Positions 1 through 64,000 of a DNA stretch of 64,000 nt are shown piece by piece (position 1 is the stretch's first letter; each line of letters opens with the position of its first letter). This DNA is from Paramoeba atlantica (taxonomy: Eukaryota; Protista; Discosea). The notes beneath the pieces are model-generated. The model was not told the DNA's origin. It did no database searches and saw only the letters and a program-made list of their open reading frames with translations. The stretch covers positions 251,929-315,928 of the forward strand of contig CDRNVI010000071.1 in assembly GCA_977017575.1 (NCBI GenBank), written 5' to 3'. The translations under genes and the position numbers were made by a program.

Positions 1-900
1 CAGTAACGACACGCCGGAAGAGTGTGTATTTTTATCTCCCTGCCTGAATTCCGACGAGGGAGCCTGACTCTGCGAAATATCTACATCCACAGGCGAGCTG
101 TTTGTCCCAATACTCTTTTGTCCGGACTGACACTCTCCAGTAAAGTTTCCATGTGCCCCATTGTAACATTGTCGTGAATCACTGGCTTGTACAGAAGGTA
201 GATTAGAGGGATTTATAATAAAATTAAAGTTTTTATCGGTCTGACCCTCAGATATTCCTACATCACTAGATTCGCCGTCAAGAAACGACTCTGCGAAATT
301 TTCCTGGTCTCTTGCATTGCTATTGCCTTTTTGTAGTTTGCTTTCCACATTTTTTAACGCGTGTAATCTGCCCAAAGCGTAACGAAGTCTTCGGTAATCC
401 GCTGAGGACGGCAGCCGAGGCATCCAGCCTTGCTCTACATCACTATGCCAGACGCCAAACTCATCTGTTTGAAATGGTTTGTTACTCACAGAATTGAGTT
501 CATACGGCGTGGGCTTCGAAGCGCCCGGGGTGGAAGGAGAAAGAGGAAGGACAAGGTACATTGTTGTTTCAAGGTTGGTGTCCTGAGCAAAGCCACGGTA
601 TATTTTTCCATGAGTCACGCCTAGAATCGGAGCTATGCGATACTCGTCTCCCCCAGTCGGACGCTGTAACAGTACCCGCACATAGAGTCCGGGGAGAATA
701 TCCTCCAACAGCTGTCGTCTGGTCTGGGTAGAGAGGTAAGAAACAATCGCACTGCGCGTTACTTGCAGAGCTCGCACCGTCGGAAGGCGTGAAGCAGAAG
801 CGCTAGTTGCTGGCTCCGTGCGGGAAGGCATTGTAGAGCGTATATGAAGTGTCTGGTAATATTCTAAAAAATTAGGCGGGGGAAGAGGGAGAGTTGGCAT
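1..900 (-). CDS. Plus3-domain (Rtf1-type) protein, 3' end runs off the window
   Basis: Manual translation gives an ATG at 900 and an open frame to position 1, so the ORF track missed it. The sequence TRSAIVSYL..LEDILPGLYVRVLL..EYRIAPILGV..TTMYLVL..YELNSVSNKPFQTDEFGVW follows the Plus3 pattern. Confidence 0.72.
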   Translation of the reverse strand, partial: MPTLPLPPPNFLEYYQTLHIRSTMPSRTEPATSASASRLPTVRALQVTRSAIVSYLSTQTRRQLLEDILPGLYVRVLLQRPTGGDEYRIAPILGVTHGKIYRGFAQDTNLETTMYLVLPLSPSTPGASKPTPYELNSVSNKPFQTDEFGVWHSDVEQGWMPRLPSSADYRRLRYALGRLHALKNVESKLQKGNSNARDQENFAESFLDGESSDVGISEGQTDKNFNFIINPSNLPSVQASDSRQCYNGAHGNFTGECQSGQKSIGTNSSPVDVDISQSQAPSSEFRQGDKNTHSSGVSLL

Positions 901-1095
901 CAAGTTCTTAGTTTTGCCAAGAAGCAAGATCCTTCCCATTTTAAGAATCACGTGCTTCTATAAATAAACGTAATGTAGTGGTTGCATAATTACCATAATT
1001 CATGTAATGTAGCATAAAAAATGCCTATGATATCATATGTAATATATCAATTGAAAAACCCAGATAACGTTTCTGAAGTAAACGACGTTACAGGT

Positions 1096-1160
1096 TAACA
1101 TGCCGGGGAGGCATGTTATGGTGCTACAGGCATGTTATGGTGTTACAGGCATGTTAAATT
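1096..1160. repeat. GGCATGTTA short tandem repeat, second copy at about 1826-1898
   Basis: taacatgccggggaggcatgttatggtgctacaggcatgtta recurs nearly verbatim at 1855-1898. Confidence 0.65.
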
Positions 1161-1916
1161 TCTGAACCTCCGTTTGAAAGAATAAGGAAAGCAATCGACA
1201 CAAAAATTGGTTTTGACCTCACTGTTAAATTAAACGTTACGAAACTTTGCTTTAGAAATTTTTGCTTTAAACTTTCCAACTTCACTTACTCATGGTTTCA
1301 ATTATTCCTGACCTTGCTCTTCTGAATCCACTCCTGTATAGTACAAACATAGGCTCTTCCATTTGGGTTTGTTGGTACAGTTGGGCTTGGAGAAGTTAAT
1401 GTTGGCGCTATTGCGACTTCTGGGGGAACAAGAGTATGCGATCCCCGGGACAGAGATATGCTCATGGTTTGTGTATCCTAGGCGGGGGAAAGACCCAACG
1501 ATGTCCATCGAACCTAGAGTGTCCATCGAACCTAGGTCGGAGAGCTCTACTATCAGTAGCTCAACATCTTTATCAGCAGCTTCGTCTTCCTCATCATTAT
1601 CCTCTTCTTCCTCTTCCTGCTCGTCTTCCTCTCCCTCGCCCTCCCCCTCTTATTCAGAGAACTCTTTTTCACAGGATTCCTCACGAGTATGGCCCTGATT
1701 CGACAATGAAAAATGAACACAGTATTATTCTGAAGAGAGGGCTAAAAGAAATAAAGGTTAAAGAAACAAGAGGGAAATATAGTGTACCAAAAAAAAGGCT
1801 CGGCTTCGCCGAGAAAATCAGAAGGGGGGCATGTTATAAGACCCCATTTCACGATAACATGCCGGGGGGGGCATGTTATGGTGATATAGGCATGTTAACC
1901 CGTGCCCTCGTTTATA

Positions 1917-2841
1917 AACCCCCCACAGCGAATAAGTCACCCCCCTCTTTTTTTTGTACAACGAGGCTTAGGGGGGTTGCGGCACCACTTTTTCGTTCAA
2001 AATTTTGAGATCTGCACGTTCCCGCTGTTTTTAGACCTCTTCACAGATAACAAATTAAAACTCATTTTTTTAATGACGTTTTTACATAGTCATGCCAATA
2101 TTACCCGAAAAATCTCATGTTCCTCGACCAGGGGGGGAGAAGGGGGTCAACATGAAAATGGTGTCACAGATCTTCGCTAGGGGAACGAGATCTCTCGATT
2201 GCAACAAAAATGATCAAAAACAGATAACAAACATGCAATTTGTCACGTGGTGGAATATTTTTCTTTGATTGGTTCTTTCTTGAAACAGTGATAAATTAAC
2301 TTTTTTAAGCTGTCCCCTTTACTTTTTGCTTGAAGGGGCCTAAGGGGGTTAAGATATCATTTTCTCGTTCAAAATTTTGAGATCTACACGTTCCCACCAT
2401 TTTTAGATCATTTTAGAAACTGAAAAAGAAAATTATTTTTAGGTTCTATTGTTTTGCATCGTTATACCACACTAATTTAAGAAAACAAACACTCCGCGGC
2501 CAGGGGGCACAAGTGGGTCAATATTAAAAAAGAGCGGCAAAGATCTTTTCTAGGAGAACGAGATCTCTCGTTCGCAACAAAAATCAGCAAAAACGGACAA
2601 AAATAATTGAATTTCTCATGGGAGGAGAAGATTAATTTTGTTAAAGTGTGAGAAATTGATCTCTTGAAAAATGTGAAGAAAGTGATAATCCATCTATCGG
2701 ATGCACGCATTTGAGAGCCTTGGTTCCATGCTATAACGCGCAAAGTCTTTGTGTTGGGAACAGCAAAATGCAACAAAAATGAGCTCAAACGGACACTTGG
2801 CTGAAAAGTTAGAGGGGGGTGACTTTTCGCTGTGGGGGGTT
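1917..2841. mobile_element. Non-autonomous TIR element (family A), TA-flanked
   Basis: TA|aaccccccacagcgaataagtcaccccc at the left end mirrors gggggtgacttttcgctgtggggggtt|TA at the right. It contains two diverged internal direct repeats (about 1960-2290 and 2340-2680) and has no credible ORF. Confidence 0.7.
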
Positions 2842-3129
2842 TATATAAATTCATAGATCGTATATGCTTTACGATTCAAACAATTCGTTATTAACCAAAA
2901 CTTTTCAAGTATATTGAACAAACTATGGTTGACCTAAGGTACACTAAAAACACCCCTATGTACTCACTATTCATGTACTAACGAATGGACTAAGAAAATA
3001 CACGTAAGAACATCGAAAACTTTGAAAGCAGATAAATAAATAAATCCTAATAGAAAAGATATAAACTCACTAATGTTTGCCGTCACATTCAAATAATTCA
3101 ATTGATGAATTACTATCACAAGTTTACAT

Positions 3130-3693
3130 TCACCATTCCAAGTGCAGTAAGGTTTTTGGTAGATCTTCCTTCTTTGCTTCTATTACTAGATTTTGGTTAT
3201 CGACCATAAACAAAGTATTCATATGAGGGGGTAGATTTGATAGACCTACAACCCCACTGAAGCGATTTGCAGACATATGAAGCACTTTTAAAGAGTTCGG
3301 TAACATGCTCAGATTGGGCTGACCAGTAAAAAAATTTCCAGACAAACTGATTGTGTGTAGTTTCTGTGGGAAACTATCCCACAGTACTTCTCCTTCCAAA
3401 GAGTTGATGCCAAGTCTTAACACAGCCAATGTGACAGGTAAATAGCGCCAGTTTACTGTACCATGCAGCTGCTTAAAATGCCATAAAAGAGCATCGATAT
3501 TTCCATTTTTATCACATTGCACACTGTCCCAGTCACAGGCAGGGGTCTCCTCGCTCCACAAAGGGTGCGTACGCGTAATGTTTTTTATAAGAAGACCCAA
3601 ATCGTATTCCTGTGGCCAAGCCACTCCCCGAACTTTGGCAGGACGCCTCACGATTTCCGTACCGTCATCGTGTAAATGAATTGCAGACAACAT
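3130..3693 (-). CDS. Leucine-rich repeat protein (LRRNT cap plus about 4 LRRs)
   Basis: 187 aa ORF with an ACDWDSVQC cap and LxxLxLxxNxL/FxG repeats (LAVLRLGINSLEG, LHTISLSGNFFTG, LKVLHMSANRFSG). Confidence 0.8.
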   Translation of the reverse strand: MLSAIHLHDDGTEIVRRPAKVRGVAWPQEYDLGLLIKNITRTHPLWSEETPACDWDSVQCDKNGNIDALLWHFKQLHGTVNWRYLPVTLAVLRLGINSLEGEVLWDSFPQKLHTISLSGNFFTGQPNLSMLPNSLKVLHMSANRFSGVVGLSNLPPHMNTLFMVDNQNLVIEAKKEDLPKTLLHLEW

Positions 3694-3862
3694 TGAACTA
3701 CTCTATCAAAATTGAAAGTCTATTAGGTATTCTGTCAAGATGCTGAGCAATCCAATCAAAATTGCTCATAACATGTTTAATAACCTTTTAACTTTTTGCA
3801 TTAAAAAAACATAAAACTTTGTCAAGTGGGTCACAGCAATAGTAAGGGCCTTTCACATTTAA

Positions 3863-5335
3863 CTACATAGGAGGTTTCACGCGATCCACGCACCGCCGCA
3901 CTATATCGTTGACATTAGCTATATTCATTACAGGGCACTCTTGAATAACAGATGATTGCATTGCGGAGAACAAATCATCGTTGGCAGCTTCCGACATTGT
4001 GTTAATCCATTCTGTAAGTTCCCACTCACGACGTGTCGTGCTATTGAAGAGCGTTGTTGATCCACTCGCTGCTAGCCCGGTACTGTCTGGGAAGAAATCA
4101 GATCTAAGACACTCTGCGTGTGGGTCACAAGATTCTGAAGTGTTTTTAGTTTCTGCGTCTGTTTTCATTTCAGAAAATTGTTCATTCAAATTCGTAGAAT
4201 TTTCTCTATATTCCTGAAATGTGCGCCGTAGGAGAGATATCCGGTCAACTAAATTGAGACAATGTGGAATATATACAAGAACAGAGTTGCAGATATCAAT
4301 CGGATTAGCATATGATCTATTCTGCAACGCTGCAAATAATTGGGCAGTGCCTAGCAATTCCTCATGAACAGAATTAAATACGATAGGGCTCGTAGAAATG
4401 GATCTCAGGGCAAGACGAACGCCTCGAACCAGTTGATCAAGGTATCGCTTGAGAGCGGTACTTACAAAAACAGAATCATATACAGAAGTAGCCGCGAGCA
4501 TATTTGCTTTAATAGACTCGTCTAATTTTACCTCCCCGTGCGTCGGTGCAATGTTTTCTATACACAAATGCATGCGAAATCTTTTGCGTAGATCAAGATC
4601 AAACTTTGCGTATCCACCCTCCTTCACTAATACAATGATAGCAAATGGAAAAGGCACGCGACGCACGGTGTTTCCAACAGATTCCACAACACCAAAAGCC
4701 ATTAACTCCAAAATGGCTGCATGTGTCTCGGGACGTCCTTTGTCTAAATCGTACAAGACGTACACGCATGGCGGGTTATCGTGAAACCTCGAACCGTCTA
4801 GGAAAAAATCACTTTTTTCATTCCATTCAGGAGCAGATGTTCTTGTCCATCCTTGCCTATGAAACTTCGACCCCGACAAGCGTCCATCCATCACATTCAC
4901 CTCCTTGTCAGTCTTACCGTAATCCGCCAAGTGGTAACGTCTTGAACGCACTGGTCGAGATGGATGTAGATGTGAATTCATATCTTCTCCTTGCAATTCT
5001 ATAGACGGCTTGCGGTCACGGTTAGACGAATTACGTAAACTATATGGAGTGTCGAGTAAAAGTGCAGAGAGATCCGCGCGTGTCATGTGCGGGTATACCC
5101 CTATAGGTTCAATGAAATGATTTGGCAAATTGATTTTTAGGAAATTCGTCACACTTAGTGCTGCAGAAGGTAAATCCTTGCGCTTTTCATAACTTGAGTG
5201 TGATTTAACCATGTTTTCGTCGTGTGAACCCTCCTGAGGACGCACAGTAACAAATACGTGTTGTAACAAACCCGAAGCGCAACACAAAAGTTGGCCATCT
5301 GACAGATCATTCATGCTTGCTGTCTTGATCACCAT
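3863..5335 (-). CDS. Hypothetical protein, 490 aa
   Basis: Long ATG-initiated ORF on the coding strand; no family recognised. Confidence 0.75.
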   Translation of the reverse strand: MVIKTASMNDLSDGQLLCCASGLLQHVFVTVRPQEGSHDENMVKSHSSYEKRKDLPSAALSVTNFLKINLPNHFIEPIGVYPHMTRADLSALLLDTPYSLRNSSNRDRKPSIELQGEDMNSHLHPSRPVRSRRYHLADYGKTDKEVNVMDGRLSGSKFHRQGWTRTSAPEWNEKSDFFLDGSRFHDNPPCVYVLYDLDKGRPETHAAILELMAFGVVESVGNTVRRVPFPFAIIVLVKEGGYAKFDLDLRKRFRMHLCIENIAPTHGEVKLDESIKANMLAATSVYDSVFVSTALKRYLDQLVRGVRLALRSISTSPIVFNSVHEELLGTAQLFAALQNRSYANPIDICNSVLVYIPHCLNLVDRISLLRRTFQEYRENSTNLNEQFSEMKTDAETKNTSESCDPHAECLRSDFFPDSTGLAASGSTTLFNSTTRREWELTEWINTMSEAANDDLFSAMQSSVIQECPVMNIANVNDIVRRCVDRVKPPM

Positions 5336-5454
5336 ACCCTTGTAGCATGCAAAAGTGTAGCTTTCGTATCCGTTATTTTTTTCAGAAACAAAGAGAGTAG
5401 CAACGTCGACATTAAATAGACTTACAAAACCCGGGGAACGGTATATTATTCAAA

Positions 5455-5670
5455 TCGGAATTTGGATAATATAGTATTATTTGGATAATACAGTGTTATG
5501 CGGCTCCATTTGAATAATATAGCGTTATTTGAATAATATTATATTATAAGTATGTATATTATACATAACCATGTGTATGTATACATAACCTGGAGGTGAC
5601 CTGTAGTGACCTCACTACATACATGTATGTAGTGAGTCACTACATTCAGTACATTTGGGTCACTACACTC
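5455..5670. repeat. AT-rich tandem repeats plus a perfect 26-bp palindrome (5611-5636)
   Basis: About four copies of ttt(g)gataatatag; ctcactacatacatgtatgtagtgag is self-complementary; tcactaca recurs. Confidence 0.7.
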
Positions 5671-5739
5671 ACTACACTTTCACCACCATACGTTTTGGCT
5701 TTCACGTACCTCCTTGAATGCTCGATAAAAATTATAGTA

Positions 5740-6047
5740 CTGTGACCCCCCCCTTTATACTTCGCCCATTTTGAGCAGTAACGAAGTATAAAGGGGGGGT
5801 CTGATTTTTTTCCCCGCTGTAAAAAAAAAAAACGCGCCGCTTCGCGGCGCGGCTCATCCCGTTTTCCTGTCTTTCCTTTTATGTACATAACATATAACAT
5901 GTATATCACCTTCCATTTCTAGAAGGGAAGACTCAGAACGTTCTTGTTTTTTCCTAAACATTTTTGAAAAATTACGAAAATAAATAAAAATCGCCCCCCC
6001 TTCGGGGGGGGGCACACAGAAAACGAAGTATAAAAGGGGGGTCACAG
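5740..6047. mobile_element. MITE (308 bp), TIR CTGTGACCCCCC, TA-flanked
   Basis: TA|ctgtgacccccccctttatacttcg ... cgaagtataaaaggggggtcacag|TA, with an extra internal copy of the TIR core at about 5783-5800. Confidence 0.78.
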
Positions 6048-6102
6048 TACTATAAAAACGAGAAAAGAAAGGCACCACAAAGCCCCCTTTACCCACGCCG
6101 CC

Positions 6103-6715
6103 CTACTCCCCTGAGGCCACTCTCAGCATCTGAGCGTTGCCGCGTTGGATGGCGACGCCAGTGGCCATAATCATGTGCTCTGTAGAGCCTTTTGGGTTGG
6201 AAGTTTGCCGGCCCAAGTTCCGCAAAAGGGAATGTGTCGCGTTCCCCGGGATTCCGAAGACCGTGAAGGCTAGCGGGTAGAGGACCACCCCTCTCTCGTT
6301 TGCCATCTCTCCATTTTTTTTAAGCTTCTCGGCTTCCGCTTTGGCGAGTGTGCAGCCTGGATTTTTGTTTTCGGCCTCCACATACGATGCGGCCAGGGGA
6401 TTCACCACGGTAACGTCGATAAGAACGAGCTGACGTAGGAGGTAGCTGATTTGGTAGGTAGGAGGTAGCGGAGTCGGAGGGCAGTCTGTCATTCCGGTTC
6501 GGACATCATGTATTCTTTTTTTTTTTTTAACAATAATAATAAAAAGAAGCAATTTATGCCCAATTCAATCGCGCGTTCCGGACCGGGTCTTTCGACCACT
6601 CCTCGGCCTGACTTGTAAGTCTTTTTTTTTTTTTTGCGGTGTATTCCGATCGATTGGGAAGTGCTTGGAGCCAGTACCGGGAGTAGATGTTGTTGACTTG
6701 CAACAGACCCTTTTT
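6103..6715 (-). mobile_element. Decayed 3' part of a CRE/SLACS-like non-LTR retrotransposon (restriction-like endonuclease domain)
   Basis: LIDVTVVNPLA..AEAEKLKK..LYPLAFTVFG..GVAIQRGNAQML matches the RLE C-terminus of CRE-clade elements. An upstream piece (6640-6715) reads YSRYWLQALP. The pieces are separated by A14-15 runs on the minus strand. Confidence 0.7.
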
Positions 6716-7334
6716 GCAAAGCAAAGTTATTAGTAATAACTTGGACTAGTAAACCTAGCTTGGACTAGTAAACTAGTAATTACTAAAAGTAGTAAACAAG
6801 CTAGTAATTACTAAAGTTACTACTTTTTTGGTCACGTACTTTTGGTCAGATTTAGGTAACATGTTAAGCTTTGGAAGAGCTCTACTTTACAGAAACGGTA
6901 TCTTTATCGTTGTGGAGAATGAATATCACCATCCTCCATTCATCTGAATATCTCAATACTATTCTCAACATTAATATCTAAATATTAATGTGTACTACAA
7001 AACATACTCCAAAACGTACGCTCGGATAAATAAACTGATAACAATTTTTAAACTTAGTCATTCTGTTCACGTGGGGGAAAACAAAGCGATTGAATAAAGC
7101 CCACGAAAAAAATTCACATGAAAACAGAAGCAAAACTCGTAAGCACAATCGAACACATAATTTAATTTTCTCCAGCTCCGAAAATGACATGCTCGCCCAA
7201 GTTCAAAGTCCGTCCTGCATATCTCGCACAATGATGCAAAAAGAAAAAATGATGATAATTCAAAATCGAGGGTTCGCCCAAGTTCGAAATCCTTCGTACA
7301 GTTCACGCACAATAGAGTAATGCAAATAAGAGTT

Positions 7335-7915
7335 CTACAAAACCCGTAAATTACTTCGAAGAAACATCTGCGTTGACACAACGTCAGTACCAATAGAAGC
7401 TTGGCGAGCTGAGTACTTGTGACCTAATATGGAGAGTATAGAGTCACAGGCCGTCACCAAAGGCGGAACAAAGAGATAACCCATGGCAGCTTCATATATC
7501 GTCGGAAAGAGTTCTCGACCGACCATATCCCACCATGCTTCATCACTAGTTCCTGCGGCATACTGGAAATCTTGACAGGAAATAAACGAATGCCATGCAG
7601 CTGGGCTGATCGAAAACATCGGATACCCGCTTTGAAACAAGTCATTCGCTCGATCGGCGGAAATCGGAGCCTTACCGCTAGGACGAGCAACAAGGGTAAT
7701 CCATTCGGGAGAAAACCACATAACATTCCCCCAAAACTTCATGAAATGGGTGTCGGATAGCCTAGCAACATGACGGGCAATAGACCTGGTCAGCTTTGAT
7801 GGTGCACTGGGCTCAGCAGAGTAGTCAAGCAGTCGCACACACATCGGATATACTAGAGTTGCCATTGCTCGGTCACACATGTCAGACAACTGACTGAGTG
7901 CTTTATGCAGCACAA
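7335..7915 (-). mobile_element. hAT-superfamily transposase C-terminal fragment (dimerisation domain)
   Basis: AWWDMVGRELFPTIYEAAMGYLFVPPLVTACDSILS..QMFLRSN resembles the hAT pattern WW..FP.L...A...L.IP.S....ER.FS...L.FL..N. The 5' end is cut at repeat family C. Confidence 0.6.
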
Positions 7916-7924
7916 TGCAGTACA

Positions 7925-8348
7925 ATAGGGGAAACGATTTTGGAAAATATTTTTTTTGCCATTTTTTTCGCCAAGTTGAATTTTCTTTCGAAAAAATCCG
8001 GACTTGGCGGACCCGTCCTGCGGATACGAGGCGGGGTCACCCCCGGGTAGGGGGGTGGAAAATGCGCGCCAAGACCCCGGCTACCCCTTCTGCGGGTTTG
8101 TTTCGAAAAAATAAATTTCAAAAAAATTTCGTGCGGTATGCTCCCCCCCTAGACCCCCCATTTTTTTCAATTATTTCAATTTTGGACCACCGGAGCCCCC
8201 TTTTATAATTTTTTCTTCTATTATATTACTGTGTTCCTCTTTATATTTTCACTGTTTTTGTTCACTTTTTTTCATTAATCGAGGGTAGAGCGGTAGTTTT
8301 ACAACCACCGTAATTATACCTCCTAGGTATAATAACCTGGACGGTGGT
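7925..8348 (+). repeat. Dispersed repeat family C, copy 1 (empty-site copy)
   Basis: ccggacttggcggacccgtcctgcggatacg..tcacccccgggtagggggt..aagaccccggctaccccttctg is shared with 35920-36227 (continuing 37582-37672) and 38440-38768. This copy ends in a nested hairpin at 8301-8348. Confidence 0.85.
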
Positions 8349-8465
8349 TTATACTGAAAGTTCTTAACCAATATTGAATATTGGTTAAATAAATAATGAG
8401 AATATTATTCTCATTTTATTCCTTTGCCCACTAAATGCATTTTACTTATCTTAAGAACCCAATTA

Positions 8466-8788
8466 CAGTGTTATATTTAATTACGGTATTATTTAATTAC
8501 GCTTTTAAGGTTATTTTTGGCTAAAATTAATCATAATTAAATTAACCGTAATATAAGCCACTCGGAAATTAATAATTTTTGAACACACTTTTTGAGTAAC
8601 TTTTAAGCACCCAAGCCATTGGATTCGTCTGTGATCATTTTATAAAGGTTTTCGTATGAAAGTGAGGCCGATGGTGATAGACATGAAAGAAAAGTATTTT
8701 TTTTCGGGGCTAAAAATAATCTTAATTAAAAATAACCGTAATTAAAAATAGCCGTAATATAATCCACTCGTATTTGAATACTTCACTG
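8466..8788. mobile_element. Putative MITE with TA|CAGTG...CACTG|TA ends
   Basis: Only 5 bp of perfect terminal match, but TAATTACGG subterminal repeats occur in opposite orientations at the two ends. Confidence 0.45.
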
Positions 8789-8877
8789 TAACGTGAAGAC
8801 TTACTTTCTATATGGACTAACATTTCATTTTGGACTGATGAATGGGAGTTGTCCGCGTCCTCCCGATCGCCAGTTCC

Positions 8878-10215
8878 CTATCGCCAAGTTTGATAGACAT
8901 TGCGACTCAATAGGTCTGCTAAGTTTTCTTTTGCGCTTCGCGTTCCGGTATCACGTGTATATTGTAATAAAGGGGGGGTTCGTCTATTATTAACAAACTT
9001 TTTTGTTAATAATAGACGGTTTGTTAATAATACACTGCCGACTAATATTATTGAGTTTTTAATTATTGGCGAAGCTCTGCAACTTTTAATTAAAAAATCA
9101 TTAATTTTTGTGCCAGTAATTTTCGTAGAAATTTGTACTTATCGACAAACAATAGAAGTTGTTAGTAGAGGGGCGGAAAACCCCAAAATTAGGTCAAAAG
9201 GGTTTTTTTTCTCCCAAAAAGATTCAAGAATTTTTACGGGGAAGAAAGTTGCTTTTTACCAAAAAATTACTATCCTTAGGAAGTACAATAGGTGTCCCTA
9301 GGTATAGCCCGGACGGTGGTTTGCATCTCTCTAATCTTGTCAAATGCGTTGCGAAGGGAAGGTTATTAAGAGGTCATTAAGTGAGGGGATGCGGGTGTGA
9401 TCTCGCATGATCTCACGACCGGGTGCTGACATAAAGCCAATCTCGCTCCTCCTGCGTCAAATCCTCTCATAAAATTTGAATTTTTGTGTAACATCTATGG
9501 CACTCTTCTCTAATATCTTGGTTGCCAAGATCAGACCTCATGAGAAATTCAAAAATTGACCAAAAAGATAAAAAAAATGTTTCTCGCCAAAAATTGACAA
9601 CTTTTAATTAAAAAAACAATAATTTTTGTGCCATGAATTTTAGCGATAATAATTTTGGGCTTGGGTGTAGATGAAATAATACCCCCTTTTTCAATAATAG
9701 ATGAACTTTTCATCTATTATTAACAATCGACCTTTTCGGCTTATTTTCGGCTTGTTTCCTACCCTTGCCCCCAAGAATAACCCCACTTTTACGAAAAAAA
9801 GCTCCATGAAAGTTAGGTTTAGCGGATTTTCCTTTAGGGAAGCTGAGAAAAATGAAGAAAATTAATTCTTGTTAATAATAGATGAATGTTAATAATAGAT
9901 GAAATAATACCATTTTTAATAATAGATGGTTGTTAATAATAGACGAACCCCCCTTTAGGCAAAATCGTTTAATATTCTTGCAAGCACTTCGGATATATGC
10001 GCTGATTCAGACCACTGTTTTCTAATCGCGTATTCGACGCTGGTATTATCTATCATAAGTCGGATGATGCTTCATGTTCGCCAAAAGGTTGAAAAGGATG
10101 AAATCGCGCGTTCCACCTCCAGGGTCTCCGCTTTGTTAATCTCGATCTCTGTCTCCCACTGGGCTCCGGTAGCGTAAACCTACCGCGCGTTCGAATCATC
10201 CGCAAAAGAAGCGAT
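8878..10215 (-). mobile_element. VIPER/DIRS-type retroelement RNase H relic, split by a MITE
   Basis: Removing 8970-9955 and one TA rejoins FADDSNAR*V..EINKAETLEV..IRLMIDNTSVEYAIRKQWSES..YNIHVIP(frameshift)SAKENLADLLSR, which carries the D-E-D-D residues of DIRS1-like RNase H. Two stops and one frameshift. Confidence 0.75.
8970..9955. mobile_element. MITE (about 986 bp), TIR AAGGGGGGTTCGTCTATTATTAACAA, TA-flanked
   Basis: About 26-bp TIRs, several ttgttaataataga subterminal repeats, and rejoining the flanks with a single TA restores the host reading frame. Confidence 0.85.
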
Positions 10216-10740
10216 TAAAAGACACAGGAGAGGAAGATACCAAAGTGTCAACAGGCGAAGAACTCAAGGAAAGCCGTCAGAAGACTGCGATAACCAACAA
10301 GACAACAAAGGTATTGTTAAGTTCACGACCAAATAAGGGCAATAAGAAAGTAAACGTAACAAAAACATGAAACGTGACCTCTTTCATGTGCTAACGTGAT
10401 TTACATAGGGGGTGCAGTTTAGTTCCAATATTTTCTTTGTATCGTTGCAAGATTCAGAATCAAGATGTGAATTAACCCGTTTGCTGTCGTGCTCACATCG
10501 GTAAATGCTAATTTGAGTATTATAGTGTTAAACCCTGTTCCGGGTTAATGTGCCTATAGCTACTTATTGTGCCGGGGTGGACACAATAACCCGGAACACG
10601 GTTTAATTTGAATAATGTAGCTCCGTGGGTAGCGAAAAATGTGGTTCCGGTGGATGATAACGCAAAAGTTTGTCTAAAATCCGGTCCACCATGGCAAGAA
10701 TTGGCGATTTGAATATTAAACCACCGTCCGGGTTATTATA

Positions 10741-11316
10741 CAGGGGGGATCAGCTAAATCTGGGGGGGGTCTTAAATTTGTAAAAGCTGGCCAATTTTGG
10801 AAAGTAATACTGCATTCGATAACTCTCGAATAGCCCTCTTGGGGAACCTATGACGTTTCCCGTGCTTTTACGCACATCACTTTTAGATAAAAATTACGTT
10901 TCTTCGGGGTGCAAAATTTGTATTTTTTCACATTTTTTTACTTTTTTGCCTGTTTTTTCCCATTTTTGGAGCATTCATACCACAAAGACTGGTGCACTCA
11001 CATTCTTCTCGAAGGAAATTCTCGGAGAGCCGTTTCTTACCCTCAGATAAAACAAAACTAACGCATATAATGTTGTTCGTTCAAGATTTGTCATTTCACC
11101 TTTTTGCAATTTTCTAGAAAAAATTGCAATTGACTTTTTTGAACCACCTGTCATTTTACAAAAATGTTATCTATGCGGGAAACGACATAGATTCCACAAG
11201 ACTTGTAGATTCCACAAGAGGGCTATTCGAGAGCTCTCGAATGCGCTATTATTTTCCAAAATTGACCACTTTTTACAAATTTTAGACCCCCCCCCAGATT
11301 TAGCTGATCCCCCCTG
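10741..11316. mobile_element. MITE (576 bp) with about 100-bp imperfect TIRs, TA|CAGGGGGG...CCCCCTG|TA
   Basis: caggggggatcagctaaatctgggggggg..ctcgaatagccctctt (10741-10840) is mirrored at 11216-11316. Confidence 0.85.
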
Positions 11317-11764
11317 TACATTGGAAGGCGTGCGCGAGCGGAGGGGACTTCGTTTTCTGGGGCTTCAGGGGTAAAAGAATATGAAATGCCACAAATATTA
11401 AAAGTTTCGTGGTTATCATACCCTAACTGATCAAATCTCTTGACTATGTCAACCTGATTTCCTGGTGAGTTTCCCTCATCCAATGGAACATTGAAAATTA
11501 CGCGCGGTGAGGGGAAAAGATTGCGTTGCTTCGTAATCGGCAATAAAAAGCATGCGCCAGATTACGTTTACGTGTCCAGGCGAATATGCTCTTTCAGAGT
11601 GTTTATCGGGCGATCGTCCTCGATCCCGTTTTGTGGCACAAATCAGGGGAGAAATCAGAAAAACTGTGAAAACTGCAAAGTTTTTTCTATCAAAAAACAA
11701 AGTTTTTGATGTGCTTTCAAAAATCCAATTAACGCGGATTCCATGAATGCACGTTCATGAGCCT

Positions 11765-11854
11765 GTCCGAGAGCTCTCGAATGCGCTATAACTTTCCAAT
11801 TTTGGACCGGTTTTACAAATTTTAGACCCCCGCACATCCAAATTTACACCCCTG
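11765..11854. repeat. Second, diverged right TIR of the 10741 family
   Basis: gagagctctcgaatgcgctataactttcc..ttttacaaattttagacccc..cccctg|TA parallels 11226-11316. Confidence 0.7.
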
Positions 11855-11900
11855 TAAGTTCTGCACCTGTCTCTGATGCAGTAGGGGGGGGGGGCACAAT

Positions 11901-12325
11901 TTTAGGCTCTTCGTTATACACGGTGGTTGTTTTCAACTTAGAAGTCACTCATGCTGCGCTCTTCGCGTTGAAAACTACCACCGCGTATACCGAAGAGCCT
12001 AAAAAAGAAAAATTGACCTGGAAAGCTGAAGAAAACGGAAAGATTATAGACAAGAATATAGCTAAAAAAATAGCCTATTTTCGGGTAAAAATGGGGTGAT
12101 TTGTGCGTATTGAAATGGGGTCAATTTTGGGTATTTTTGCTCTCGGGGCACTAAATCCGACATTTGCGCGTGGGAAATCACTCGTAGGCATGAATGAAGG
12201 CTTTCGGAACGTAATGGGTAGAGAATACGACTCCAACCACACCATTCTTTCGACACAAAAAGGCCCCTTGGGGTCCGAAAAATACCTTTTCACCTTTTTT
12301 GGCCAAAAACGGGTCATTTTGGGAG
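11901..12325 (+). repeat. Dispersed repeat family B, copy 1 (starts with a long hairpin)
   Basis: Shared with 15858-16305 (inverted), 34931-35075 (internally deleted) and 35131-35510. Confidence 0.85.
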
Positions 12326-12432
12326 GCATTGCACGGCCTTTCTAAGCCAAAAAAGGGGCGTAATAACCGATCATCCCATATTCGCCAGGGGGGCTCAACC
12401 TGTACAAACGTCCTAACACAGACCTGCTCTGT

Positions 12433-12486
12433 TCGGCGTAACTTTGTGCTGTTCGCGGCCAGTCGTGTCAAGGCACGATGAAACAT
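12433..12486 (-). pseudogene. Truncated third copy of the KAP-like gene
   Basis: MFHRALTRLAANSTKLRR is followed by unrelated sequence next to repeat B. The upstream spacer 12487-12850 duplicates 13538-13860. Confidence 0.75.
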
Positions 12487-13036
12487 TTGTTATAGAGATA
12501 AGAAACAGGTTAGATAAATTATTTTGAAGTGAGATATGAAATTTCAGAGAAATAGTACGACAGCATTGTACACCACATTGTTGCATTCTTTGAGTTTCAA
12601 ATCAAGTTTGACTTGCTTAGCGTAAAAGTAACAAATAAAATTCAACTCTACCAAACGCAATGATGAAAAAAGTAATAACTATATAAAGCAATGAAGATAA
12701 AGAAATTAGTCTAAGCGTTGGGCCTCTTTCTGTATGGTAGTGTACGAATACCAGAACTATTATCACTAAAAAGTAGACATTGTTGCTCGAACATGTGAGA
12801 CTGGACAATTCTTAGAGTCTTTGTTTGAGTACAGTATAAGTATCTTTTGCTTTGAGTGAACATAAAACGAATCTATGTGGTGTTACATACGATTTCATTA
12901 AGTGCATTGTATTTTCCTGTGATTAATTCATGACAAACATTTCAATCATCCATGTACATCTAAAAGGTTGCTGCTGTACGTTTCTCTGTAAACAAGATAA
13001 AATTTTATTTTACGATAAAGATTATTACTTGGAAAT

Positions 13037-13537
13037 CTACTTTTGCTTACGTACTAACTTTTCAATGAACGCTTTGCCTTGTTTGCGACGCTTCGCTGCT
13101 TCCAACTCTAAAGACTTTTTGGCGCTTGATGACAGGTTCTTATATTTTGCAGAAACCTGCTTTGATACTGCACGAAATAGCTTCTTTCGATTCTTGAAAT
13201 TTGGGCGTTCTGCTGCGTAAATTACTCCCATATGCTTCTTCACAAACAAACCGTAGGATGTGGTGCGTGCATTTTTCACCTTCAATTTCAAAGACTTCTT
13301 CTCTTTTGCATTCTTGGCAGCAATCTTTCCGAATGATTTTACCTGAGCCCGACTTAACTTCTTGAACGCAGCATGCGCAGCCTTCAGCTTAGTTCCCTTC
13401 TTTCCTTTAAGGAACTTCGACATAAAGACACTCCTGGGAGTAGCAGGCAAGGAGCGTGTACCCCATGGTTTCTTGACGAGTTTTCGGCGTAACTTTGCGC
13501 TGTTCGCGGCCAATCGTGTCAAAGCACGGTGAAACAT
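13037..13537 (-). CDS. Kinetoplast-associated protein (KAP)-like basic protein with degenerate HMG boxes, copy 1
   Basis: 166 aa, very Lys-rich, with a short presequence-like MFHRALTRLA and two HMG-like halves (TPRSVFM..F.KLS; TSYGLFVK..F..VS.KYKNLS). Confidence 0.75.
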   Translation of the reverse strand: MFHRALTRLAANSAKLRRKLVKKPWGTRSLPATPRSVFMSKFLKGKKGTKLKAAHAAFKKLSRAQVKSFGKIAAKNAKEKKSLKLKVKNARTTSYGLFVKKHMGVIYAAERPNFKNRKKLFRAVSKQVSAKYKNLSSSAKKSLELEAAKRRKQGKAFIEKLVRKQK

Positions 13538-14437
13538 TTGTTATAGAGATAAGAAACAGGTTAGATAAATTATTTTGAAGTGAGATATGAAATTTCAGAG
13601 AAATATCATATCACATCGTACTTGCTTAGCGTAAAAGTAACAAAAAAAATTCAACTCTACCAAACGCAATGATGAGAAAAGTGATAACTATGTAAAGCAA
13701 TGAGGATAGAGAAATTAGTCTAAGCGTTGGGCCTCTTTCTGTATGGCAGCGTACTAATACCAGAACTATTATCACTAAAAAGTAGACAATGTTGCTCGAA
13801 CATGTGAGACTGGACAATTCTTAGAGTCTTTGTTTGAGTATAGTATAAGTATAAAACAGTTCGGTGAAAGGGGACTTTTTTCCCCCGAAAAAAACTTGAA
13901 ATTTTTTCATTGTGGTTTCTCAAACAAAATTTCAGTATTATCCAAGTGAGTGATTAAGCATCATATTTTTTGCTACTTACACGACTCCGCTCTATCTTTT
14001 TTCTTTGCACAGGCTGTAAAATGTATGACAGTATCATTTTTTGTAGTTGGGAACCTTGGATGACGTGATGACAGAAGCCTGTACCGTACGATGTGAATTG
14101 AGGAGTTCTTGTAATCCGCTGTTTAAGGAATTTGAAATTATTGTCCAGGCTCAGAACCAGAACCAAGATAGAGCTCATAAGTTTTCTTGTTTGGTGTATT
14201 TTATTAAGGGAAGTACATGTACGAAGTTAAAAGAGTTTTTTTTGGGGGAAAAAAGTCCCTTTTGACCAACAATTCTATATGATGTTGCATACAATTTCAT
14301 TAAGTGCATTGTATTTTCCTTTGACGAATTCATGACAAACATTTCAATCATCCAGGCACATCTAAAAGGTTGCTGCTGTATTTTTGCATGTAAAAAAAGT
14401 TAACGTTCATGTAATAAAAAATTGGTCATTCAGAAGT

Positions 14438-14941
14438 CTACTTTTTTTTACGCATTAACTGTTCAATGAACGCTTTGCCTTGTTTGCGACGCTTCGCTGC
14501 TTCCAACTCTAAAGACTTTTTGGCTCTTGATGACAGGTTCTTATATTTTCTCAAAACCTGTTTTAATACTGCACGAAATAGCTTCTTTCGACTCTTGAAG
14601 TTTGGGCGTTCTGCTGCGTAAATAACTGCCATATGCTTCTTCACAAACAAAGCGTACGGTGTACTGCGTGCATTTTTCACCTTCACTTTCAAAGACTTCT
14701 TCTCTTTTGCATTCTTTGCAGCAATCTTTCCGAATGATTTTACCCGAGCCGGGCTCATCTTTTCAAATGCAGAATGCGCAGCCTTCAGCTTAGGAGTTCC
14801 CTTCTTTCCTTTAAGGAACTTCGACATAAAGACACTCCTGGGAGTAGCAGGCAAGGTGCGTGTACCCCATGGTTTCTTGACGAGTTTTCTGCGTAACTTT
14901 GCGCTGTTCGCGGCCAGTCGCGTCAAAGCACGGTGAAACAT
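14438..14941 (-). CDS. KAP-like HMG-box protein, copy 2
   Basis: 167 aa diverged tandem paralog of 13037-13537. Confidence 0.75.
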   Translation of the reverse strand: MFHRALTRLAANSAKLRRKLVKKPWGTRTLPATPRSVFMSKFLKGKKGTPKLKAAHSAFEKMSPARVKSFGKIAAKNAKEKKSLKVKVKNARSTPYALFVKKHMAVIYAAERPNFKSRKKLFRAVLKQVLRKYKNLSSRAKKSLELEAAKRRKQGKAFIEQLMRKKK

Positions 14942-15254
14942 GTTTGTTTTAGTAAAAGAAGAAAGTGGAAACAGCTTACAGAAGGTGGATTAGATACACT
15001 ATTTGAAAAAAATCGTGTAACTATAGAGAGGGGTGAAACCTGCAGAAACGTGAGTTGGGCAGGAAAAAATACTTACAAGTAGTCAAATTTGAGATTTAGG
15101 TTAAAAGGACCCAGACGTGCGCATTTTTCACATTTTTTTAAACTTCACCATTTTATAAAACATTTCACTCTAAACTAACTTGTACACGTCTACAGTACAT
15201 TTGCACGTCCAGCAAGAGTCTACGTAGAGGATATAAACGCCTGGCCAAAATAAG

Positions 15255-15535
15255 GCACCCCCCTCCAAAGTTTCAATACTTCGCTTGTTTGAGCTAATTT
15301 TTGTAGCATTTTATAGATCTCAATACAAAGATTTTGCGCGTTAAGAAACGGAACAAAAAATCCAAAGTGCATACATTTGAAAGTCTGATTACTACATTTT
15401 CACCCTGTTAAAATTTTCAAAAAAAATTACTCCTTTTTAACGAAAAAGTCTTCCCCCCTCTGAGAAATTCAACTTTTTTCATGTTTTTTTGCTCATTTTT
15501 GTTGCAAACGAGAGATCTCGTTTCCCTCACGAAGA
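15255..15535 (-). repeat. Diverged inverted fragment of family A
   Basis: gtttgagctaatttttgtagcatttt..caaagattttgcgcgtta matches the reverse complement of 2730-2820; acgagagatctcgtt matches 2185-2200 reversed. Confidence 0.6.
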
Positions 15536-15538
15536 TGA

Positions 15539-15784
15539 TTGCTGCCCTTTTTTCACGAGCGCAGACTAGACAATCCTGATAGCTACTACATCGCATTCGA
15601 AATTGGAGCACGAGGACTCCCTAACAGCTCCTGTCGCTACCTCGACGCGATATTCCAAGGGGATCGAAAACGAGCAAAACCATGCAGGGAAAGCATGAGT
15701 TTGATGGCCGGTCGGGCCAGCTATATTATCTGGTCTCGAAGGAATGAGATCGAGTGGACTGATGAAAACCGCTCTGCTTGCTAA
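15539..15784 (+). mobile_element. 3'-terminal relic of an RLE-type (HERO-like) non-LTR retrotransposon
   Basis: YIAFEIGARGLPNSS..YL..MSLMAGRASYIIWSRRNEIEW resembles the HERO-type tail VEVG.RG...S..L...A..AS..IW..R...W. It is antisense to the gene cluster. Confidence 0.55.
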
Positions 15785-15857
15785 AACAAAAGGTTGCTCG
15801 TTGTATGCGGGTCATACACCTTTATATCTCTACATTATGTATGAAAAAAACAAACTT

Positions 15858-16305
15858 CGCAAGATATCCCTTCTTGGAGCCGTAGTGCGACCCTCAAAAT
15901 GACCCATTTTTGACTAAAAAAGGTGAAAAAGTACAGTATGATGTGAAAAAGTACTGTATTTTTCAGATCCCTATGGGCCTTTTTATGTCGAAAGAATGGT
16001 GTGGTTGGAGTCGCATTCTATACCCATTACGTTCAGTAGGCTTTACTTCACGCGTACTAGTGATTTCCCACACGCAAATATCGGATTTAGTGCTCTGAGA
16101 GCAAAAATACGCAAAAATGATCCCATTTTTACCTGAAAATCGGCTATTTTTGGCTATAGTCTTTCCGTTTTCTTCAGCTTTCCAAGCCAAATTTTCTTTT
16201 TTGGGCTCTTCGCTGAACGCGGTGGTTGTTTTCAACGCGAAGCACGCAGCATAAGTGACTTCTAAGTTGAAAACAAACACCGCGTTTAACGAAGAGCCTA
16301 AAAAA
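15858..16305 (-). repeat. Dispersed repeat family B, copy 2 (inverted)
   Basis: Reverse complement of 11901-12325 and 35131-35545. Confidence 0.85.
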
Positions 16306-16571
16306 GAATTATTGTTAACATTGAGGGAGATACGGAGTATCTAACTCGCTTACTAAGGTTAATTCCAAAAACTGAAAAAGATCGCCAAAAAAACATAAGA
16401 TCGAGGTTTTTCAAAATTCCAAAACGTAGCAGTAGGTCATTAGATGAACTCTTAAATACTCTAAAAATCATCTAAAACAACCTTATTTCCCAAATTTTAG
16501 AACATTTTTCGTAAAAAAAAGTGCTTGTGCAAAGGTCTGCGATACGACAAACTGGTTGACTAAGGAGCGTC

Positions 16572-16648
16572 CTTTGAGTAGTCCAGTTGGTAAAGGGGTT
16601 CCATTTTGACGCTGGACGTCCGCGGTTCGATTCCCGACATCGACATTT
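16572..16648 (+). pseudogene. Degenerate tRNA-like element with intact Pol III A and B boxes
   Basis: A box TAGTCCAGTTGG (16579), B box GGTTCGATTCC (16624) at tRNA spacing, then TTTT. Acceptor, anticodon and T stems pair poorly. Confidence 0.6.
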
Positions 16649-16829
16649 TACTAAAACAATCAAAAAAAAATTATTTGCTCAAAATCGCAAAAAAAAACAA
16701 ATTGGGAATAATTTTTTTTTCAGATTTTTTTTCTCGAAAACGTGGCCAGTTGGCCACCAAAAGCACGGTTTGCATTTTGTATATGTATAGAGAGAAAAAT
16801 AATGAGCAGGTCCGAGTGGTAGTGTGCAG

Positions 16830-17310
16830 CTACAGTGCCCGTGAGAGAGTAAGTGTACTGCCACGTGAGGCAGTGGTTGCACAGTGATGCAGTGCAAGTA
16901 CAGTGGAACGTGCGAGAGTAAGTGCACTGCCACTGTAAGTACAGTGGTACGTGAAAGAGTAAGTGCCACGTGCCGAGGAGGCGACACCCCGCCTGTGGGG
17001 TTTATACCTGTAACATCATCATCATCAAGTGCCACGTGCATACGTGTACACGTGGCACTTACTCTTTCGTGGCAGTGGTGTACTGCCACGCGGGGCAGTG
17101 ACTGCAGTGATGCAGTGCAGCTGCATCACGTACGTGAAAGAGTAAGTCTACTGCCACGTGAGGCAGTGAACGCAGTGTAGATGCAGTGGCGCGTGAGAGA
17201 GTCAGTGGCTGCAGTGTAGCTGCAGTGGCACGTGAGAGAGTAAGTGTACTGCCACGTGAGGCAGTGACTGTATTGATGCAGTGTGTAGCTAGAGTGGAGC
17301 GCGGGTGCAG
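16830..17310. repeat. Degenerate minisatellite (gtgagagagtaagtgtactgccacgtgaggcagtg units)
   Basis: At least 6 variant units, one inverted at about 17045-17075; actgcc-acgtga-ggcagt forms a hairpin. Confidence 0.75.
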
Positions 17311-17397
17311 GTGGACTGCACATGAAACACCCACATGAGAGACCGTGCGCCACCAGTGGCTGCACTGGTGTTCCTTTTGGAGAGTGTTGTTACAGAT

Positions 17398-17490
17398 CGC
17401 CATGTTGTGGAAGGGTGGTCAGCTGGCCATCTCGTGGAAGAGTGGCCGACTGGCCATGTTGTGGAAGAGTGGCCAGCTGGCCATGTTGTG
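17398..17490. repeat. 27-bp tandem repeat, about 3.5 copies
   Basis: ggccatgttgtggaagagtggccagct units placed head to tail without spacers. Confidence 0.85.
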
Positions 17491-17534
17491 AAGAAATCAA
17501 CCGGGTCTGCACCGCCTCGAAGGGCCCGCCGTAT

Positions 17535-17740
17535 AACCCAGATTGAAAGGGGCGATGGAGATACGAAGCAACAGTCGTGGCAGATTCCCACTGAAAAAAA
17601 ATGGTATCTCCCCGCACGAGAAACGCCTTAGCGCTTGCTGGCTCGGAGACAAACTTGGTGCGGGGAGATACCATTTCTTTTCAGTGGGAATCTGCCACGC
17701 CTGTTGCTTCGTATCTCCCTCGCCCCTTTCAATCTGGGTT
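17535..17740. repeat. Fold-back palindrome P1 with four GGAGATAC sites
   Basis: About 80-bp arms with few mismatches and a loop of about 40 nt. Confidence 0.9.
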
Positions 17741-17940
17741 CGATTATTGTTAGCAAAAAATGGAAATTAATGAAGGGGGGAGTATAATTTAAACGCATAT
17801 TAAGAAAAAATAGTCTCCCGATGTGCTGTAAATAGGGGGAACGTGAAGATCTCAAAATTTTGAACTTTAAAGCGGCGACGGTAAGGCTAAGAGTAACGCA
17901 CGAATTCTTTTCCTCAATCCATAGGCACCAACCATCTTTC

Positions 17941-19755
17941 TCATTCCATATCTGCAAACAAATCGTACATATCACTCTGGTACACACCCGGAGAAAAGTC
18001 ACCCCCTATACCGAACGACCCGCCGCATGATCCCCCCACAAACTGACAATAAATTTGCAGTAACGAATCCAGCACCTTGGATCGTATCTGGTCCCGTGCC
18101 TCACGGTACCGCTGCAGGTGATCCTCCGGACTTTCCATCGGCTGTCGTTTCAACAACTCCGGGATACCCCCATACACCTCCCGCATCACTCTCTTCGCGG
18201 AGGTCTCCGTACCCCTTCCAGTGCCAACATTAAATACCGCAAACGCCTCGTTCTGTTCCTGACGAAGCGTTAAATCCTCCACCTCGGAAGCTACCAGGGG
18301 GGAGAACACGGCAGGCGGGGTCGCGAGCACCGAAGGGGGACTCCAGACTTTACCCCTCCCCCCCCCTCCTTCTCTCTCCCCTACACTCCGTGGGGTCGTA
18401 CTCGACCCGGAGTGCAGCACGTCACGTATCCCGTGGGCGGGGCCGGGGCGGGCGGCCAGGGTTGCGTGGGTCCGGGACCCCGGAGTCAACCCACTGGCAG
18501 GTTGACGTGTTTTACTACGTTTGTTACGTACCGCTGAGTTGTAGAAGTTGTTGTTGGAGTTGTAGGCTCCGGTGTCACTGGAGGTTTCCGTAACCGTGTG
18601 ACCCCGGGGGAGGGGGAGCTCATCGTTTTCCGATGACTGTGGGGAGACACTGGGGTAGGGTACACCCCAGGGAGAGCTGTAGCACGGGTCACTACGGGTT
18701 CTCCAGAACGTGCTCTGGGTGTTCACCGTGAGTCCGGTACGGGTGCGGTTGAGATACTCAAAGTGTTTCAAGGCACCGTTCTGGCCGTAGCAGTGTAGTG
18801 GACGCCAGGGGAGAAAATTCTTCACGCTGGCATAGGACAGCCACATGGGTTCCCCGTTGTAGTCGTCCTGGAAGGTACGTCGGTTCAGTGCCTCCGGGAG
18901 CTTGAGTTTTTCTTTGACTTGTTTGCGCACCAGTCGTGGGGTAACGGGGAGGGTGCGCTCGCGGTAGCTTCGGTGGCGGGCCGGGATGTGCGCCCAGGCG
19001 GCACAATAGTAGAGCTTCGGAGTGGGCATAGCCCAGTGTGCGGCAAGAGACCTTGACAACCAGTCCGCGTCCGATGCAAGGGAGGTGTAATCTAGCGACG
19101 AAGGTGATGACAGGGGAGGGTGATAAAGGGCTGGAGTTTTTTCGATGCTGGAGATGTCGCGTGGGGAGGATGGAAGGAACGCGGATAGGGGTGTTTCAGA
19201 GAGAGGTGAGCAAGCCAACATTTTAGAGGTACACGCAGGACTGTCTGTACGTACGCTCTTTAAAGTTAAAGAGTTGTTGTGGAACGAAAATATTTTCCGT
19301 GGTGCGCGGAGCATTTCAACTTTTTGTGCGAAACTTTCGCTATTCGAACAATCAGTAGAGTAAGGCGCCGATTCAGAAATATTTTCAGAGGAGTATTCTT
19401 CAAAGCTGATAACGTAGTCAAAACGCTGACCGTTTTGAAAGAGGGTGCGGTTACTCTTGCTCATAAGAGAGGAATGTATGCCAACCTCTTCTAAGACAGT
19501 ACGGGTGTTTGACTGCGGCCCGATTGTGTGGTGAATTCCGGCACTTGCAACCCAAAGTGGGGAGCTCGCTAGCAGTTTCTTGTCGATCTGATTGGAAACG
19601 TACGCTTCTTTCTGTAGAAGAAGACTGTCTGCATTGTGATCCACGTTTTTTGCAAAGGATGGATCTGAGAATCTTTCCCAATAGTGACGAATAAATGCCT
19701 CCGTAATTAGTGTTCTGGCCGTGTTTGTTCGACCCAGTACTGCGACAGCTATCAT
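17941..19755 (-). CDS. LMW-PTP/ArsC-fold protein lacking the catalytic Cys, with long insertions
   Basis: VAVLGRTNTARTLITEAF (cf. VLFVCxGNxCRSxMAEA), VASAG, VLEEVGI, FDYVI, HWAMPTP and YREARDQIRSKV. ATG at 19755; the track starts at TTG 19758. Confidence 0.6.
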   Translation of the reverse strand: MIAVAVLGRTNTARTLITEAFIRHYWERFSDPSFAKNVDHNADSLLLQKEAYVSNQIDKKLLASSPLWVASAGIHHTIGPQSNTRTVLEEVGIHSSLMSKSNRTLFQNGQRFDYVISFEEYSSENISESAPYSTDCSNSESFAQKVEMLRAPRKIFSFHNNSLTLKSVRTDSPACTSKMLACSPLSETPLSAFLPSSPRDISSIEKTPALYHPPLSSPSSLDYTSLASDADWLSRSLAAHWAMPTPKLYYCAAWAHIPARHRSYRERTLPVTPRLVRKQVKEKLKLPEALNRRTFQDDYNGEPMWLSYASVKNFLPWRPLHCYGQNGALKHFEYLNRTRTGLTVNTQSTFWRTRSDPCYSSPWGVPYPSVSPQSSENDELPLPRGHTVTETSSDTGAYNSNNNFYNSAVRNKRSKTRQPASGLTPGSRTHATLAARPGPAHGIRDVLHSGSSTTPRSVGEREGGGGRGKVWSPPSVLATPPAVFSPLVASEVEDLTLRQEQNEAFAVFNVGTGRGTETSAKRVMREVYGGIPELLKRQPMESPEDHLQRYREARDQIRSKVLDSLLQIYCQFVGGSCGGSFGIGGDFSPGVYQSDMYDLFADME

Positions 19756-20202
19756 CAATCTACAAAATTAAGAACAGAAATATAAGCCCGACGTTACTTG
19801 TTAATGTAGCAGCGGGGATATCATAGCGCATGTATCCAAATTTACTTTCTTGGGTTATAAATTACGAGTTGTAATTTAATAATTAAGTACTTTATGTTAC
19901 AATTAAGTACTTTATGTACTTTAATAATTTACAAGTACTCTCTAAATTCGTGTATACGTGGAACATTGTAGCATAGCTACAATAAAAGTACATTCCGTTG
20001 CATTACATTTGTTTAACGATAATGTAATCGTGTTGATAAATAAACATCAGTCTATGAATATACTATTAGAACTATACATTATGCTTTTATATTAAAACTT
20101 CTGAACACCACTGAGATTTTTCGTACCTTATTATTACGTAAAGCGTTTTTTTGCGGTGAAACTCCATGTTCAAATCTTCTTGCCCAGGATACGGTGGTTG
20201 TT

Positions 20203-23200
20203 TTAATAAACTAGAGTTCCTTGTTCCTCGGGAAAGCTATTAATCTTTAGCGAAGTAAGTTTAGCCCGTAGCATAACGAACCCATCAATCAGACTAAATA
20301 GCTTGGTATTCTCATGCAATGAAGAATGTTCCGTCGCATCAAAATGCTCTAGAAACGGCCATTCCTCTACTTGAGATTGACTGTTAGTAAGAATTTCAGG
20401 GTAGTCAAACACCAGAACTTTCCCCAGTGTACTTATCACATAAACGAATAGTGAATTCAGAGTATCGAATTCATCTATTGGAATCGTACGAATCAGGTTA
20501 ACTAGCTGTAGACATTGTTCAAGACGCGCCTTAGGAATGTGATTTTCATATTCCTCTTCGGCGGCATACATTTGTCTTAAAATGGAACACCATCGATCGA
20601 TTGGGAGAAGCAGGTGATACATCTCACCAAAATCTGAGCTACTCAAAATAGAAAATCGAGAATTGGACAGTTCATTGACTTCTGCACCAGTCATGGTTGA
20701 AAACTCTTCGAAAGAACCGTCCCCGAAAGGCTCTGAAATAGTTTGTTTTGTGAGTTCATGAAGAGGCAATGTATGATGCTCCTTCAAAAGGAATTCTACC
20801 TTTGATTCGGTAGTTTCCACCGTGAAGTCTAGATCTCCAACAAGCTTCAATAAAAATTCAGTTGCTTCGTCTCGATCAATGTTGTTTTCCGTGTATTCAG
20901 AAGTGATGTTGTTGTGTAAAATATCATTCTCATTCAAGCATTGTACCGCTGAGGATTCGCTGTATATGCCGCTATCCTTCGTCGCCCCACCCAAAAATTG
21001 GGCGAATCGCTCAAGTGCAAATTGCGCAAGGCGAAGCCATAATAATACGGGCAACAGGAAGAGTAGCCTTCCAATTCTTTCATCTTTGGGATTGTTGAAA
21101 GGTGTTTTCGTCAACTCATCCAAGCTCACTACTTGTGGCAATTGCCTCAACACGGACTCGACGTGACACACTAAAAATTCCTTTAGATTATCAAGAACGA
21201 CTTGTGGAGGAGAAGCCACCGCTGATGTAGAAAATTCTTCAATACTGCCGATACGGGTGAACGAAAGACCGTCATCTCCACTTTCTGTCGTCAGTTCAGG
21301 AATAGGTGAGTGTATCTCGTTATTGAAATCTGTGCCAACCATCGATCGATCATCTACCAAGTTCTCTGTGCGCTCAGTACCTACAGGATCCGTGTCGTCT
21401 TCACTGTCAGAAAGCTCTAGCGAGAGTGCGGAACACATTGTCTGTGCCAAGGGATCAAAATCTTCATTTCTGAATTTATGAGTTAAGTTCGTCGATCTTT
21501 CGTGGTTCGAATTCGCTTGATTTTTGTAGCAATGAAACCACTCATGAAGAGGACGAATCAGAGAAAGCAGCTCTGGATCAAGCGGATTATCAGTACTTTG
21601 GTTTCCTAAAGTACTTTTACTTATATTCGTGTTCGTATATGCAGAGGTTAAAGTGTCAAAGCATTGTGTGTTGAATGTAGAAGTTTTGTCCTTCTTACTT
21701 TCTTCGAAATGGCTGTCGCCCCACTGAGTCCCAACCGTAATTGCGGCTTTAGGTAATTGTTCTACATTTTGATTTCGGTCATATATAGTCAACAAATCTT
21801 CCTTTGTGTCTGTCTGAATTGAAACATCTTGACTATTGGTACACACCTGAAGTTGCATAGATGAGGTCTCAAAGCTCTTTTTGCAAAATGATGCCTTTAC
21901 CAGTTCGTATAACGTTTGAGCTGTTAGCGCTGCTTCGGAAGTTGAAAAAGAATCTGGTGGTAACGGGAGACACTGAAAGTTATCATGGTCACAATGATTA
22001 TCTTCGACAAAATTTTGAATTTCACTTTGTTTAGATCTGGAGTCAAGAAGGTCTCGCAATATTTGACTGTATTCATGAAGAATCAGCATATCCAGGAGAG
22101 CAACTTTATCCGCCGTCGAATTAGTGTTCTGTAGGAGTGTACTGTCTTTGTGCTTGGTAATAAGTTCTGTATTTGAAGACGATTGCCTTGACATTGGAAT
22201 AATTTTGGCTGTAGAATGTGTGCTGAGAAACAAATCTAGCTTGTCCTCGATCCGACTAAGGCACTCAACACAACCATCTTGCATGAGCGATATATCGCTA
22301 ACTGGTTTCACAGTGGATAAAGCTCCTTCATGATTCACAGATGCTGTGAAAGATTCATCAACGTCTATTACGCTCCTAGATACCGAAGTTTCATCACAAG
22401 ACCTTGTTTCAACTGTAGTCGATTCTATTTTAACAGGTGAATGACTTTTATCTTCAGTTTCCTTCGCACTATTTAGATCCAATTTGTGCATCAAAAGAAA
22501 CGTCTGAACGTTTTCACCATGTAAAAACGAATCAGTTACCTCGGAATTAGTCGTGCTATTCATCTCAACGATTTCATTCTCGCTTGCAAACAAAAGTTTA
22601 GAAAATTTAGAAGAATTTTGAGCTTCAATAACGGACGAATCAGGAAGAGGAATGAGTTGGATTGATTCAAAACTTGGTGGAGGAGGAATCAAGGCTCGAA
22701 GTGAAGATGACGCACTATGCCTTTGTTCAGCAACCTTTAAAGATGGTTGCACTACGCAAGCAAATGTCGTAGAATCTTGTTTTACTGAAGCGTGTGATGA
22801 CATACTATCAAGACCTGACAATGCCGTGGCTTCCTTGGAATGCTTTTCATTGACCGGTGCTGGATTAGGAGAATGGTCGGTAGAGTTGGTAGTTTTAGAG
22901 TCTTCATGTTCTTTCAAGGACGATGCACACTGCTCTTGCTGTGGTTTTTCGTGGTAAATATGATCTTTCAGAAAACTATGGCTGTCTACAGCTTCACCCG
23001 GAAGCGACATGATTTGAAAACGTGTCAAGTGCGCCGATGCTTGGCTTAGTCCAACGAGATGTAATGCGCAGTCCCCCACGGAGAGAACATCACGATATGG
23101 CTTCACAGTGGCAACTACTGTAGCATCAAATATTTCAGGACTATTCGTTACAAAAATAACGCATGAACCATTTGGGCACATCTGTCCGCTAGATAGTATT

Positions 23201-24291
23201 GAACGTTCCTTTGATCTTGATGTAATCGAAGGCGACAGTATAAGAAAAACACCTTGAGAATTCCCGCATATTTTTTCTGATCCGTACCCCGGCCAACGAT
23301 CAAGTAGCTCACCATGAGTGGCGTCCCAACAATAGGTTGTTTCCTGAGTGCTACTCCAAAACCGTCGAGTTTTTGCCTCGAAATACATAGCCACAGTACG
23401 AGGAGCATATCCAGGGGCGGAAATCACGCGACACAATTGTCCTTCGGCACCCCAGGCCATCAGACTTCCATCATGTCCTGCTGACCAGACTTGTTGTTCG
23501 GTAGAAACGTAATGCAGAAGTTCCGGTTCAAATCGAGTCTCAATTTTACGAAAGCATTTGCGAAATTTCGTATCCCAGAGACGAAGTGTGCGATCCCTTC
23601 CTCCAGTCCAAACGTGCAACGATCTCCCCTTTACATGCCCTTGACCACGAAAAGAATAATTAGCAGAGGTAATGGCTGAGACTGCAAAGCGATGAGCGTT
23701 GCACGACTCGATAAGTGCACAATTTTGTGCCCCCCAAACAGTAACGGACCCACTGCGCATTCCGCACCATATTTCAGATGAACGCTCTTTTCCCGTGTCT
23801 TCTGTGTATAGAGAAGTTCCCGTTGCATGTTCTTTGTAGCATACAATGCAAGCAACCAGAACGACATCCTTCAGACGAGGAAGAGCATTGTGATCAACCT
23901 TTGGTGCTGCGTGGTGTGGTAATTTCATAATTTCTTCTGTTTGATTTACGGAAAAGCATTGCAACTTACCATTCCGACCGGTTGCCCAGAAACAATTAAG
24001 GGAACTACAGAGGAGAGTAGTGACGTCTGACCCAGCGGAAATAGGACAAGAACAGATCTCGGAGACAGGAGTCACTGGTTCTTCTGTTGCACCTATACTA
24101 CGCAAAACTCTTTTATCCCCATGTTTCAGTTGTGCGTTGTCATTCAAGCCAACAAAAGTTTTTTTTGAGTGGGGTATGCCGTCAGTGAAAGAATTTTCGT
24201 CCTTGACTGTTGATTCATTCATCACACTATTAGGACCGAGTCCCCACCCACCACCAGTACATACACCATCAAGAGGAAGTGAAGGAATCAT
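20203..24291 (-). CDS. Large protein with an N-terminal WD40-like beta-propeller
   Basis: WD-type repeats (IWCGMRSGSVTVW, HRFAVSAI, VWTGGRDRTLRLWD, VWSAGHDGSLMAW). First ATG at 24291; the ORF is open to GTG 24336. Confidence 0.8.
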   Translation of the reverse strand: MIPSLPLDGVCTGGGWGLGPNSVMNESTVKDENSFTDGIPHSKKTFVGLNDNAQLKHGDKRVLRSIGATEEPVTPVSEICSCPISAGSDVTTLLCSSLNCFWATGRNGKLQCFSVNQTEEIMKLPHHAAPKVDHNALPRLKDVVLVACIVCYKEHATGTSLYTEDTGKERSSEIWCGMRSGSVTVWGAQNCALIESCNAHRFAVSAITSANYSFRGQGHVKGRSLHVWTGGRDRTLRLWDTKFRKCFRKIETRFEPELLHYVSTEQQVWSAGHDGSLMAWGAEGQLCRVISAPGYAPRTVAMYFEAKTRRFWSSTQETTYCWDATHGELLDRWPGYGSEKICGNSQGVFLILSPSITSRSKERSILSSGQMCPNGSCVIFVTNSPEIFDATVVATVKPYRDVLSVGDCALHLVGLSQASAHLTRFQIMSLPGEAVDSHSFLKDHIYHEKPQQEQCASSLKEHEDSKTTNSTDHSPNPAPVNEKHSKEATALSGLDSMSSHASVKQDSTTFACVVQPSLKVAEQRHSASSSLRALIPPPPSFESIQLIPLPDSSVIEAQNSSKFSKLLFASENEIVEMNSTTNSEVTDSFLHGENVQTFLLMHKLDLNSAKETEDKSHSPVKIESTTVETRSCDETSVSRSVIDVDESFTASVNHEGALSTVKPVSDISLMQDGCVECLSRIEDKLDLFLSTHSTAKIIPMSRQSSSNTELITKHKDSTLLQNTNSTADKVALLDMLILHEYSQILRDLLDSRSKQSEIQNFVEDNHCDHDNFQCLPLPPDSFSTSEAALTAQTLYELVKASFCKKSFETSSMQLQVCTNSQDVSIQTDTKEDLLTIYDRNQNVEQLPKAAITVGTQWGDSHFEESKKDKTSTFNTQCFDTLTSAYTNTNISKSTLGNQSTDNPLDPELLSLIRPLHEWFHCYKNQANSNHERSTNLTHKFRNEDFDPLAQTMCSALSLELSDSEDDTDPVGTERTENLVDDRSMVGTDFNNEIHSPIPELTTESGDDGLSFTRIGSIEEFSTSAVASPPQVVLDNLKEFLVCHVESVLRQLPQVVSLDELTKTPFNNPKDERIGRLLFLLPVLLWLRLAQFALERFAQFLGGATKDSGIYSESSAVQCLNENDILHNNITSEYTENNIDRDEATEFLLKLVGDLDFTVETTESKVEFLLKEHHTLPLHELTKQTISEPFGDGSFEEFSTMTGAEVNELSNSRFSILSSSDFGEMYHLLLPIDRWCSILRQMYAAEEEYENHIPKARLEQCLQLVNLIRTIPIDEFDTLNSLFVYVISTLGKVLVFDYPEILTNSQSQVEEWPFLEHFDATEHSSLHENTKLFSLIDGFVMLRAKLTSLKINSFPEEQGTLVY

Positions 24292-24675
24292 CGATGCAAG
24301 GCTTCGACGTGGTTCACAAGGAATAGAGAATTTCACGCAGACTCAAAAAGAGGTATTTCCGTCCGTTTATTGACATAAAACGTAGTTCCAAAATAATAAA
24401 GATTTATTTTCTGAGTTAAAAAATGATACTTACAAGAATACAATTAGCACCAATAAGGAACAGAAGCTTTACAAAACATAAAGTGTATTTGACTGCCGAA
24501 GACGATATCTTGACATTCTTTCGTAGTATGTATAAAAAAGTGATTCTATAAATCAGTAGAGCACAAATTTATCAGCCGAAGGTGTGCTCTGATGATTTCC
24601 TTAAAATCCTTCTTCAGTGCATCATAAGCTTCACATTACTACTCCCTTTCATGTCGCCATGGTAGCTGCTTCGTC

Positions 24676-24782
24676 AAAAAGAGGTGGCTGTTGGTAAACT
24701 GGGCTTCGTAAATTTCTTCCCACTAACGACGTCGCGTATGGCTCAGGCCCGCTCACGCGGACCCTCGCCATACCACCACCTC
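24676..24782 (-). ncRNA. Candidate small structured Pol III RNA, family unknown
   Basis: GAGGTGG...CCACCTC closing stem followed by T5. Inner hairpin gtatggc-gag-ggtccgc-GTGA-gcgggcc-tga-gccatac has a GNRA loop only on this strand. Confidence 0.5.
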
Positions 24783-24828
24783 CGGCTTTGCATATTGCTT
24801 CCCACTAAGGACGCCTTTTATGCAAAAT

Positions 24829-24901
24829 TACGGGCACCGGGTTCGAACCAGCGACCAACGCAAGTACTAATGTGTGGTATGTTCCACTGGACCAATCCGT
24901 C
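24829..24901 (-). pseudogene. Degenerate tRNA-like element (A/B boxes)
   Basis: A box TGGTCCAGTGG, B box GGTTCGAACCC, then TTTT; arms poorly paired. Confidence 0.6.
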
Positions 24902-24954
24902 CAGATATCGTGGAGCCATGCTTCTCGGCTCCTTCCTATGCAGCCATACGAATT

Positions 24955-25025
24955 TTTTTTTAGTGGGAATCGAACCCAACCACTTTAGATAGAGTCACTG
25001 GGCCTAACGACTAGGCTAATCACAC
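24955..25025 (-). pseudogene. Degenerate tRNA-like element (A/B boxes)
   Basis: A box TAGCCTAGTCG, B box GGTTCGATTCC; no acceptor stem, replaced by an A run. Confidence 0.55.
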
Positions 25026-25659
25026 CCCATGGCCAAAATGAAGGATTCCTAGCATGCCCTTTATCGACCATACCCCCTTTTTTTAAGAATTTCTCACCTG
25101 CCTCACCTCACCCTGCACACAATAGAAAAGAAAGAGGCAGAGTAAACTTTAGCCTCCCATTTAAGAAGCCACCTCGTTTTCCGTGAAAAGTGCGCTTAAA
25201 TGGAGGGGCTTAAATATTCAAAAGAAAGGGCAACCTCTATTTTTTTGTTGAAGAAACGTAAGAACTACCGAAAAAGAGTTTTTTTTGGTGCACATGAACC
25301 TTTGTAAATTCATAAAAACGAGAAAATTTCTCGCCGCCCGAACTTATAAAAAGTTATGAAAGTGGGAGTACTTCTAATTGCGGTGGTCGTATGTCTACAG
25401 CTCTACCCTCGATTACTGGAAAAAAGTGTAGTAAGCTGATTGCTATTCCGCAATACAATGGGAGTCTGAACTTCCAACCTTAATTTCGGTATCAAACCAA
25501 TTAATGCACACCAATTAATGCACACTTTTTGAAAAAAAAACAAGACCAAGAGGAATGTACATGTAATTACTCGGCGATATTCCCAAAGAGGCATTACCAA
25601 GTAATTGATTCTATGACCATGAAGAAAGCAATTTTTGAAACACAAATAAGATATATTTC

Positions 25660-26196
25660 TCATACTTCGATATTTGTTTTCTTTCCGGGAGTGATACGCA
25701 TCTTTAATGCAGGCTTTTTCTTTACCACGTCAGTCACTGCGGCGCGAATTGTCTCTTCTGCTAGCATGGAGCAGTGCAATTTCACGGGAGGCAGAGACAA
25801 CTCAGCGGCAATCTCCCTGTTCGTGATTGACAGGGCATCCTCAATTTTCATTCCAATAATTTTTTCTGTAGCCAGCGAGCTTGAGGCCATGGCGGAACCG
25901 CACCCAAATGTTTTAAATGTAGCATTAGTAATGGTCCCATCGTCATCTACCTTGACTTGCATTTGCATCAAATCCCCACATTCGGGGGCTCCGCATAGAC
26001 CTGTGCCCACGTCCGGTGAAGATTTGTCCATGTTGCCAACGTTGCGCGGGTGAGCATAGTGATCTATAACCTTTTCACTGTACTTCGTTCGTGTGGGGGT
26101 AATATACAGTCGACGATGTATGGCAGCGGACGCGGAAACAGAAAACCGAAACGAGCGCCTAGCGGCGAGAGAGAACTGCCCTACGCAACGTCTCAT
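25660..26196 (-). CDS. ISU1: Mitochondrial Fe-S cluster scaffold IscU/Isu1
   Basis: YSEKVIDHY..PRNVG, GAPECGD, FKTFGCGSAMASSS and LPPVKLHCSMLAE, with an Arg-rich presequence. Confidence 0.97.
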   Translation of the reverse strand: MRRCVGQFSLAARRSFRFSVSASAAIHRRLYITPTRTKYSEKVIDHYAHPRNVGNMDKSSPDVGTGLCGAPECGDLMQMQVKVDDDGTITNATFKTFGCGSAMASSSLATEKIIGMKIEDALSITNREIAAELSLPPVKLHCSMLAEETIRAAVTDVVKKKPALKMRITPGKKTNIEV

Positions 26197-26391
26197 AAAA
26201 ACTTAAATAAAGCAAATGATCTACGTGTATTATGGTTCAATAGAAAACGTTGTATTTACGACCTGTATATCCAGTACGTAATAACCAAAGAATTTCCAGA
26301 TTCCAAATGAGATACTCGTTCTCGACACAATCAACGCCTCAAGCAGGAGCCGAAAACTATACAATAACACAACACACGCAAGAAAGAACTA

Positions 26392-27444
26392 CTAAAACGG
26401 GCGGTGAAAACTGTACATCATACCCTGGCCCGTAAGCCACGTGTTTTTCATCCTTAAATCCTGGACGTGGGCGACGTAATCCCGGCTGTCGGCGTATCGT
26501 GGCATCAGTCCCTCTGTCACCCAATACCTCGGGGCCCTGTCAGAGGTGAGATCGGGTCGCTGACCGGAGCCCTGGCAGTCGATCGTGAGCCCTTCATCCA
26601 GCACCGACATCTCTGAGATAACCTCGTGGGTACGAAGGGCACGAAAAGAGTTGGGGGGAATTTGTGGCACCGCCACCCCGGCTGGGGGTGTGAGATTGTA
26701 AGGGGGAATAAAAGGCATCACCTTACCCGGAGGGGTAGGCGGCACGGCACGGGACACGGAGTCTGGGGCGCGAGAGGCGCTGTCTCGGTGTTCACGCCGG
26801 AGATTACGCATCGCACGCTCCACCTCACGACGGAACTCGTCCGCCTCGAATCCATAGACCCCGCGGGTGGGGGCACCGCGACGGAGCGCGGCGTGCATGT
26901 CCAGAATCACGTGGTGAGGTTCGCGACCCATAAACGCACGACGGAAGATATCCGCTGAGCGGCGGGTAGAGACCCGCGAGGGGCGGGGGGAAGAGGGAGT
27001 CTCGGCGCCGAATGAGACTCCTGGGGAGGTCCCCGTGGGACTCTGCTTGCGATAGTATACGTGAAAGGCCTTGTATACGTTATATCGGTGCCAGATTGAC
27101 TCCTCGCTGACGGTTGAGTCGTGTGACGGATCAGGTGTGGAGGCCGTAGTGGTCGGGGGAGGCGCGAAACGCTGTCGAGCCTTATTGTATCGCGACCTCT
27201 CCCGTGTATTTCGAAGACACTGATAGGCCTCTGTGACGGCACGAAAACAACGTTCCGAATCCTCTTTTTCTGATGGGGAGGCAAGGTCAGGGTGACTCTG
27301 AAGCGCAATGCGGCGGTAGGCCACTTTGATTTCCTCTCCAGTGGCCTCCGGTTTCACTCCAAGTCGGTCATAGTAGTCTGTCATGTTGTACAGAGCTAGA
27401 TGCGAGGCGTCAGCCGTGCGAAGACCTCGGGAAGCAAAAAGCAT
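26392..27444 (-). CDS. J-domain (DnaJ type III) protein, possibly mitochondrial
   Basis: DYYDRLGV..IKVAYRRIALQSHPD..F..VTEAYQCL. ATG at 27444 gives a presequence-like MLFASRGLRT; the track start is GTG 27471. Confidence 0.9.
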   Translation of the reverse strand: MLFASRGLRTADASHLALYNMTDYYDRLGVKPEATGEEIKVAYRRIALQSHPDLASPSEKEDSERCFRAVTEAYQCLRNTRERSRYNKARQRFAPPPTTTASTPDPSHDSTVSEESIWHRYNVYKAFHVYYRKQSPTGTSPGVSFGAETPSSPRPSRVSTRRSADIFRRAFMGREPHHVILDMHAALRRGAPTRGVYGFEADEFRREVERAMRNLRREHRDSASRAPDSVSRAVPPTPPGKVMPFIPPYNLTPPAGVAVPQIPPNSFRALRTHEVISEMSVLDEGLTIDCQGSGQRPDLTSDRAPRYWVTEGLMPRYADSRDYVAHVQDLRMKNTWLTGQGMMYSFHRPF

Positions 27445-27884
27445 ATAAAGGTAAGAAGAAGAATGAATCACCCTAAGCTCAGTTATTGTAATCTTCGCTC
27501 AAAAATTAACGAAGTAAAAATGAATAGAAATTTAACTACTGCGATATCAAGTAGTGCAGTAATTAATTTTTAAATACTACCCGTGTTGTCTTTATAGACG
27601 AAAAAATATTTGGTACAAAGGATACAAAAGAAAGAATACGAAGGCAACAAAGGAAAACGGCTCCGCGTCAAGAAGTACGTTGGACACCAAGATGCCAAGT
27701 TTGCCTTTTAGAGGGGTATATGAAGCTGAACACTCCTGTACAATGGCGTAAACTCCACTGTGAGAATCTCTTGAAGCCGTGAAAGCTCTAAGAAATGTCT
27801 TGTAAGCTTGTGTTGTCATTGAAAGTACCATAAAAATCGACGCCATCGAGAAAGTAACTCTCATTTACTCCCCAGTTGCCAAAT

Positions 27885-28643
27885 TTACATCATGCGGCCT
27901 CCAATACTCTTCCAATCTAATTCGAATGATGTCTTCTTTCCAAAAATCTTTTTGTACACCTTTCTTTTCGACACCCTCTTTTTTATTACTTTTTCAGTTG
28001 CACCTGCTCTTAAATCTGATTTTACCGACCTTAAGTTCCGACGAAATCTGGTGTTCTTTTTTCTCAGAAGAAACTTTTTTCTTGATTTTGAAACGATGTT
28101 AGGTATCTTGGAATTTTGGCATAATCGTATACATTTGGGCTTTCTCACTATTTTTCTTGGCCTTCCACTCTTTTTTGGTGATGTTGGAACGATGATAGGT
28201 GTCTCGGAATTTCGACTTGGTTGTCCATATTTAAGCTCTTTAAATATTTTTCTTGGTCTTCCCCTCTTCGCCTTTGGAAGTTCTGTTACGTACTGCTTTT
28301 TGAAGGACATCGATTTGTTTTCTGACCCTATTCTTTCGTGCACTTTCTTTCCTTCCTTTTTTTGGCGATTTTGGCGATCACATTTCACCGTTTTTTTCCC
28401 TAGTGGGGGAGCGTTATTTTCAGTACGAGTGGCAGATCTCTTGATTTTTCTTTGAATTCTAAACCCGTTGAACAGATGCTGGATGGACATGTGAGCACGT
28501 AGTGCTAGTGAGGAGTCTGGGCCTTGTTCCGCTAGCTGTGAAATTTGTTGCAGCATAGATTTTCCATGTTCCTTTTGTTGAAATTCCGGATGGTAGGTAC
28601 CTTTGGATACCAAGCGTAGTTGCATTACTGCTCGTCGTAACAT
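27885..28643 (-). CDS. Basic Lys/Arg-rich protein with two AT-hooks and a mitochondrial-type presequence
   Basis: MLRRAVMQLRL N-terminus; KRGRPRK and KSGRPRK sit in two repeats of about 32 aa. Confidence 0.7.
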   Translation of the reverse strand: MLRRAVMQLRLVSKGTYHPEFQQKEHGKSMLQQISQLAEQGPDSSLALRAHMSIQHLFNGFRIQRKIKRSATRTENNAPPLGKKTVKCDRQNRQKKEGKKVHERIGSENKSMSFKKQYVTELPKAKRGRPRKIFKELKYGQPSRNSETPIIVPTSPKKSGRPRKIVRKPKCIRLCQNSKIPNIVSKSRKKFLLRKKNTRFRRNLRSVKSDLRAGATEKVIKKRVSKRKVYKKIFGKKTSFELDWKSIGGRMM

Positions 28644-30391
28644 TAGCTTACAAGTACGCGTTCAAAAAAGAATCTTGTCAGCTAAACGTGTAGAACTACT
28701 ATTTGGAAATATTTTTTGGAACAAGAGGTCACAAGAAGAACACCTAATTTAGAACAAGAGTCATATTTTGCTGTAAAGCAGTGACAGATAACTAGGGGGC
28801 GTGTCATAACCGATATGTAAGGGGTGTAACTACAGTACAGGTGCGACATACAGTGGTCGTCACCAATCCGAGAGTCACGAAAATGAGAATGACCCTCAGA
28901 AAAATGACAAATTATCGTGTCAACGTTCAACTCAAAAAACGCCTTGAAAATGAGAATGGATCAAAGTGATGTTGTGCTAATCCGGGCCTCTAAAAAGAGG
29001 CATCTGCACAAAAATTCAGCTACGGCAGTGGTGGGGGTGATGACCTTGCCGGAGGGGAGACGTTCTTTTTTTGGGTTCTCTGGATCGAAATCTCAGCGTC
29101 TAGGCATTATGGTTTTTAAAAGAATTTGTTTTTAAAAGAATTTAGCATTTTTTTTGAGGCCATTGTCGACTACGACAGGGCCATAATAGGAAAAAGTAAT
29201 CAAAAATGAAGAGTTCCTTCACACAAAAGAAAGATAATAATGATCTTTCACCACAGTAATTTAATCACTGCAGTGACGTGAGGTTGGCGCAGAGATACAT
29301 GTACATGATGTATTCTACTTGTACATGATGTATGTCTCTCGGTGTGACGGCCGATATCATCGGCGCATAACCCGCATATGACGGATATCACACGGAGAGT
29401 GGAGTGCGAGGTGAGACGAGTCGCCCATCGGTCATGCTACATCACGTATAGCCATGGTTCATGTTGCAACACGGTAAAGCCGTGGATTCATGCCGTCAGA
29501 TGGTCTATTGTGGGACATGATGCATCATGAGGAGGTCCGTTACTGCCGCACTCGCCACATCATGTAGGGAGATAGGGGTGCAAGTTCGCATCCCCTATAC
29601 ACGCATACAACGTGTCCTCCCGCTGTAGCACGCCCAGTGGTCCTCAAGGGGGGGCACCATGGGGCACCCCATGGAGCTCCCGGGAGAAGAAAGCGCGAGA
29701 AGGAGAGAGCCTGGGAGGGGTGAAGAGTCCGAAGTGCGTTCCCTACTTTCACGACTAAGAGGGACAGAACAAGGATGAGACTGATTCGTTTTCTTGATGG
29801 AGATAAACGTTGCCTTCATGTTACATAAATGAAAATGGAATTCGCGTAAGATAGGGGAAAAAGAAAATTGAAAGTGGAACGCAAGTTTCAGGTAAGGGAA
29901 AGCTATCAGTAAAAACGCAAATTATGAAGCCTGTAGATGAAAATTTAAAGTAGAATTCGTAGCGAAATAGAATTCTTAGTTGCAAAAGATAACGTATTGA
30001 CGTTGTTGGAGCTTTAAGGAAAGTTATGTCAACCAATATACATTGTAATATAAAGGGAATATGTTCTTTAGAGGAATGTTCACAAATAAGTCAAGCAAAG
30101 TTTTGGTAGTGCTAGAAATGCATTGTGTAAGATAATTTTATTTCCATGTGTTGAGACCGTATGTTTTTCGGTATTGAGGATTGCAGCATGATGGTATCTA
30201 TTGGCGTAGTAAACTTATAACAAATATGCGCGCATGGGTTAATCGAACTCGACTATGATAATTTTGCAGCGTATTCTTCGAAATTTCGTAATTCACTCAT
30301 ATGTGATAACCAACCCTTTCGGTGACAATCTATTGATTTGTACGATGTAAAAAAACTATCTGCTTCATTCTATTCCTTGTTTCCTCCTGGA

Positions 30392-30958
30392 TTAGTAACC
30401 ACGTCCTCGTCCGCGACCGCCGCGACGCATGCCACGTCCCCCGCGCCCTCCTCGGCTTCCACGACTTCCGCTGCCCTCATATCCCGTCCACGGACCCTCT
30501 CGAGGAGGACCACGGGGTCGCGGGGGTCCAGAGGAACGGCGGGGGTCCTCCTCGTCCGGGACCACTAGCTCCGCAGGCAGAGGGGACTGATACCCCGGGT
30601 GGGTCTTCTTCAGCGGTTTCTTCGAGAGCTTGATGCTGATCACGGAGCGCTTACGTTCACGTCCCTGGGTATTCGCCCCTTCCTCGTCCTCACTAGCAGC
30701 ATCGTAGACGGTCTCGCTGGAGATGTCAGTAACTTGGTGGAGTCCCGCGACGCGACGCTTTACGATCTCGGAGACGTTGACAGCAATGTAGATGGCACGT
30801 CCCATGCCGCGGATGGTGACCTCATCGTAGACCGGGCCCTCCTCGCCGTCCACACCGGGGCCTCCTTCCAGCAGACGTCGGATGTATGTGATGTACGCCC
30901 GCAGGGGTCGGTGCACCGTCACGCGTACTTCATTCGGGGCAGAGTCGCGCTCAGACAT
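30392..30958 (-). CDS. Alba-domain RNA-binding protein with an RGG tail (ALBA3/Rpp25-like)
   Basis: EVTIRGMGRAIYIAVNVSEIVKRRVAGLHQ..SVISIKLSKKPL..HPGYQ.P with a C-terminal RGG tail. Confidence 0.92.
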   Translation of the reverse strand: MSERDSAPNEVRVTVHRPLRAYITYIRRLLEGGPGVDGEEGPVYDEVTIRGMGRAIYIAVNVSEIVKRRVAGLHQVTDISSETVYDAASEDEEGANTQGRERKRSVISIKLSKKPLKKTHPGYQSPLPAELVVPDEEDPRRSSGPPRPRGPPREGPWTGYEGSGSRGSRGGRGGRGMRRGGRGRGRGY

Positions 30959-31678
30959 AGTGAGATAGGAAGAGAGTAGTAATAGAAGAAGAGTGGAATA
31001 GGTTGATAGTTTTAAAATTAGGTGGCGAGCTCGTAGGTTACAGAAAAAAAGTAGAAAGCAAGAAAAAAGGTAGAAATTTGCAAGTTTTACAAAATCAATA
31101 TCACATGCGGGAGTAATACTCTCGTTCGTATACTCAGTATACGAATTACACGCAAGTGTCTAGTAAGTTAAGTTTCTTTTAGAGGTCAACGTTTAGAAAA
31201 AATTGAATACGAAGCAAGAATATAATAATTCTGAAGTAGCGTAGAATTATGTTCTGCGAAAAGATATAAAAATAAAAATGAAAGCGGAGCAAGTCTGGTG
31301 GAAAGATAAAAGCGGGTATACATTACATTATTTTTAAAAATTACTACTACTTGCGTACTTACTGCTTGTATGGTTGTGAAAATTAGTTTCTAATTTTAGC
31401 AACAATAAAGGAATTTTAGCATAAATAATAGAACAGCAATAAATTATATATATTTATAATTTATATCTAATATAGCTATTTTCATACATACATGTATGAC
31501 ATGCATAACAGCCAGGTTTACTACATTTGTATTTTAGTTCGGTTATGCAATAAGCCTTGGTTGTATGTGTTACATACAAAGAGTAGCATGTTCTTTAATA
31601 ATACAACAAATTGTGTGTACATACAACAAATTGAAGAGAAAAAAATATCAAAACTTAAGAAGGTTTGTAGCAAGAAAA

Positions 31679-33979
31679 TCAAAAATCCATGAAAAAATCC
31701 AAATTTGATCCACTGTCAAGTCGCCGAGTTGCTTTTTTAAAATCTGGTGACGTTTTGCGCGAAGAGGCTTTAATCCGCCCCGGTGCGGGATGGCTTACTG
31801 ACGTAGCGGTGATTTTGGAAGTGACTGACGTGCTCAAGGGTTTATGGAGAATTTGCTTACTGACGTGATGAGTGGTTGCCGGCGTACGCATGGAAGCAAC
31901 ACGGTCTCTACGGTGTACGATAGGACGCAAGTTCGACGCTTCTGTCACACTTTTTCCGGATGCATAACCGTTGCCTATACTTTCTCGCCGCAAAGAATTA
32001 AGTCGCTTTTCTAAGTCGAGCTGCGTAACAGGCGTTTCTCGCTTTTCGGGCATAACTTCGGCTTTTGATGGGATTTGAAAAGTGATATTTTTCGATGAGT
32101 TAGATGCCATAGCGGGCGATGTCGTCTTTACTTTACGAATCTCGCTGGGACTGCGGAAAAGAGAACGAGCCGTGCTTATGGCTTGTGCTCGAAATGCAGA
32201 AGGAGAAGCTGATGCCTTGTTCTTGCAAATTGAATTCTTCTCTGGCAAAGCAGATTGTAGCCCAGCACCGACTTCAGGAGTCCGAGACAGGCTTGCAGCA
32301 GGGGGGGTCGGCGGTGGAATAGTAAAGTTGAGTTTAGGGGCATCCTTCTTTAAATTGTACGGTGGAACCACGGGAGCACCCGGGCATTCGATACAATCAC
32401 TTAATTTGTTTTGTTGCACGGATTCGAGCGATGTATCACACTTTGACTCTAGAAGTGCTGGACTTCGGATTCGCTTCTTCGTATAGTCAGAGACTTTGAT
32501 TGTGGGTACATGTTCTGTGAGTACTGACATTGCATTCGACTTCCCCAAACGTTTTTGAAGGATTTCTAGACTTTTCTTAACCTCACAATTTGCTTCCAGT
32601 GCGCTACGCTGTATGTTAAAGTTGCCTTTATAAAGGATAAGGCTTTCATGCTCCTCGTTTGAAATTTGAACACGTTCCTGAAACTCGCGTGAGAGCGTAA
32701 AGCTCACCTGGTTCATGTATTGCAGGGAAGACTGTGCTATCCACTCACGACAGTGCTCCTCTTCGCATCTCAGCCCAAACAGAATTCGCTGCATCTCTTT
32801 TTCCCTTCGCACTTCGCGCTTGCGTCTCAGCGCATCGCAATGTTTCTTGTGACAATTTAATTCAATTTTCTGCTGGGCACTATATTCTTCTTCCAATGAC
32901 TTCAGTTTCGCACTGCAATTTATAACAGCCTCTTGTTTATTGAATACATATCGCACGATGTGCAATAACTTTTTAGCGTTTTCAAAAGAAGCCTCCTGAG
33001 CTGTGCGAGAACTGTTGCATAGACCTCCAATTTGTTTTGACCATTTTTCTAGCACGCCTGACGTTAGCACTTTGTTAATCGTGTTCTCGAGAAAGATCAT
33101 CTCCTCATGACAACAGCTTTTCGTCGCCATCAAACTTTTGCAACGCTCTTCTTCGTGCGCGAGAGCCGTCCGTAGACAAAGCTGTTCATCCCTTTTCCCT
33201 TTAAGAGAAATCTCGAGATCTGCAATGTCCTCCTTTTTCAAAGTTCGTCTCTCAGGAAAATTTGAAATAAATTTTTGAAGGGGAATAGACTCACTCTGAA
33301 TGAGGTTAATTTCAGGGTAAATTACATCAGATGAAGAGAACTTATTTTCAGCTTTCACAGCGCCCCTCTCATTACCCTCGTGTAGGACCAATATAACTTT
33401 GTCAATTTTCCCCAATTCTTTATCCAAACCGTCGTTTCGGACCTTTTGCCTGTGCAGAGCTTCTGTGACACGTTTCACGTCGCACGTAAGAATAAGCTGA
33501 CTAAATTTCAACACCTGTAAATATTTAACAGCTTCAATAATATCTCTACGCTTTTCTTCCGCTCGGTGGTACTGCATTTTTTGATTTTGAATTTGAGACT
33601 CCAATTCCAAGGCAGAAAAAATCGTCATTATGTGCTGCACACGAGCTTCAGCGTTAGCTCGTAAGCTTTCAATGGAAGAACATATATTATGTGCTGCCTC
33701 GTCTTGTTCCATATGTACACTCAACTGCAGCTCCAACTTTGTAAGACTTTGCTGAGTCCGTTCACTGGAGAGCTTATTGTAATATATTCCCTCTTTAAGC
33801 TCATTACCTTTGCAGCATAGCTCTTCATGTAGATCCTGTGCCTTAAACAGAGCCTCACGAAACAGGCGGTTGAGGTTTCGAGACTTCAGTTCAATTTCTT
33901 CTTGAACCGCAGTTTGAGCAGCGTTTTGTTGCAGCAGACTGGTAGTACACTGTTCTAAAAACTGGAAACTGTTTAACAT
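31679..33979 (-). CDS. Hypothetical coiled-coil protein, 766 aa
   Basis: Long ORF, E/K/Q/L-rich N-terminal two thirds, low-complexity C-terminus. Confidence 0.78.
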   Translation of the reverse strand: MLNSFQFLEQCTTSLLQQNAAQTAVQEEIELKSRNLNRLFREALFKAQDLHEELCCKGNELKEGIYYNKLSSERTQQSLTKLELQLSVHMEQDEAAHNICSSIESLRANAEARVQHIMTIFSALELESQIQNQKMQYHRAEEKRRDIIEAVKYLQVLKFSQLILTCDVKRVTEALHRQKVRNDGLDKELGKIDKVILVLHEGNERGAVKAENKFSSSDVIYPEINLIQSESIPLQKFISNFPERRTLKKEDIADLEISLKGKRDEQLCLRTALAHEEERCKSLMATKSCCHEEMIFLENTINKVLTSGVLEKWSKQIGGLCNSSRTAQEASFENAKKLLHIVRYVFNKQEAVINCSAKLKSLEEEYSAQQKIELNCHKKHCDALRRKREVRREKEMQRILFGLRCEEEHCREWIAQSSLQYMNQVSFTLSREFQERVQISNEEHESLILYKGNFNIQRSALEANCEVKKSLEILQKRLGKSNAMSVLTEHVPTIKVSDYTKKRIRSPALLESKCDTSLESVQQNKLSDCIECPGAPVVPPYNLKKDAPKLNFTIPPPTPPAASLSRTPEVGAGLQSALPEKNSICKNKASASPSAFRAQAISTARSLFRSPSEIRKVKTTSPAMASNSSKNITFQIPSKAEVMPEKRETPVTQLDLEKRLNSLRRESIGNGYASGKSVTEASNLRPIVHRRDRVASMRTPATTHHVSKQILHKPLSTSVTSKITATSVSHPAPGRIKASSRKTSPDFKKATRRLDSGSNLDFFMDF

Positions 33980-34111
33980 AATATGGTGTATGTACTAAAA
34001 AAGAAAGTCAAGATACGATGAAATTCATTGAATCAATTACATCCATGATTCATTTAATTCATAATGATATTATGAATTATTACACGTGAATAGCCAAAGT
34101 GCAACATTGTG

Positions 34112-34840
34112 CTACGTGCATGCGCGCATGTTTTCGACATACTCTTCGTATAGCTCTGAAAGAATTTTTCGTAGCAGGAAAGGGTTTAAACCCATGACCC
34201 CTTCTCTAGAGCCCTCAAGACGAACTACACACTTTTCCAAATCTGCATCCTCAATTACAAACCCACCACTACATTGCATGGATACCCCTCTTGCCAATAG
34301 AGTTTGAATAGTAGCATTGGGAATATCTCCGAAATGAACGCGATTTATGTCTTGAATGTATCTTGCACTACGCTGTTCATCAGAAGACTTAAAATTGTGC
34401 ATACCATTGAGATCAACTCTTTCGACACACATCCCACCAATTGTTTCTAGAAAGCTATTTCGATAATCACTAAGAAATTCTTCGTTTTGATTGCGGTCCA
34501 AAGGTTTTTCACGAATCACGCCTTCAAAAACAGTAACTTGATCCCCAGTGACAAGGAAAACGATGTTATCACCATGTAATTTTCTTTGACCACTTGATAA
34601 TTCATTTCGCAATATCTCCTTTACAGCGCTCAATTTTGCATAGCTAATCATTTTTACCAATTCCTCAGCACTATCACTGCGAATCAGTTTCTCGTTTATA
34701 TTGGGAGAAATGCATTCTATAGCGGGAATCTCTTCCAATGTAAAATGCTGACGAATAATTCCAAGACGAAAAGGTGAGCTAGACCCTAGAATTAGTTTTA
34801 ACTTGTCGGGGACGTTTACTCCATGTGAAGATTCCGCCAT
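34112..34840 (-). CDS. Maf-family nucleoside-triphosphate pyrophosphatase
   Basis: LILGSSSPFR, INEK, AKL, GDQV, IREKP, SGGFVIE, EGS..VMGL. ATG at 34840. Confidence 0.9.
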   Translation of the reverse strand: MAESSHGVNVPDKLKLILGSSSPFRLGIIRQHFTLEEIPAIECISPNINEKLIRSDSAEELVKMISYAKLSAVKEILRNELSSGQRKLHGDNIVFLVTGDQVTVFEGVIREKPLDRNQNEEFLSDYRNSFLETIGGMCVERVDLNGMHNFKSSDEQRSARYIQDINRVHFGDIPNATIQTLLARGVSMQCSGGFVIEDADLEKCVVRLEGSREGVMGLNPFLLRKILSELYEEYVENMRACT

Positions 34841-34930
34841 GACACAATGAATTAATATCTGCTTCAAAAAATTATTTTAAGATTATTTTTTTGTACTACT
34901 CCCTAAACCCCCGCCCATATTTTAAGAATT

Positions 34931-35075
34931 TTTAGGTTCTTCGTTAAGCGCGGCGACGTAATGGGTAGAGAATACGTCTCCAACCACACCATTTTTCCGA
35001 CACAAAAAGACTCCTTTGAGTCCGAAAATTACTTTTTCACCTTTTTCGGTCAAAAATGGGTCATTTTGGGAGGCG
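34931..35075 (+). repeat. Repeat family B, internally deleted copy
   Basis: The left hairpin arm is joined directly to acgtaatgggtagagaatacg..gggtcattttgggagg. Confidence 0.75.
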
Positions 35076-35130
35076 CCCTCGTATCAGAAGAATTAATAAT
35101 TATTCGTTTATAACCTACGTTGCATTTAGA

Positions 35131-35510
35131 CTCTTCGTTAAACGCGGTGGTTGTTTTCAACTTAGAAGTCACTCATGCTGCGCGCTTCGCGTTGAAAACA
35201 ACCACCGCGTTTAACGAAGAGCCCAAAAAAGAAAATTTTCTTGGAAAGCTGAAGAAAACGGAAAGATTATGGCCAAAAATAGCCGATTTTCGGGTAAAAA
35301 TGGGATCTTTTTTGTGTATTCTTGCTCTCAGAGCGCTAAATCTGATATTTGCGTGTGGGAAATCACTAGTACGCGTGAAGTAAAGCCTACTGAACGTAAT
35401 GGGTATATAATGCTACTCCAACCACACCACGCTTTCGACACAAAAAGGCCTCTTGGGGTCCAAAAAATACATTTTTGCATTTTTTAGTCAAATGTGACGT
35501 TTTGGGAGGC
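35131..35510 (+). repeat. Repeat family B, copy with a perfect 31-bp stem and 29-nt loop hairpin (35131-35221)
   Basis: ctcttcgttaaacgcggtggttgttttcaac is the exact reverse complement of gttgaaaacaaccaccgcgtttaacgaagag. Confidence 0.88.
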
Positions 35511-35826
35511 CTACCACGGCTCGAAGAAGGGATATCTTGCGAAAACAATGGCGTAGAAAGCTAATACCCAGGGTAAAGTGGACGAGGGAGATACCAAGTG
35601 TAGGTGCGGAGGTTTCCACAGGACAAATGGCATCTCTACCTTTATAGGCGTTTGTCTTCATGCCATAAGGGAGATACCGTATTTCCTGTGGAAACCTCCG
35701 CACTACACTTGGTATCTCCCTCGTCCACTTTACCCTGGGTATTAGCTTTCTACGCCGTTGTTTTCGCAAGGTATCCCTTCTTCGAGTCGTGGTAGGCCTC
35801 CCAAAATGTTACATATTTGACTAAAA
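35481..35826. repeat. Fold-back palindrome P2 (about 345 bp) with GGAGATAC sites
   Basis: About 165-bp arms around a loop of about 12 nt; the outer arm overlaps the end of repeat B. Confidence 0.9.
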
Positions 35827-35845
35827 AAAGCCAAAAAGCCGACTT

Positions 35846-35895
35846 TTCGTTGAGTACTCAACGAACTTCCTGATTTTCGTTGAGATCTCAACGAA
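35846..35895. repeat. Two 20-bp perfect palindromes, 30-bp period
   Basis: ttcgttgagtactcaacgaa and ttcgttgagatctcaacgaa. Confidence 0.85.
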
Positions 35896-35919
35896 TCTAC
35901 CCCCAACCCAATTTTTTTT

Positions 35920-37672
35920 TACCATTTGTTTCGCCAAATTGGATTTTTTTTTAAAACATTTTTCCGAAAAAATCCGAACTTGGCGGACCCGTCCTGTGGA
36001 TACGCGGGGGGGGGGTCACCCCCGGGTAGGGGGGTGAAAAATGCGCGTCAAGACCCCGGCTACCCCTTCTGAGGTTCTTTTTCGAAAAATATTTTTTTGC
36101 AAAAAAATTTGCTCGACCATGACCCCCCCCTGGACCCCCCTTTTTTTTCAATTTTTTTTTCCCGATTTTTTTGAATTTTTCAGTTTTGGACCACCGGAGC
36201 CCCCTTTTATATTTTTTTCTTCTATTACTGTGCCCCCCCCACTTATAGTGCCGCGGTTTTCGACCAAACGGCACTATAAGTTGGGGGTGCACTGTGTTTC
36301 AGTTCGATTTTATTAAAGTCCATTTATTTTTCACAGAGTACATTTTTTTCAAAATTGGTACATTTGTTGGTGATTCGTGACGAAGAAGCACTGCCCCCTA
36401 TGCTTACCTTCCTCCCGCGCATGCCCCGAGATGCGCACGGCACTCGTCATCGATTAAGAGCGACTTAACTCCTATAAGACACTCGCAAAACTTCATAAGC
36501 TTAACCCCTGGTCCATCATTGAAACTTTTTGCTTTTTTCCTGAAGATTAACCGGAAACGTTTAAGAATACCTTCCGGGACTACAGTAAAGTAAACACTTT
36601 TGGTCAAGGAGGCTAAAGGGCATATGACTGAATACTACAGATTACTTTGCACTCCTTTTCCACGTTTTCTGATCTACTTTACTACTGTTCTTCATCCGAA
36701 ACATTCGAAAAAATACATCCAAAAAAGTTGTAATTAGCTTTTTTAACCCCTACCTGGCTAGGGGGGGTAGAGGGTCGCTCGAGTGAAAAGGAACTCGGAT
36801 TCGGAACGATTGGGTCGAAAAACAGTGGTATACCAAATATTTCCAAAATCGGACAAATTACAAGACCTGTAGGGGGGGGGGTAAAAGACGGTGAACACCA
36901 CTGTAGCTTTCTACGCCGTTGTTTCCACAAGATACCCCTTCTTGAAACCGTGACGGTGAAAGTGAAGCATTATTTCACATAAAAAATATTTTGTTTCGTT
37001 AATTTTTTTATGTGTTCTAAGTGTTGCCTTATCATATTTTACGGGCACTGAAAGTATTTTTCTGACATTTGTTTACATACAGCTGTACTTTTTTCGCGGT
37101 GACGGTACGTTTGATAGTGGGAAAGAAGCGCGACATAATCGGCTGAAGTTCGGCGCAGAAATTGTGAAAAGTAAGCTAAAGAGAGGAAAACATGAAGATT
37201 ATGCCCTCCGTCGCCTGTTTTAGCACCTCAAATGACATTGCGAGAACGTAGAAATCGTTCTAGAACAAGGGCAAGAGAGTTAATTTTTTCTTTTTTACTA
37301 AAATAGGGCGATAATAAATGTTTTAAAAAAAGTATGAAATAATGCTTCACTTTGACCGCCGTGACACGTCTCCAAAATGACGCCCCCCAAAATAGGTGTC
37401 CTGGCAAAACCAGGCAAAACGTGGCAAAACCTGGAAAAACCCGGCAAAACTTAACAGGTTTCAACCCTCTTACTCTACCTTTTTGGTCAAAAGAAATAGG
37501 TCAATTTTTCTGACATTTGTTTTTCAAAACGGCACTTTAAGTGGGGGGGTACCCCGCGGCACTATAAGTGGGGGGGCACAGTATATTACTGTGTTCCTCC
37601 TTATATTTTCACTGTTTTTGTTCACTTTTTCAATAATGGAGGGTAGAGTGGTAGTTATACAACCACCGCAAT
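35920..37672 (+). repeat. Repeat family C, copy 2, interrupted by a 1354-bp TIR element
   Basis: 35920-36227 plus 37582-37672 is colinear with 7940-8311. Confidence 0.85.
36228..37581. mobile_element. Non-autonomous DNA transposon, about 29-bp TIR CTGTGCCCCCCCACTTATAGTGCCGCGG, TA target duplication
   Basis: Filled site cttctatTA[ctgtg..cacag]TAtattactgtg versus empty site cttctatTAtattactgtg at 8215-8233. Confidence 0.92.
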
Positions 37673-37685
37673 AAGGGAACACTAA

Positions 37686-37758
37686 TTAAGGGAAGTGTAG
37701 TTGGCAGACGGTGGGCCTTATAACCTGCAGGATGGGAGTTCGATTCCTGCTATCGACA
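37686..37758 (+). pseudogene. Degenerate tRNA-like head (A/B boxes)
   Basis: A-box-like aagtgtagttgg, CTTATAA at the anticodon-loop position, B box GTTCGATTC. It ends ATCGACA, as does the 16572 element. Confidence 0.55.
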
Positions 37759-37759
37759 A

Positions 37760-38107
37760 AACTCGCAACCTGGCGGCCTCACTACAAAGGGAAAGCGATC
37801 AGGAGTGCCTTCAAGGCCCACACCGAACCCCGCTCCCCTGGAGTAACGACCCGGAACCGCAGAGCTGAACCAGGCTCCAGCGCAGCCGCTAAATTGCAAG
37901 CTGCTTACACAAAGGAGGCTTGAGATACAGCCTACACGATGCAACGGGGTTAGACGCCCGTCCTGGTAGCTACGGTTGGGTAGCCGTGCTCGGGCCGCAA
38001 GGCGTCCAGTGCCGTCTGGGAAGGGGGTAGCAAGACGATGAAGGTCGGTGACCTGAGACTCTACCCTAACGGTTGGCGCTGCATAGCCCTCCGTGTCTTC
38101 TTTTTTT
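37760..38107 (+). ncRNA. Candidate structured ncRNA of about 340 nt ending in an oligo-T run, family unknown
   Basis: GC-rich island with hairpins aggct/agcct, gctac/gtagc, ggcc-GCAA-ggc, cgtct/agacg, aggtc/gacct and a long-range helix cagcgc-agccg/cggtt-g-gcgctg, then TTTTTTT. Confidence 0.5.
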
Positions 38108-38142
38108 GAAAATCATTTTCCCTTAATCAGTGTAAATCTTAG

Positions 38143-38331
38143 CCCAGGCTAAAATGGAACGGGGAGATACTAAAGGCAGCTTTGAAAAACCACCACAAAC
38201 TGGAACGGTATCTCCCGTTAAATATTCTTTTGTTACATTAGAATGCTCTACAAACCGGGAGATACCGTTCCAGTTTTGTGGTGGTTTTCCAAAGGTGCCT
38301 TTAGTATCTCCCCGTTCCATTTTAGCCTGGG
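38143..38331. repeat. Fold-back palindrome P3 with four GGAGATAC sites
   Basis: About 75-bp arms and a loop of about 37 nt. Confidence 0.9.
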
Positions 38332-38439
38332 TCTAAAAGTGCTTCTGTTGAAAAAGGGGCGGAGTCGGAGGAGGAATATTTTTCTTATGTTTTTCGGAGC
38401 ACAAATGCCGTGATAGCCTTCTATACTAGGTCCCAAAAT

Positions 38440-38768
38440 ATTGAAATACAGTAGGGCAGACGATTTTGGAAAAATATTTTTCTTGCCATTTTTTTCGCGA
38501 AGTTGATATTTTTTTGAAAAAAAAATCTGAAAACCGAACTTGGCGGACCTGTCCTGCGGATACGCGGGGGGGTCACCCCCGGGCATGGGGGTGAAAAATA
38601 CGCGCCAAGACTCCGGATACCCCTTCTGAGGGTTTGTTTCAAAAGGGAAGTGTTAGAGTATGCCGCGGCGATGATTTTTCACCCCTCCACCTGGGGGTAC
38701 CCCCCTAGTACACGCAGGAGTTATTAATATTTTGTTTTTCAATTTTGGACCGCCGGAGCCCCCTTTTA
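38440..38768 (+). repeat. Repeat family C, copy 3 (3' truncated)
   Basis: Colinear with 7925-8210; it breaks at ggagcccccttttaTA. Confidence 0.8.
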
Positions 38769-38966
38769 TACCGGTGTAACGGTTATTAGGGATAAAAGTA
38801 ATTAAGGCAGAACGAATTTAAAAATTAAGTATTGCCTTAATTAAAGTTGCCATAATTAAAGTTGTCTTAATTTTAGAGCGGGGGGGCACGCGTCTGTGGT
38901 GATCGGCAGAATATGGCAGAAATGGGCAATAATCTGCTGTTAATGAGCACTAGCGGAGAAAAAAAG

Positions 38967-39659
38967 TCACATGTAGAAAAAAAAAGACCAGCCGTTTACT
39001 TTCAACTTTCCGTTCACGCACTCCGTGAGGAATTTCCTTTTTTCTTCCCGATCGTCGTCTTCAATTCCTAGTCTGTTAGCTCGACACTTTAGTTCAACCT
39101 TTAACTGGTTGTTCATGCTTTCTACGGTGTTCGTAGAAACACCTTCGCTCGTAACCCACTCTACTCGGTGGTTTATAAATTTGTGGTTCACAAGGGAACC
39201 GAGTGCCAATCTCGCACGCCATCCGTCAGTCTTGACCACAGTGCGCGTCCCAGCGGCCAAATGCAGCACATGGAGCGTCATTGTAGACTCCGATCGATTC
39301 GCTAGGCTCTTTACAAACACTTCCTGTGCCTGATCGGTCACATTAGTTACCACCAAAGTGTGGAACCATCGATGGCCCTGCTTGCGCACGGCATGGCTGC
39401 GATTACATCCCCCCCTCTTCACCTTACTTGTACAGGTCTCATCTTTTTGCATATAATTGACGGTTCCTCCTGCATTAAGCCAACGAATATCGTGAGCTTG
39501 TGACACTAATAATATTATTTCTTGAGAGAAACGAGTAACGGTCTTGACGTTCACCTTTGCTTCGTTAACAATAAACTTGTGTGGCAATGCTTCTGCTATA
39601 CCGTACGCCGTCTCCGTTTGCTGAACAAGGGTCCTTCCTTCCAGAATTTCGCTCGACAA
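38967..39659 (-). mobile_element. Merlin/IS1595-family DDE transposase, probably 5'-damaged
   Basis: QKDET..KVKRGG, HRWF, LANRSESTM, VKTDGWRA, HKFINH..WVTSEGVSTNTVESM..QLK follow the IS1595/ISXO2 pattern with D, D and E present. The ORF starts at TTG just after in-frame stops. Confidence 0.82.
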
Positions 39660-39744
39660 GCGTGTCTATCAGTACAAAGCCAGTAGTTCCCTTTCTGTTG
39701 CAACTTCCTCTATGTGACAGGATTTCCGCTTCGCGGGGCATTTT

Positions 39745-39851
39745 TTTTTGGACCGGAAGTATAAAAGGGGGGTGCTGATTTTTCGTCTGGATGAAAACGG
39801 AAGCATAAAGGTGGGGGGTGACCCCCCTGAAGCATAAAGGGGGGGTGACAG
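39745..39851. repeat. Solo TIR end related to the 5740 MITE
   Basis: gaagcataaagggggggtgacag|TA with internal gaagtataaaaggggggtgctgattttt (cf. 5783-5812). Confidence 0.7.
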
Positions 39852-40051
39852 TATTTACTAGATTAGAAAGATCGTCAAAAAACAGAGAAAAGGAATAAGA
39901 ACGATAAACTATCCATTTCCTCCGAAATTACATATTTTTTATATTTAGAGCTAAGTGAATTTTGATTAAGAAGTCTTTTTTGTTTGGTACATGCAAATCT
40001 TAGCGATAATAGAAATCAAAAAACAAAGCTCAGCCTTTTTTCTAAGGCCAT

Positions 40052-42100
40052 TTACTGGCGCAGCGGCTTAGCAACCTTTTCACGTTTTTTTCCAATATCA
40101 ACGTGATACATACTTTCTTTCATACGATGACTAAACCTCTCATCAATCGAACCAATTTCTCGAGCTGCGCGGTTCATGTCGATGGAAGAAATAGGAGTAT
40201 CTTCATTAAGCTTCCCATTAAGATTTGTGGCGCTACCGAGACAGGATATTTCAGGTTGAAACTGTAGGCCTTGACGAGCTAAACGACGGGCTTGTCGTTC
40301 GATTCTATTTTCTCTTGCTTGCGCTTGTTTCTTTTGTTTGTGTAGCCTACGCTTGCGACTGCGTTTAGAAATATCATTTTCCGATCGTACGTCTTGCATC
40401 TGTTCATCTGAGTCAACTGTATTCTCCAGGTTATTTTTCTGAAAATTTCTATCTGGACTTTCCGCAGTATCTAAGTTGCTATTTCGAATTATGGTTTTCA
40501 AATCCTCAGTGGAGCATGGCGTTTCTACTCTTGTTTCCGTTTCTTCAACATTTTCGGTCTTAGAACGCTGTTTTTGACGTTGTGCCTTTCGCTTAACATC
40601 TCGTCGTTCTCCAACTGTTTTTACGTTTTGCAATGCAAGATGATACATTGATTCCTCGTGGATCTTTTCCACCACAGCATCGTCATGAGCGGTAAACTCC
40701 GTGTAAAAGTCACCATTGTTGGTGGAGTGATTAGGAAACTTGCTGACCTCACTCGATACGCTCTCTAACTCATCAATGTAAGGCTCACTAGAAATCTTCG
40801 TTGAGGACCCGTCCTCTTGCAAATCCTTTTCATTATCGTGGTCTTTATCTTCCGTTTGATAACCTTCTAGCAGGCATGCGTATTTTTCCTTTTGAGAGCT
40901 ACAAGATCTTCCCATAGTAACTTGACTTTCTTCGCTTTCAGATGCTACATAGGCATCCAAGTCACCCATTTGCATGTCTTTCATTGCAAATGCATTCTTG
41001 AGTGCAGCAGTACGCTTTAGGTCAGTCATGTCCCAAAGCAAGGAAGCCGCACTTGGAGTATTAGACATACCAGATGTTTCCCCTGTACTCGGTAAGATCC
41101 TTTCATGAGTTTGTAGTGCGGAGAGGGCAGGGGAGAGGACATATTCAAGAGGCAGAGTGTGACAATGATCAGAGACATTTTCCTCGTCAAAGTTCATTTC
41201 TTGTGGAACGTATCTTAGAAACATTACAATTCCAGCGAATTCCACTTCTCTCTCATTACATTGCTCGTATAATTCGCTAGCTGTTGCTGGTGTGTCACAT
41301 TCGATTATGGCATAGTAAAATTTTTTTCGCAGCTCACCGTATGCAATAATTTTTTCCGGATCCATATCGTTGTTGATGTCCGCCGAAGTGTCCGCCGAAT
41401 GAAATTCTTCTTCATTGGGAACTTCCGATTCTTTTTTGAGGCGTTTCATTTTCAAATGCGGCCTCTCGCTCTGGATTTTAGAATTTGACTGAATGCCCTT
41501 TTCTGCACGCCAAACATTAGGAACCTGTTCCCCTTCTCGATGCTGAATCCCCACTTCACTGACATAAATTTTTACGTCTCGTACTGCTCCACCATGTGGG
41601 GTAAAAGAATGAAATAATGCAAAAAGATCAAGGGCCGTTACGTAATCCCACTCGAATTCAACTAACGCAAGTCGTGAAGTAGCCTCTATAGTTGCATCCT
41701 CCGAGGGACACTCCGTCCCATGTTCAGTGCTTGAGACTTGAGGTACCATAGCGACTGAGTTATTATCTGACTGATTCCCTGAAAACTCCCCGATAGAGTC
41801 ATCATTTCCATCAGAACAGATTTCCATATGTTCCTTATGCATAGTTAAATGATTCTTAAAGCGTATGTCGGAAGCTGTGTCAAGCGAAGCGTCAGTAACA
41901 TTTTTATTCACGAAATGGTTTTTCTTCGGCAATTTGCATACGCGTTTTTTGCTTTCTCGGTCATTGTATTGCACTCGAGAGTTTGAATCACGATATAGCG
42001 TACGAAATCGGGGGTCGTGTAGCTCTCTAAAGCGATTGTCATTTGTACCACGAATTTTCCGACTGCGCTGAGTCGTCGCTTTTTGCGTAATTTCACACAT
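40052..42100 (-). CDS. ESF1: Pre-rRNA processing protein ESF1
   Basis: TSRLALVEFEWDYVTALDLFALFHSFTP.GG.V..V.IY.SE.G, FYYAIIECD..TA..LY..C, LRYVP. First ATG at 42100. Confidence 0.88.
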   Translation of the reverse strand: MCEITQKATTQRSRKIRGTNDNRFRELHDPRFRTLYRDSNSRVQYNDRESKKRVCKLPKKNHFVNKNVTDASLDTASDIRFKNHLTMHKEHMEICSDGNDDSIGEFSGNQSDNNSVAMVPQVSSTEHGTECPSEDATIEATSRLALVEFEWDYVTALDLFALFHSFTPHGGAVRDVKIYVSEVGIQHREGEQVPNVWRAEKGIQSNSKIQSERPHLKMKRLKKESEVPNEEEFHSADTSADINNDMDPEKIIAYGELRKKFYYAIIECDTPATASELYEQCNEREVEFAGIVMFLRYVPQEMNFDEENVSDHCHTLPLEYVLSPALSALQTHERILPSTGETSGMSNTPSAASLLWDMTDLKRTAALKNAFAMKDMQMGDLDAYVASESEESQVTMGRSCSSQKEKYACLLEGYQTEDKDHDNEKDLQEDGSSTKISSEPYIDELESVSSEVSKFPNHSTNNGDFYTEFTAHDDAVVEKIHEESMYHLALQNVKTVGERRDVKRKAQRQKQRSKTENVEETETRVETPCSTEDLKTIIRNSNLDTAESPDRNFQKNNLENTVDSDEQMQDVRSENDISKRSRKRRLHKQKKQAQARENRIERQARRLARQGLQFQPEISCLGSATNLNGKLNEDTPISSIDMNRAAREIGSIDERFSHRMKESMYHVDIGKKREKVAKPLRQ

Positions 42101-42354
42101 GTTCACACAAATTGCATATCTCAGTTCTTGAAAAACAAAGTTCAATAATGTTTTTTAAGTCACACGGAAATACTCTAAACTAACTTCAAGCAAAGCGCCC
42201 TTCGCTTGAAAAAATCATACGACTTTTGTTATGACGAAAAGAATACAAACCTATAGACATAAAAGATACTTCTCGTTCGACTAAAATCTTTTACACGTAG
42301 GATCCTTAAGAAAAAGTCTTTTTACAGAAACAAATAACTCTCTTGAAAGACACC

Positions 42355-42939
42355 CTAGTGCGGATCCGGAGTGTACCCGTCCACGGCCATATTCCGTGTT
42401 GCGCTGGGTATCTCCACCACCGTCCCTTCCATATCCTTTGTGACTTTGACTTGGCACCCAAGCCGGGAAGTCGGACGCAAGTCGAACGCTAAATCCAGCA
42501 AATCCTCCTCCGCTTCACACGGCACGGGGGCCGTTGCGTAGGCCCGGGCGTCAAGGATACAGTGGCACGTGCTGCACGCCAGACTGCCCTCACACGCGGC
42601 CTCCAGACCAATATCGTGCTCCCGCGAGACCTCCAGCAGGGTCTGGCCCTCACGTGCGGTCACTGTCTTGTGCCCATCCGGCAGCTTGTTCCCTTTCCAG
42701 GTAAACGTGACGGGATCCCCTCCGCAGGTACGCTGCGAATGAGAACGTACCGAGAAAACGTATGGAGGAACACGATGTTTTGCGGACCGCATGCCTTGTA
42801 AACAGGCATGCGCTGGGCGAGAGTGAATTCTGAATAAGGGATAGGTGCCATGGTGAGGTGCCACGGGGTGCGTTATTCCGTGCCATAAGGCTCTTTTCCA
42901 ATGCGACATTGTATAACTCATCATTTTCATTCTGGACAT
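42355..42939 (-). CDS. Mitochondrial adrenodoxin-type [2Fe-2S] ferredoxin
   Basis: LEAACEGSLACSTCH..EEDLLDLAF.L..TSRLGCQ. Confidence 0.96.
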   Translation of the reverse strand: MSRMKMMSYTMSHWKRALWHGITHPVAPHHGTYPLFRIHSRPAHACLQGMRSAKHRVPPYVFSVRSHSQRTCGGDPVTFTWKGNKLPDGHKTVTAREGQTLLEVSREHDIGLEAACEGSLACSTCHCILDARAYATAPVPCEAEEDLLDLAFDLRPTSRLGCQVKVTKDMEGTVVEIPSATRNMAVDGYTPDPH

Positions 42940-43137
42940 ATTAGGTATCTTTCTACGGATACCACAGTTTTAAAGATCTCATAGATAAAAAGATTTTTTT
43001 CCGTTCGAAGTATGAATAAAAAAGTGATTAGTCAACTAAAATAATGAGCTTGCAAAGAAAAAACTGTCGACAACTTACAGTCAGGGGTGTATAAGTGAGT
43101 AGAAAAATAAAAAAATGGTATGAGGAATTTATGTAGA

Positions 43138-46100
43138 CTATGCCTTGGGACGTCTTTCCAACCCCCTTTTCAATACATTTGTAGTATGCGTGACCTGCAC
43201 TTTCGATGAACTATCTGTATTGCCTGTTTGCCGGGAGAAATCAGCTACCTCGCCGTCGACTGCCTTGAAGCACGTATCGTCTTCTAGACTAGTTTCAGAG
43301 TCTTTCAACTTTGCCCGATGAGGAAATTCATCCAGTTGACATAGTACACGTAAATATTCCACGATGCTTTTAATCCCGCGCTGCAACAAAGCCCTTAGTT
43401 GTGCGATAGGGATCGACATTGTATTAAATGGAGGCTGTTTGGTAAGTTCTTCGAGTGAATATCCATGTAAGCCTACGCCCAATAATATAGCGGACACGGA
43501 GGGACTAAGTACAACTCCAGCTTCAATCCCCTTCTCTGGGTGGTGAAACAATTTTTTGGAAAAGTACAGGCTGGCTAAGGTGGGAAGCAAGTCACGGATT
43601 ATGGCAAGATCAACTCGAAGCTGCGTAAAAGAACTCATGCGAGCCATGTCAGTTGAGGACAGACGCTGTGATACTTCTGTCCGTGTTGCCTGCGGTACAC
43701 CATCCACAGTGACCCTCGACGTCTCCTCATCATATTCCGTCAGGCGCTGCATTGCGCTTTCTAGATGGGTGGGTGTATCCACTGCTAAAGCCAGAGAGAC
43801 GTCCAGGGGTAGTCCCCGAAAAACGGAAGAGACGAGCGCAAGATAGCGCTGATGAAACTCCTGTCGAAGATCATTAAAAAGAATCCACAGATTCCTGTTT
43901 CCCACTGTCTGGACGAGAGGCTGCATCATAAGCAGTGAGTGTTCCGCCGTCATCTCGTTGGTTTGTTGGCGCAAGTAGTAAGGGGCAAAGCCGCATTTTG
44001 TCCAGAACTCAAACAAGGGGGCTGTTACACCATACACTGTCCCTATGTATGCTTGACCGCTCATTTTATGACATTTTGAGTCAAGTTCAACAAAAAGTGC
44101 AGCGTTTGAGGCATCAGAAGTTTCAGTCACATCAGAACTGTAATGTGCATCCCCCAAGAAAGAAGTGGATGACTTTGAAAACTCGGAGCTGCTGCCACGT
44201 AAGTATTCAATCAATAGTGACATGGCTTTGGATCCATACCCGGAGCGTTGAAAGGCACTGTGTGTGGCAATACGTACCACTCGTAGGCCACGTAATGCGG
44301 CTAACTCTGGTTGAAGAAAATAACTTGCAAGTGTGTAGGGTATCATATCCCCACTAGGCTTAGTGGCCTCGTCGAGGTGGCGCTGGAGCTTGTCTTGCCC
44401 CACCCCGCCTTCCTCACACAGCTGAATGACGCAATAGATGTCGCAGTGCGTGGGTTCGCCGTGCGGGACGGGACCCGTGAGTACGAGCAAGTGGTGGGCA
44501 GGGGCGTCGCAGAGCAGTTGCAAGTCGTTGGGCTGGTTTCGGTAGTGAGCGCCAACAAGCAGTGACATCACACGTTGGAGAAAAATTTCCGCTGTGGGCT
44601 CTGAAGAGAAGAGCACGTCCCGGTTTACGTAGTGCAGAGTGCACGAACGCGGATCCGGACTACTTTTCGGGGTGTACGTCTCCGTCGTGCACTCGAGGCA
44701 GAGTAAATTGTACAACCAACGTTCAATGGGATCGTTTAATGCATATCGTATGGGCTCTTTGAGTTCTATTTCTTGTAGGGTCCTAGACCGATGGGCCCAG
44801 GGGTCTCCGATCGCCTCCTTCTTGCGTGGCTCCTGGGTGCTCGTCTGCTTCAACTCCTTTATGAGCTTTAGTGACAGACTTCGCCCCGTTCCTTCGTATC
44901 CGCTAATAGTAGAGGACATCATAACAAGGTAGGGACCAAGTAGCTTCCTTACCATAGGCAAGGGAATTGCCGCGGCTTCTTCGACTATCACAAGTTCAGC
45001 CTGTGATGTCAGAAGCGAGTCTTGGGGAAAAATGTATTGAAGCAGTTGACGGTGATGATTTTTCCCCCGACGCAACACAACGCGAACAATACAATGTGAA
45101 AGCTCAGGAGCCGAACAGTAAAATTTCTCATAGTCGGAATGCTCAACGTAGCCCAGAGCGGTGAGACCTTTCAGCAAGAACTCGAAAAGGGTCGCAACGT
45201 TTTCTGGACTTGGAGAAGTGACAAGCATGTTTGAGTAGCCCAGATGGAAGGCACCGGCGACTGCCATACCAAGCGCCGCAGACTTTCCGCGCCCTCGCCC
45301 CGCGGTCATGGAAAGCGTGACATCGAGTGACTTCTCGGAAAGTACCTTCACTAACGTAAGAAGCGCTTTGGCCTGGTCCAAAGTCACGGAAAGCTGTGCC
45401 AATGGACCGACAAGTGCTTGTGTCTTTAAGGCCTCTTTCATTTCACGAAGCGATTTCTCCGCCGGAGTGAGTAATCCTCCACCCACTCCCTCAACAGTGG
45501 CAACATATCTCATTGATGGATCCAACGATACTGCATCAGTAATTGGAAGAACCTCAAGTCGGTCGTTGACACAAATAAAATTCTTACAGTCCGCAAAACT
45601 GCGGACAAGTCTCCGGTTAAATCGTGGAATAACTACTGGATGAGACTCGGTGCGGTACTTTGAGTGTACTTCCATGACCAAAGTGTGGAGTTGGCGCAGT
45701 GAAGTCATCGTTCGTAGCATTAACAAAATAAGCCCTCCACCAGCCACGGTCTCGATGGTACGTGCAAGTACATTCGGGGTTAAGGCCTCAAAATCCTGCA
45801 AGACAAGCATGGGAAAGGTGCACCCTAATATTTTTTGGGACTCCTTGTAGTAACAGTACCGAATAGAAGTTTGCGCTAGAAACGTCTCAAACGATTCGTG
45901 AGTTTCTGTCGTTACCTTTCCCGACGAAATCTCACGCCGACTTTGAGTCAGACGCTTTTTCCGCGACATTCCACCAAACGAGAGTTCGTTCTTCATACAC
46001 CATAGTACAGAAGGATTAGTCTCATTACGAGCCTTGCTCAGCATGTAGTGAAAATTCATTACCTGAGTTTTCGACTCGTCTCCTACTAGTGCTACAAGGC

Positions 46101-46239
46101 AGCGATGTTTATTGTGTACCGCTCGTTCAAGAACGCCTGGGATACGGTCATCGACTTTTACTAATTTCTTTGTCGGCTCTGACACAGTCTTTACATCTGT
46201 CTCGGTATCAGATACCCTACGTTTCCCGCTCCAACGCAT
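43138..46239 (-). CDS. NAT10: RNA cytidine acetyltransferase NAT10/Kre33
   Basis: QDFEALTPNVLARTIETV.GGG, TAGRGRGKSAALG, GYEGTGRSLSLKL, HYRNQPNDLQLL.DAPAH, RVVRIATH..QR.GYGS. Start placed at MRWSGK (46239); the track's extension covers a polypyrimidine tract. Confidence 0.96.
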   Translation of the reverse strand: MRWSGKRRVSDTETDVKTVSEPTKKLVKVDDRIPGVLERAVHNKHRCLVALVGDESKTQVMNFHYMLSKARNETNPSVLWCMKNELSFGGMSRKKRLTQSRREISSGKVTTETHESFETFLAQTSIRYCYYKESQKILGCTFPMLVLQDFEALTPNVLARTIETVAGGGLILLMLRTMTSLRQLHTLVMEVHSKYRTESHPVVIPRFNRRLVRSFADCKNFICVNDRLEVLPITDAVSLDPSMRYVATVEGVGGGLLTPAEKSLREMKEALKTQALVGPLAQLSVTLDQAKALLTLVKVLSEKSLDVTLSMTAGRGRGKSAALGMAVAGAFHLGYSNMLVTSPSPENVATLFEFLLKGLTALGYVEHSDYEKFYCSAPELSHCIVRVVLRRGKNHHRQLLQYIFPQDSLLTSQAELVIVEEAAAIPLPMVRKLLGPYLVMMSSTISGYEGTGRSLSLKLIKELKQTSTQEPRKKEAIGDPWAHRSRTLQEIELKEPIRYALNDPIERWLYNLLCLECTTETYTPKSSPDPRSCTLHYVNRDVLFSSEPTAEIFLQRVMSLLVGAHYRNQPNDLQLLCDAPAHHLLVLTGPVPHGEPTHCDIYCVIQLCEEGGVGQDKLQRHLDEATKPSGDMIPYTLASYFLQPELAALRGLRVVRIATHSAFQRSGYGSKAMSLLIEYLRGSSSEFSKSSTSFLGDAHYSSDVTETSDASNAALFVELDSKCHKMSGQAYIGTVYGVTAPLFEFWTKCGFAPYYLRQQTNEMTAEHSLLMMQPLVQTVGNRNLWILFNDLRQEFHQRYLALVSSVFRGLPLDVSLALAVDTPTHLESAMQRLTEYDEETSRVTVDGVPQATRTEVSQRLSSTDMARMSSFTQLRVDLAIIRDLLPTLASLYFSKKLFHHPEKGIEAGVVLSPSVSAILLGVGLHGYSLEELTKQPPFNTMSIPIAQLRALLQRGIKSIVEYLRVLCQLDEFPHRAKLKDSETSLEDDTCFKAVDGEVADFSRQTGNTDSSSKVQVTHTTNVLKRGLERRPKA

Positions 46240-46780
46240 TTTAGAGAGAAGAAAAAAAAAGAAAAAATCCAATACGATGGCGTGCAAGTATATGATAGTG
46301 CAACTAAAACATAGTGCAAGTAAATGATACAAGCGCTAACGCATCCAAATGGGCTTCACATAACCAACCGTATTCAAATGTATTAGACATTGTCTTAACA
46401 TAATCATGCGTGTTAGATTATCGTTTTGTATTCATCTCATAAAAAAGAATACAAAAAGAAGCGAATAAGGAATACGTCTGCTTCTGACAAGATCATTACA
46501 TAATTAGACTTGCAATCGATCGTGAACAATTTCTTTAATGAACGTTTTTCATGATCCTTTTAATGAATTTTTCATTCATCAATAGTCGCGTAACCCAATG
46601 AATAAACTCGCATTCACCAAAATACACCACACCATTCTTACATTAAATTTTTATTCATCCAATCAAATAAACACAAACATAAACTTCAATAAATAATAAC
46701 CACTCAACAAAATCTTACAGAAACACATTTAGGAAAAATAAAGAAAACAAGCAATCCGTTGGAGCAGTCCTGCCCTTGAA

Positions 46781-48790
46781 TTAGTCTACCTCTTCAACCT
46801 TGGGTCCCGAGCTCGCCGGTGGGGCCGGGGCGGCTCCCCCGGCACCTGGGAATCCCTCCGGCATTCCTCCAGGAAATCCCCCGGGCATCCCACCGGGAAA
46901 CCCTCCCGGGGCTGCACCCTCCGCCCCTGGGGCGCCTCCACCCTGCTGGTACATCTTGGTCATGATGGGTGTGCATTTCTGCTCCAGCTCCTTCTGCCGC
47001 CCTTCGTACTCCTCCTTGCTCGCCTCCTGACTGGACTCAAGCCACTTGATGGTTTCCTCCACGGCATCGAGAAGGGTCTGCTTGTCGCCCGCGTCCAGCT
47101 TTCCCCCCACATTGGGGTCATTCGCGGTGTTCTTCATGCTGTACGCGTAGTTCTCGAGTCCGTTCTTCGCCTCGATACGCTCACGTTGCTTCCGGTCCTC
47201 CTCCTCGAACTTTGCGGACTCGTTCACCATGCGCTCGATCTCCTCCTTGCTGAGACGCCCCTTGTCGTTGGTGATGGTGATCTGGTTCTTCTTCCCCGTG
47301 CCCTTCTCCTCGGCGCTGACGTTCAGGATACCATTGGCATCGATGTCAAACGTGACTTCGATTTGTGGCACCCCGCGCGGCGCGGGTGGAATTCCCGAGA
47401 GATCGAATGTGCCGAGAAGGTGGCAGTCGCGTGTCATCGCGCGCTCACCCTCGAACACCTGGATATGCACCCCCGGTTGGTTGTCGCTGTACGTGGAGAA
47501 GGTCTGGCTCTTCTTGGTCGGGATCGTCGTGTTGCGCTTGATCAGGGACGTCATGACACCCCCGGCGGTTTCGATACCCAACGTCAGCGGGGCGACATCC
47601 AGGAGAAGAAGTCCCTCCGTCTGCTTACTCTTCCCGCCGGTGAGGATGTAGGCTTGCACCGCGGCACCGTACGCCACAGCCTCGTCCGGGTTAATACTCT
47701 TGTTGAGTTCCTTTCCGCCAAAGAAGTCGGAGACGAGCTGCTGCACCTTGGGAATACGAGTCGAACCACCGACCAGAACCACGTCGTGCACCGTGCGCTT
47801 GTCGATCTTCGCATCCGTCAGGACTTGTTCCACCGGCTTGAGTGTGGAGCGGAAGAGGTCCGCGCAAAGCTCCTCGAATCGCGCACGGGTGATGCTCGTG
47901 TAGAAGTCAATCCCCTCAAAAAGAGAGTCAATCTCCACGGAACTCTGAGCCGCGGAAGACAGAGTACGCTTGGCTCGCTCGCACGCGGTGCGAAGACGGC
48001 GTAGTGCTCGCTGGTTCTGCGACAGATCCTTCTTGTGCTTTCGCTTAAATTCCTCGACAAAGTGGTTCACGAGACGGTTGTCAAAGTCCTCACCACCGAG
48101 ATGGGTGTCTCCCGCCGTGGCCTTGACCTCGAAGATTCCACCATCGATGGTGAGCAGAGTGACGTCAAAGGTGCCGCCTCCGAGATCAAAGATGAGTACG
48201 TTCCGTTCTTGTTGGTCCGAGATCTTATCCAGGCCGTACGCAATCGCCGCCGCCGTGGGCTCGTTGATGATTCGAAGCACTTCCAGTCCGGCAATCGAGC
48301 CCGCGTCCTTCGTGGCCTGTCGTTGGGAGTCGTTGAAGTACGCCGGGACGGTGACCACCGCCTTCTTGACCTCCTTACCGAGATATGCCTCCGCAATCTC
48401 CTTCATCTTAATCAACACCATGGAGCTAATCTCCTCCGGCGTGAAGGTCTTTGCCTCGCTCTTGTACTGGACCTCCATCACGGGCTTCTCGTCCCCCTGG
48501 GAACGTACCTTAAAGGGCCAGTGCTTCATGTCGCTCTGAACAACGGAGTCGGAGATCTTACGCCCGATTAACCGCTTCGCATCAAACACACTGTTGGTCG
48601 GATTCATCGCTACCTGGTTCTTCGCGGCATCCCCAATCAGACGTTCAGTGTCCGTGAAGGCCACGTAGGACGGAGTCGTGTAGTTCCCCTGGTCATTCGC
48701 AATGATTACCACACGCTCGTTCTGCCACACCCCAACACAGGAGTAGGTGGTCCCGAGATCGATACCAATAGCTCCTTCGTACGTCATCAA
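46781..48790 (-). CDS. HSP70: Cytosolic HSP70, copy 1 (last in transcription order)
   Basis: [16 protein letters not shown]...GGMP repeats...GPKVEEVD. Confidence 0.99.
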
Positions 48791-49145
48791 GTTAATAATA
48801 AAATGGAGAGATATGCAAAAGCAATGAAGCTATAGAATTAACTACATTTGAATTCAAGTTCCAACTAACAGACGTAATAATGCCGTGATATTGGGCGCGT
48901 AGAGGTCTTTTTTAAAGAACATATTGAAGCCAAAGCGGTAAAAAACACGACGCACTCATTTGCTCCAAAGTTGTTAGAACCAAAGTACGCTAAACAAGGT
49001 CAAACTAAATTATTTTACCCCAATTTTCCGAATTACGCACAAATAATTGCGTGGTTTACATTGTTAAATAATTTATTTGTCAAATATGTGATCCGAAAAG
49101 AAAAAAGGAAAACAAGCAATCCGTTGGAGCAGTCCTGCCCTTGAA

Positions 49146-51155
49146 TTAGTCTACCTCTTCAACCTTGGGTCCCGAGCTCGCCGGTGGGGCTGGGGCGGCT
49201 CCCCCGGCACCTGGGAATCCCTCCGGCATTCCTCCAGGAAATCCCCCGGGCATCCCACCGGGAAACCCTCCCGGGGCTGCACCCTCCGCCCCTGGGGCGC
49301 CTCCACCCTGCTGGTACATCTTGGTCATGATGGGTGTGCATTTCTGCTCCAGCTCCTTCTGCCGCCCTTCGTACTCCTCCTTGCTCGCCTCCTGACTGGA
49401 CTCAAGCCACTTGATGGTTTCCTCCACGGCATCGAGAAGGGTCTGCTTGTCGCCCTCGTCCAGCTTTCCCCCCACATTGGGGTCATTCGCGGTGTTCTTC
49501 ATGCTGTACGCGTAGTTCTCGAGTCCGTTCTTCGCCTCGATACGCTCACGTTGCTTCCGGTCCTCCTCCTCGAACTTTGCGGACTCGTTCACCATGCGCT
49601 CGATCTCCTCCTTGCTGAGACGCCCCTTGTCGTTGGTGATGGTGATCTGGTTCTTCTTCCCCGTGCCCTTCTCCTCGGCGCTGACGTTCAGGATACCATT
49701 GGCATCGATGTCAAACGTGACTTCGATTTGTGGCACCCCGCGCGGCGCGGGTGGAATTCCCGAGAGATCGAATGTGCCGAGAAGGTGGCAGTCGCGTGTC
49801 ATCGCGCGCTCACCCTCGAACACCTGGATATGCACCCCCGGTTGGTTGTCGCTGTACGTGGAGAAGGTCTGGCTCTTCTTGGTCGGGATCGTCGTGTTGC
49901 GCTTGATCAGGGACGTCATGACACCCCCGGCGGTTTCGATACCCAACGTCAGCGGGGCGACATCCAGGAGAAGAAGTCCCTCCGTCTGCTTACTCTTCCC
50001 GCCGGTGAGGATGTAGGCTTGCACCGCGGCACCGTACGCCACAGCCTCGTCCGGGTTAATACTCTTGTTGAGTTCCTTTCCGCCAAAGAAGTCGGAGACG
50101 AGCTGCTGCACCTTGGGAATACGAGTCGAACCACCGACCAGAACCACGTCGTGCACCGTGCGCTTGTCGATCTTCGCATCCGTCAGGACTTGTTCCACCG
50201 GCTTGAGTGTGGAGCGGAAGAGGTCCGCGCAAAGCTCCTCGAATCGCGCACGGGTGATGCTCGTGTAGAAGTCAATCCCCTCAAAAAGAGAGTCAATCTC
50301 CACGGAACTCTGAGCCGCGGAAGACAGAGTACGCTTGGCTCGCTCGCACGCGGTGCGAAGACGGCGTAGTGCTCGCTGGTTCTGCGACAGATCCTTCTTG
50401 TGCTTTCGCTTAAATTCCTCGACAAAGTGGTTCACGAGACGGTTGTCAAAGTCCTCACCACCGAGATGGGTGTCTCCCGCCGTGGCCTTGACCTCGAAGA
50501 TTCCACCATCGATGGTGAGCAGAGTGACGTCAAAGGTGCCGCCTCCGAGATCAAAGATGAGTACGTTCCGTTCTTGTTGGTCCGAGATCTTATCCAGGCC
50601 GTACGCAATCGCCGCCGCCGTGGGCTCGTTGATGATTCGAAGCACTTCCAGTCCGGCAATCGAGCCCGCGTCCTTCGTGGCCTGTCGTTGGGAGTCGTTG
50701 AAGTACGCCGGGACGGTGACCACCGCCTTCTTGACCTCCTTACCGAGATATGCCTCCGCAATCTCCTTCATCTTAATCAACACCATGGAGCTAATCTCCT
50801 CCGGCGTGAAGGTCTTTGCCTCGCTCTTGTACTGGACCTCCATCACGGGCTTCTCGTCCCCCTGGGAACGTACCTTAAAGGGCCAGTGCTTCATGTCGCT
50901 CTGAACAACGGAGTCGGAGATCTTACGCCCGATTAACCGCTTCGCATCAAACACACTGTTGGTCGGATTCATCGCTACCTGGTTCTTCGCGGCATCCCCA
51001 ATCAGACGTTCAGTGTCCGTGAAGGCCACGTAGGACGGAGTCGTGTAGTTCCCCTGGTCATTCGCAATGATTACCACACGCTCGTTCTGCCACACCCCAA
51101 CACAGGAGTAGGTGGTCCCGAGATCGATACCAATAGCTCCTTCGTACGTCATCAA
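49146..51155 (-). CDS. HSP70: Cytosolic HSP70, copy 2 (KLDEG variant)
   Basis: Same protein as copy 1 except A>E near the C-terminus. Confidence 0.99.
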
Positions 51156-51511
51156 GTTAATAATAAAATGGAGAGATATGCAAAAGCAATGAAGCTATAG
51201 AATTAACTACATTTGAATTCAAGTTCCAACTAACAGACGTAATAATGCCGTGATATTGGGCGCGTAGAGGTCTTTTTTAAAGAACATATTGAAGCCAAAG
51301 CGGTAAAAAACACGACGCACTCATTTGCTCCAAAGTTGTTAGAACCAAAGTACGCTAAACAAGGTCAAACTAAATTATTTTACCCCAATTTTCCGAATTA
51401 CGCACAAATAATTGCGTGGTTTACATTGTTAAATAATTTATTTGTCAAATATGTGATCCGAAAAGAAAAAAGGAAAACAAGCAATCCGTTGGAGCAGTCC
51501 TAACCCTTGAA

Positions 51512-53521
51512 TTAGTCTACCTCTTCAACCTTGGGTCCCGAGCTCGCCGGTGGGGCCGGGGCGGCTCCCCCGGCACCTGGGAATCCCTCCGGCATTCCTC
51601 CAGGAAATCCCCCGGGCATCCCACCGGGAAACCCTCCCGGGGCTGCACCCTCCGCCCCTGGGGCGCCTCCACCCTGCTGGTACATCTTGGTCATGATGGG
51701 TGTGCATTTCTGCTCCAGCTCCTTCTGCCGCCCTTCGTACTCCTCCTTGCTCGCCTCCTGACTGGACTCAAGCCACTTGATGGTTTCCTCCACGGCATCG
51801 AGAAGGGTCTGCTTGTCGCCCGCGTCCAGCTTTCCCCCCACATTGGGGTCATTCGCGGTGTTCTTCATGCTGTACGCGTAGTTCTCGAGTCCGTTCTTCG
51901 CCTCGATACGCTCACGTTGCTTCCGGTCCTCCTCCTCGAACTTTGCGGACTCGTTCACCATGCGCTCGATCTCCTCCTTGCTGAGACGCCCCTTGTCGTT
52001 GGTGATGGTGATCTGGTTCTTCTTCCCCGTGCCCTTCTCCTCGGCGCTGACGTTCAGGATACCATTGGCATCGATGTCAAACGTGACTTCGATTTGTGGC
52101 ACCCCGCGCGGCGCGGGTGGAATTCCCGAGAGATCGAATGTGCCGAGAAGGTGGCAGTCGCGTGTCATCGCGCGCTCACCCTCGAACACCTGGATATGCA
52201 CCCCCGGTTGGTTGTCGCTGTACGTGGAGAAGGTCTGGCTCTTCTTGGTCGGGATCGTCGTGTTGCGCTTGATCAGGGACGTCATGACACCCCCGGCGGT
52301 TTCGATACCCAACGTCAGCGGGGCGACATCCAGGAGAAGAAGTCCCTCCGTCTGCTTACTCTTCCCGCCGGTGAGGATGTAGGCTTGCACCGCGGCACCG
52401 TACGCCACAGCCTCGTCCGGGTTAATACTCTTGTTGAGTTCCTTTCCGCCAAAGAAGTCGGAGACGAGCTGCTGCACCTTGGGAATACGAGTCGAACCAC
52501 CGACCAGAACCACGTCGTGCACCGTGCGCTTGTCGATCTTCGCATCCGTCAGGACTTGTTCCACCGGCTTGAGTGTGGAGCGGAAGAGGTCCGCGCAAAG
52601 CTCCTCGAATCGCGCACGGGTGATGCTCGTGTAGAAGTCAATCCCCTCAAAAAGAGAGTCAATCTCCACGGAACTCTGAGCCGCGGAAGACAGAGTACGC
52701 TTGGCTCGCTCGCACGCGGTGCGAAGACGGCGTAGTGCTCGCTGGTTCTGCGACAGATCCTTCTTGTGCTTTCGCTTAAATTCCTCGACAAAGTGGTTCA
52801 CGAGACGGTTGTCAAAGTCCTCACCACCGAGATGGGTGTCTCCCGCCGTGGCCTTGACCTCGAAGATTCCACCATCGATGGTGAGCAGAGTGACGTCAAA
52901 GGTGCCGCCTCCGAGATCAAAGATGAGTACGTTCCGTTCTTGTTGGTCCGAGATCTTATCCAGGCCGTACGCAATCGCCGCCGCCGTGGGCTCGTTGATG
53001 ATTCGAAGCACTTCCAGTCCGGCAATCGAGCCCGCGTCCTTCGTGGCCTGTCGTTGGGAGTCGTTGAAGTACGCCGGGACGGTGACCACCGCCTTCTTGA
53101 CCTCCTTACCGAGATATGCCTCCGCAATCTCCTTCATCTTAATCAACACCATGGAGCTAATCTCCTCCGGCGTGAAGGTCTTTGCCTCGCTCTTGTACTG
53201 GACCTCCATCACGGGCTTCTCGTCCCCCTGGGAACGTACCTTAAAGGGCCAGTGCTTCATGTCGCTCTGAACAACGGAGTCGGAGATCTTACGCCCGATT
53301 AACCGCTTCGCATCAAACACACTGTTGGTCGGATTCATCGCTACCTGGTTCTTCGCGGCATCCCCAATCAGACGTTCAGTGTCCGTGAAGGCCACGTAGG
53401 ACGGAGTCGTGTAGTTCCCCTGGTCATTCGCAATGATTACCACACGCTCGTTCTGCCACACCCCAACACAGGAGTAGGTGGTCCCGAGATCGATACCAAT
53501 AGCTCCTTCGTACGTCATCAA
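51512..53521 (-). CDS. HSP70: Cytosolic HSP70, copy 3
   Basis: Protein identical to copy 1. Confidence 0.99.
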
Positions 53522-53877
53522 GTTAATAATAAAATGGAGAGATATGCAAAAGCAATGAAGCTATAGAATTAACTACATTTGAATTCAAGTTCCAACTAAC
53601 AGACGTAATAATGCCGTGATATTGGGCGCGTAGAGGTCTTTTTTAAAGAACATATTGAAGCTAAAGCGGTAAAAAACACGACGCACTCATTTGCTCCAAA
53701 GTTGTTAGAACCAAAGTACGCTAAACAAGGTCAAACTAAATTATTTTACCCCAATTTTCCGAATTACGCACAAATAATTGCGTGGTTTACATTGTTAAAT
53801 AATTTATTTGTCAAATATGTGATCCGAAAAGAAAAAAGGAAAACAAGCAATCCGTTGGAGCAGTCCTAACCCTTGAA

Positions 53878-55887
53878 TTAGTCTACCTCTTCAACCTTGG
53901 GTCCCGAGCTCGCCGGTGGGGCCGGGGCGGCTCCCCCGGCACCTGGGAATCCCTCCGGCATTCCTCCAGGAAATCCCCCGGGCATCCCACCGGGAAACCC
54001 TCCCGGGGCTGCACCCTCCGCCCCTGGGGCGCCTCCACCCTGCTGGTACATCTTGGTCATGATGGGTGTGCATTTCTGCTCCAGCTCCTTCTGCCGCCCT
54101 TCGTACTCCTCCTTGCTCGCCTCCTGACTGGACTCAAGCCACTTGATGGTTTCCTCCACGGCATCGAGAAGGGTCTGCTTGTCGCCCGCGTCCAGCTTTC
54201 CCCCCACATTGGGGTCATTCGCGGTGTTCTTCATGCTGTACGCGTAGTTCTCGAGTCCGTTCTTCGCCTCGATACGCTCACGTTGCTTCCGGTCCTCCTC
54301 CTCGAACTTTGCGGACTCGTTCACCATGCGCTCGATCTCCTCCTTGCTGAGACGCCCCTTGTCGTTGGTGATGGTGATCTGGTTCTTCTTCCCCGTGCCC
54401 TTCTCCTCGGCGCTGACGTTCAGGATACCATTGGCATCGATGTCAAACGTGACTTCGATTTGTGGCACCCCGCGCGGCGCGGGTGGAATTCCCGAGAGAT
54501 CGAATGTGCCGAGAAGGTGGCAGTCGCGTGTCATCGCGCGCTCACCCTCGAACACCTGGATATGCACCCCCGGTTGGTTGTCGCTGTACGTGGAGAAGGT
54601 CTGGCTCTTCTTGGTCGGGATCGTCGTGTTGCGCTTGATCAGGGACGTCATGACACCCCCGGCGGTTTCGATACCCAACGTCAGCGGGGCGACATCCAGG
54701 AGAAGAAGTCCCTCCGTCTGCTTACTCTTCCCGCCGGTGAGGATGTAGGCTTGCACCGCGGCACCGTACGCCACAGCCTCGTCCGGGTTAATACTCTTGT
54801 TGAGTTCCTTTCCGCCAAAGAAGTCGGAGACGAGCTGCTGCACCTTGGGAATACGAGTCGAACCACCGACCAGAACCACGTCGTGCACCGTGCGCTTGTC
54901 GATCTTCGCATCCGTCAGGACTTGTTCCACCGGCTTGAGTGTGGAGCGGAAGAGGTCCGCGCAAAGCTCCTCGAATCGCGCACGGGTGATGCTCGTGTAG
55001 AAGTCAATCCCCTCAAAAAGAGAGTCAATCTCCACGGAACTCTGAGCCGCGGAAGACAGAGTACGCTTGGCTCGCTCGCACGCGGTGCGAAGACGGCGTA
55101 GTGCTCGCTGGTTCTGCGACAGATCCTTCTTGTGCTTTCGCTTAAATTCCTCGACAAAGTGGTTCACGAGACGGTTGTCAAAGTCCTCACCACCGAGATG
55201 GGTGTCTCCCGCCGTGGCCTTGACCTCGAAGATTCCACCATCGATGGTGAGCAGAGTGACGTCAAAGGTGCCGCCTCCGAGATCAAAGATGAGTACGTTC
55301 CGTTCTTGTTGGTCCGAGATCTTATCCAGGCCGTACGCAATCGCCGCCGCCGTGGGCTCGTTGATGATTCGAAGCACTTCCAGTCCGGCAATCGAGCCCG
55401 CGTCCTTCGTGGCCTGTCGTTGGGAGTCGTTGAAGTACGCCGGGACGGTGACCACCGCCTTCTTGACCTCCTTACCGAGATATGCCTCCGCAATCTCCTT
55501 CATCTTAATCAACACCATGGAGCTAATCTCCTCCGGCGTGAAGGTCTTTGCCTCGCTCTTGTACTGGACCTCCATCACGGGCTTCTCGTCCCCCTGGGAA
55601 CGTACCTTAAAGGGCCAGTGCTTCATGTCGCTCTGAACAACGGAGTCGGAGATCTTACGCCCGATTAACCGCTTCGCATCAAACACACTGTTGGTCGGAT
55701 TCATCGCTACCTGGTTCTTCGCGGCATCCCCAATCAGACGTTCAGTGTCCGTGAAGGCCACGTAGGACGGAGTCGTGTAGTTCCCCTGGTCATTCGCAAT
55801 GATTACCACACGCTCGTTCTGCCACACCCCAACACAGGAGTAGGTGGTCCCGAGATCGATACCAATAGCTCCTTCGTACGTCATCAA
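53878..55887 (-). CDS. HSP70: Cytosolic HSP70, copy 4
   Basis: Protein identical to copy 1. Confidence 0.99.
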
Positions 55888-56242
55888 GTTAATAATAAAA
55901 TGGAGAGATATGCAAAAGCAATGAAGCTATAGAATTAACTACATTTGAATTCAAGTTCCAACTAACAGACGTAATAATGCCGTGATATTGGGCGCGTAGA
56001 GGTCTTTTTTAAAGAACATATTGAAGCCAAAGCGGTAAAAAACACGACGCACTCATTTGCTCCAAAGTTGTTAGAACCAAAGTACGCTAAACAAGGTCAA
56101 ACTAAATTATTTTACCCCAATTTTCCGAATTACGCACAAATAATTGCGTGGTTTACATTGTTAAATAATTTATTTGTCAAATATGTGATCCGAAAAGAAA
56201 AAAGGAAAACAAGCAATCCGTTGGAGCAGTCCTGCCCTTGAA

Positions 56243-58252
56243 TTAGTCTACCTCTTCAACCTTGGGTCCCGAGCTCGCCGGTGGGGCCGGGGCGGCTCCC
56301 CCGGCACCTGGGAATCCCTCCGGCATTCCTCCAGGAAATCCCCCGGGCATCCCACCGGGAAACCCTCCCGGGGCTGCACCCTCCGCCCCTGGGGCGCCTC
56401 CACCCTGCTGGTACATCTTGGTCATGATGGGTGTGCATTTCTGCTCCAGCTCCTTCTGCCGCCCTTCGTACTCCTCCTTGCTCGCCTCCTGACTGGACTC
56501 AAGCCACTTGATGGTTTCCTCCACGGCATCGAGAAGGGTCTGCTTGTCGCCCGCGTCCAGCTTTCCCCCCACATTGGGGTCATTCGCGGTGTTCTTCATG
56601 CTGTACGCGTAGTTCTCGAGTCCGTTCTTCGCCTCGATACGCTCACGTTGCTTCCGGTCCTCCTCCTCGAACTTTGCGGACTCGTTCACCATGCGCTCGA
56701 TCTCCTCCTTGCTGAGACGCCCCTTGTCGTTGGTGATGGTGATCTGGTTCTTCTTCCCCGTGCCCTTCTCCTCGGCGCTGACGTTCAGGATACCATTGGC
56801 ATCGATGTCAAACGTGACTTCGATTTGTGGCACCCCGCGCGGCGCGGGTGGAATTCCCGAGAGATCGAATGTGCCGAGAAGGTGGCAGTCGCGTGTCATC
56901 GCGCGCTCACCCTCGAACACCTGGATATGCACCCCCGGTTGGTTGTCGCTGTACGTGGAGAAGGTCTGGCTCTTCTTGGTCGGGATCGTCGTGTTGCGCT
57001 TGATCAGGGACGTCATGACACCCCCGGCGGTTTCGATACCCAACGTCAGCGGGGCGACATCCAGGAGAAGAAGTCCCTCCGTCTGCTTACTCTTCCCGCC
57101 GGTGAGGATGTAGGCTTGCACCGCGGCACCGTACGCCACAGCCTCGTCCGGGTTAATACTCTTGTTGAGTTCCTTTCCGCCAAAGAAGTCGGAGACGAGC
57201 TGCTGCACCTTGGGAATACGAGTCGAACCACCGACCAGAACCACGTCGTGCACCGTGCGCTTGTCGATCTTCGCATCCGTCAGGACTTGTTCCACCGGCT
57301 TGAGTGTGGAGCGGAAGAGGTCCGCGCAAAGCTCCTCGAATCGCGCACGGGTGATGCTCGTGTAGAAGTCAATCCCCTCAAAAAGAGAGTCAATCTCCAC
57401 GGAACTCTGAGCCGCGGAAGACAGAGTACGCTTGGCTCGCTCGCACGCGGTGCGAAGACGGCGTAGTGCTCGCTGGTTCTGCGACAGATCCTTCTTGTGC
57501 TTTCGCTTAAATTCCTCGACAAAGTGGTTCACGAGACGGTTGTCAAAGTCCTCACCACCGAGATGGGTGTCTCCCGCCGTGGCCTTGACCTCGAAGATTC
57601 CACCATCGATGGTGAGCAGAGTGACGTCAAAGGTGCCGCCTCCGAGATCAAAGATGAGTACGTTCCGTTCTTGTTGGTCCGAGATCTTATCCAGGCCGTA
57701 CGCAATCGCCGCCGCCGTGGGCTCGTTGATGATTCGAAGCACTTCCAGTCCGGCAATCGAGCCCGCGTCCTTCGTGGCCTGTCGTTGGGAGTCGTTGAAG
57801 TACGCCGGGACGGTGACCACCGCCTTCTTGACCTCCTTACCGAGATATGCCTCCGCAATCTCCTTCATCTTAATCAACACCATGGAGCTAATCTCCTCCG
57901 GCGTGAAGGTCTTTGCCTCGCTCTTGTACTGGACCTCCATCACGGGCTTCTCGTCCCCCTGGGAACGTACCTTAAAGGGCCAGTGCTTCATGTCGCTCTG
58001 AACAACGGAGTCGGAGATCTTACGCCCGATTAACCGCTTCGCATCAAACACACTGTTGGTCGGATTCATCGCTACCTGGTTCTTCGCGGCATCCCCAATC
58101 AGACGTTCAGTGTCCGTGAAGGCCACGTAGGACGGAGTCGTGTAGTTCCCCTGGTCATTCGCAATGATTACCACACGCTCGTTCTGCCACACCCCAACAC
58201 AGGAGTAGGTGGTCCCGAGATCGATACCAATAGCTCCTTCGTACGTCATCAA
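56243..58252 (-). CDS. HSP70: Cytosolic HSP70, copy 5
   Basis: Protein identical to copy 1. Confidence 0.99.
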
Positions 58253-58607
58253 GTTAATAATAAAATGGAGAGATATGCAAAAGCAATGAAGCTATAGAAT
58301 TAACTACATTTGAATTCAAGTTCCAACTAACAGACGTAATAATGCCGTGATATTGGGCGCGTAGAGGTCTTTTTTAAAGAACATATTGAAGCCAAAGCGG
58401 TAAAAAACACGACGCACTCATTTGCTCCAAAGTTGTTAGAACCAAAGTACGCTAAACAAGGTCAAACTAAATTATTTTACCCCAATTTTCCGAATTACGC
58501 ACAAATAATTGCGTGGTTTACATTGTTAAATAATTTATTTGTCAAATATGTGATCCGAAAAGAAAAAAGGAAAACAAGCAATCCGTTGGAGCAGTCCTGC
58601 CCTTGAA

Positions 58608-60617
58608 TTAGTCTACCTCTTCAACCTTGGGTCCCGAGCTCGCCGGTGGGGCTGGGGCGGCTCCCCCGGCACCTGGGAATCCCTCCGGCATTCCTCCAGG
58701 AAATCCCCCGGGCATCCCACCGGGAAACCCTCCCGGGGCTGCACCCTCCGCCCCTGGGGCGCCTCCACCCTGCTGGTACATCTTGGTCATGATGGGTGTG
58801 CATTTCTGCTCCAGCTCCTTCTGCCGCCCTTCGTACTCCTCCTTGCTCGCCTCCTGACTGGACTCAAGCCACTTGATGGTTTCCTCCACGGCATCGAGAA
58901 GGGTCTGCTTGTCGCCCTCGTCCAGCTTTCCCCCCACATTGGGGTCATTCGCGGTGTTCTTCATGCTGTACGCGTAGTTCTCGAGTCCGTTCTTCGCCTC
59001 GATACGCTCACGTTGCTTCCGGTCCTCCTCCTCGAACTTTGCGGACTCGTTCACCATGCGCTCGATCTCCTCCTTGCTGAGACGCCCCTTGTCGTTGGTG
59101 ATGGTGATCTGGTTCTTCTTCCCCGTGCCCTTCTCCTCGGCGCTGACGTTCAGGATACCATTGGCATCGATGTCAAACGTGACTTCGATTTGTGGCACCC
59201 CGCGCGGCGCGGGTGGAATTCCCGAGAGATCGAATGTGCCGAGAAGGTGGCAGTCGCGTGTCATCGCGCGCTCACCCTCGAACACCTGGATATGCACCCC
59301 CGGTTGGTTGTCGCTGTACGTGGAGAAGGTCTGGCTCTTCTTGGTCGGGATCGTCGTGTTGCGCTTGATCAGGGACGTCATGACACCCCCGGCGGTTTCG
59401 ATACCCAACGTCAGCGGGGCGACATCCAGGAGAAGAAGTCCCTCCGTCTGCTTACTCTTCCCGCCGGTGAGGATGTAGGCTTGCACCGCGGCACCGTACG
59501 CCACAGCCTCGTCCGGGTTAATACTCTTGTTGAGTTCCTTTCCGCCAAAGAAGTCGGAGACGAGCTGCTGCACCTTGGGAATACGAGTCGAACCACCGAC
59601 CAGAACCACGTCGTGCACCGTGCGCTTGTCGATCTTCGCATCCGTCAGGACTTGTTCCACCGGCTTGAGTGTGGAGCGGAAGAGGTCCGCGCAAAGCTCC
59701 TCGAATCGCGCACGGGTGATGCTCGTGTAGAAGTCAATCCCCTCAAAAAGAGAGTCAATCTCCACGGAACTCTGAGCCGCGGAAGACAGAGTACGCTTGG
59801 CTCGCTCGCACGCGGTGCGAAGACGGCGTAGTGCTCGCTGGTTCTGCGACAGATCCTTCTTGTGCTTTCGCTTAAATTCCTCGACAAAGTGGTTCACGAG
59901 ACGGTTGTCAAAGTCCTCACCACCGAGATGGGTGTCTCCCGCCGTGGCCTTGACCTCGAAGATTCCACCATCGATGGTGAGCAGAGTGACGTCAAAGGTG
60001 CCGCCTCCGAGATCAAAGATGAGTACGTTCCGTTCTTGTTGGTCCGAGATCTTATCCAGGCCGTACGCAATCGCCGCCGCCGTGGGCTCGTTGATGATTC
60101 GAAGCACTTCCAGTCCGGCAATCGAGCCCGCGTCCTTCGTGGCCTGTCGTTGGGAGTCGTTGAAGTACGCCGGGACGGTGACCACCGCCTTCTTGACCTC
60201 CTTACCGAGATATGCCTCCGCAATCTCCTTCATCTTAATCAACACCATGGAGCTAATCTCCTCCGGCGTGAAGGTCTTTGCCTCGCTCTTGTACTGGACC
60301 TCCATCACGGGCTTCTCGTCCCCCTGGGAACGTACCTTAAAGGGCCAGTGCTTCATGTCGCTCTGAACAACGGAGTCGGAGATCTTACGCCCGATTAACC
60401 GCTTCGCATCAAACACACTGTTGGTCGGATTCATCGCTACCTGGTTCTTCGCGGCATCCCCAATCAGACGTTCAGTGTCCGTGAAGGCCACGTAGGACGG
60501 AGTCGTGTAGTTCCCCTGGTCATTCGCAATGATTACCACACGCTCGTTCTGCCACACCCCAACACAGGAGTAGGTGGTCCCGAGATCGATACCAATAGCT
60601 CCTTCGTACGTCATCAA
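58608..60617 (-). CDS. HSP70: Cytosolic HSP70, copy 6 (KLDEG variant)
   Basis: Same variant as copy 2. Confidence 0.99.
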
Positions 60618-60973
60618 GTTAATAATAAAATGGAGAGATATGCAAAAGCAATGAAGCTATAGAATTAACTACATTTGAATTCAAGTTCCAACTAACAGAC
60701 GTAATAATGCCGTGATATTGGGCGCGTAGAGGTCTTTTTTAAAGAACATATTGAAGCCAAAGCGGTAAAAAACACGACGCACTCATTTGCTCCAAAGTTG
60801 TTAGAACCAAAGTACGCTAAACAAGGTCAAACTAAATTATTTTACCCCAATTTTCCGAATTACGCACAAATAATTGCGTGGTTTACATTGTTAAATAATT
60901 TATTTGTCAAATATGTGATCCGAAAAGAAAAAAGGAAAACAAGCAATCCGTTGGAGCAGTCCTAACCCTTGAA

Positions 60974-62983
60974 TTAGTCTACCTCTTCAACCTTGGGTCC
61001 CGAGCTCGCCGGTGGGGCCGGGGCGGCTCCCCCGGCACCTGGGAATCCCTCCGGCATTCCTCCAGGAAATCCCCCGGGCATCCCACCGGGAAACCCTCCC
61101 GGGGCTGCACCCTCCGCCCCTGGGGCGCCTCCACCCTGCTGGTACATCTTGGTCATGATGGGTGTGCATTTCTGCTCCAGCTCCTTCTGCCGCCCTTCGT
61201 ACTCCTCCTTGCTCGCCTCCTGACTGGACTCAAGCCACTTGATGGTTTCCTCCACGGCATCGAGAAGGGTCTGCTTGTCGCCCGCGTCCAGCTTTCCCCC
61301 CACATTGGGGTCATTCGCGGTGTTCTTCATGCTGTACGCGTAGTTCTCGAGTCCGTTCTTCGCCTCGATACGCTCACGTTGCTTCCGGTCCTCCTCCTCG
61401 AACTTTGCGGACTCGTTCACCATGCGCTCGATCTCCTCCTTGCTGAGACGCCCCTTGTCGTTGGTGATGGTGATCTGGTTCTTCTTCCCCGTGCCCTTCT
61501 CCTCGGCGCTGACGTTCAGGATACCATTGGCATCGATGTCAAACGTGACTTCGATTTGTGGCACCCCGCGCGGCGCGGGTGGAATTCCCGAGAGATCGAA
61601 TGTGCCGAGAAGGTGGCAGTCGCGTGTCATCGCGCGCTCACCCTCGAACACCTGGATATGCACCCCCGGTTGGTTGTCGCTGTACGTGGAGAAGGTCTGG
61701 CTCTTCTTGGTCGGGATCGTCGTGTTGCGCTTGATCAGGGACGTCATGACACCCCCGGCGGTTTCGATACCCAACGTCAGCGGGGCGACATCCAGGAGAA
61801 GAAGTCCCTCCGTCTGCTTACTCTTCCCGCCGGTGAGGATGTAGGCTTGCACCGCGGCACCGTACGCCACAGCCTCGTCCGGGTTAATACTCTTGTTGAG
61901 TTCCTTTCCGCCAAAGAAGTCGGAGACGAGCTGCTGCACCTTGGGAATACGAGTCGAACCACCGACCAGAACCACGTCGTGCACCGTGCGCTTGTCGATC
62001 TTCGCATCCGTCAGGACTTGTTCCACCGGCTTGAGTGTGGAGCGGAAGAGGTCCGCGCAAAGCTCCTCGAATCGCGCACGGGTGATGCTCGTGTAGAAGT
62101 CAATCCCCTCAAAAAGAGAGTCAATCTCCACGGAACTCTGAGCCGCGGAAGACAGAGTACGCTTGGCTCGCTCGCACGCGGTGCGAAGACGGCGTAGTGC
62201 TCGCTGGTTCTGCGACAGATCCTTCTTGTGCTTTCGCTTAAATTCCTCGACAAAGTGGTTCACGAGACGGTTGTCAAAGTCCTCACCACCGAGATGGGTG
62301 TCTCCCGCCGTGGCCTTGACCTCGAAGATTCCACCATCGATGGTGAGCAGAGTGACGTCAAAGGTGCCGCCTCCGAGATCAAAGATGAGTACGTTCCGTT
62401 CTTGTTGGTCCGAGATCTTATCCAGGCCGTACGCAATCGCCGCCGCCGTGGGCTCGTTGATGATTCGAAGCACTTCCAGTCCGGCAATCGAGCCCGCGTC
62501 CTTCGTGGCCTGTCGTTGGGAGTCGTTGAAGTACGCCGGGACGGTGACCACCGCCTTCTTGACCTCCTTACCGAGATATGCCTCCGCAATCTCCTTCATC
62601 TTAATCAACACCATGGAGCTAATCTCCTCCGGCGTGAAGGTCTTTGCCTCGCTCTTGTACTGGACCTCCATCACGGGCTTCTCGTCCCCCTGGGAACGTA
62701 CCTTAAAGGGCCAGTGCTTCATGTCGCTCTGAACAACGGAGTCGGAGATCTTACGCCCGATTAACCGCTTCGCATCAAACACACTGTTGGTCGGATTCAT
62801 CGCTACCTGGTTCTTCGCGGCATCCCCAATCAGACGTTCAGTGTCCGTGAAGGCCACGTAGGACGGAGTCGTGTAGTTCCCCTGGTCATTCGCAATGATT
62901 ACCACACGCTCGTTCTGCCACACCCCAACACAGGAGTAGGTGGTCCCGAGATCGATACCAATAGCTCCTTCGTACGTCATCAA
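60974..62983 (-). CDS. HSP70: Cytosolic HSP70, copy 7
   Basis: Protein identical to copy 1. Confidence 0.99.
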
Positions 62984-63339
62984 GTTAATAATAAAATGGA
63001 GAGATATGCAAAAGCAATGAAGCTATAGAATTAACTACATTTGAATTCAAGTTCCAACTAACAGACGTAATAATGCCGTGATATTGGGCGCGTAGAGGTC
63101 TTTTTTAAAGAACATATTGAAGCTAAAGCGGTAAAAAACACGACGCACTCATTTGCTCCAAAGTTGTTAGAACCAAAGTACGCTAAACAAGGTCAAACTA
63201 AATTATTTTACCCCAATTTTCCGAATTACGCACAAATAATTGCGTGGTTTACATTGTTAAATAATTTATTTGTCAAATATGTGATCCGAAAAGAAAAAAG
63301 GAAAACAAGCAATCCGTTGGAGCAGTCCTAACCCTTGAA

Positions 63340-64000
63340 TTAGTCTACCTCTTCAACCTTGGGTCCCGAGCTCGCCGGTGGGGCCGGGGCGGCTCCCCCG
63401 GCACCTGGGAATCCCTCCGGCATTCCTCCAGGAAATCCCCCGGGCATCCCACCGGGAAACCCTCCCGGGGCTGCACCCTCCGCCCCTGGGGCGCCTCCAC
63501 CCTGCTGGTACATCTTGGTCATGATGGGTGTGCATTTCTGCTCCAGCTCCTTCTGCCGCCCTTCGTACTCCTCCTTGCTCGCCTCCTGACTGGACTCAAG
63601 CCACTTGATGGTTTCCTCCACGGCATCGAGAAGGGTCTGCTTGTCGCCCGCGTCCAGCTTTCCCCCCACATTGGGGTCATTCGCGGTGTTCTTCATGCTG
63701 TACGCGTAGTTCTCGAGTCCGTTCTTCGCCTCGATACGCTCACGTTGCTTCCGGTCCTCCTCCTCGAACTTTGCGGACTCGTTCACCATGCGCTCGATCT
63801 CCTCCTTGCTGAGACGCCCCTTGTCGTTGGTGATGGTGATCTGGTTCTTCTTCCCCGTGCCCTTCTCCTCGGCGCTGACGTTCAGGATACCATTGGCATC
63901 GATGTCAAACGTGACTTCGATTTGTGGCACCCCGCGCGGCGCGGGTGGAATTCCCGAGAGATCGAATGTGCCGAGAAGGTGGCAGTCGCGTGTCATCGCG
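63340..64000 (-). CDS. HSP70: Cytosolic HSP70, copy 8 (5' part outside the window)
   Basis: The C-terminal 218+ aa are identical to copy 1. Confidence 0.98.

Follow-up and report, generated by a model that had tools for sequence, protein, structure and literature searches.

A tRNA-headed SINE copy, very probably inserted into a pre-existing palindrome, mimics an element bounded by terminal inverted repeats

What kind of mobile element carries tRNA-like promoter boxes between the arms of an inverted repeat? In the window, by which we mean the whole 64,000-nucleotide stretch of DNA analysed here, an inverted-repeat scan recovered the 16-nt repeat on which the original prediction had been built. 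Its arms, at 37679-37694 and 38118-38133, are complementary at 15 of 16 positions and are spaced 423 nt apart, and a repeat of this kind gives two matches in the window, as compared to 0.03 expected by chance. Between the arms we located both predicted promoter elements, an A-box-like TAGTTGGCAGA at 37698-37708 and a B-box-like GAGTTCGATTCC at 37736-37747. Three readings had been offered for this arrangement: an RNA polymerase III (Pol III) RNA cassette mobilised by a DNA transposon, a tRNA-SINE that had landed in a small MITE, and a captured host non-coding RNA. The second is essentially right, as target sites without the insert exist in the genome. We consider it very probable that the segment 37695/37697-38100 is an old, 5′-truncated copy of a tRNA-headed, (CTT)n-tailed SINE, which inserted into a palindrome that was already present.

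In order to find related copies, we searched the 45.7-Mb genome assembly with the 455-nt segment, both arms included, and scored the best 40 of the 209 first-look candidates. These 40 are 93-100% identical to the query and lie on about 25 contigs, and nearly all of them align over query positions 16/19 to 420-430, corresponding to window positions 37697 to about 38105, inside the arms. Consistently, an 18-nt motif from the 3′ region of the SINE has 138 matches in the genome, as compared to none for the reversed control, and dispersed copies are present on more than 40 contigs. The family accounts for about 140-210 matches in the assembly; as tandem or segmental duplications have multiplied many of the copies, there are considerably fewer independent retropositions than matches. 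Exact-pattern scans of the metagenome contigs for the SINE gave no matches.

The repeating unit is about 420 nt long. Its tRNA-like head contains the A and B boxes and is followed by a GC-rich body, which leads into a (CTT)n tail. It contains no open reading frame of 60 or more residues. The flanks of 30 copies revealed that typical copies start with GCGGTGCGGGC-GTAGTTGG and end with ...CCCTCCGTGT / CCGTGT(CTT)n, and that the length of the tail varies from 2 to about 30 units. At about 14 loci, an automated pass found target-site duplications (TSDs) of 7-14 bp that directly abut both ends, such as ATTGCATTATCGC (L003), ATTAATATCATCG (L013) and TTCCGGTTCTGAG (L023). Truncation at the 5′ end is seen in other copies, which start at consensus position 29, 148, 174 or 218; a further copy is reduced to its last 37 nt. 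The shortness of the unit, the lack of an open reading frame, the A/B-box head, the microsatellite tail, the variable TSDs and the 5′ truncations together point to a tRNA-derived SINE that moves by target-primed reverse transcription. The family is real and fairly young.

How closely does the head resemble a tRNA? The consensus built from the 44 aligned copies shows an intact T-arm that contains a perfect B box, GGTTCGATTCC. It also has an A-box-like TAGTTGGTAGA, and the acceptor and anticodon stems are unpaired. On a conventional reading, the loop CUUACAA would yield UAC as the anticodon. The Infernal tRNA model (RF00005) assigned 22.3 bits (E 0.035) to the full-length copy L013, below the gathering score of 29, and the window copy had no match at E<=10. 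ARAGORN found no tRNA genes in the whole window and none in eight loci. These results agree with the predicted inability of the head to fold as a tRNA, and “tRNA-like, decayed” is probably the correct description of its sequence.

In the window copy, which lies on the forward strand, the copy alignment places the head at 37697-37758, without the first 10-11 nt or so that are common to the full-length copies. The GC-rich body follows at 37759-38096 and ends with ...CCCTCCGTGT, and the tail is reduced to a CTTC remnant at 38097-38100, as identified from the 44-copy alignment and the flanks. The B box differs by one change from the perfect GGTTCGATTCC of the family (10 of 11 positions match), and both the B box and the T-arm contain private changes. 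The window copy and its counterpart on contig C46 (see below) are 95.6% identical to the majority consensus, as compared to 96.5-98.6% for the 34 other full-length matches, and the diagnostic bases of the window copy are shared with the more diverged members of the 44-copy alignment. The window copy is an older insertion. The automated flank pass recognised no TSD around it; a missing TSD is common among 5′-truncated insertions.

Where, then, do the arms of the inverted repeat come from? Nine fetched loci (L046-L054) carry the same two 16-nt arms, only 21 nt apart and with taaGTTTTTTTGAAAACCATT between them, and have no SINE. The loop of these loci holds a run of seven or eight T residues between the arms. 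The unfilled sites read ACACTAATTAAGGGAA taa[g/t/a]TTTTTTTGAAAACCATT TTCCCTTAATTAGTGT, while the filled site in the window reads ACACTAATTAAGGGAA gt, followed by the SINE from about position 10 to ...CCGTGTCTTC, and then TTTTTTTGAAAATCATT TTCCCTTAATCAGTGT. The comparison shows that four bases in the middle of the target loop, TAAG/TAAT, were replaced by the SINE. At the filled 5′ junction, their place is taken by the GT at 37695-37696 on the forward strand, which is either filler or, allowing for one change, positions 10-11 of the SINE consensus. The left arm ACACTAATTAAGGGAA (37679-37694) and the right arm TTCCCTTAATCAGTGT (38118-38133) are thereby identified as target DNA, and the forward-strand segment 38101-38117, TTTTTTTGAAAATCATT, is the rest of the 21-nt target loop. 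When unfilled, the palindrome has 25-nt arms that are 88% complementary and 3 nt apart. A second genome search, with the 71-nt segment that follows the SINE body (38100-38170), matched the right arm and loop (38101-38141) to 16 other genomic sites without the SINE. The SINE does not include the inverted repeat, and its insertion target is better described as a palindromic module of about 53 nt that belongs to another repeat. Since the SINE landed inside an existing palindrome, the inverted repeats never moved it.

The same comparison bears on the T7 run, which the original prediction had read as the terminator of an RNA-like unit. The run is present, at 38101-38107, but its assignment as the terminator of that unit does not hold, because the unfilled loops contain it as well; the T-run is the target loop's own.

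A composite DNA transposon or MITE, in which the 16-nt repeats are the ends recognised by a transposase and a Pol III RNA gene is the cargo, would give the same outline at this single locus. The inverted repeat is real and its presence at exactly this position by chance would be improbable, and a fragment of a Merlin/IS1595-type transposase gene (38967-39659) and active MITEs lie nearby. However, among the best 40 matches, the repeats together with the SINE recur at one other locus only, in the homologous segment of contig C46. At nine loci or more, the two arms occur 21 nt from each other with no cargo between them. The arms are missing from more than 100 SINE copies, which are marked instead by TSDs of variable length and by (CTT)n tails. 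The other copies do not keep the inverted repeats with TA flanks, as had been envisaged for such a cassette, but start and end inside the arms and have their own TSDs of 7-14 bp. In addition, no fixed-length duplication, such as TA, is present outside the arms. The bases that directly adjoin them, AATAAGGGA to the left and AA.T.TTA to the right, are conserved in both the filled and unfilled sites and are parts of the module rather than a TA duplication. The TA after the right end, which had been likened to that of the TA elements in the window, belongs to the TAA.TCTTA that follows the right arm in the conserved module. Taken together, these observations make the transposon-borne cassette a most improbable reading.

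The likeness to MITEs and other fold-back elements is confined to the setting: a short inverted repeat brackets the segment, and true MITEs and a Merlin-type transposase gene are found close by. In contrast to the repeats of such elements, the inverted repeat in the window does not bound a repeated unit, as the palindrome exists without the insert and the insert spreads without the palindrome. A true fold-back element, Stowaway-like and separate from the SINE, was found by the inverted-repeat scan immediately to the right, at 38143-38331, with 57-nt arms that are 96% complementary. Its Rfam matches are below threshold (MIR5512 with 59 bits, and MIR812), and both are plant miRNA families derived from MITEs. 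A further SINE copy, at L025 (C21:757754), is located in the end of a MITE related to this one and has an 11-bp TSD.

The left context of the target is also repetitive. The forward-strand segment 37597-37676, outside the SINE, is the end of a very abundant dispersed repeat that terminates with ...CCACCGCAATAAG, as determined by a genome search and by reading the junctions. This search gave 977 first-look candidates; of the 40 matches that were scored, the majority end at query position 76-83. On contigs C73 and C23, two inverted copies of this repeat (found at L033-L042) are 5.6 kb apart with their CCACCGCAATAAG ends pointing outward, which is the pattern expected of a TIR element of about 5.7 kb. 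The palindromic module often adjoins the CCACCGCAATAAG end of this repeat, in either orientation (L045, C73, C23 and the window).

Hairpins themselves do not seem to attract the SINE. When the empty sites of 15 insertions were reconstructed, their folding was no more stable than that of 400 random 80-mers (Mann-Whitney p = 0.60), and the integration thus shows no preference for hairpins; we accordingly rejected hairpin-targeted integration as a mechanism.

Why does one other locus share both the arms and the SINE? At C46:36808-37260, both arms and the SINE are present with 97% identity to the window element, and this is the only other such copy among the best 40 of the 209 candidates. The flanks of this copy are collinear with window 36179-38686, with about 91-95% identity in the main blocks and with indels, for example at 36955-37357. 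Farther to the left, C46:17000-33950 corresponds to window 18138-35090 with 99.25% identity over 16,965 bp, and to the right, the ESF1-like gene of the window (40200-42000) recurs at C46:52631-54434 with 99% identity. Since the C46 copy sits in a collinear segment, it is the same insertion, inherited rather than transposed. Contig C71, which contains the window, and contig C46 thus carry two versions of one chromosomal segment, either as haplotigs or as a large duplication. The two segments differ by large structural heterozygosity or divergence. Between the SINE flank and the ESF1-like gene, C46 (37963-52631) contains about 13 kb of extra DNA as compared to window 38686-40200. This extra DNA holds an intact LINE open reading frame of 1566 residues (L056:3990-8690), followed by a small hairpin, and its counterpart in the window is the Merlin-type transposase fragment at 38967-39659. 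The shared SINE insertion serves as a marker for the relationship between C71 and C46.

Does the body encode a structured RNA? The original prediction, which was titled as an unknown structured RNA, described at least five hairpins and a long-range helix. We compared the folding of the window copy with that of dinucleotide shuffles, and the minimum free energy of -149.7 kcal/mol is no lower than that of the shuffles (-150.5 +/- 6.7 kcal/mol, z +0.11). A near-consensus copy gave z -0.91, and its antisense strand gave z +0.62. The hairpins are thus no more than what a GC-rich sequence is expected to give. The covariation analysis that had been suggested for the aligned copies likewise lends no support: RNAalifold on 44 copies returned a covariation term of +0.26, with a compensatory double change in 1 of 89 pairs. 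As retroposed copies decay neutrally, this test has little power in either direction.

The Rfam searches gave the same picture. No Rfam 15 family reached its gathering score in the whole 64-kb window, and the covariance models of SRP, RNase P/MRP, snRNA and Y RNA had no match at gathering score, just as no resemblance to SRP, RNase P/MRP or snRNA motifs had been recognised by eye. At E<=10, the matches over 37300-38500 and in a full-length copy were at chance level, and the sub-threshold tRNA match was the only one on the SINE unit; the one low-E match within 37300-38500 is the neighbouring fold-back MITE. The body belongs to no Rfam family and has neither excess stability nor covariation, and neither a structured RNA nor a captured host non-coding RNA is supported. 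The hairpins are those to be expected of a sequence of about 60% GC; a structure may be needed in the source RNA, but nothing supports one.

These results also weigh on the view that the locus is a functional non-coding RNA gene or the master (source) gene of the SINE, with the head as its promoter, a structured body of 340 nt and the T7 run as its Pol III terminator. In trypanosomatids, tRNA-type A and B boxes drive other small RNA genes. The window copy has kept its A box and 10 of the 11 B-box positions, and the T7 run lies four bases past the body, so that a discrete Pol III transcript is possible in principle. However, the T-run was already present in the unfilled sites, the first 10 nt or so are missing, and the changes in the B box and T-arm are private to this copy. 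Moreover, the window copy is among the most diverged ones and not near the consensus of the young copies, and the younger copies largely lack its diagnostic bases. Together with the absence of an Rfam family, excess stability and covariation, these features make a functional or source gene at this position very unlikely.

Which machinery would have spread the family? The length of the TSDs and the 5′ truncations indicate an endonuclease-type LINE. In animals and plants, tRNA SINEs with simple-repeat tails are mobilised by RTE- or CR1-type LINEs. The genome contains at least 1851 candidate reverse transcriptase loci, of many families. We sought the terminal 15-48 nt of the SINE in non-SINE elements, and found no LINE with the same 3′ end. 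The genome has 76 exact CCGTGT(CTT)3 sites; 18 of them were not obviously SINE and were fetched, and all 18 proved to be SINE-derived. A genome search with a variant 48-nt tail returned SINE copies alone, and a BLASTN comparison of the SINE consensus with the fetched loci (including LINE fragments and the other SINE-like family) and the window detected only copies and fragments of its own family. Neither of the two LINE 3′ regions that were read (L056 and L070) has a (CTT)n tail. As the partner LINE was not found, it presumably shares only the (CTT)n with the SINE, or is diverged, extinct or unassembled.

One candidate for a LINE end was rejected. This 48-nt variant of the SINE tail (“X”), 87.5% identical and followed by (CTT)n, is directly joined to the T-run of a different retroposon family on contigs C65, C11 and C24 (L008:271-335, L007:775-842), and probably also on C8 and C52. 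Every instance that was read has the same downstream flank, and the variant tail is consequently one duplicated composite, which could have arisen by a template switch or as an extremely truncated insertion.

Two further observations concern other retroposons of this genome. A second abundant family of short retroposon-like sequences (L059-L068, e.g. C65:12121-12371), the one to whose T-run the variant tail is joined, gave 488 first-look candidates, and its members end with GGAATGATTTGG(A)T(8-18), an oligo-T instead of an A-rich tail. An APE-type LINE is represented at L078 (C12:171400-171680, reverse strand) by its 5′ end, an open frame with an exonuclease-endonuclease-phosphatase-like N-terminus (...DLMALQETRL...). 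Directly adjoining this frame is a diverged relative of the SINE (82% identical), which is 5′-truncated and has three internal deletions.

The lack of a LINE with the same 3′ end would be accounted for if the family had spread by other means, either by recombination and tandem amplification only, or through a tyrosine-recombinase or R2-like element. A large share of the copies in fact lies in tandem arrays, on contigs C105 and C10 (with a period of about 3.96 kb), C40 and C65. The arrays span the whole of C105, C10:3557-27343 and C40:962-998 kb and have a SINE copy within their repeating unit, and the copy on C105 is split by an insertion of about 400 nt and has a CTT tail of 29 units. Against such a spread, the family is distributed over more than 40 contigs with individual TSDs of 7-14 bp, variable (CTT)n tails and 5′ truncations, which are the marks of an endonuclease-type LINE. 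We therefore regard spread without a LINE as highly improbable, and favour LINE-dependent retroposition of the SINE.

In what kind of genome does this family reside? The window contains long intronless open reading frames on one strand, including homologues of NAT10, ESF1 and DnaJ. A tandem array of at least seven HSP70 genes of the same length (669-residue open reading frames, 2365-bp period) extends on the reverse strand from 46781 to 63996, at the end of the window; the HSP70 protein sequence is present in ENA/EukProt. The motif CAGTTTCTGTACTTTGTTG, which corresponds with one mismatch to the 3′ portion of a kinetoplastid-type spliced leader, occurs at 11 dispersed single sites in the genome (e.g. 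C3:645510 and C99:99065) rather than in one array, as compared to none for the control. The one-strand intronless frames, the HSP70 array, the Merlin fragment and the spliced-leader motif make the genome look like one of kinetoplastid type. Among kinetoplastids, the Merlin superfamily has been reported only from Bodo saltans and Perkinsela (PMC8101967).

How does the family compare with known systems? Like the tRNA-derived SINEs with simple-repeat tails, it has a non-coding unit of about 420 nt with internal A and B boxes and a body unrelated to the head, as well as a microsatellite tail, TSDs of 7-14 bp, 5′ truncation and more than 100 copies. It differs from them in residing in a kinetoplastid-type protist genome, in having no detected partner LINE that shares its 3′ end, and in having a head too decayed for a tRNA call. 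With RIME, NARTc and SIDER, it shares the character of short, non-autonomous kinetoplastid retroposons and, presumably, the dependence on LINE machinery. Those elements derive from ingi/L1Tc-type LINEs by internal deletion, end with poly(A) tails and lack a Pol III head, whereas the family described here combines a (CTT)n tail with a tRNA-like head.

The trypanosomatid genes for U-snRNAs and 7SL RNA offer another parallel, as there too an A/B-box module adjoins a non-tRNA sequence of small-RNA size. There, however, the tRNA or tRNA-like gene is located upstream and is oppositely oriented, and the RNA encoded downstream is a member of a conserved family. In the SINE, the head and body form one co-linear retroposed unit, and the body has no Rfam match.

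Surveys of trypanosomatid transposable elements list only the ingi, CRE (SLACS/CZAR), VIPER and TATE clades (PMC12278014, PMC4728078), and with Merlin added, these are also all that the kinetoplastid surveys consulted report (PMC12278014, PMC4728078, PMC8101967). In the Bodo, trypanosomatid and kinetoplastid literature that we searched, there are no reports of a tRNA-derived SINE.

On the basis of the anatomy of the copies, we propose the following course of events. The internal A and B boxes of the head, which is tRNA-like but decayed, would direct the transcription of the source copies by RNA polymerase III. A LINE would then supply the endonuclease and the reverse transcriptase that make DNA from the SINE RNA at a nicked target. 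This target-primed reverse transcription would yield the (CTT)n tail, the frequent 5′ truncations and the TSDs of 7-14 bp. Both the Pol III transcription and the dependence on a LINE are inferred from this anatomy. As the filled and unfilled sites show, the window copy integrated in the T-rich centre of the palindromic module, where the U-rich tail of the RNA could have paired with an A-rich primer on the bottom strand at the T-run. The integration left the 16-nt arms of the module flanking the SINE and the T-run directly behind it. The filled site was later inherited by the two homologous chromosome segments represented by C71 and C46.

A bolder reading combines three statements: that the family is the first tRNA-headed SINE in Kinetoplastea, that the LINE recognises it by the (CTT)n alone, and that the window copy is expressed as a discrete Pol III RNA of about 410 nt. 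As a whole, we consider this combination unlikely. Judging from the literature searched, its first part is likely, namely that this is the first tRNA-headed SINE family described in Kinetoplastea and that a LINE with the same 3′ end may not be needed for its spread. Its last part, expression of the window copy, which sits on the pre-existing T7 run and has kept its A and B boxes, is unlikely.

What looked like a new class of element, a Pol III RNA cassette borne by a DNA transposon, is explained by a nested insertion and calls for no new category of mobile elements. A tRNA-headed SINE family seems to be unreported for the relatives of trypanosomes. The comparison of the filled and unfilled sites provides a clean example of how a SINE in a palindrome mimics an element bounded by terminal inverted repeats, and this example is useful for the annotation of this repeat-dense genome.
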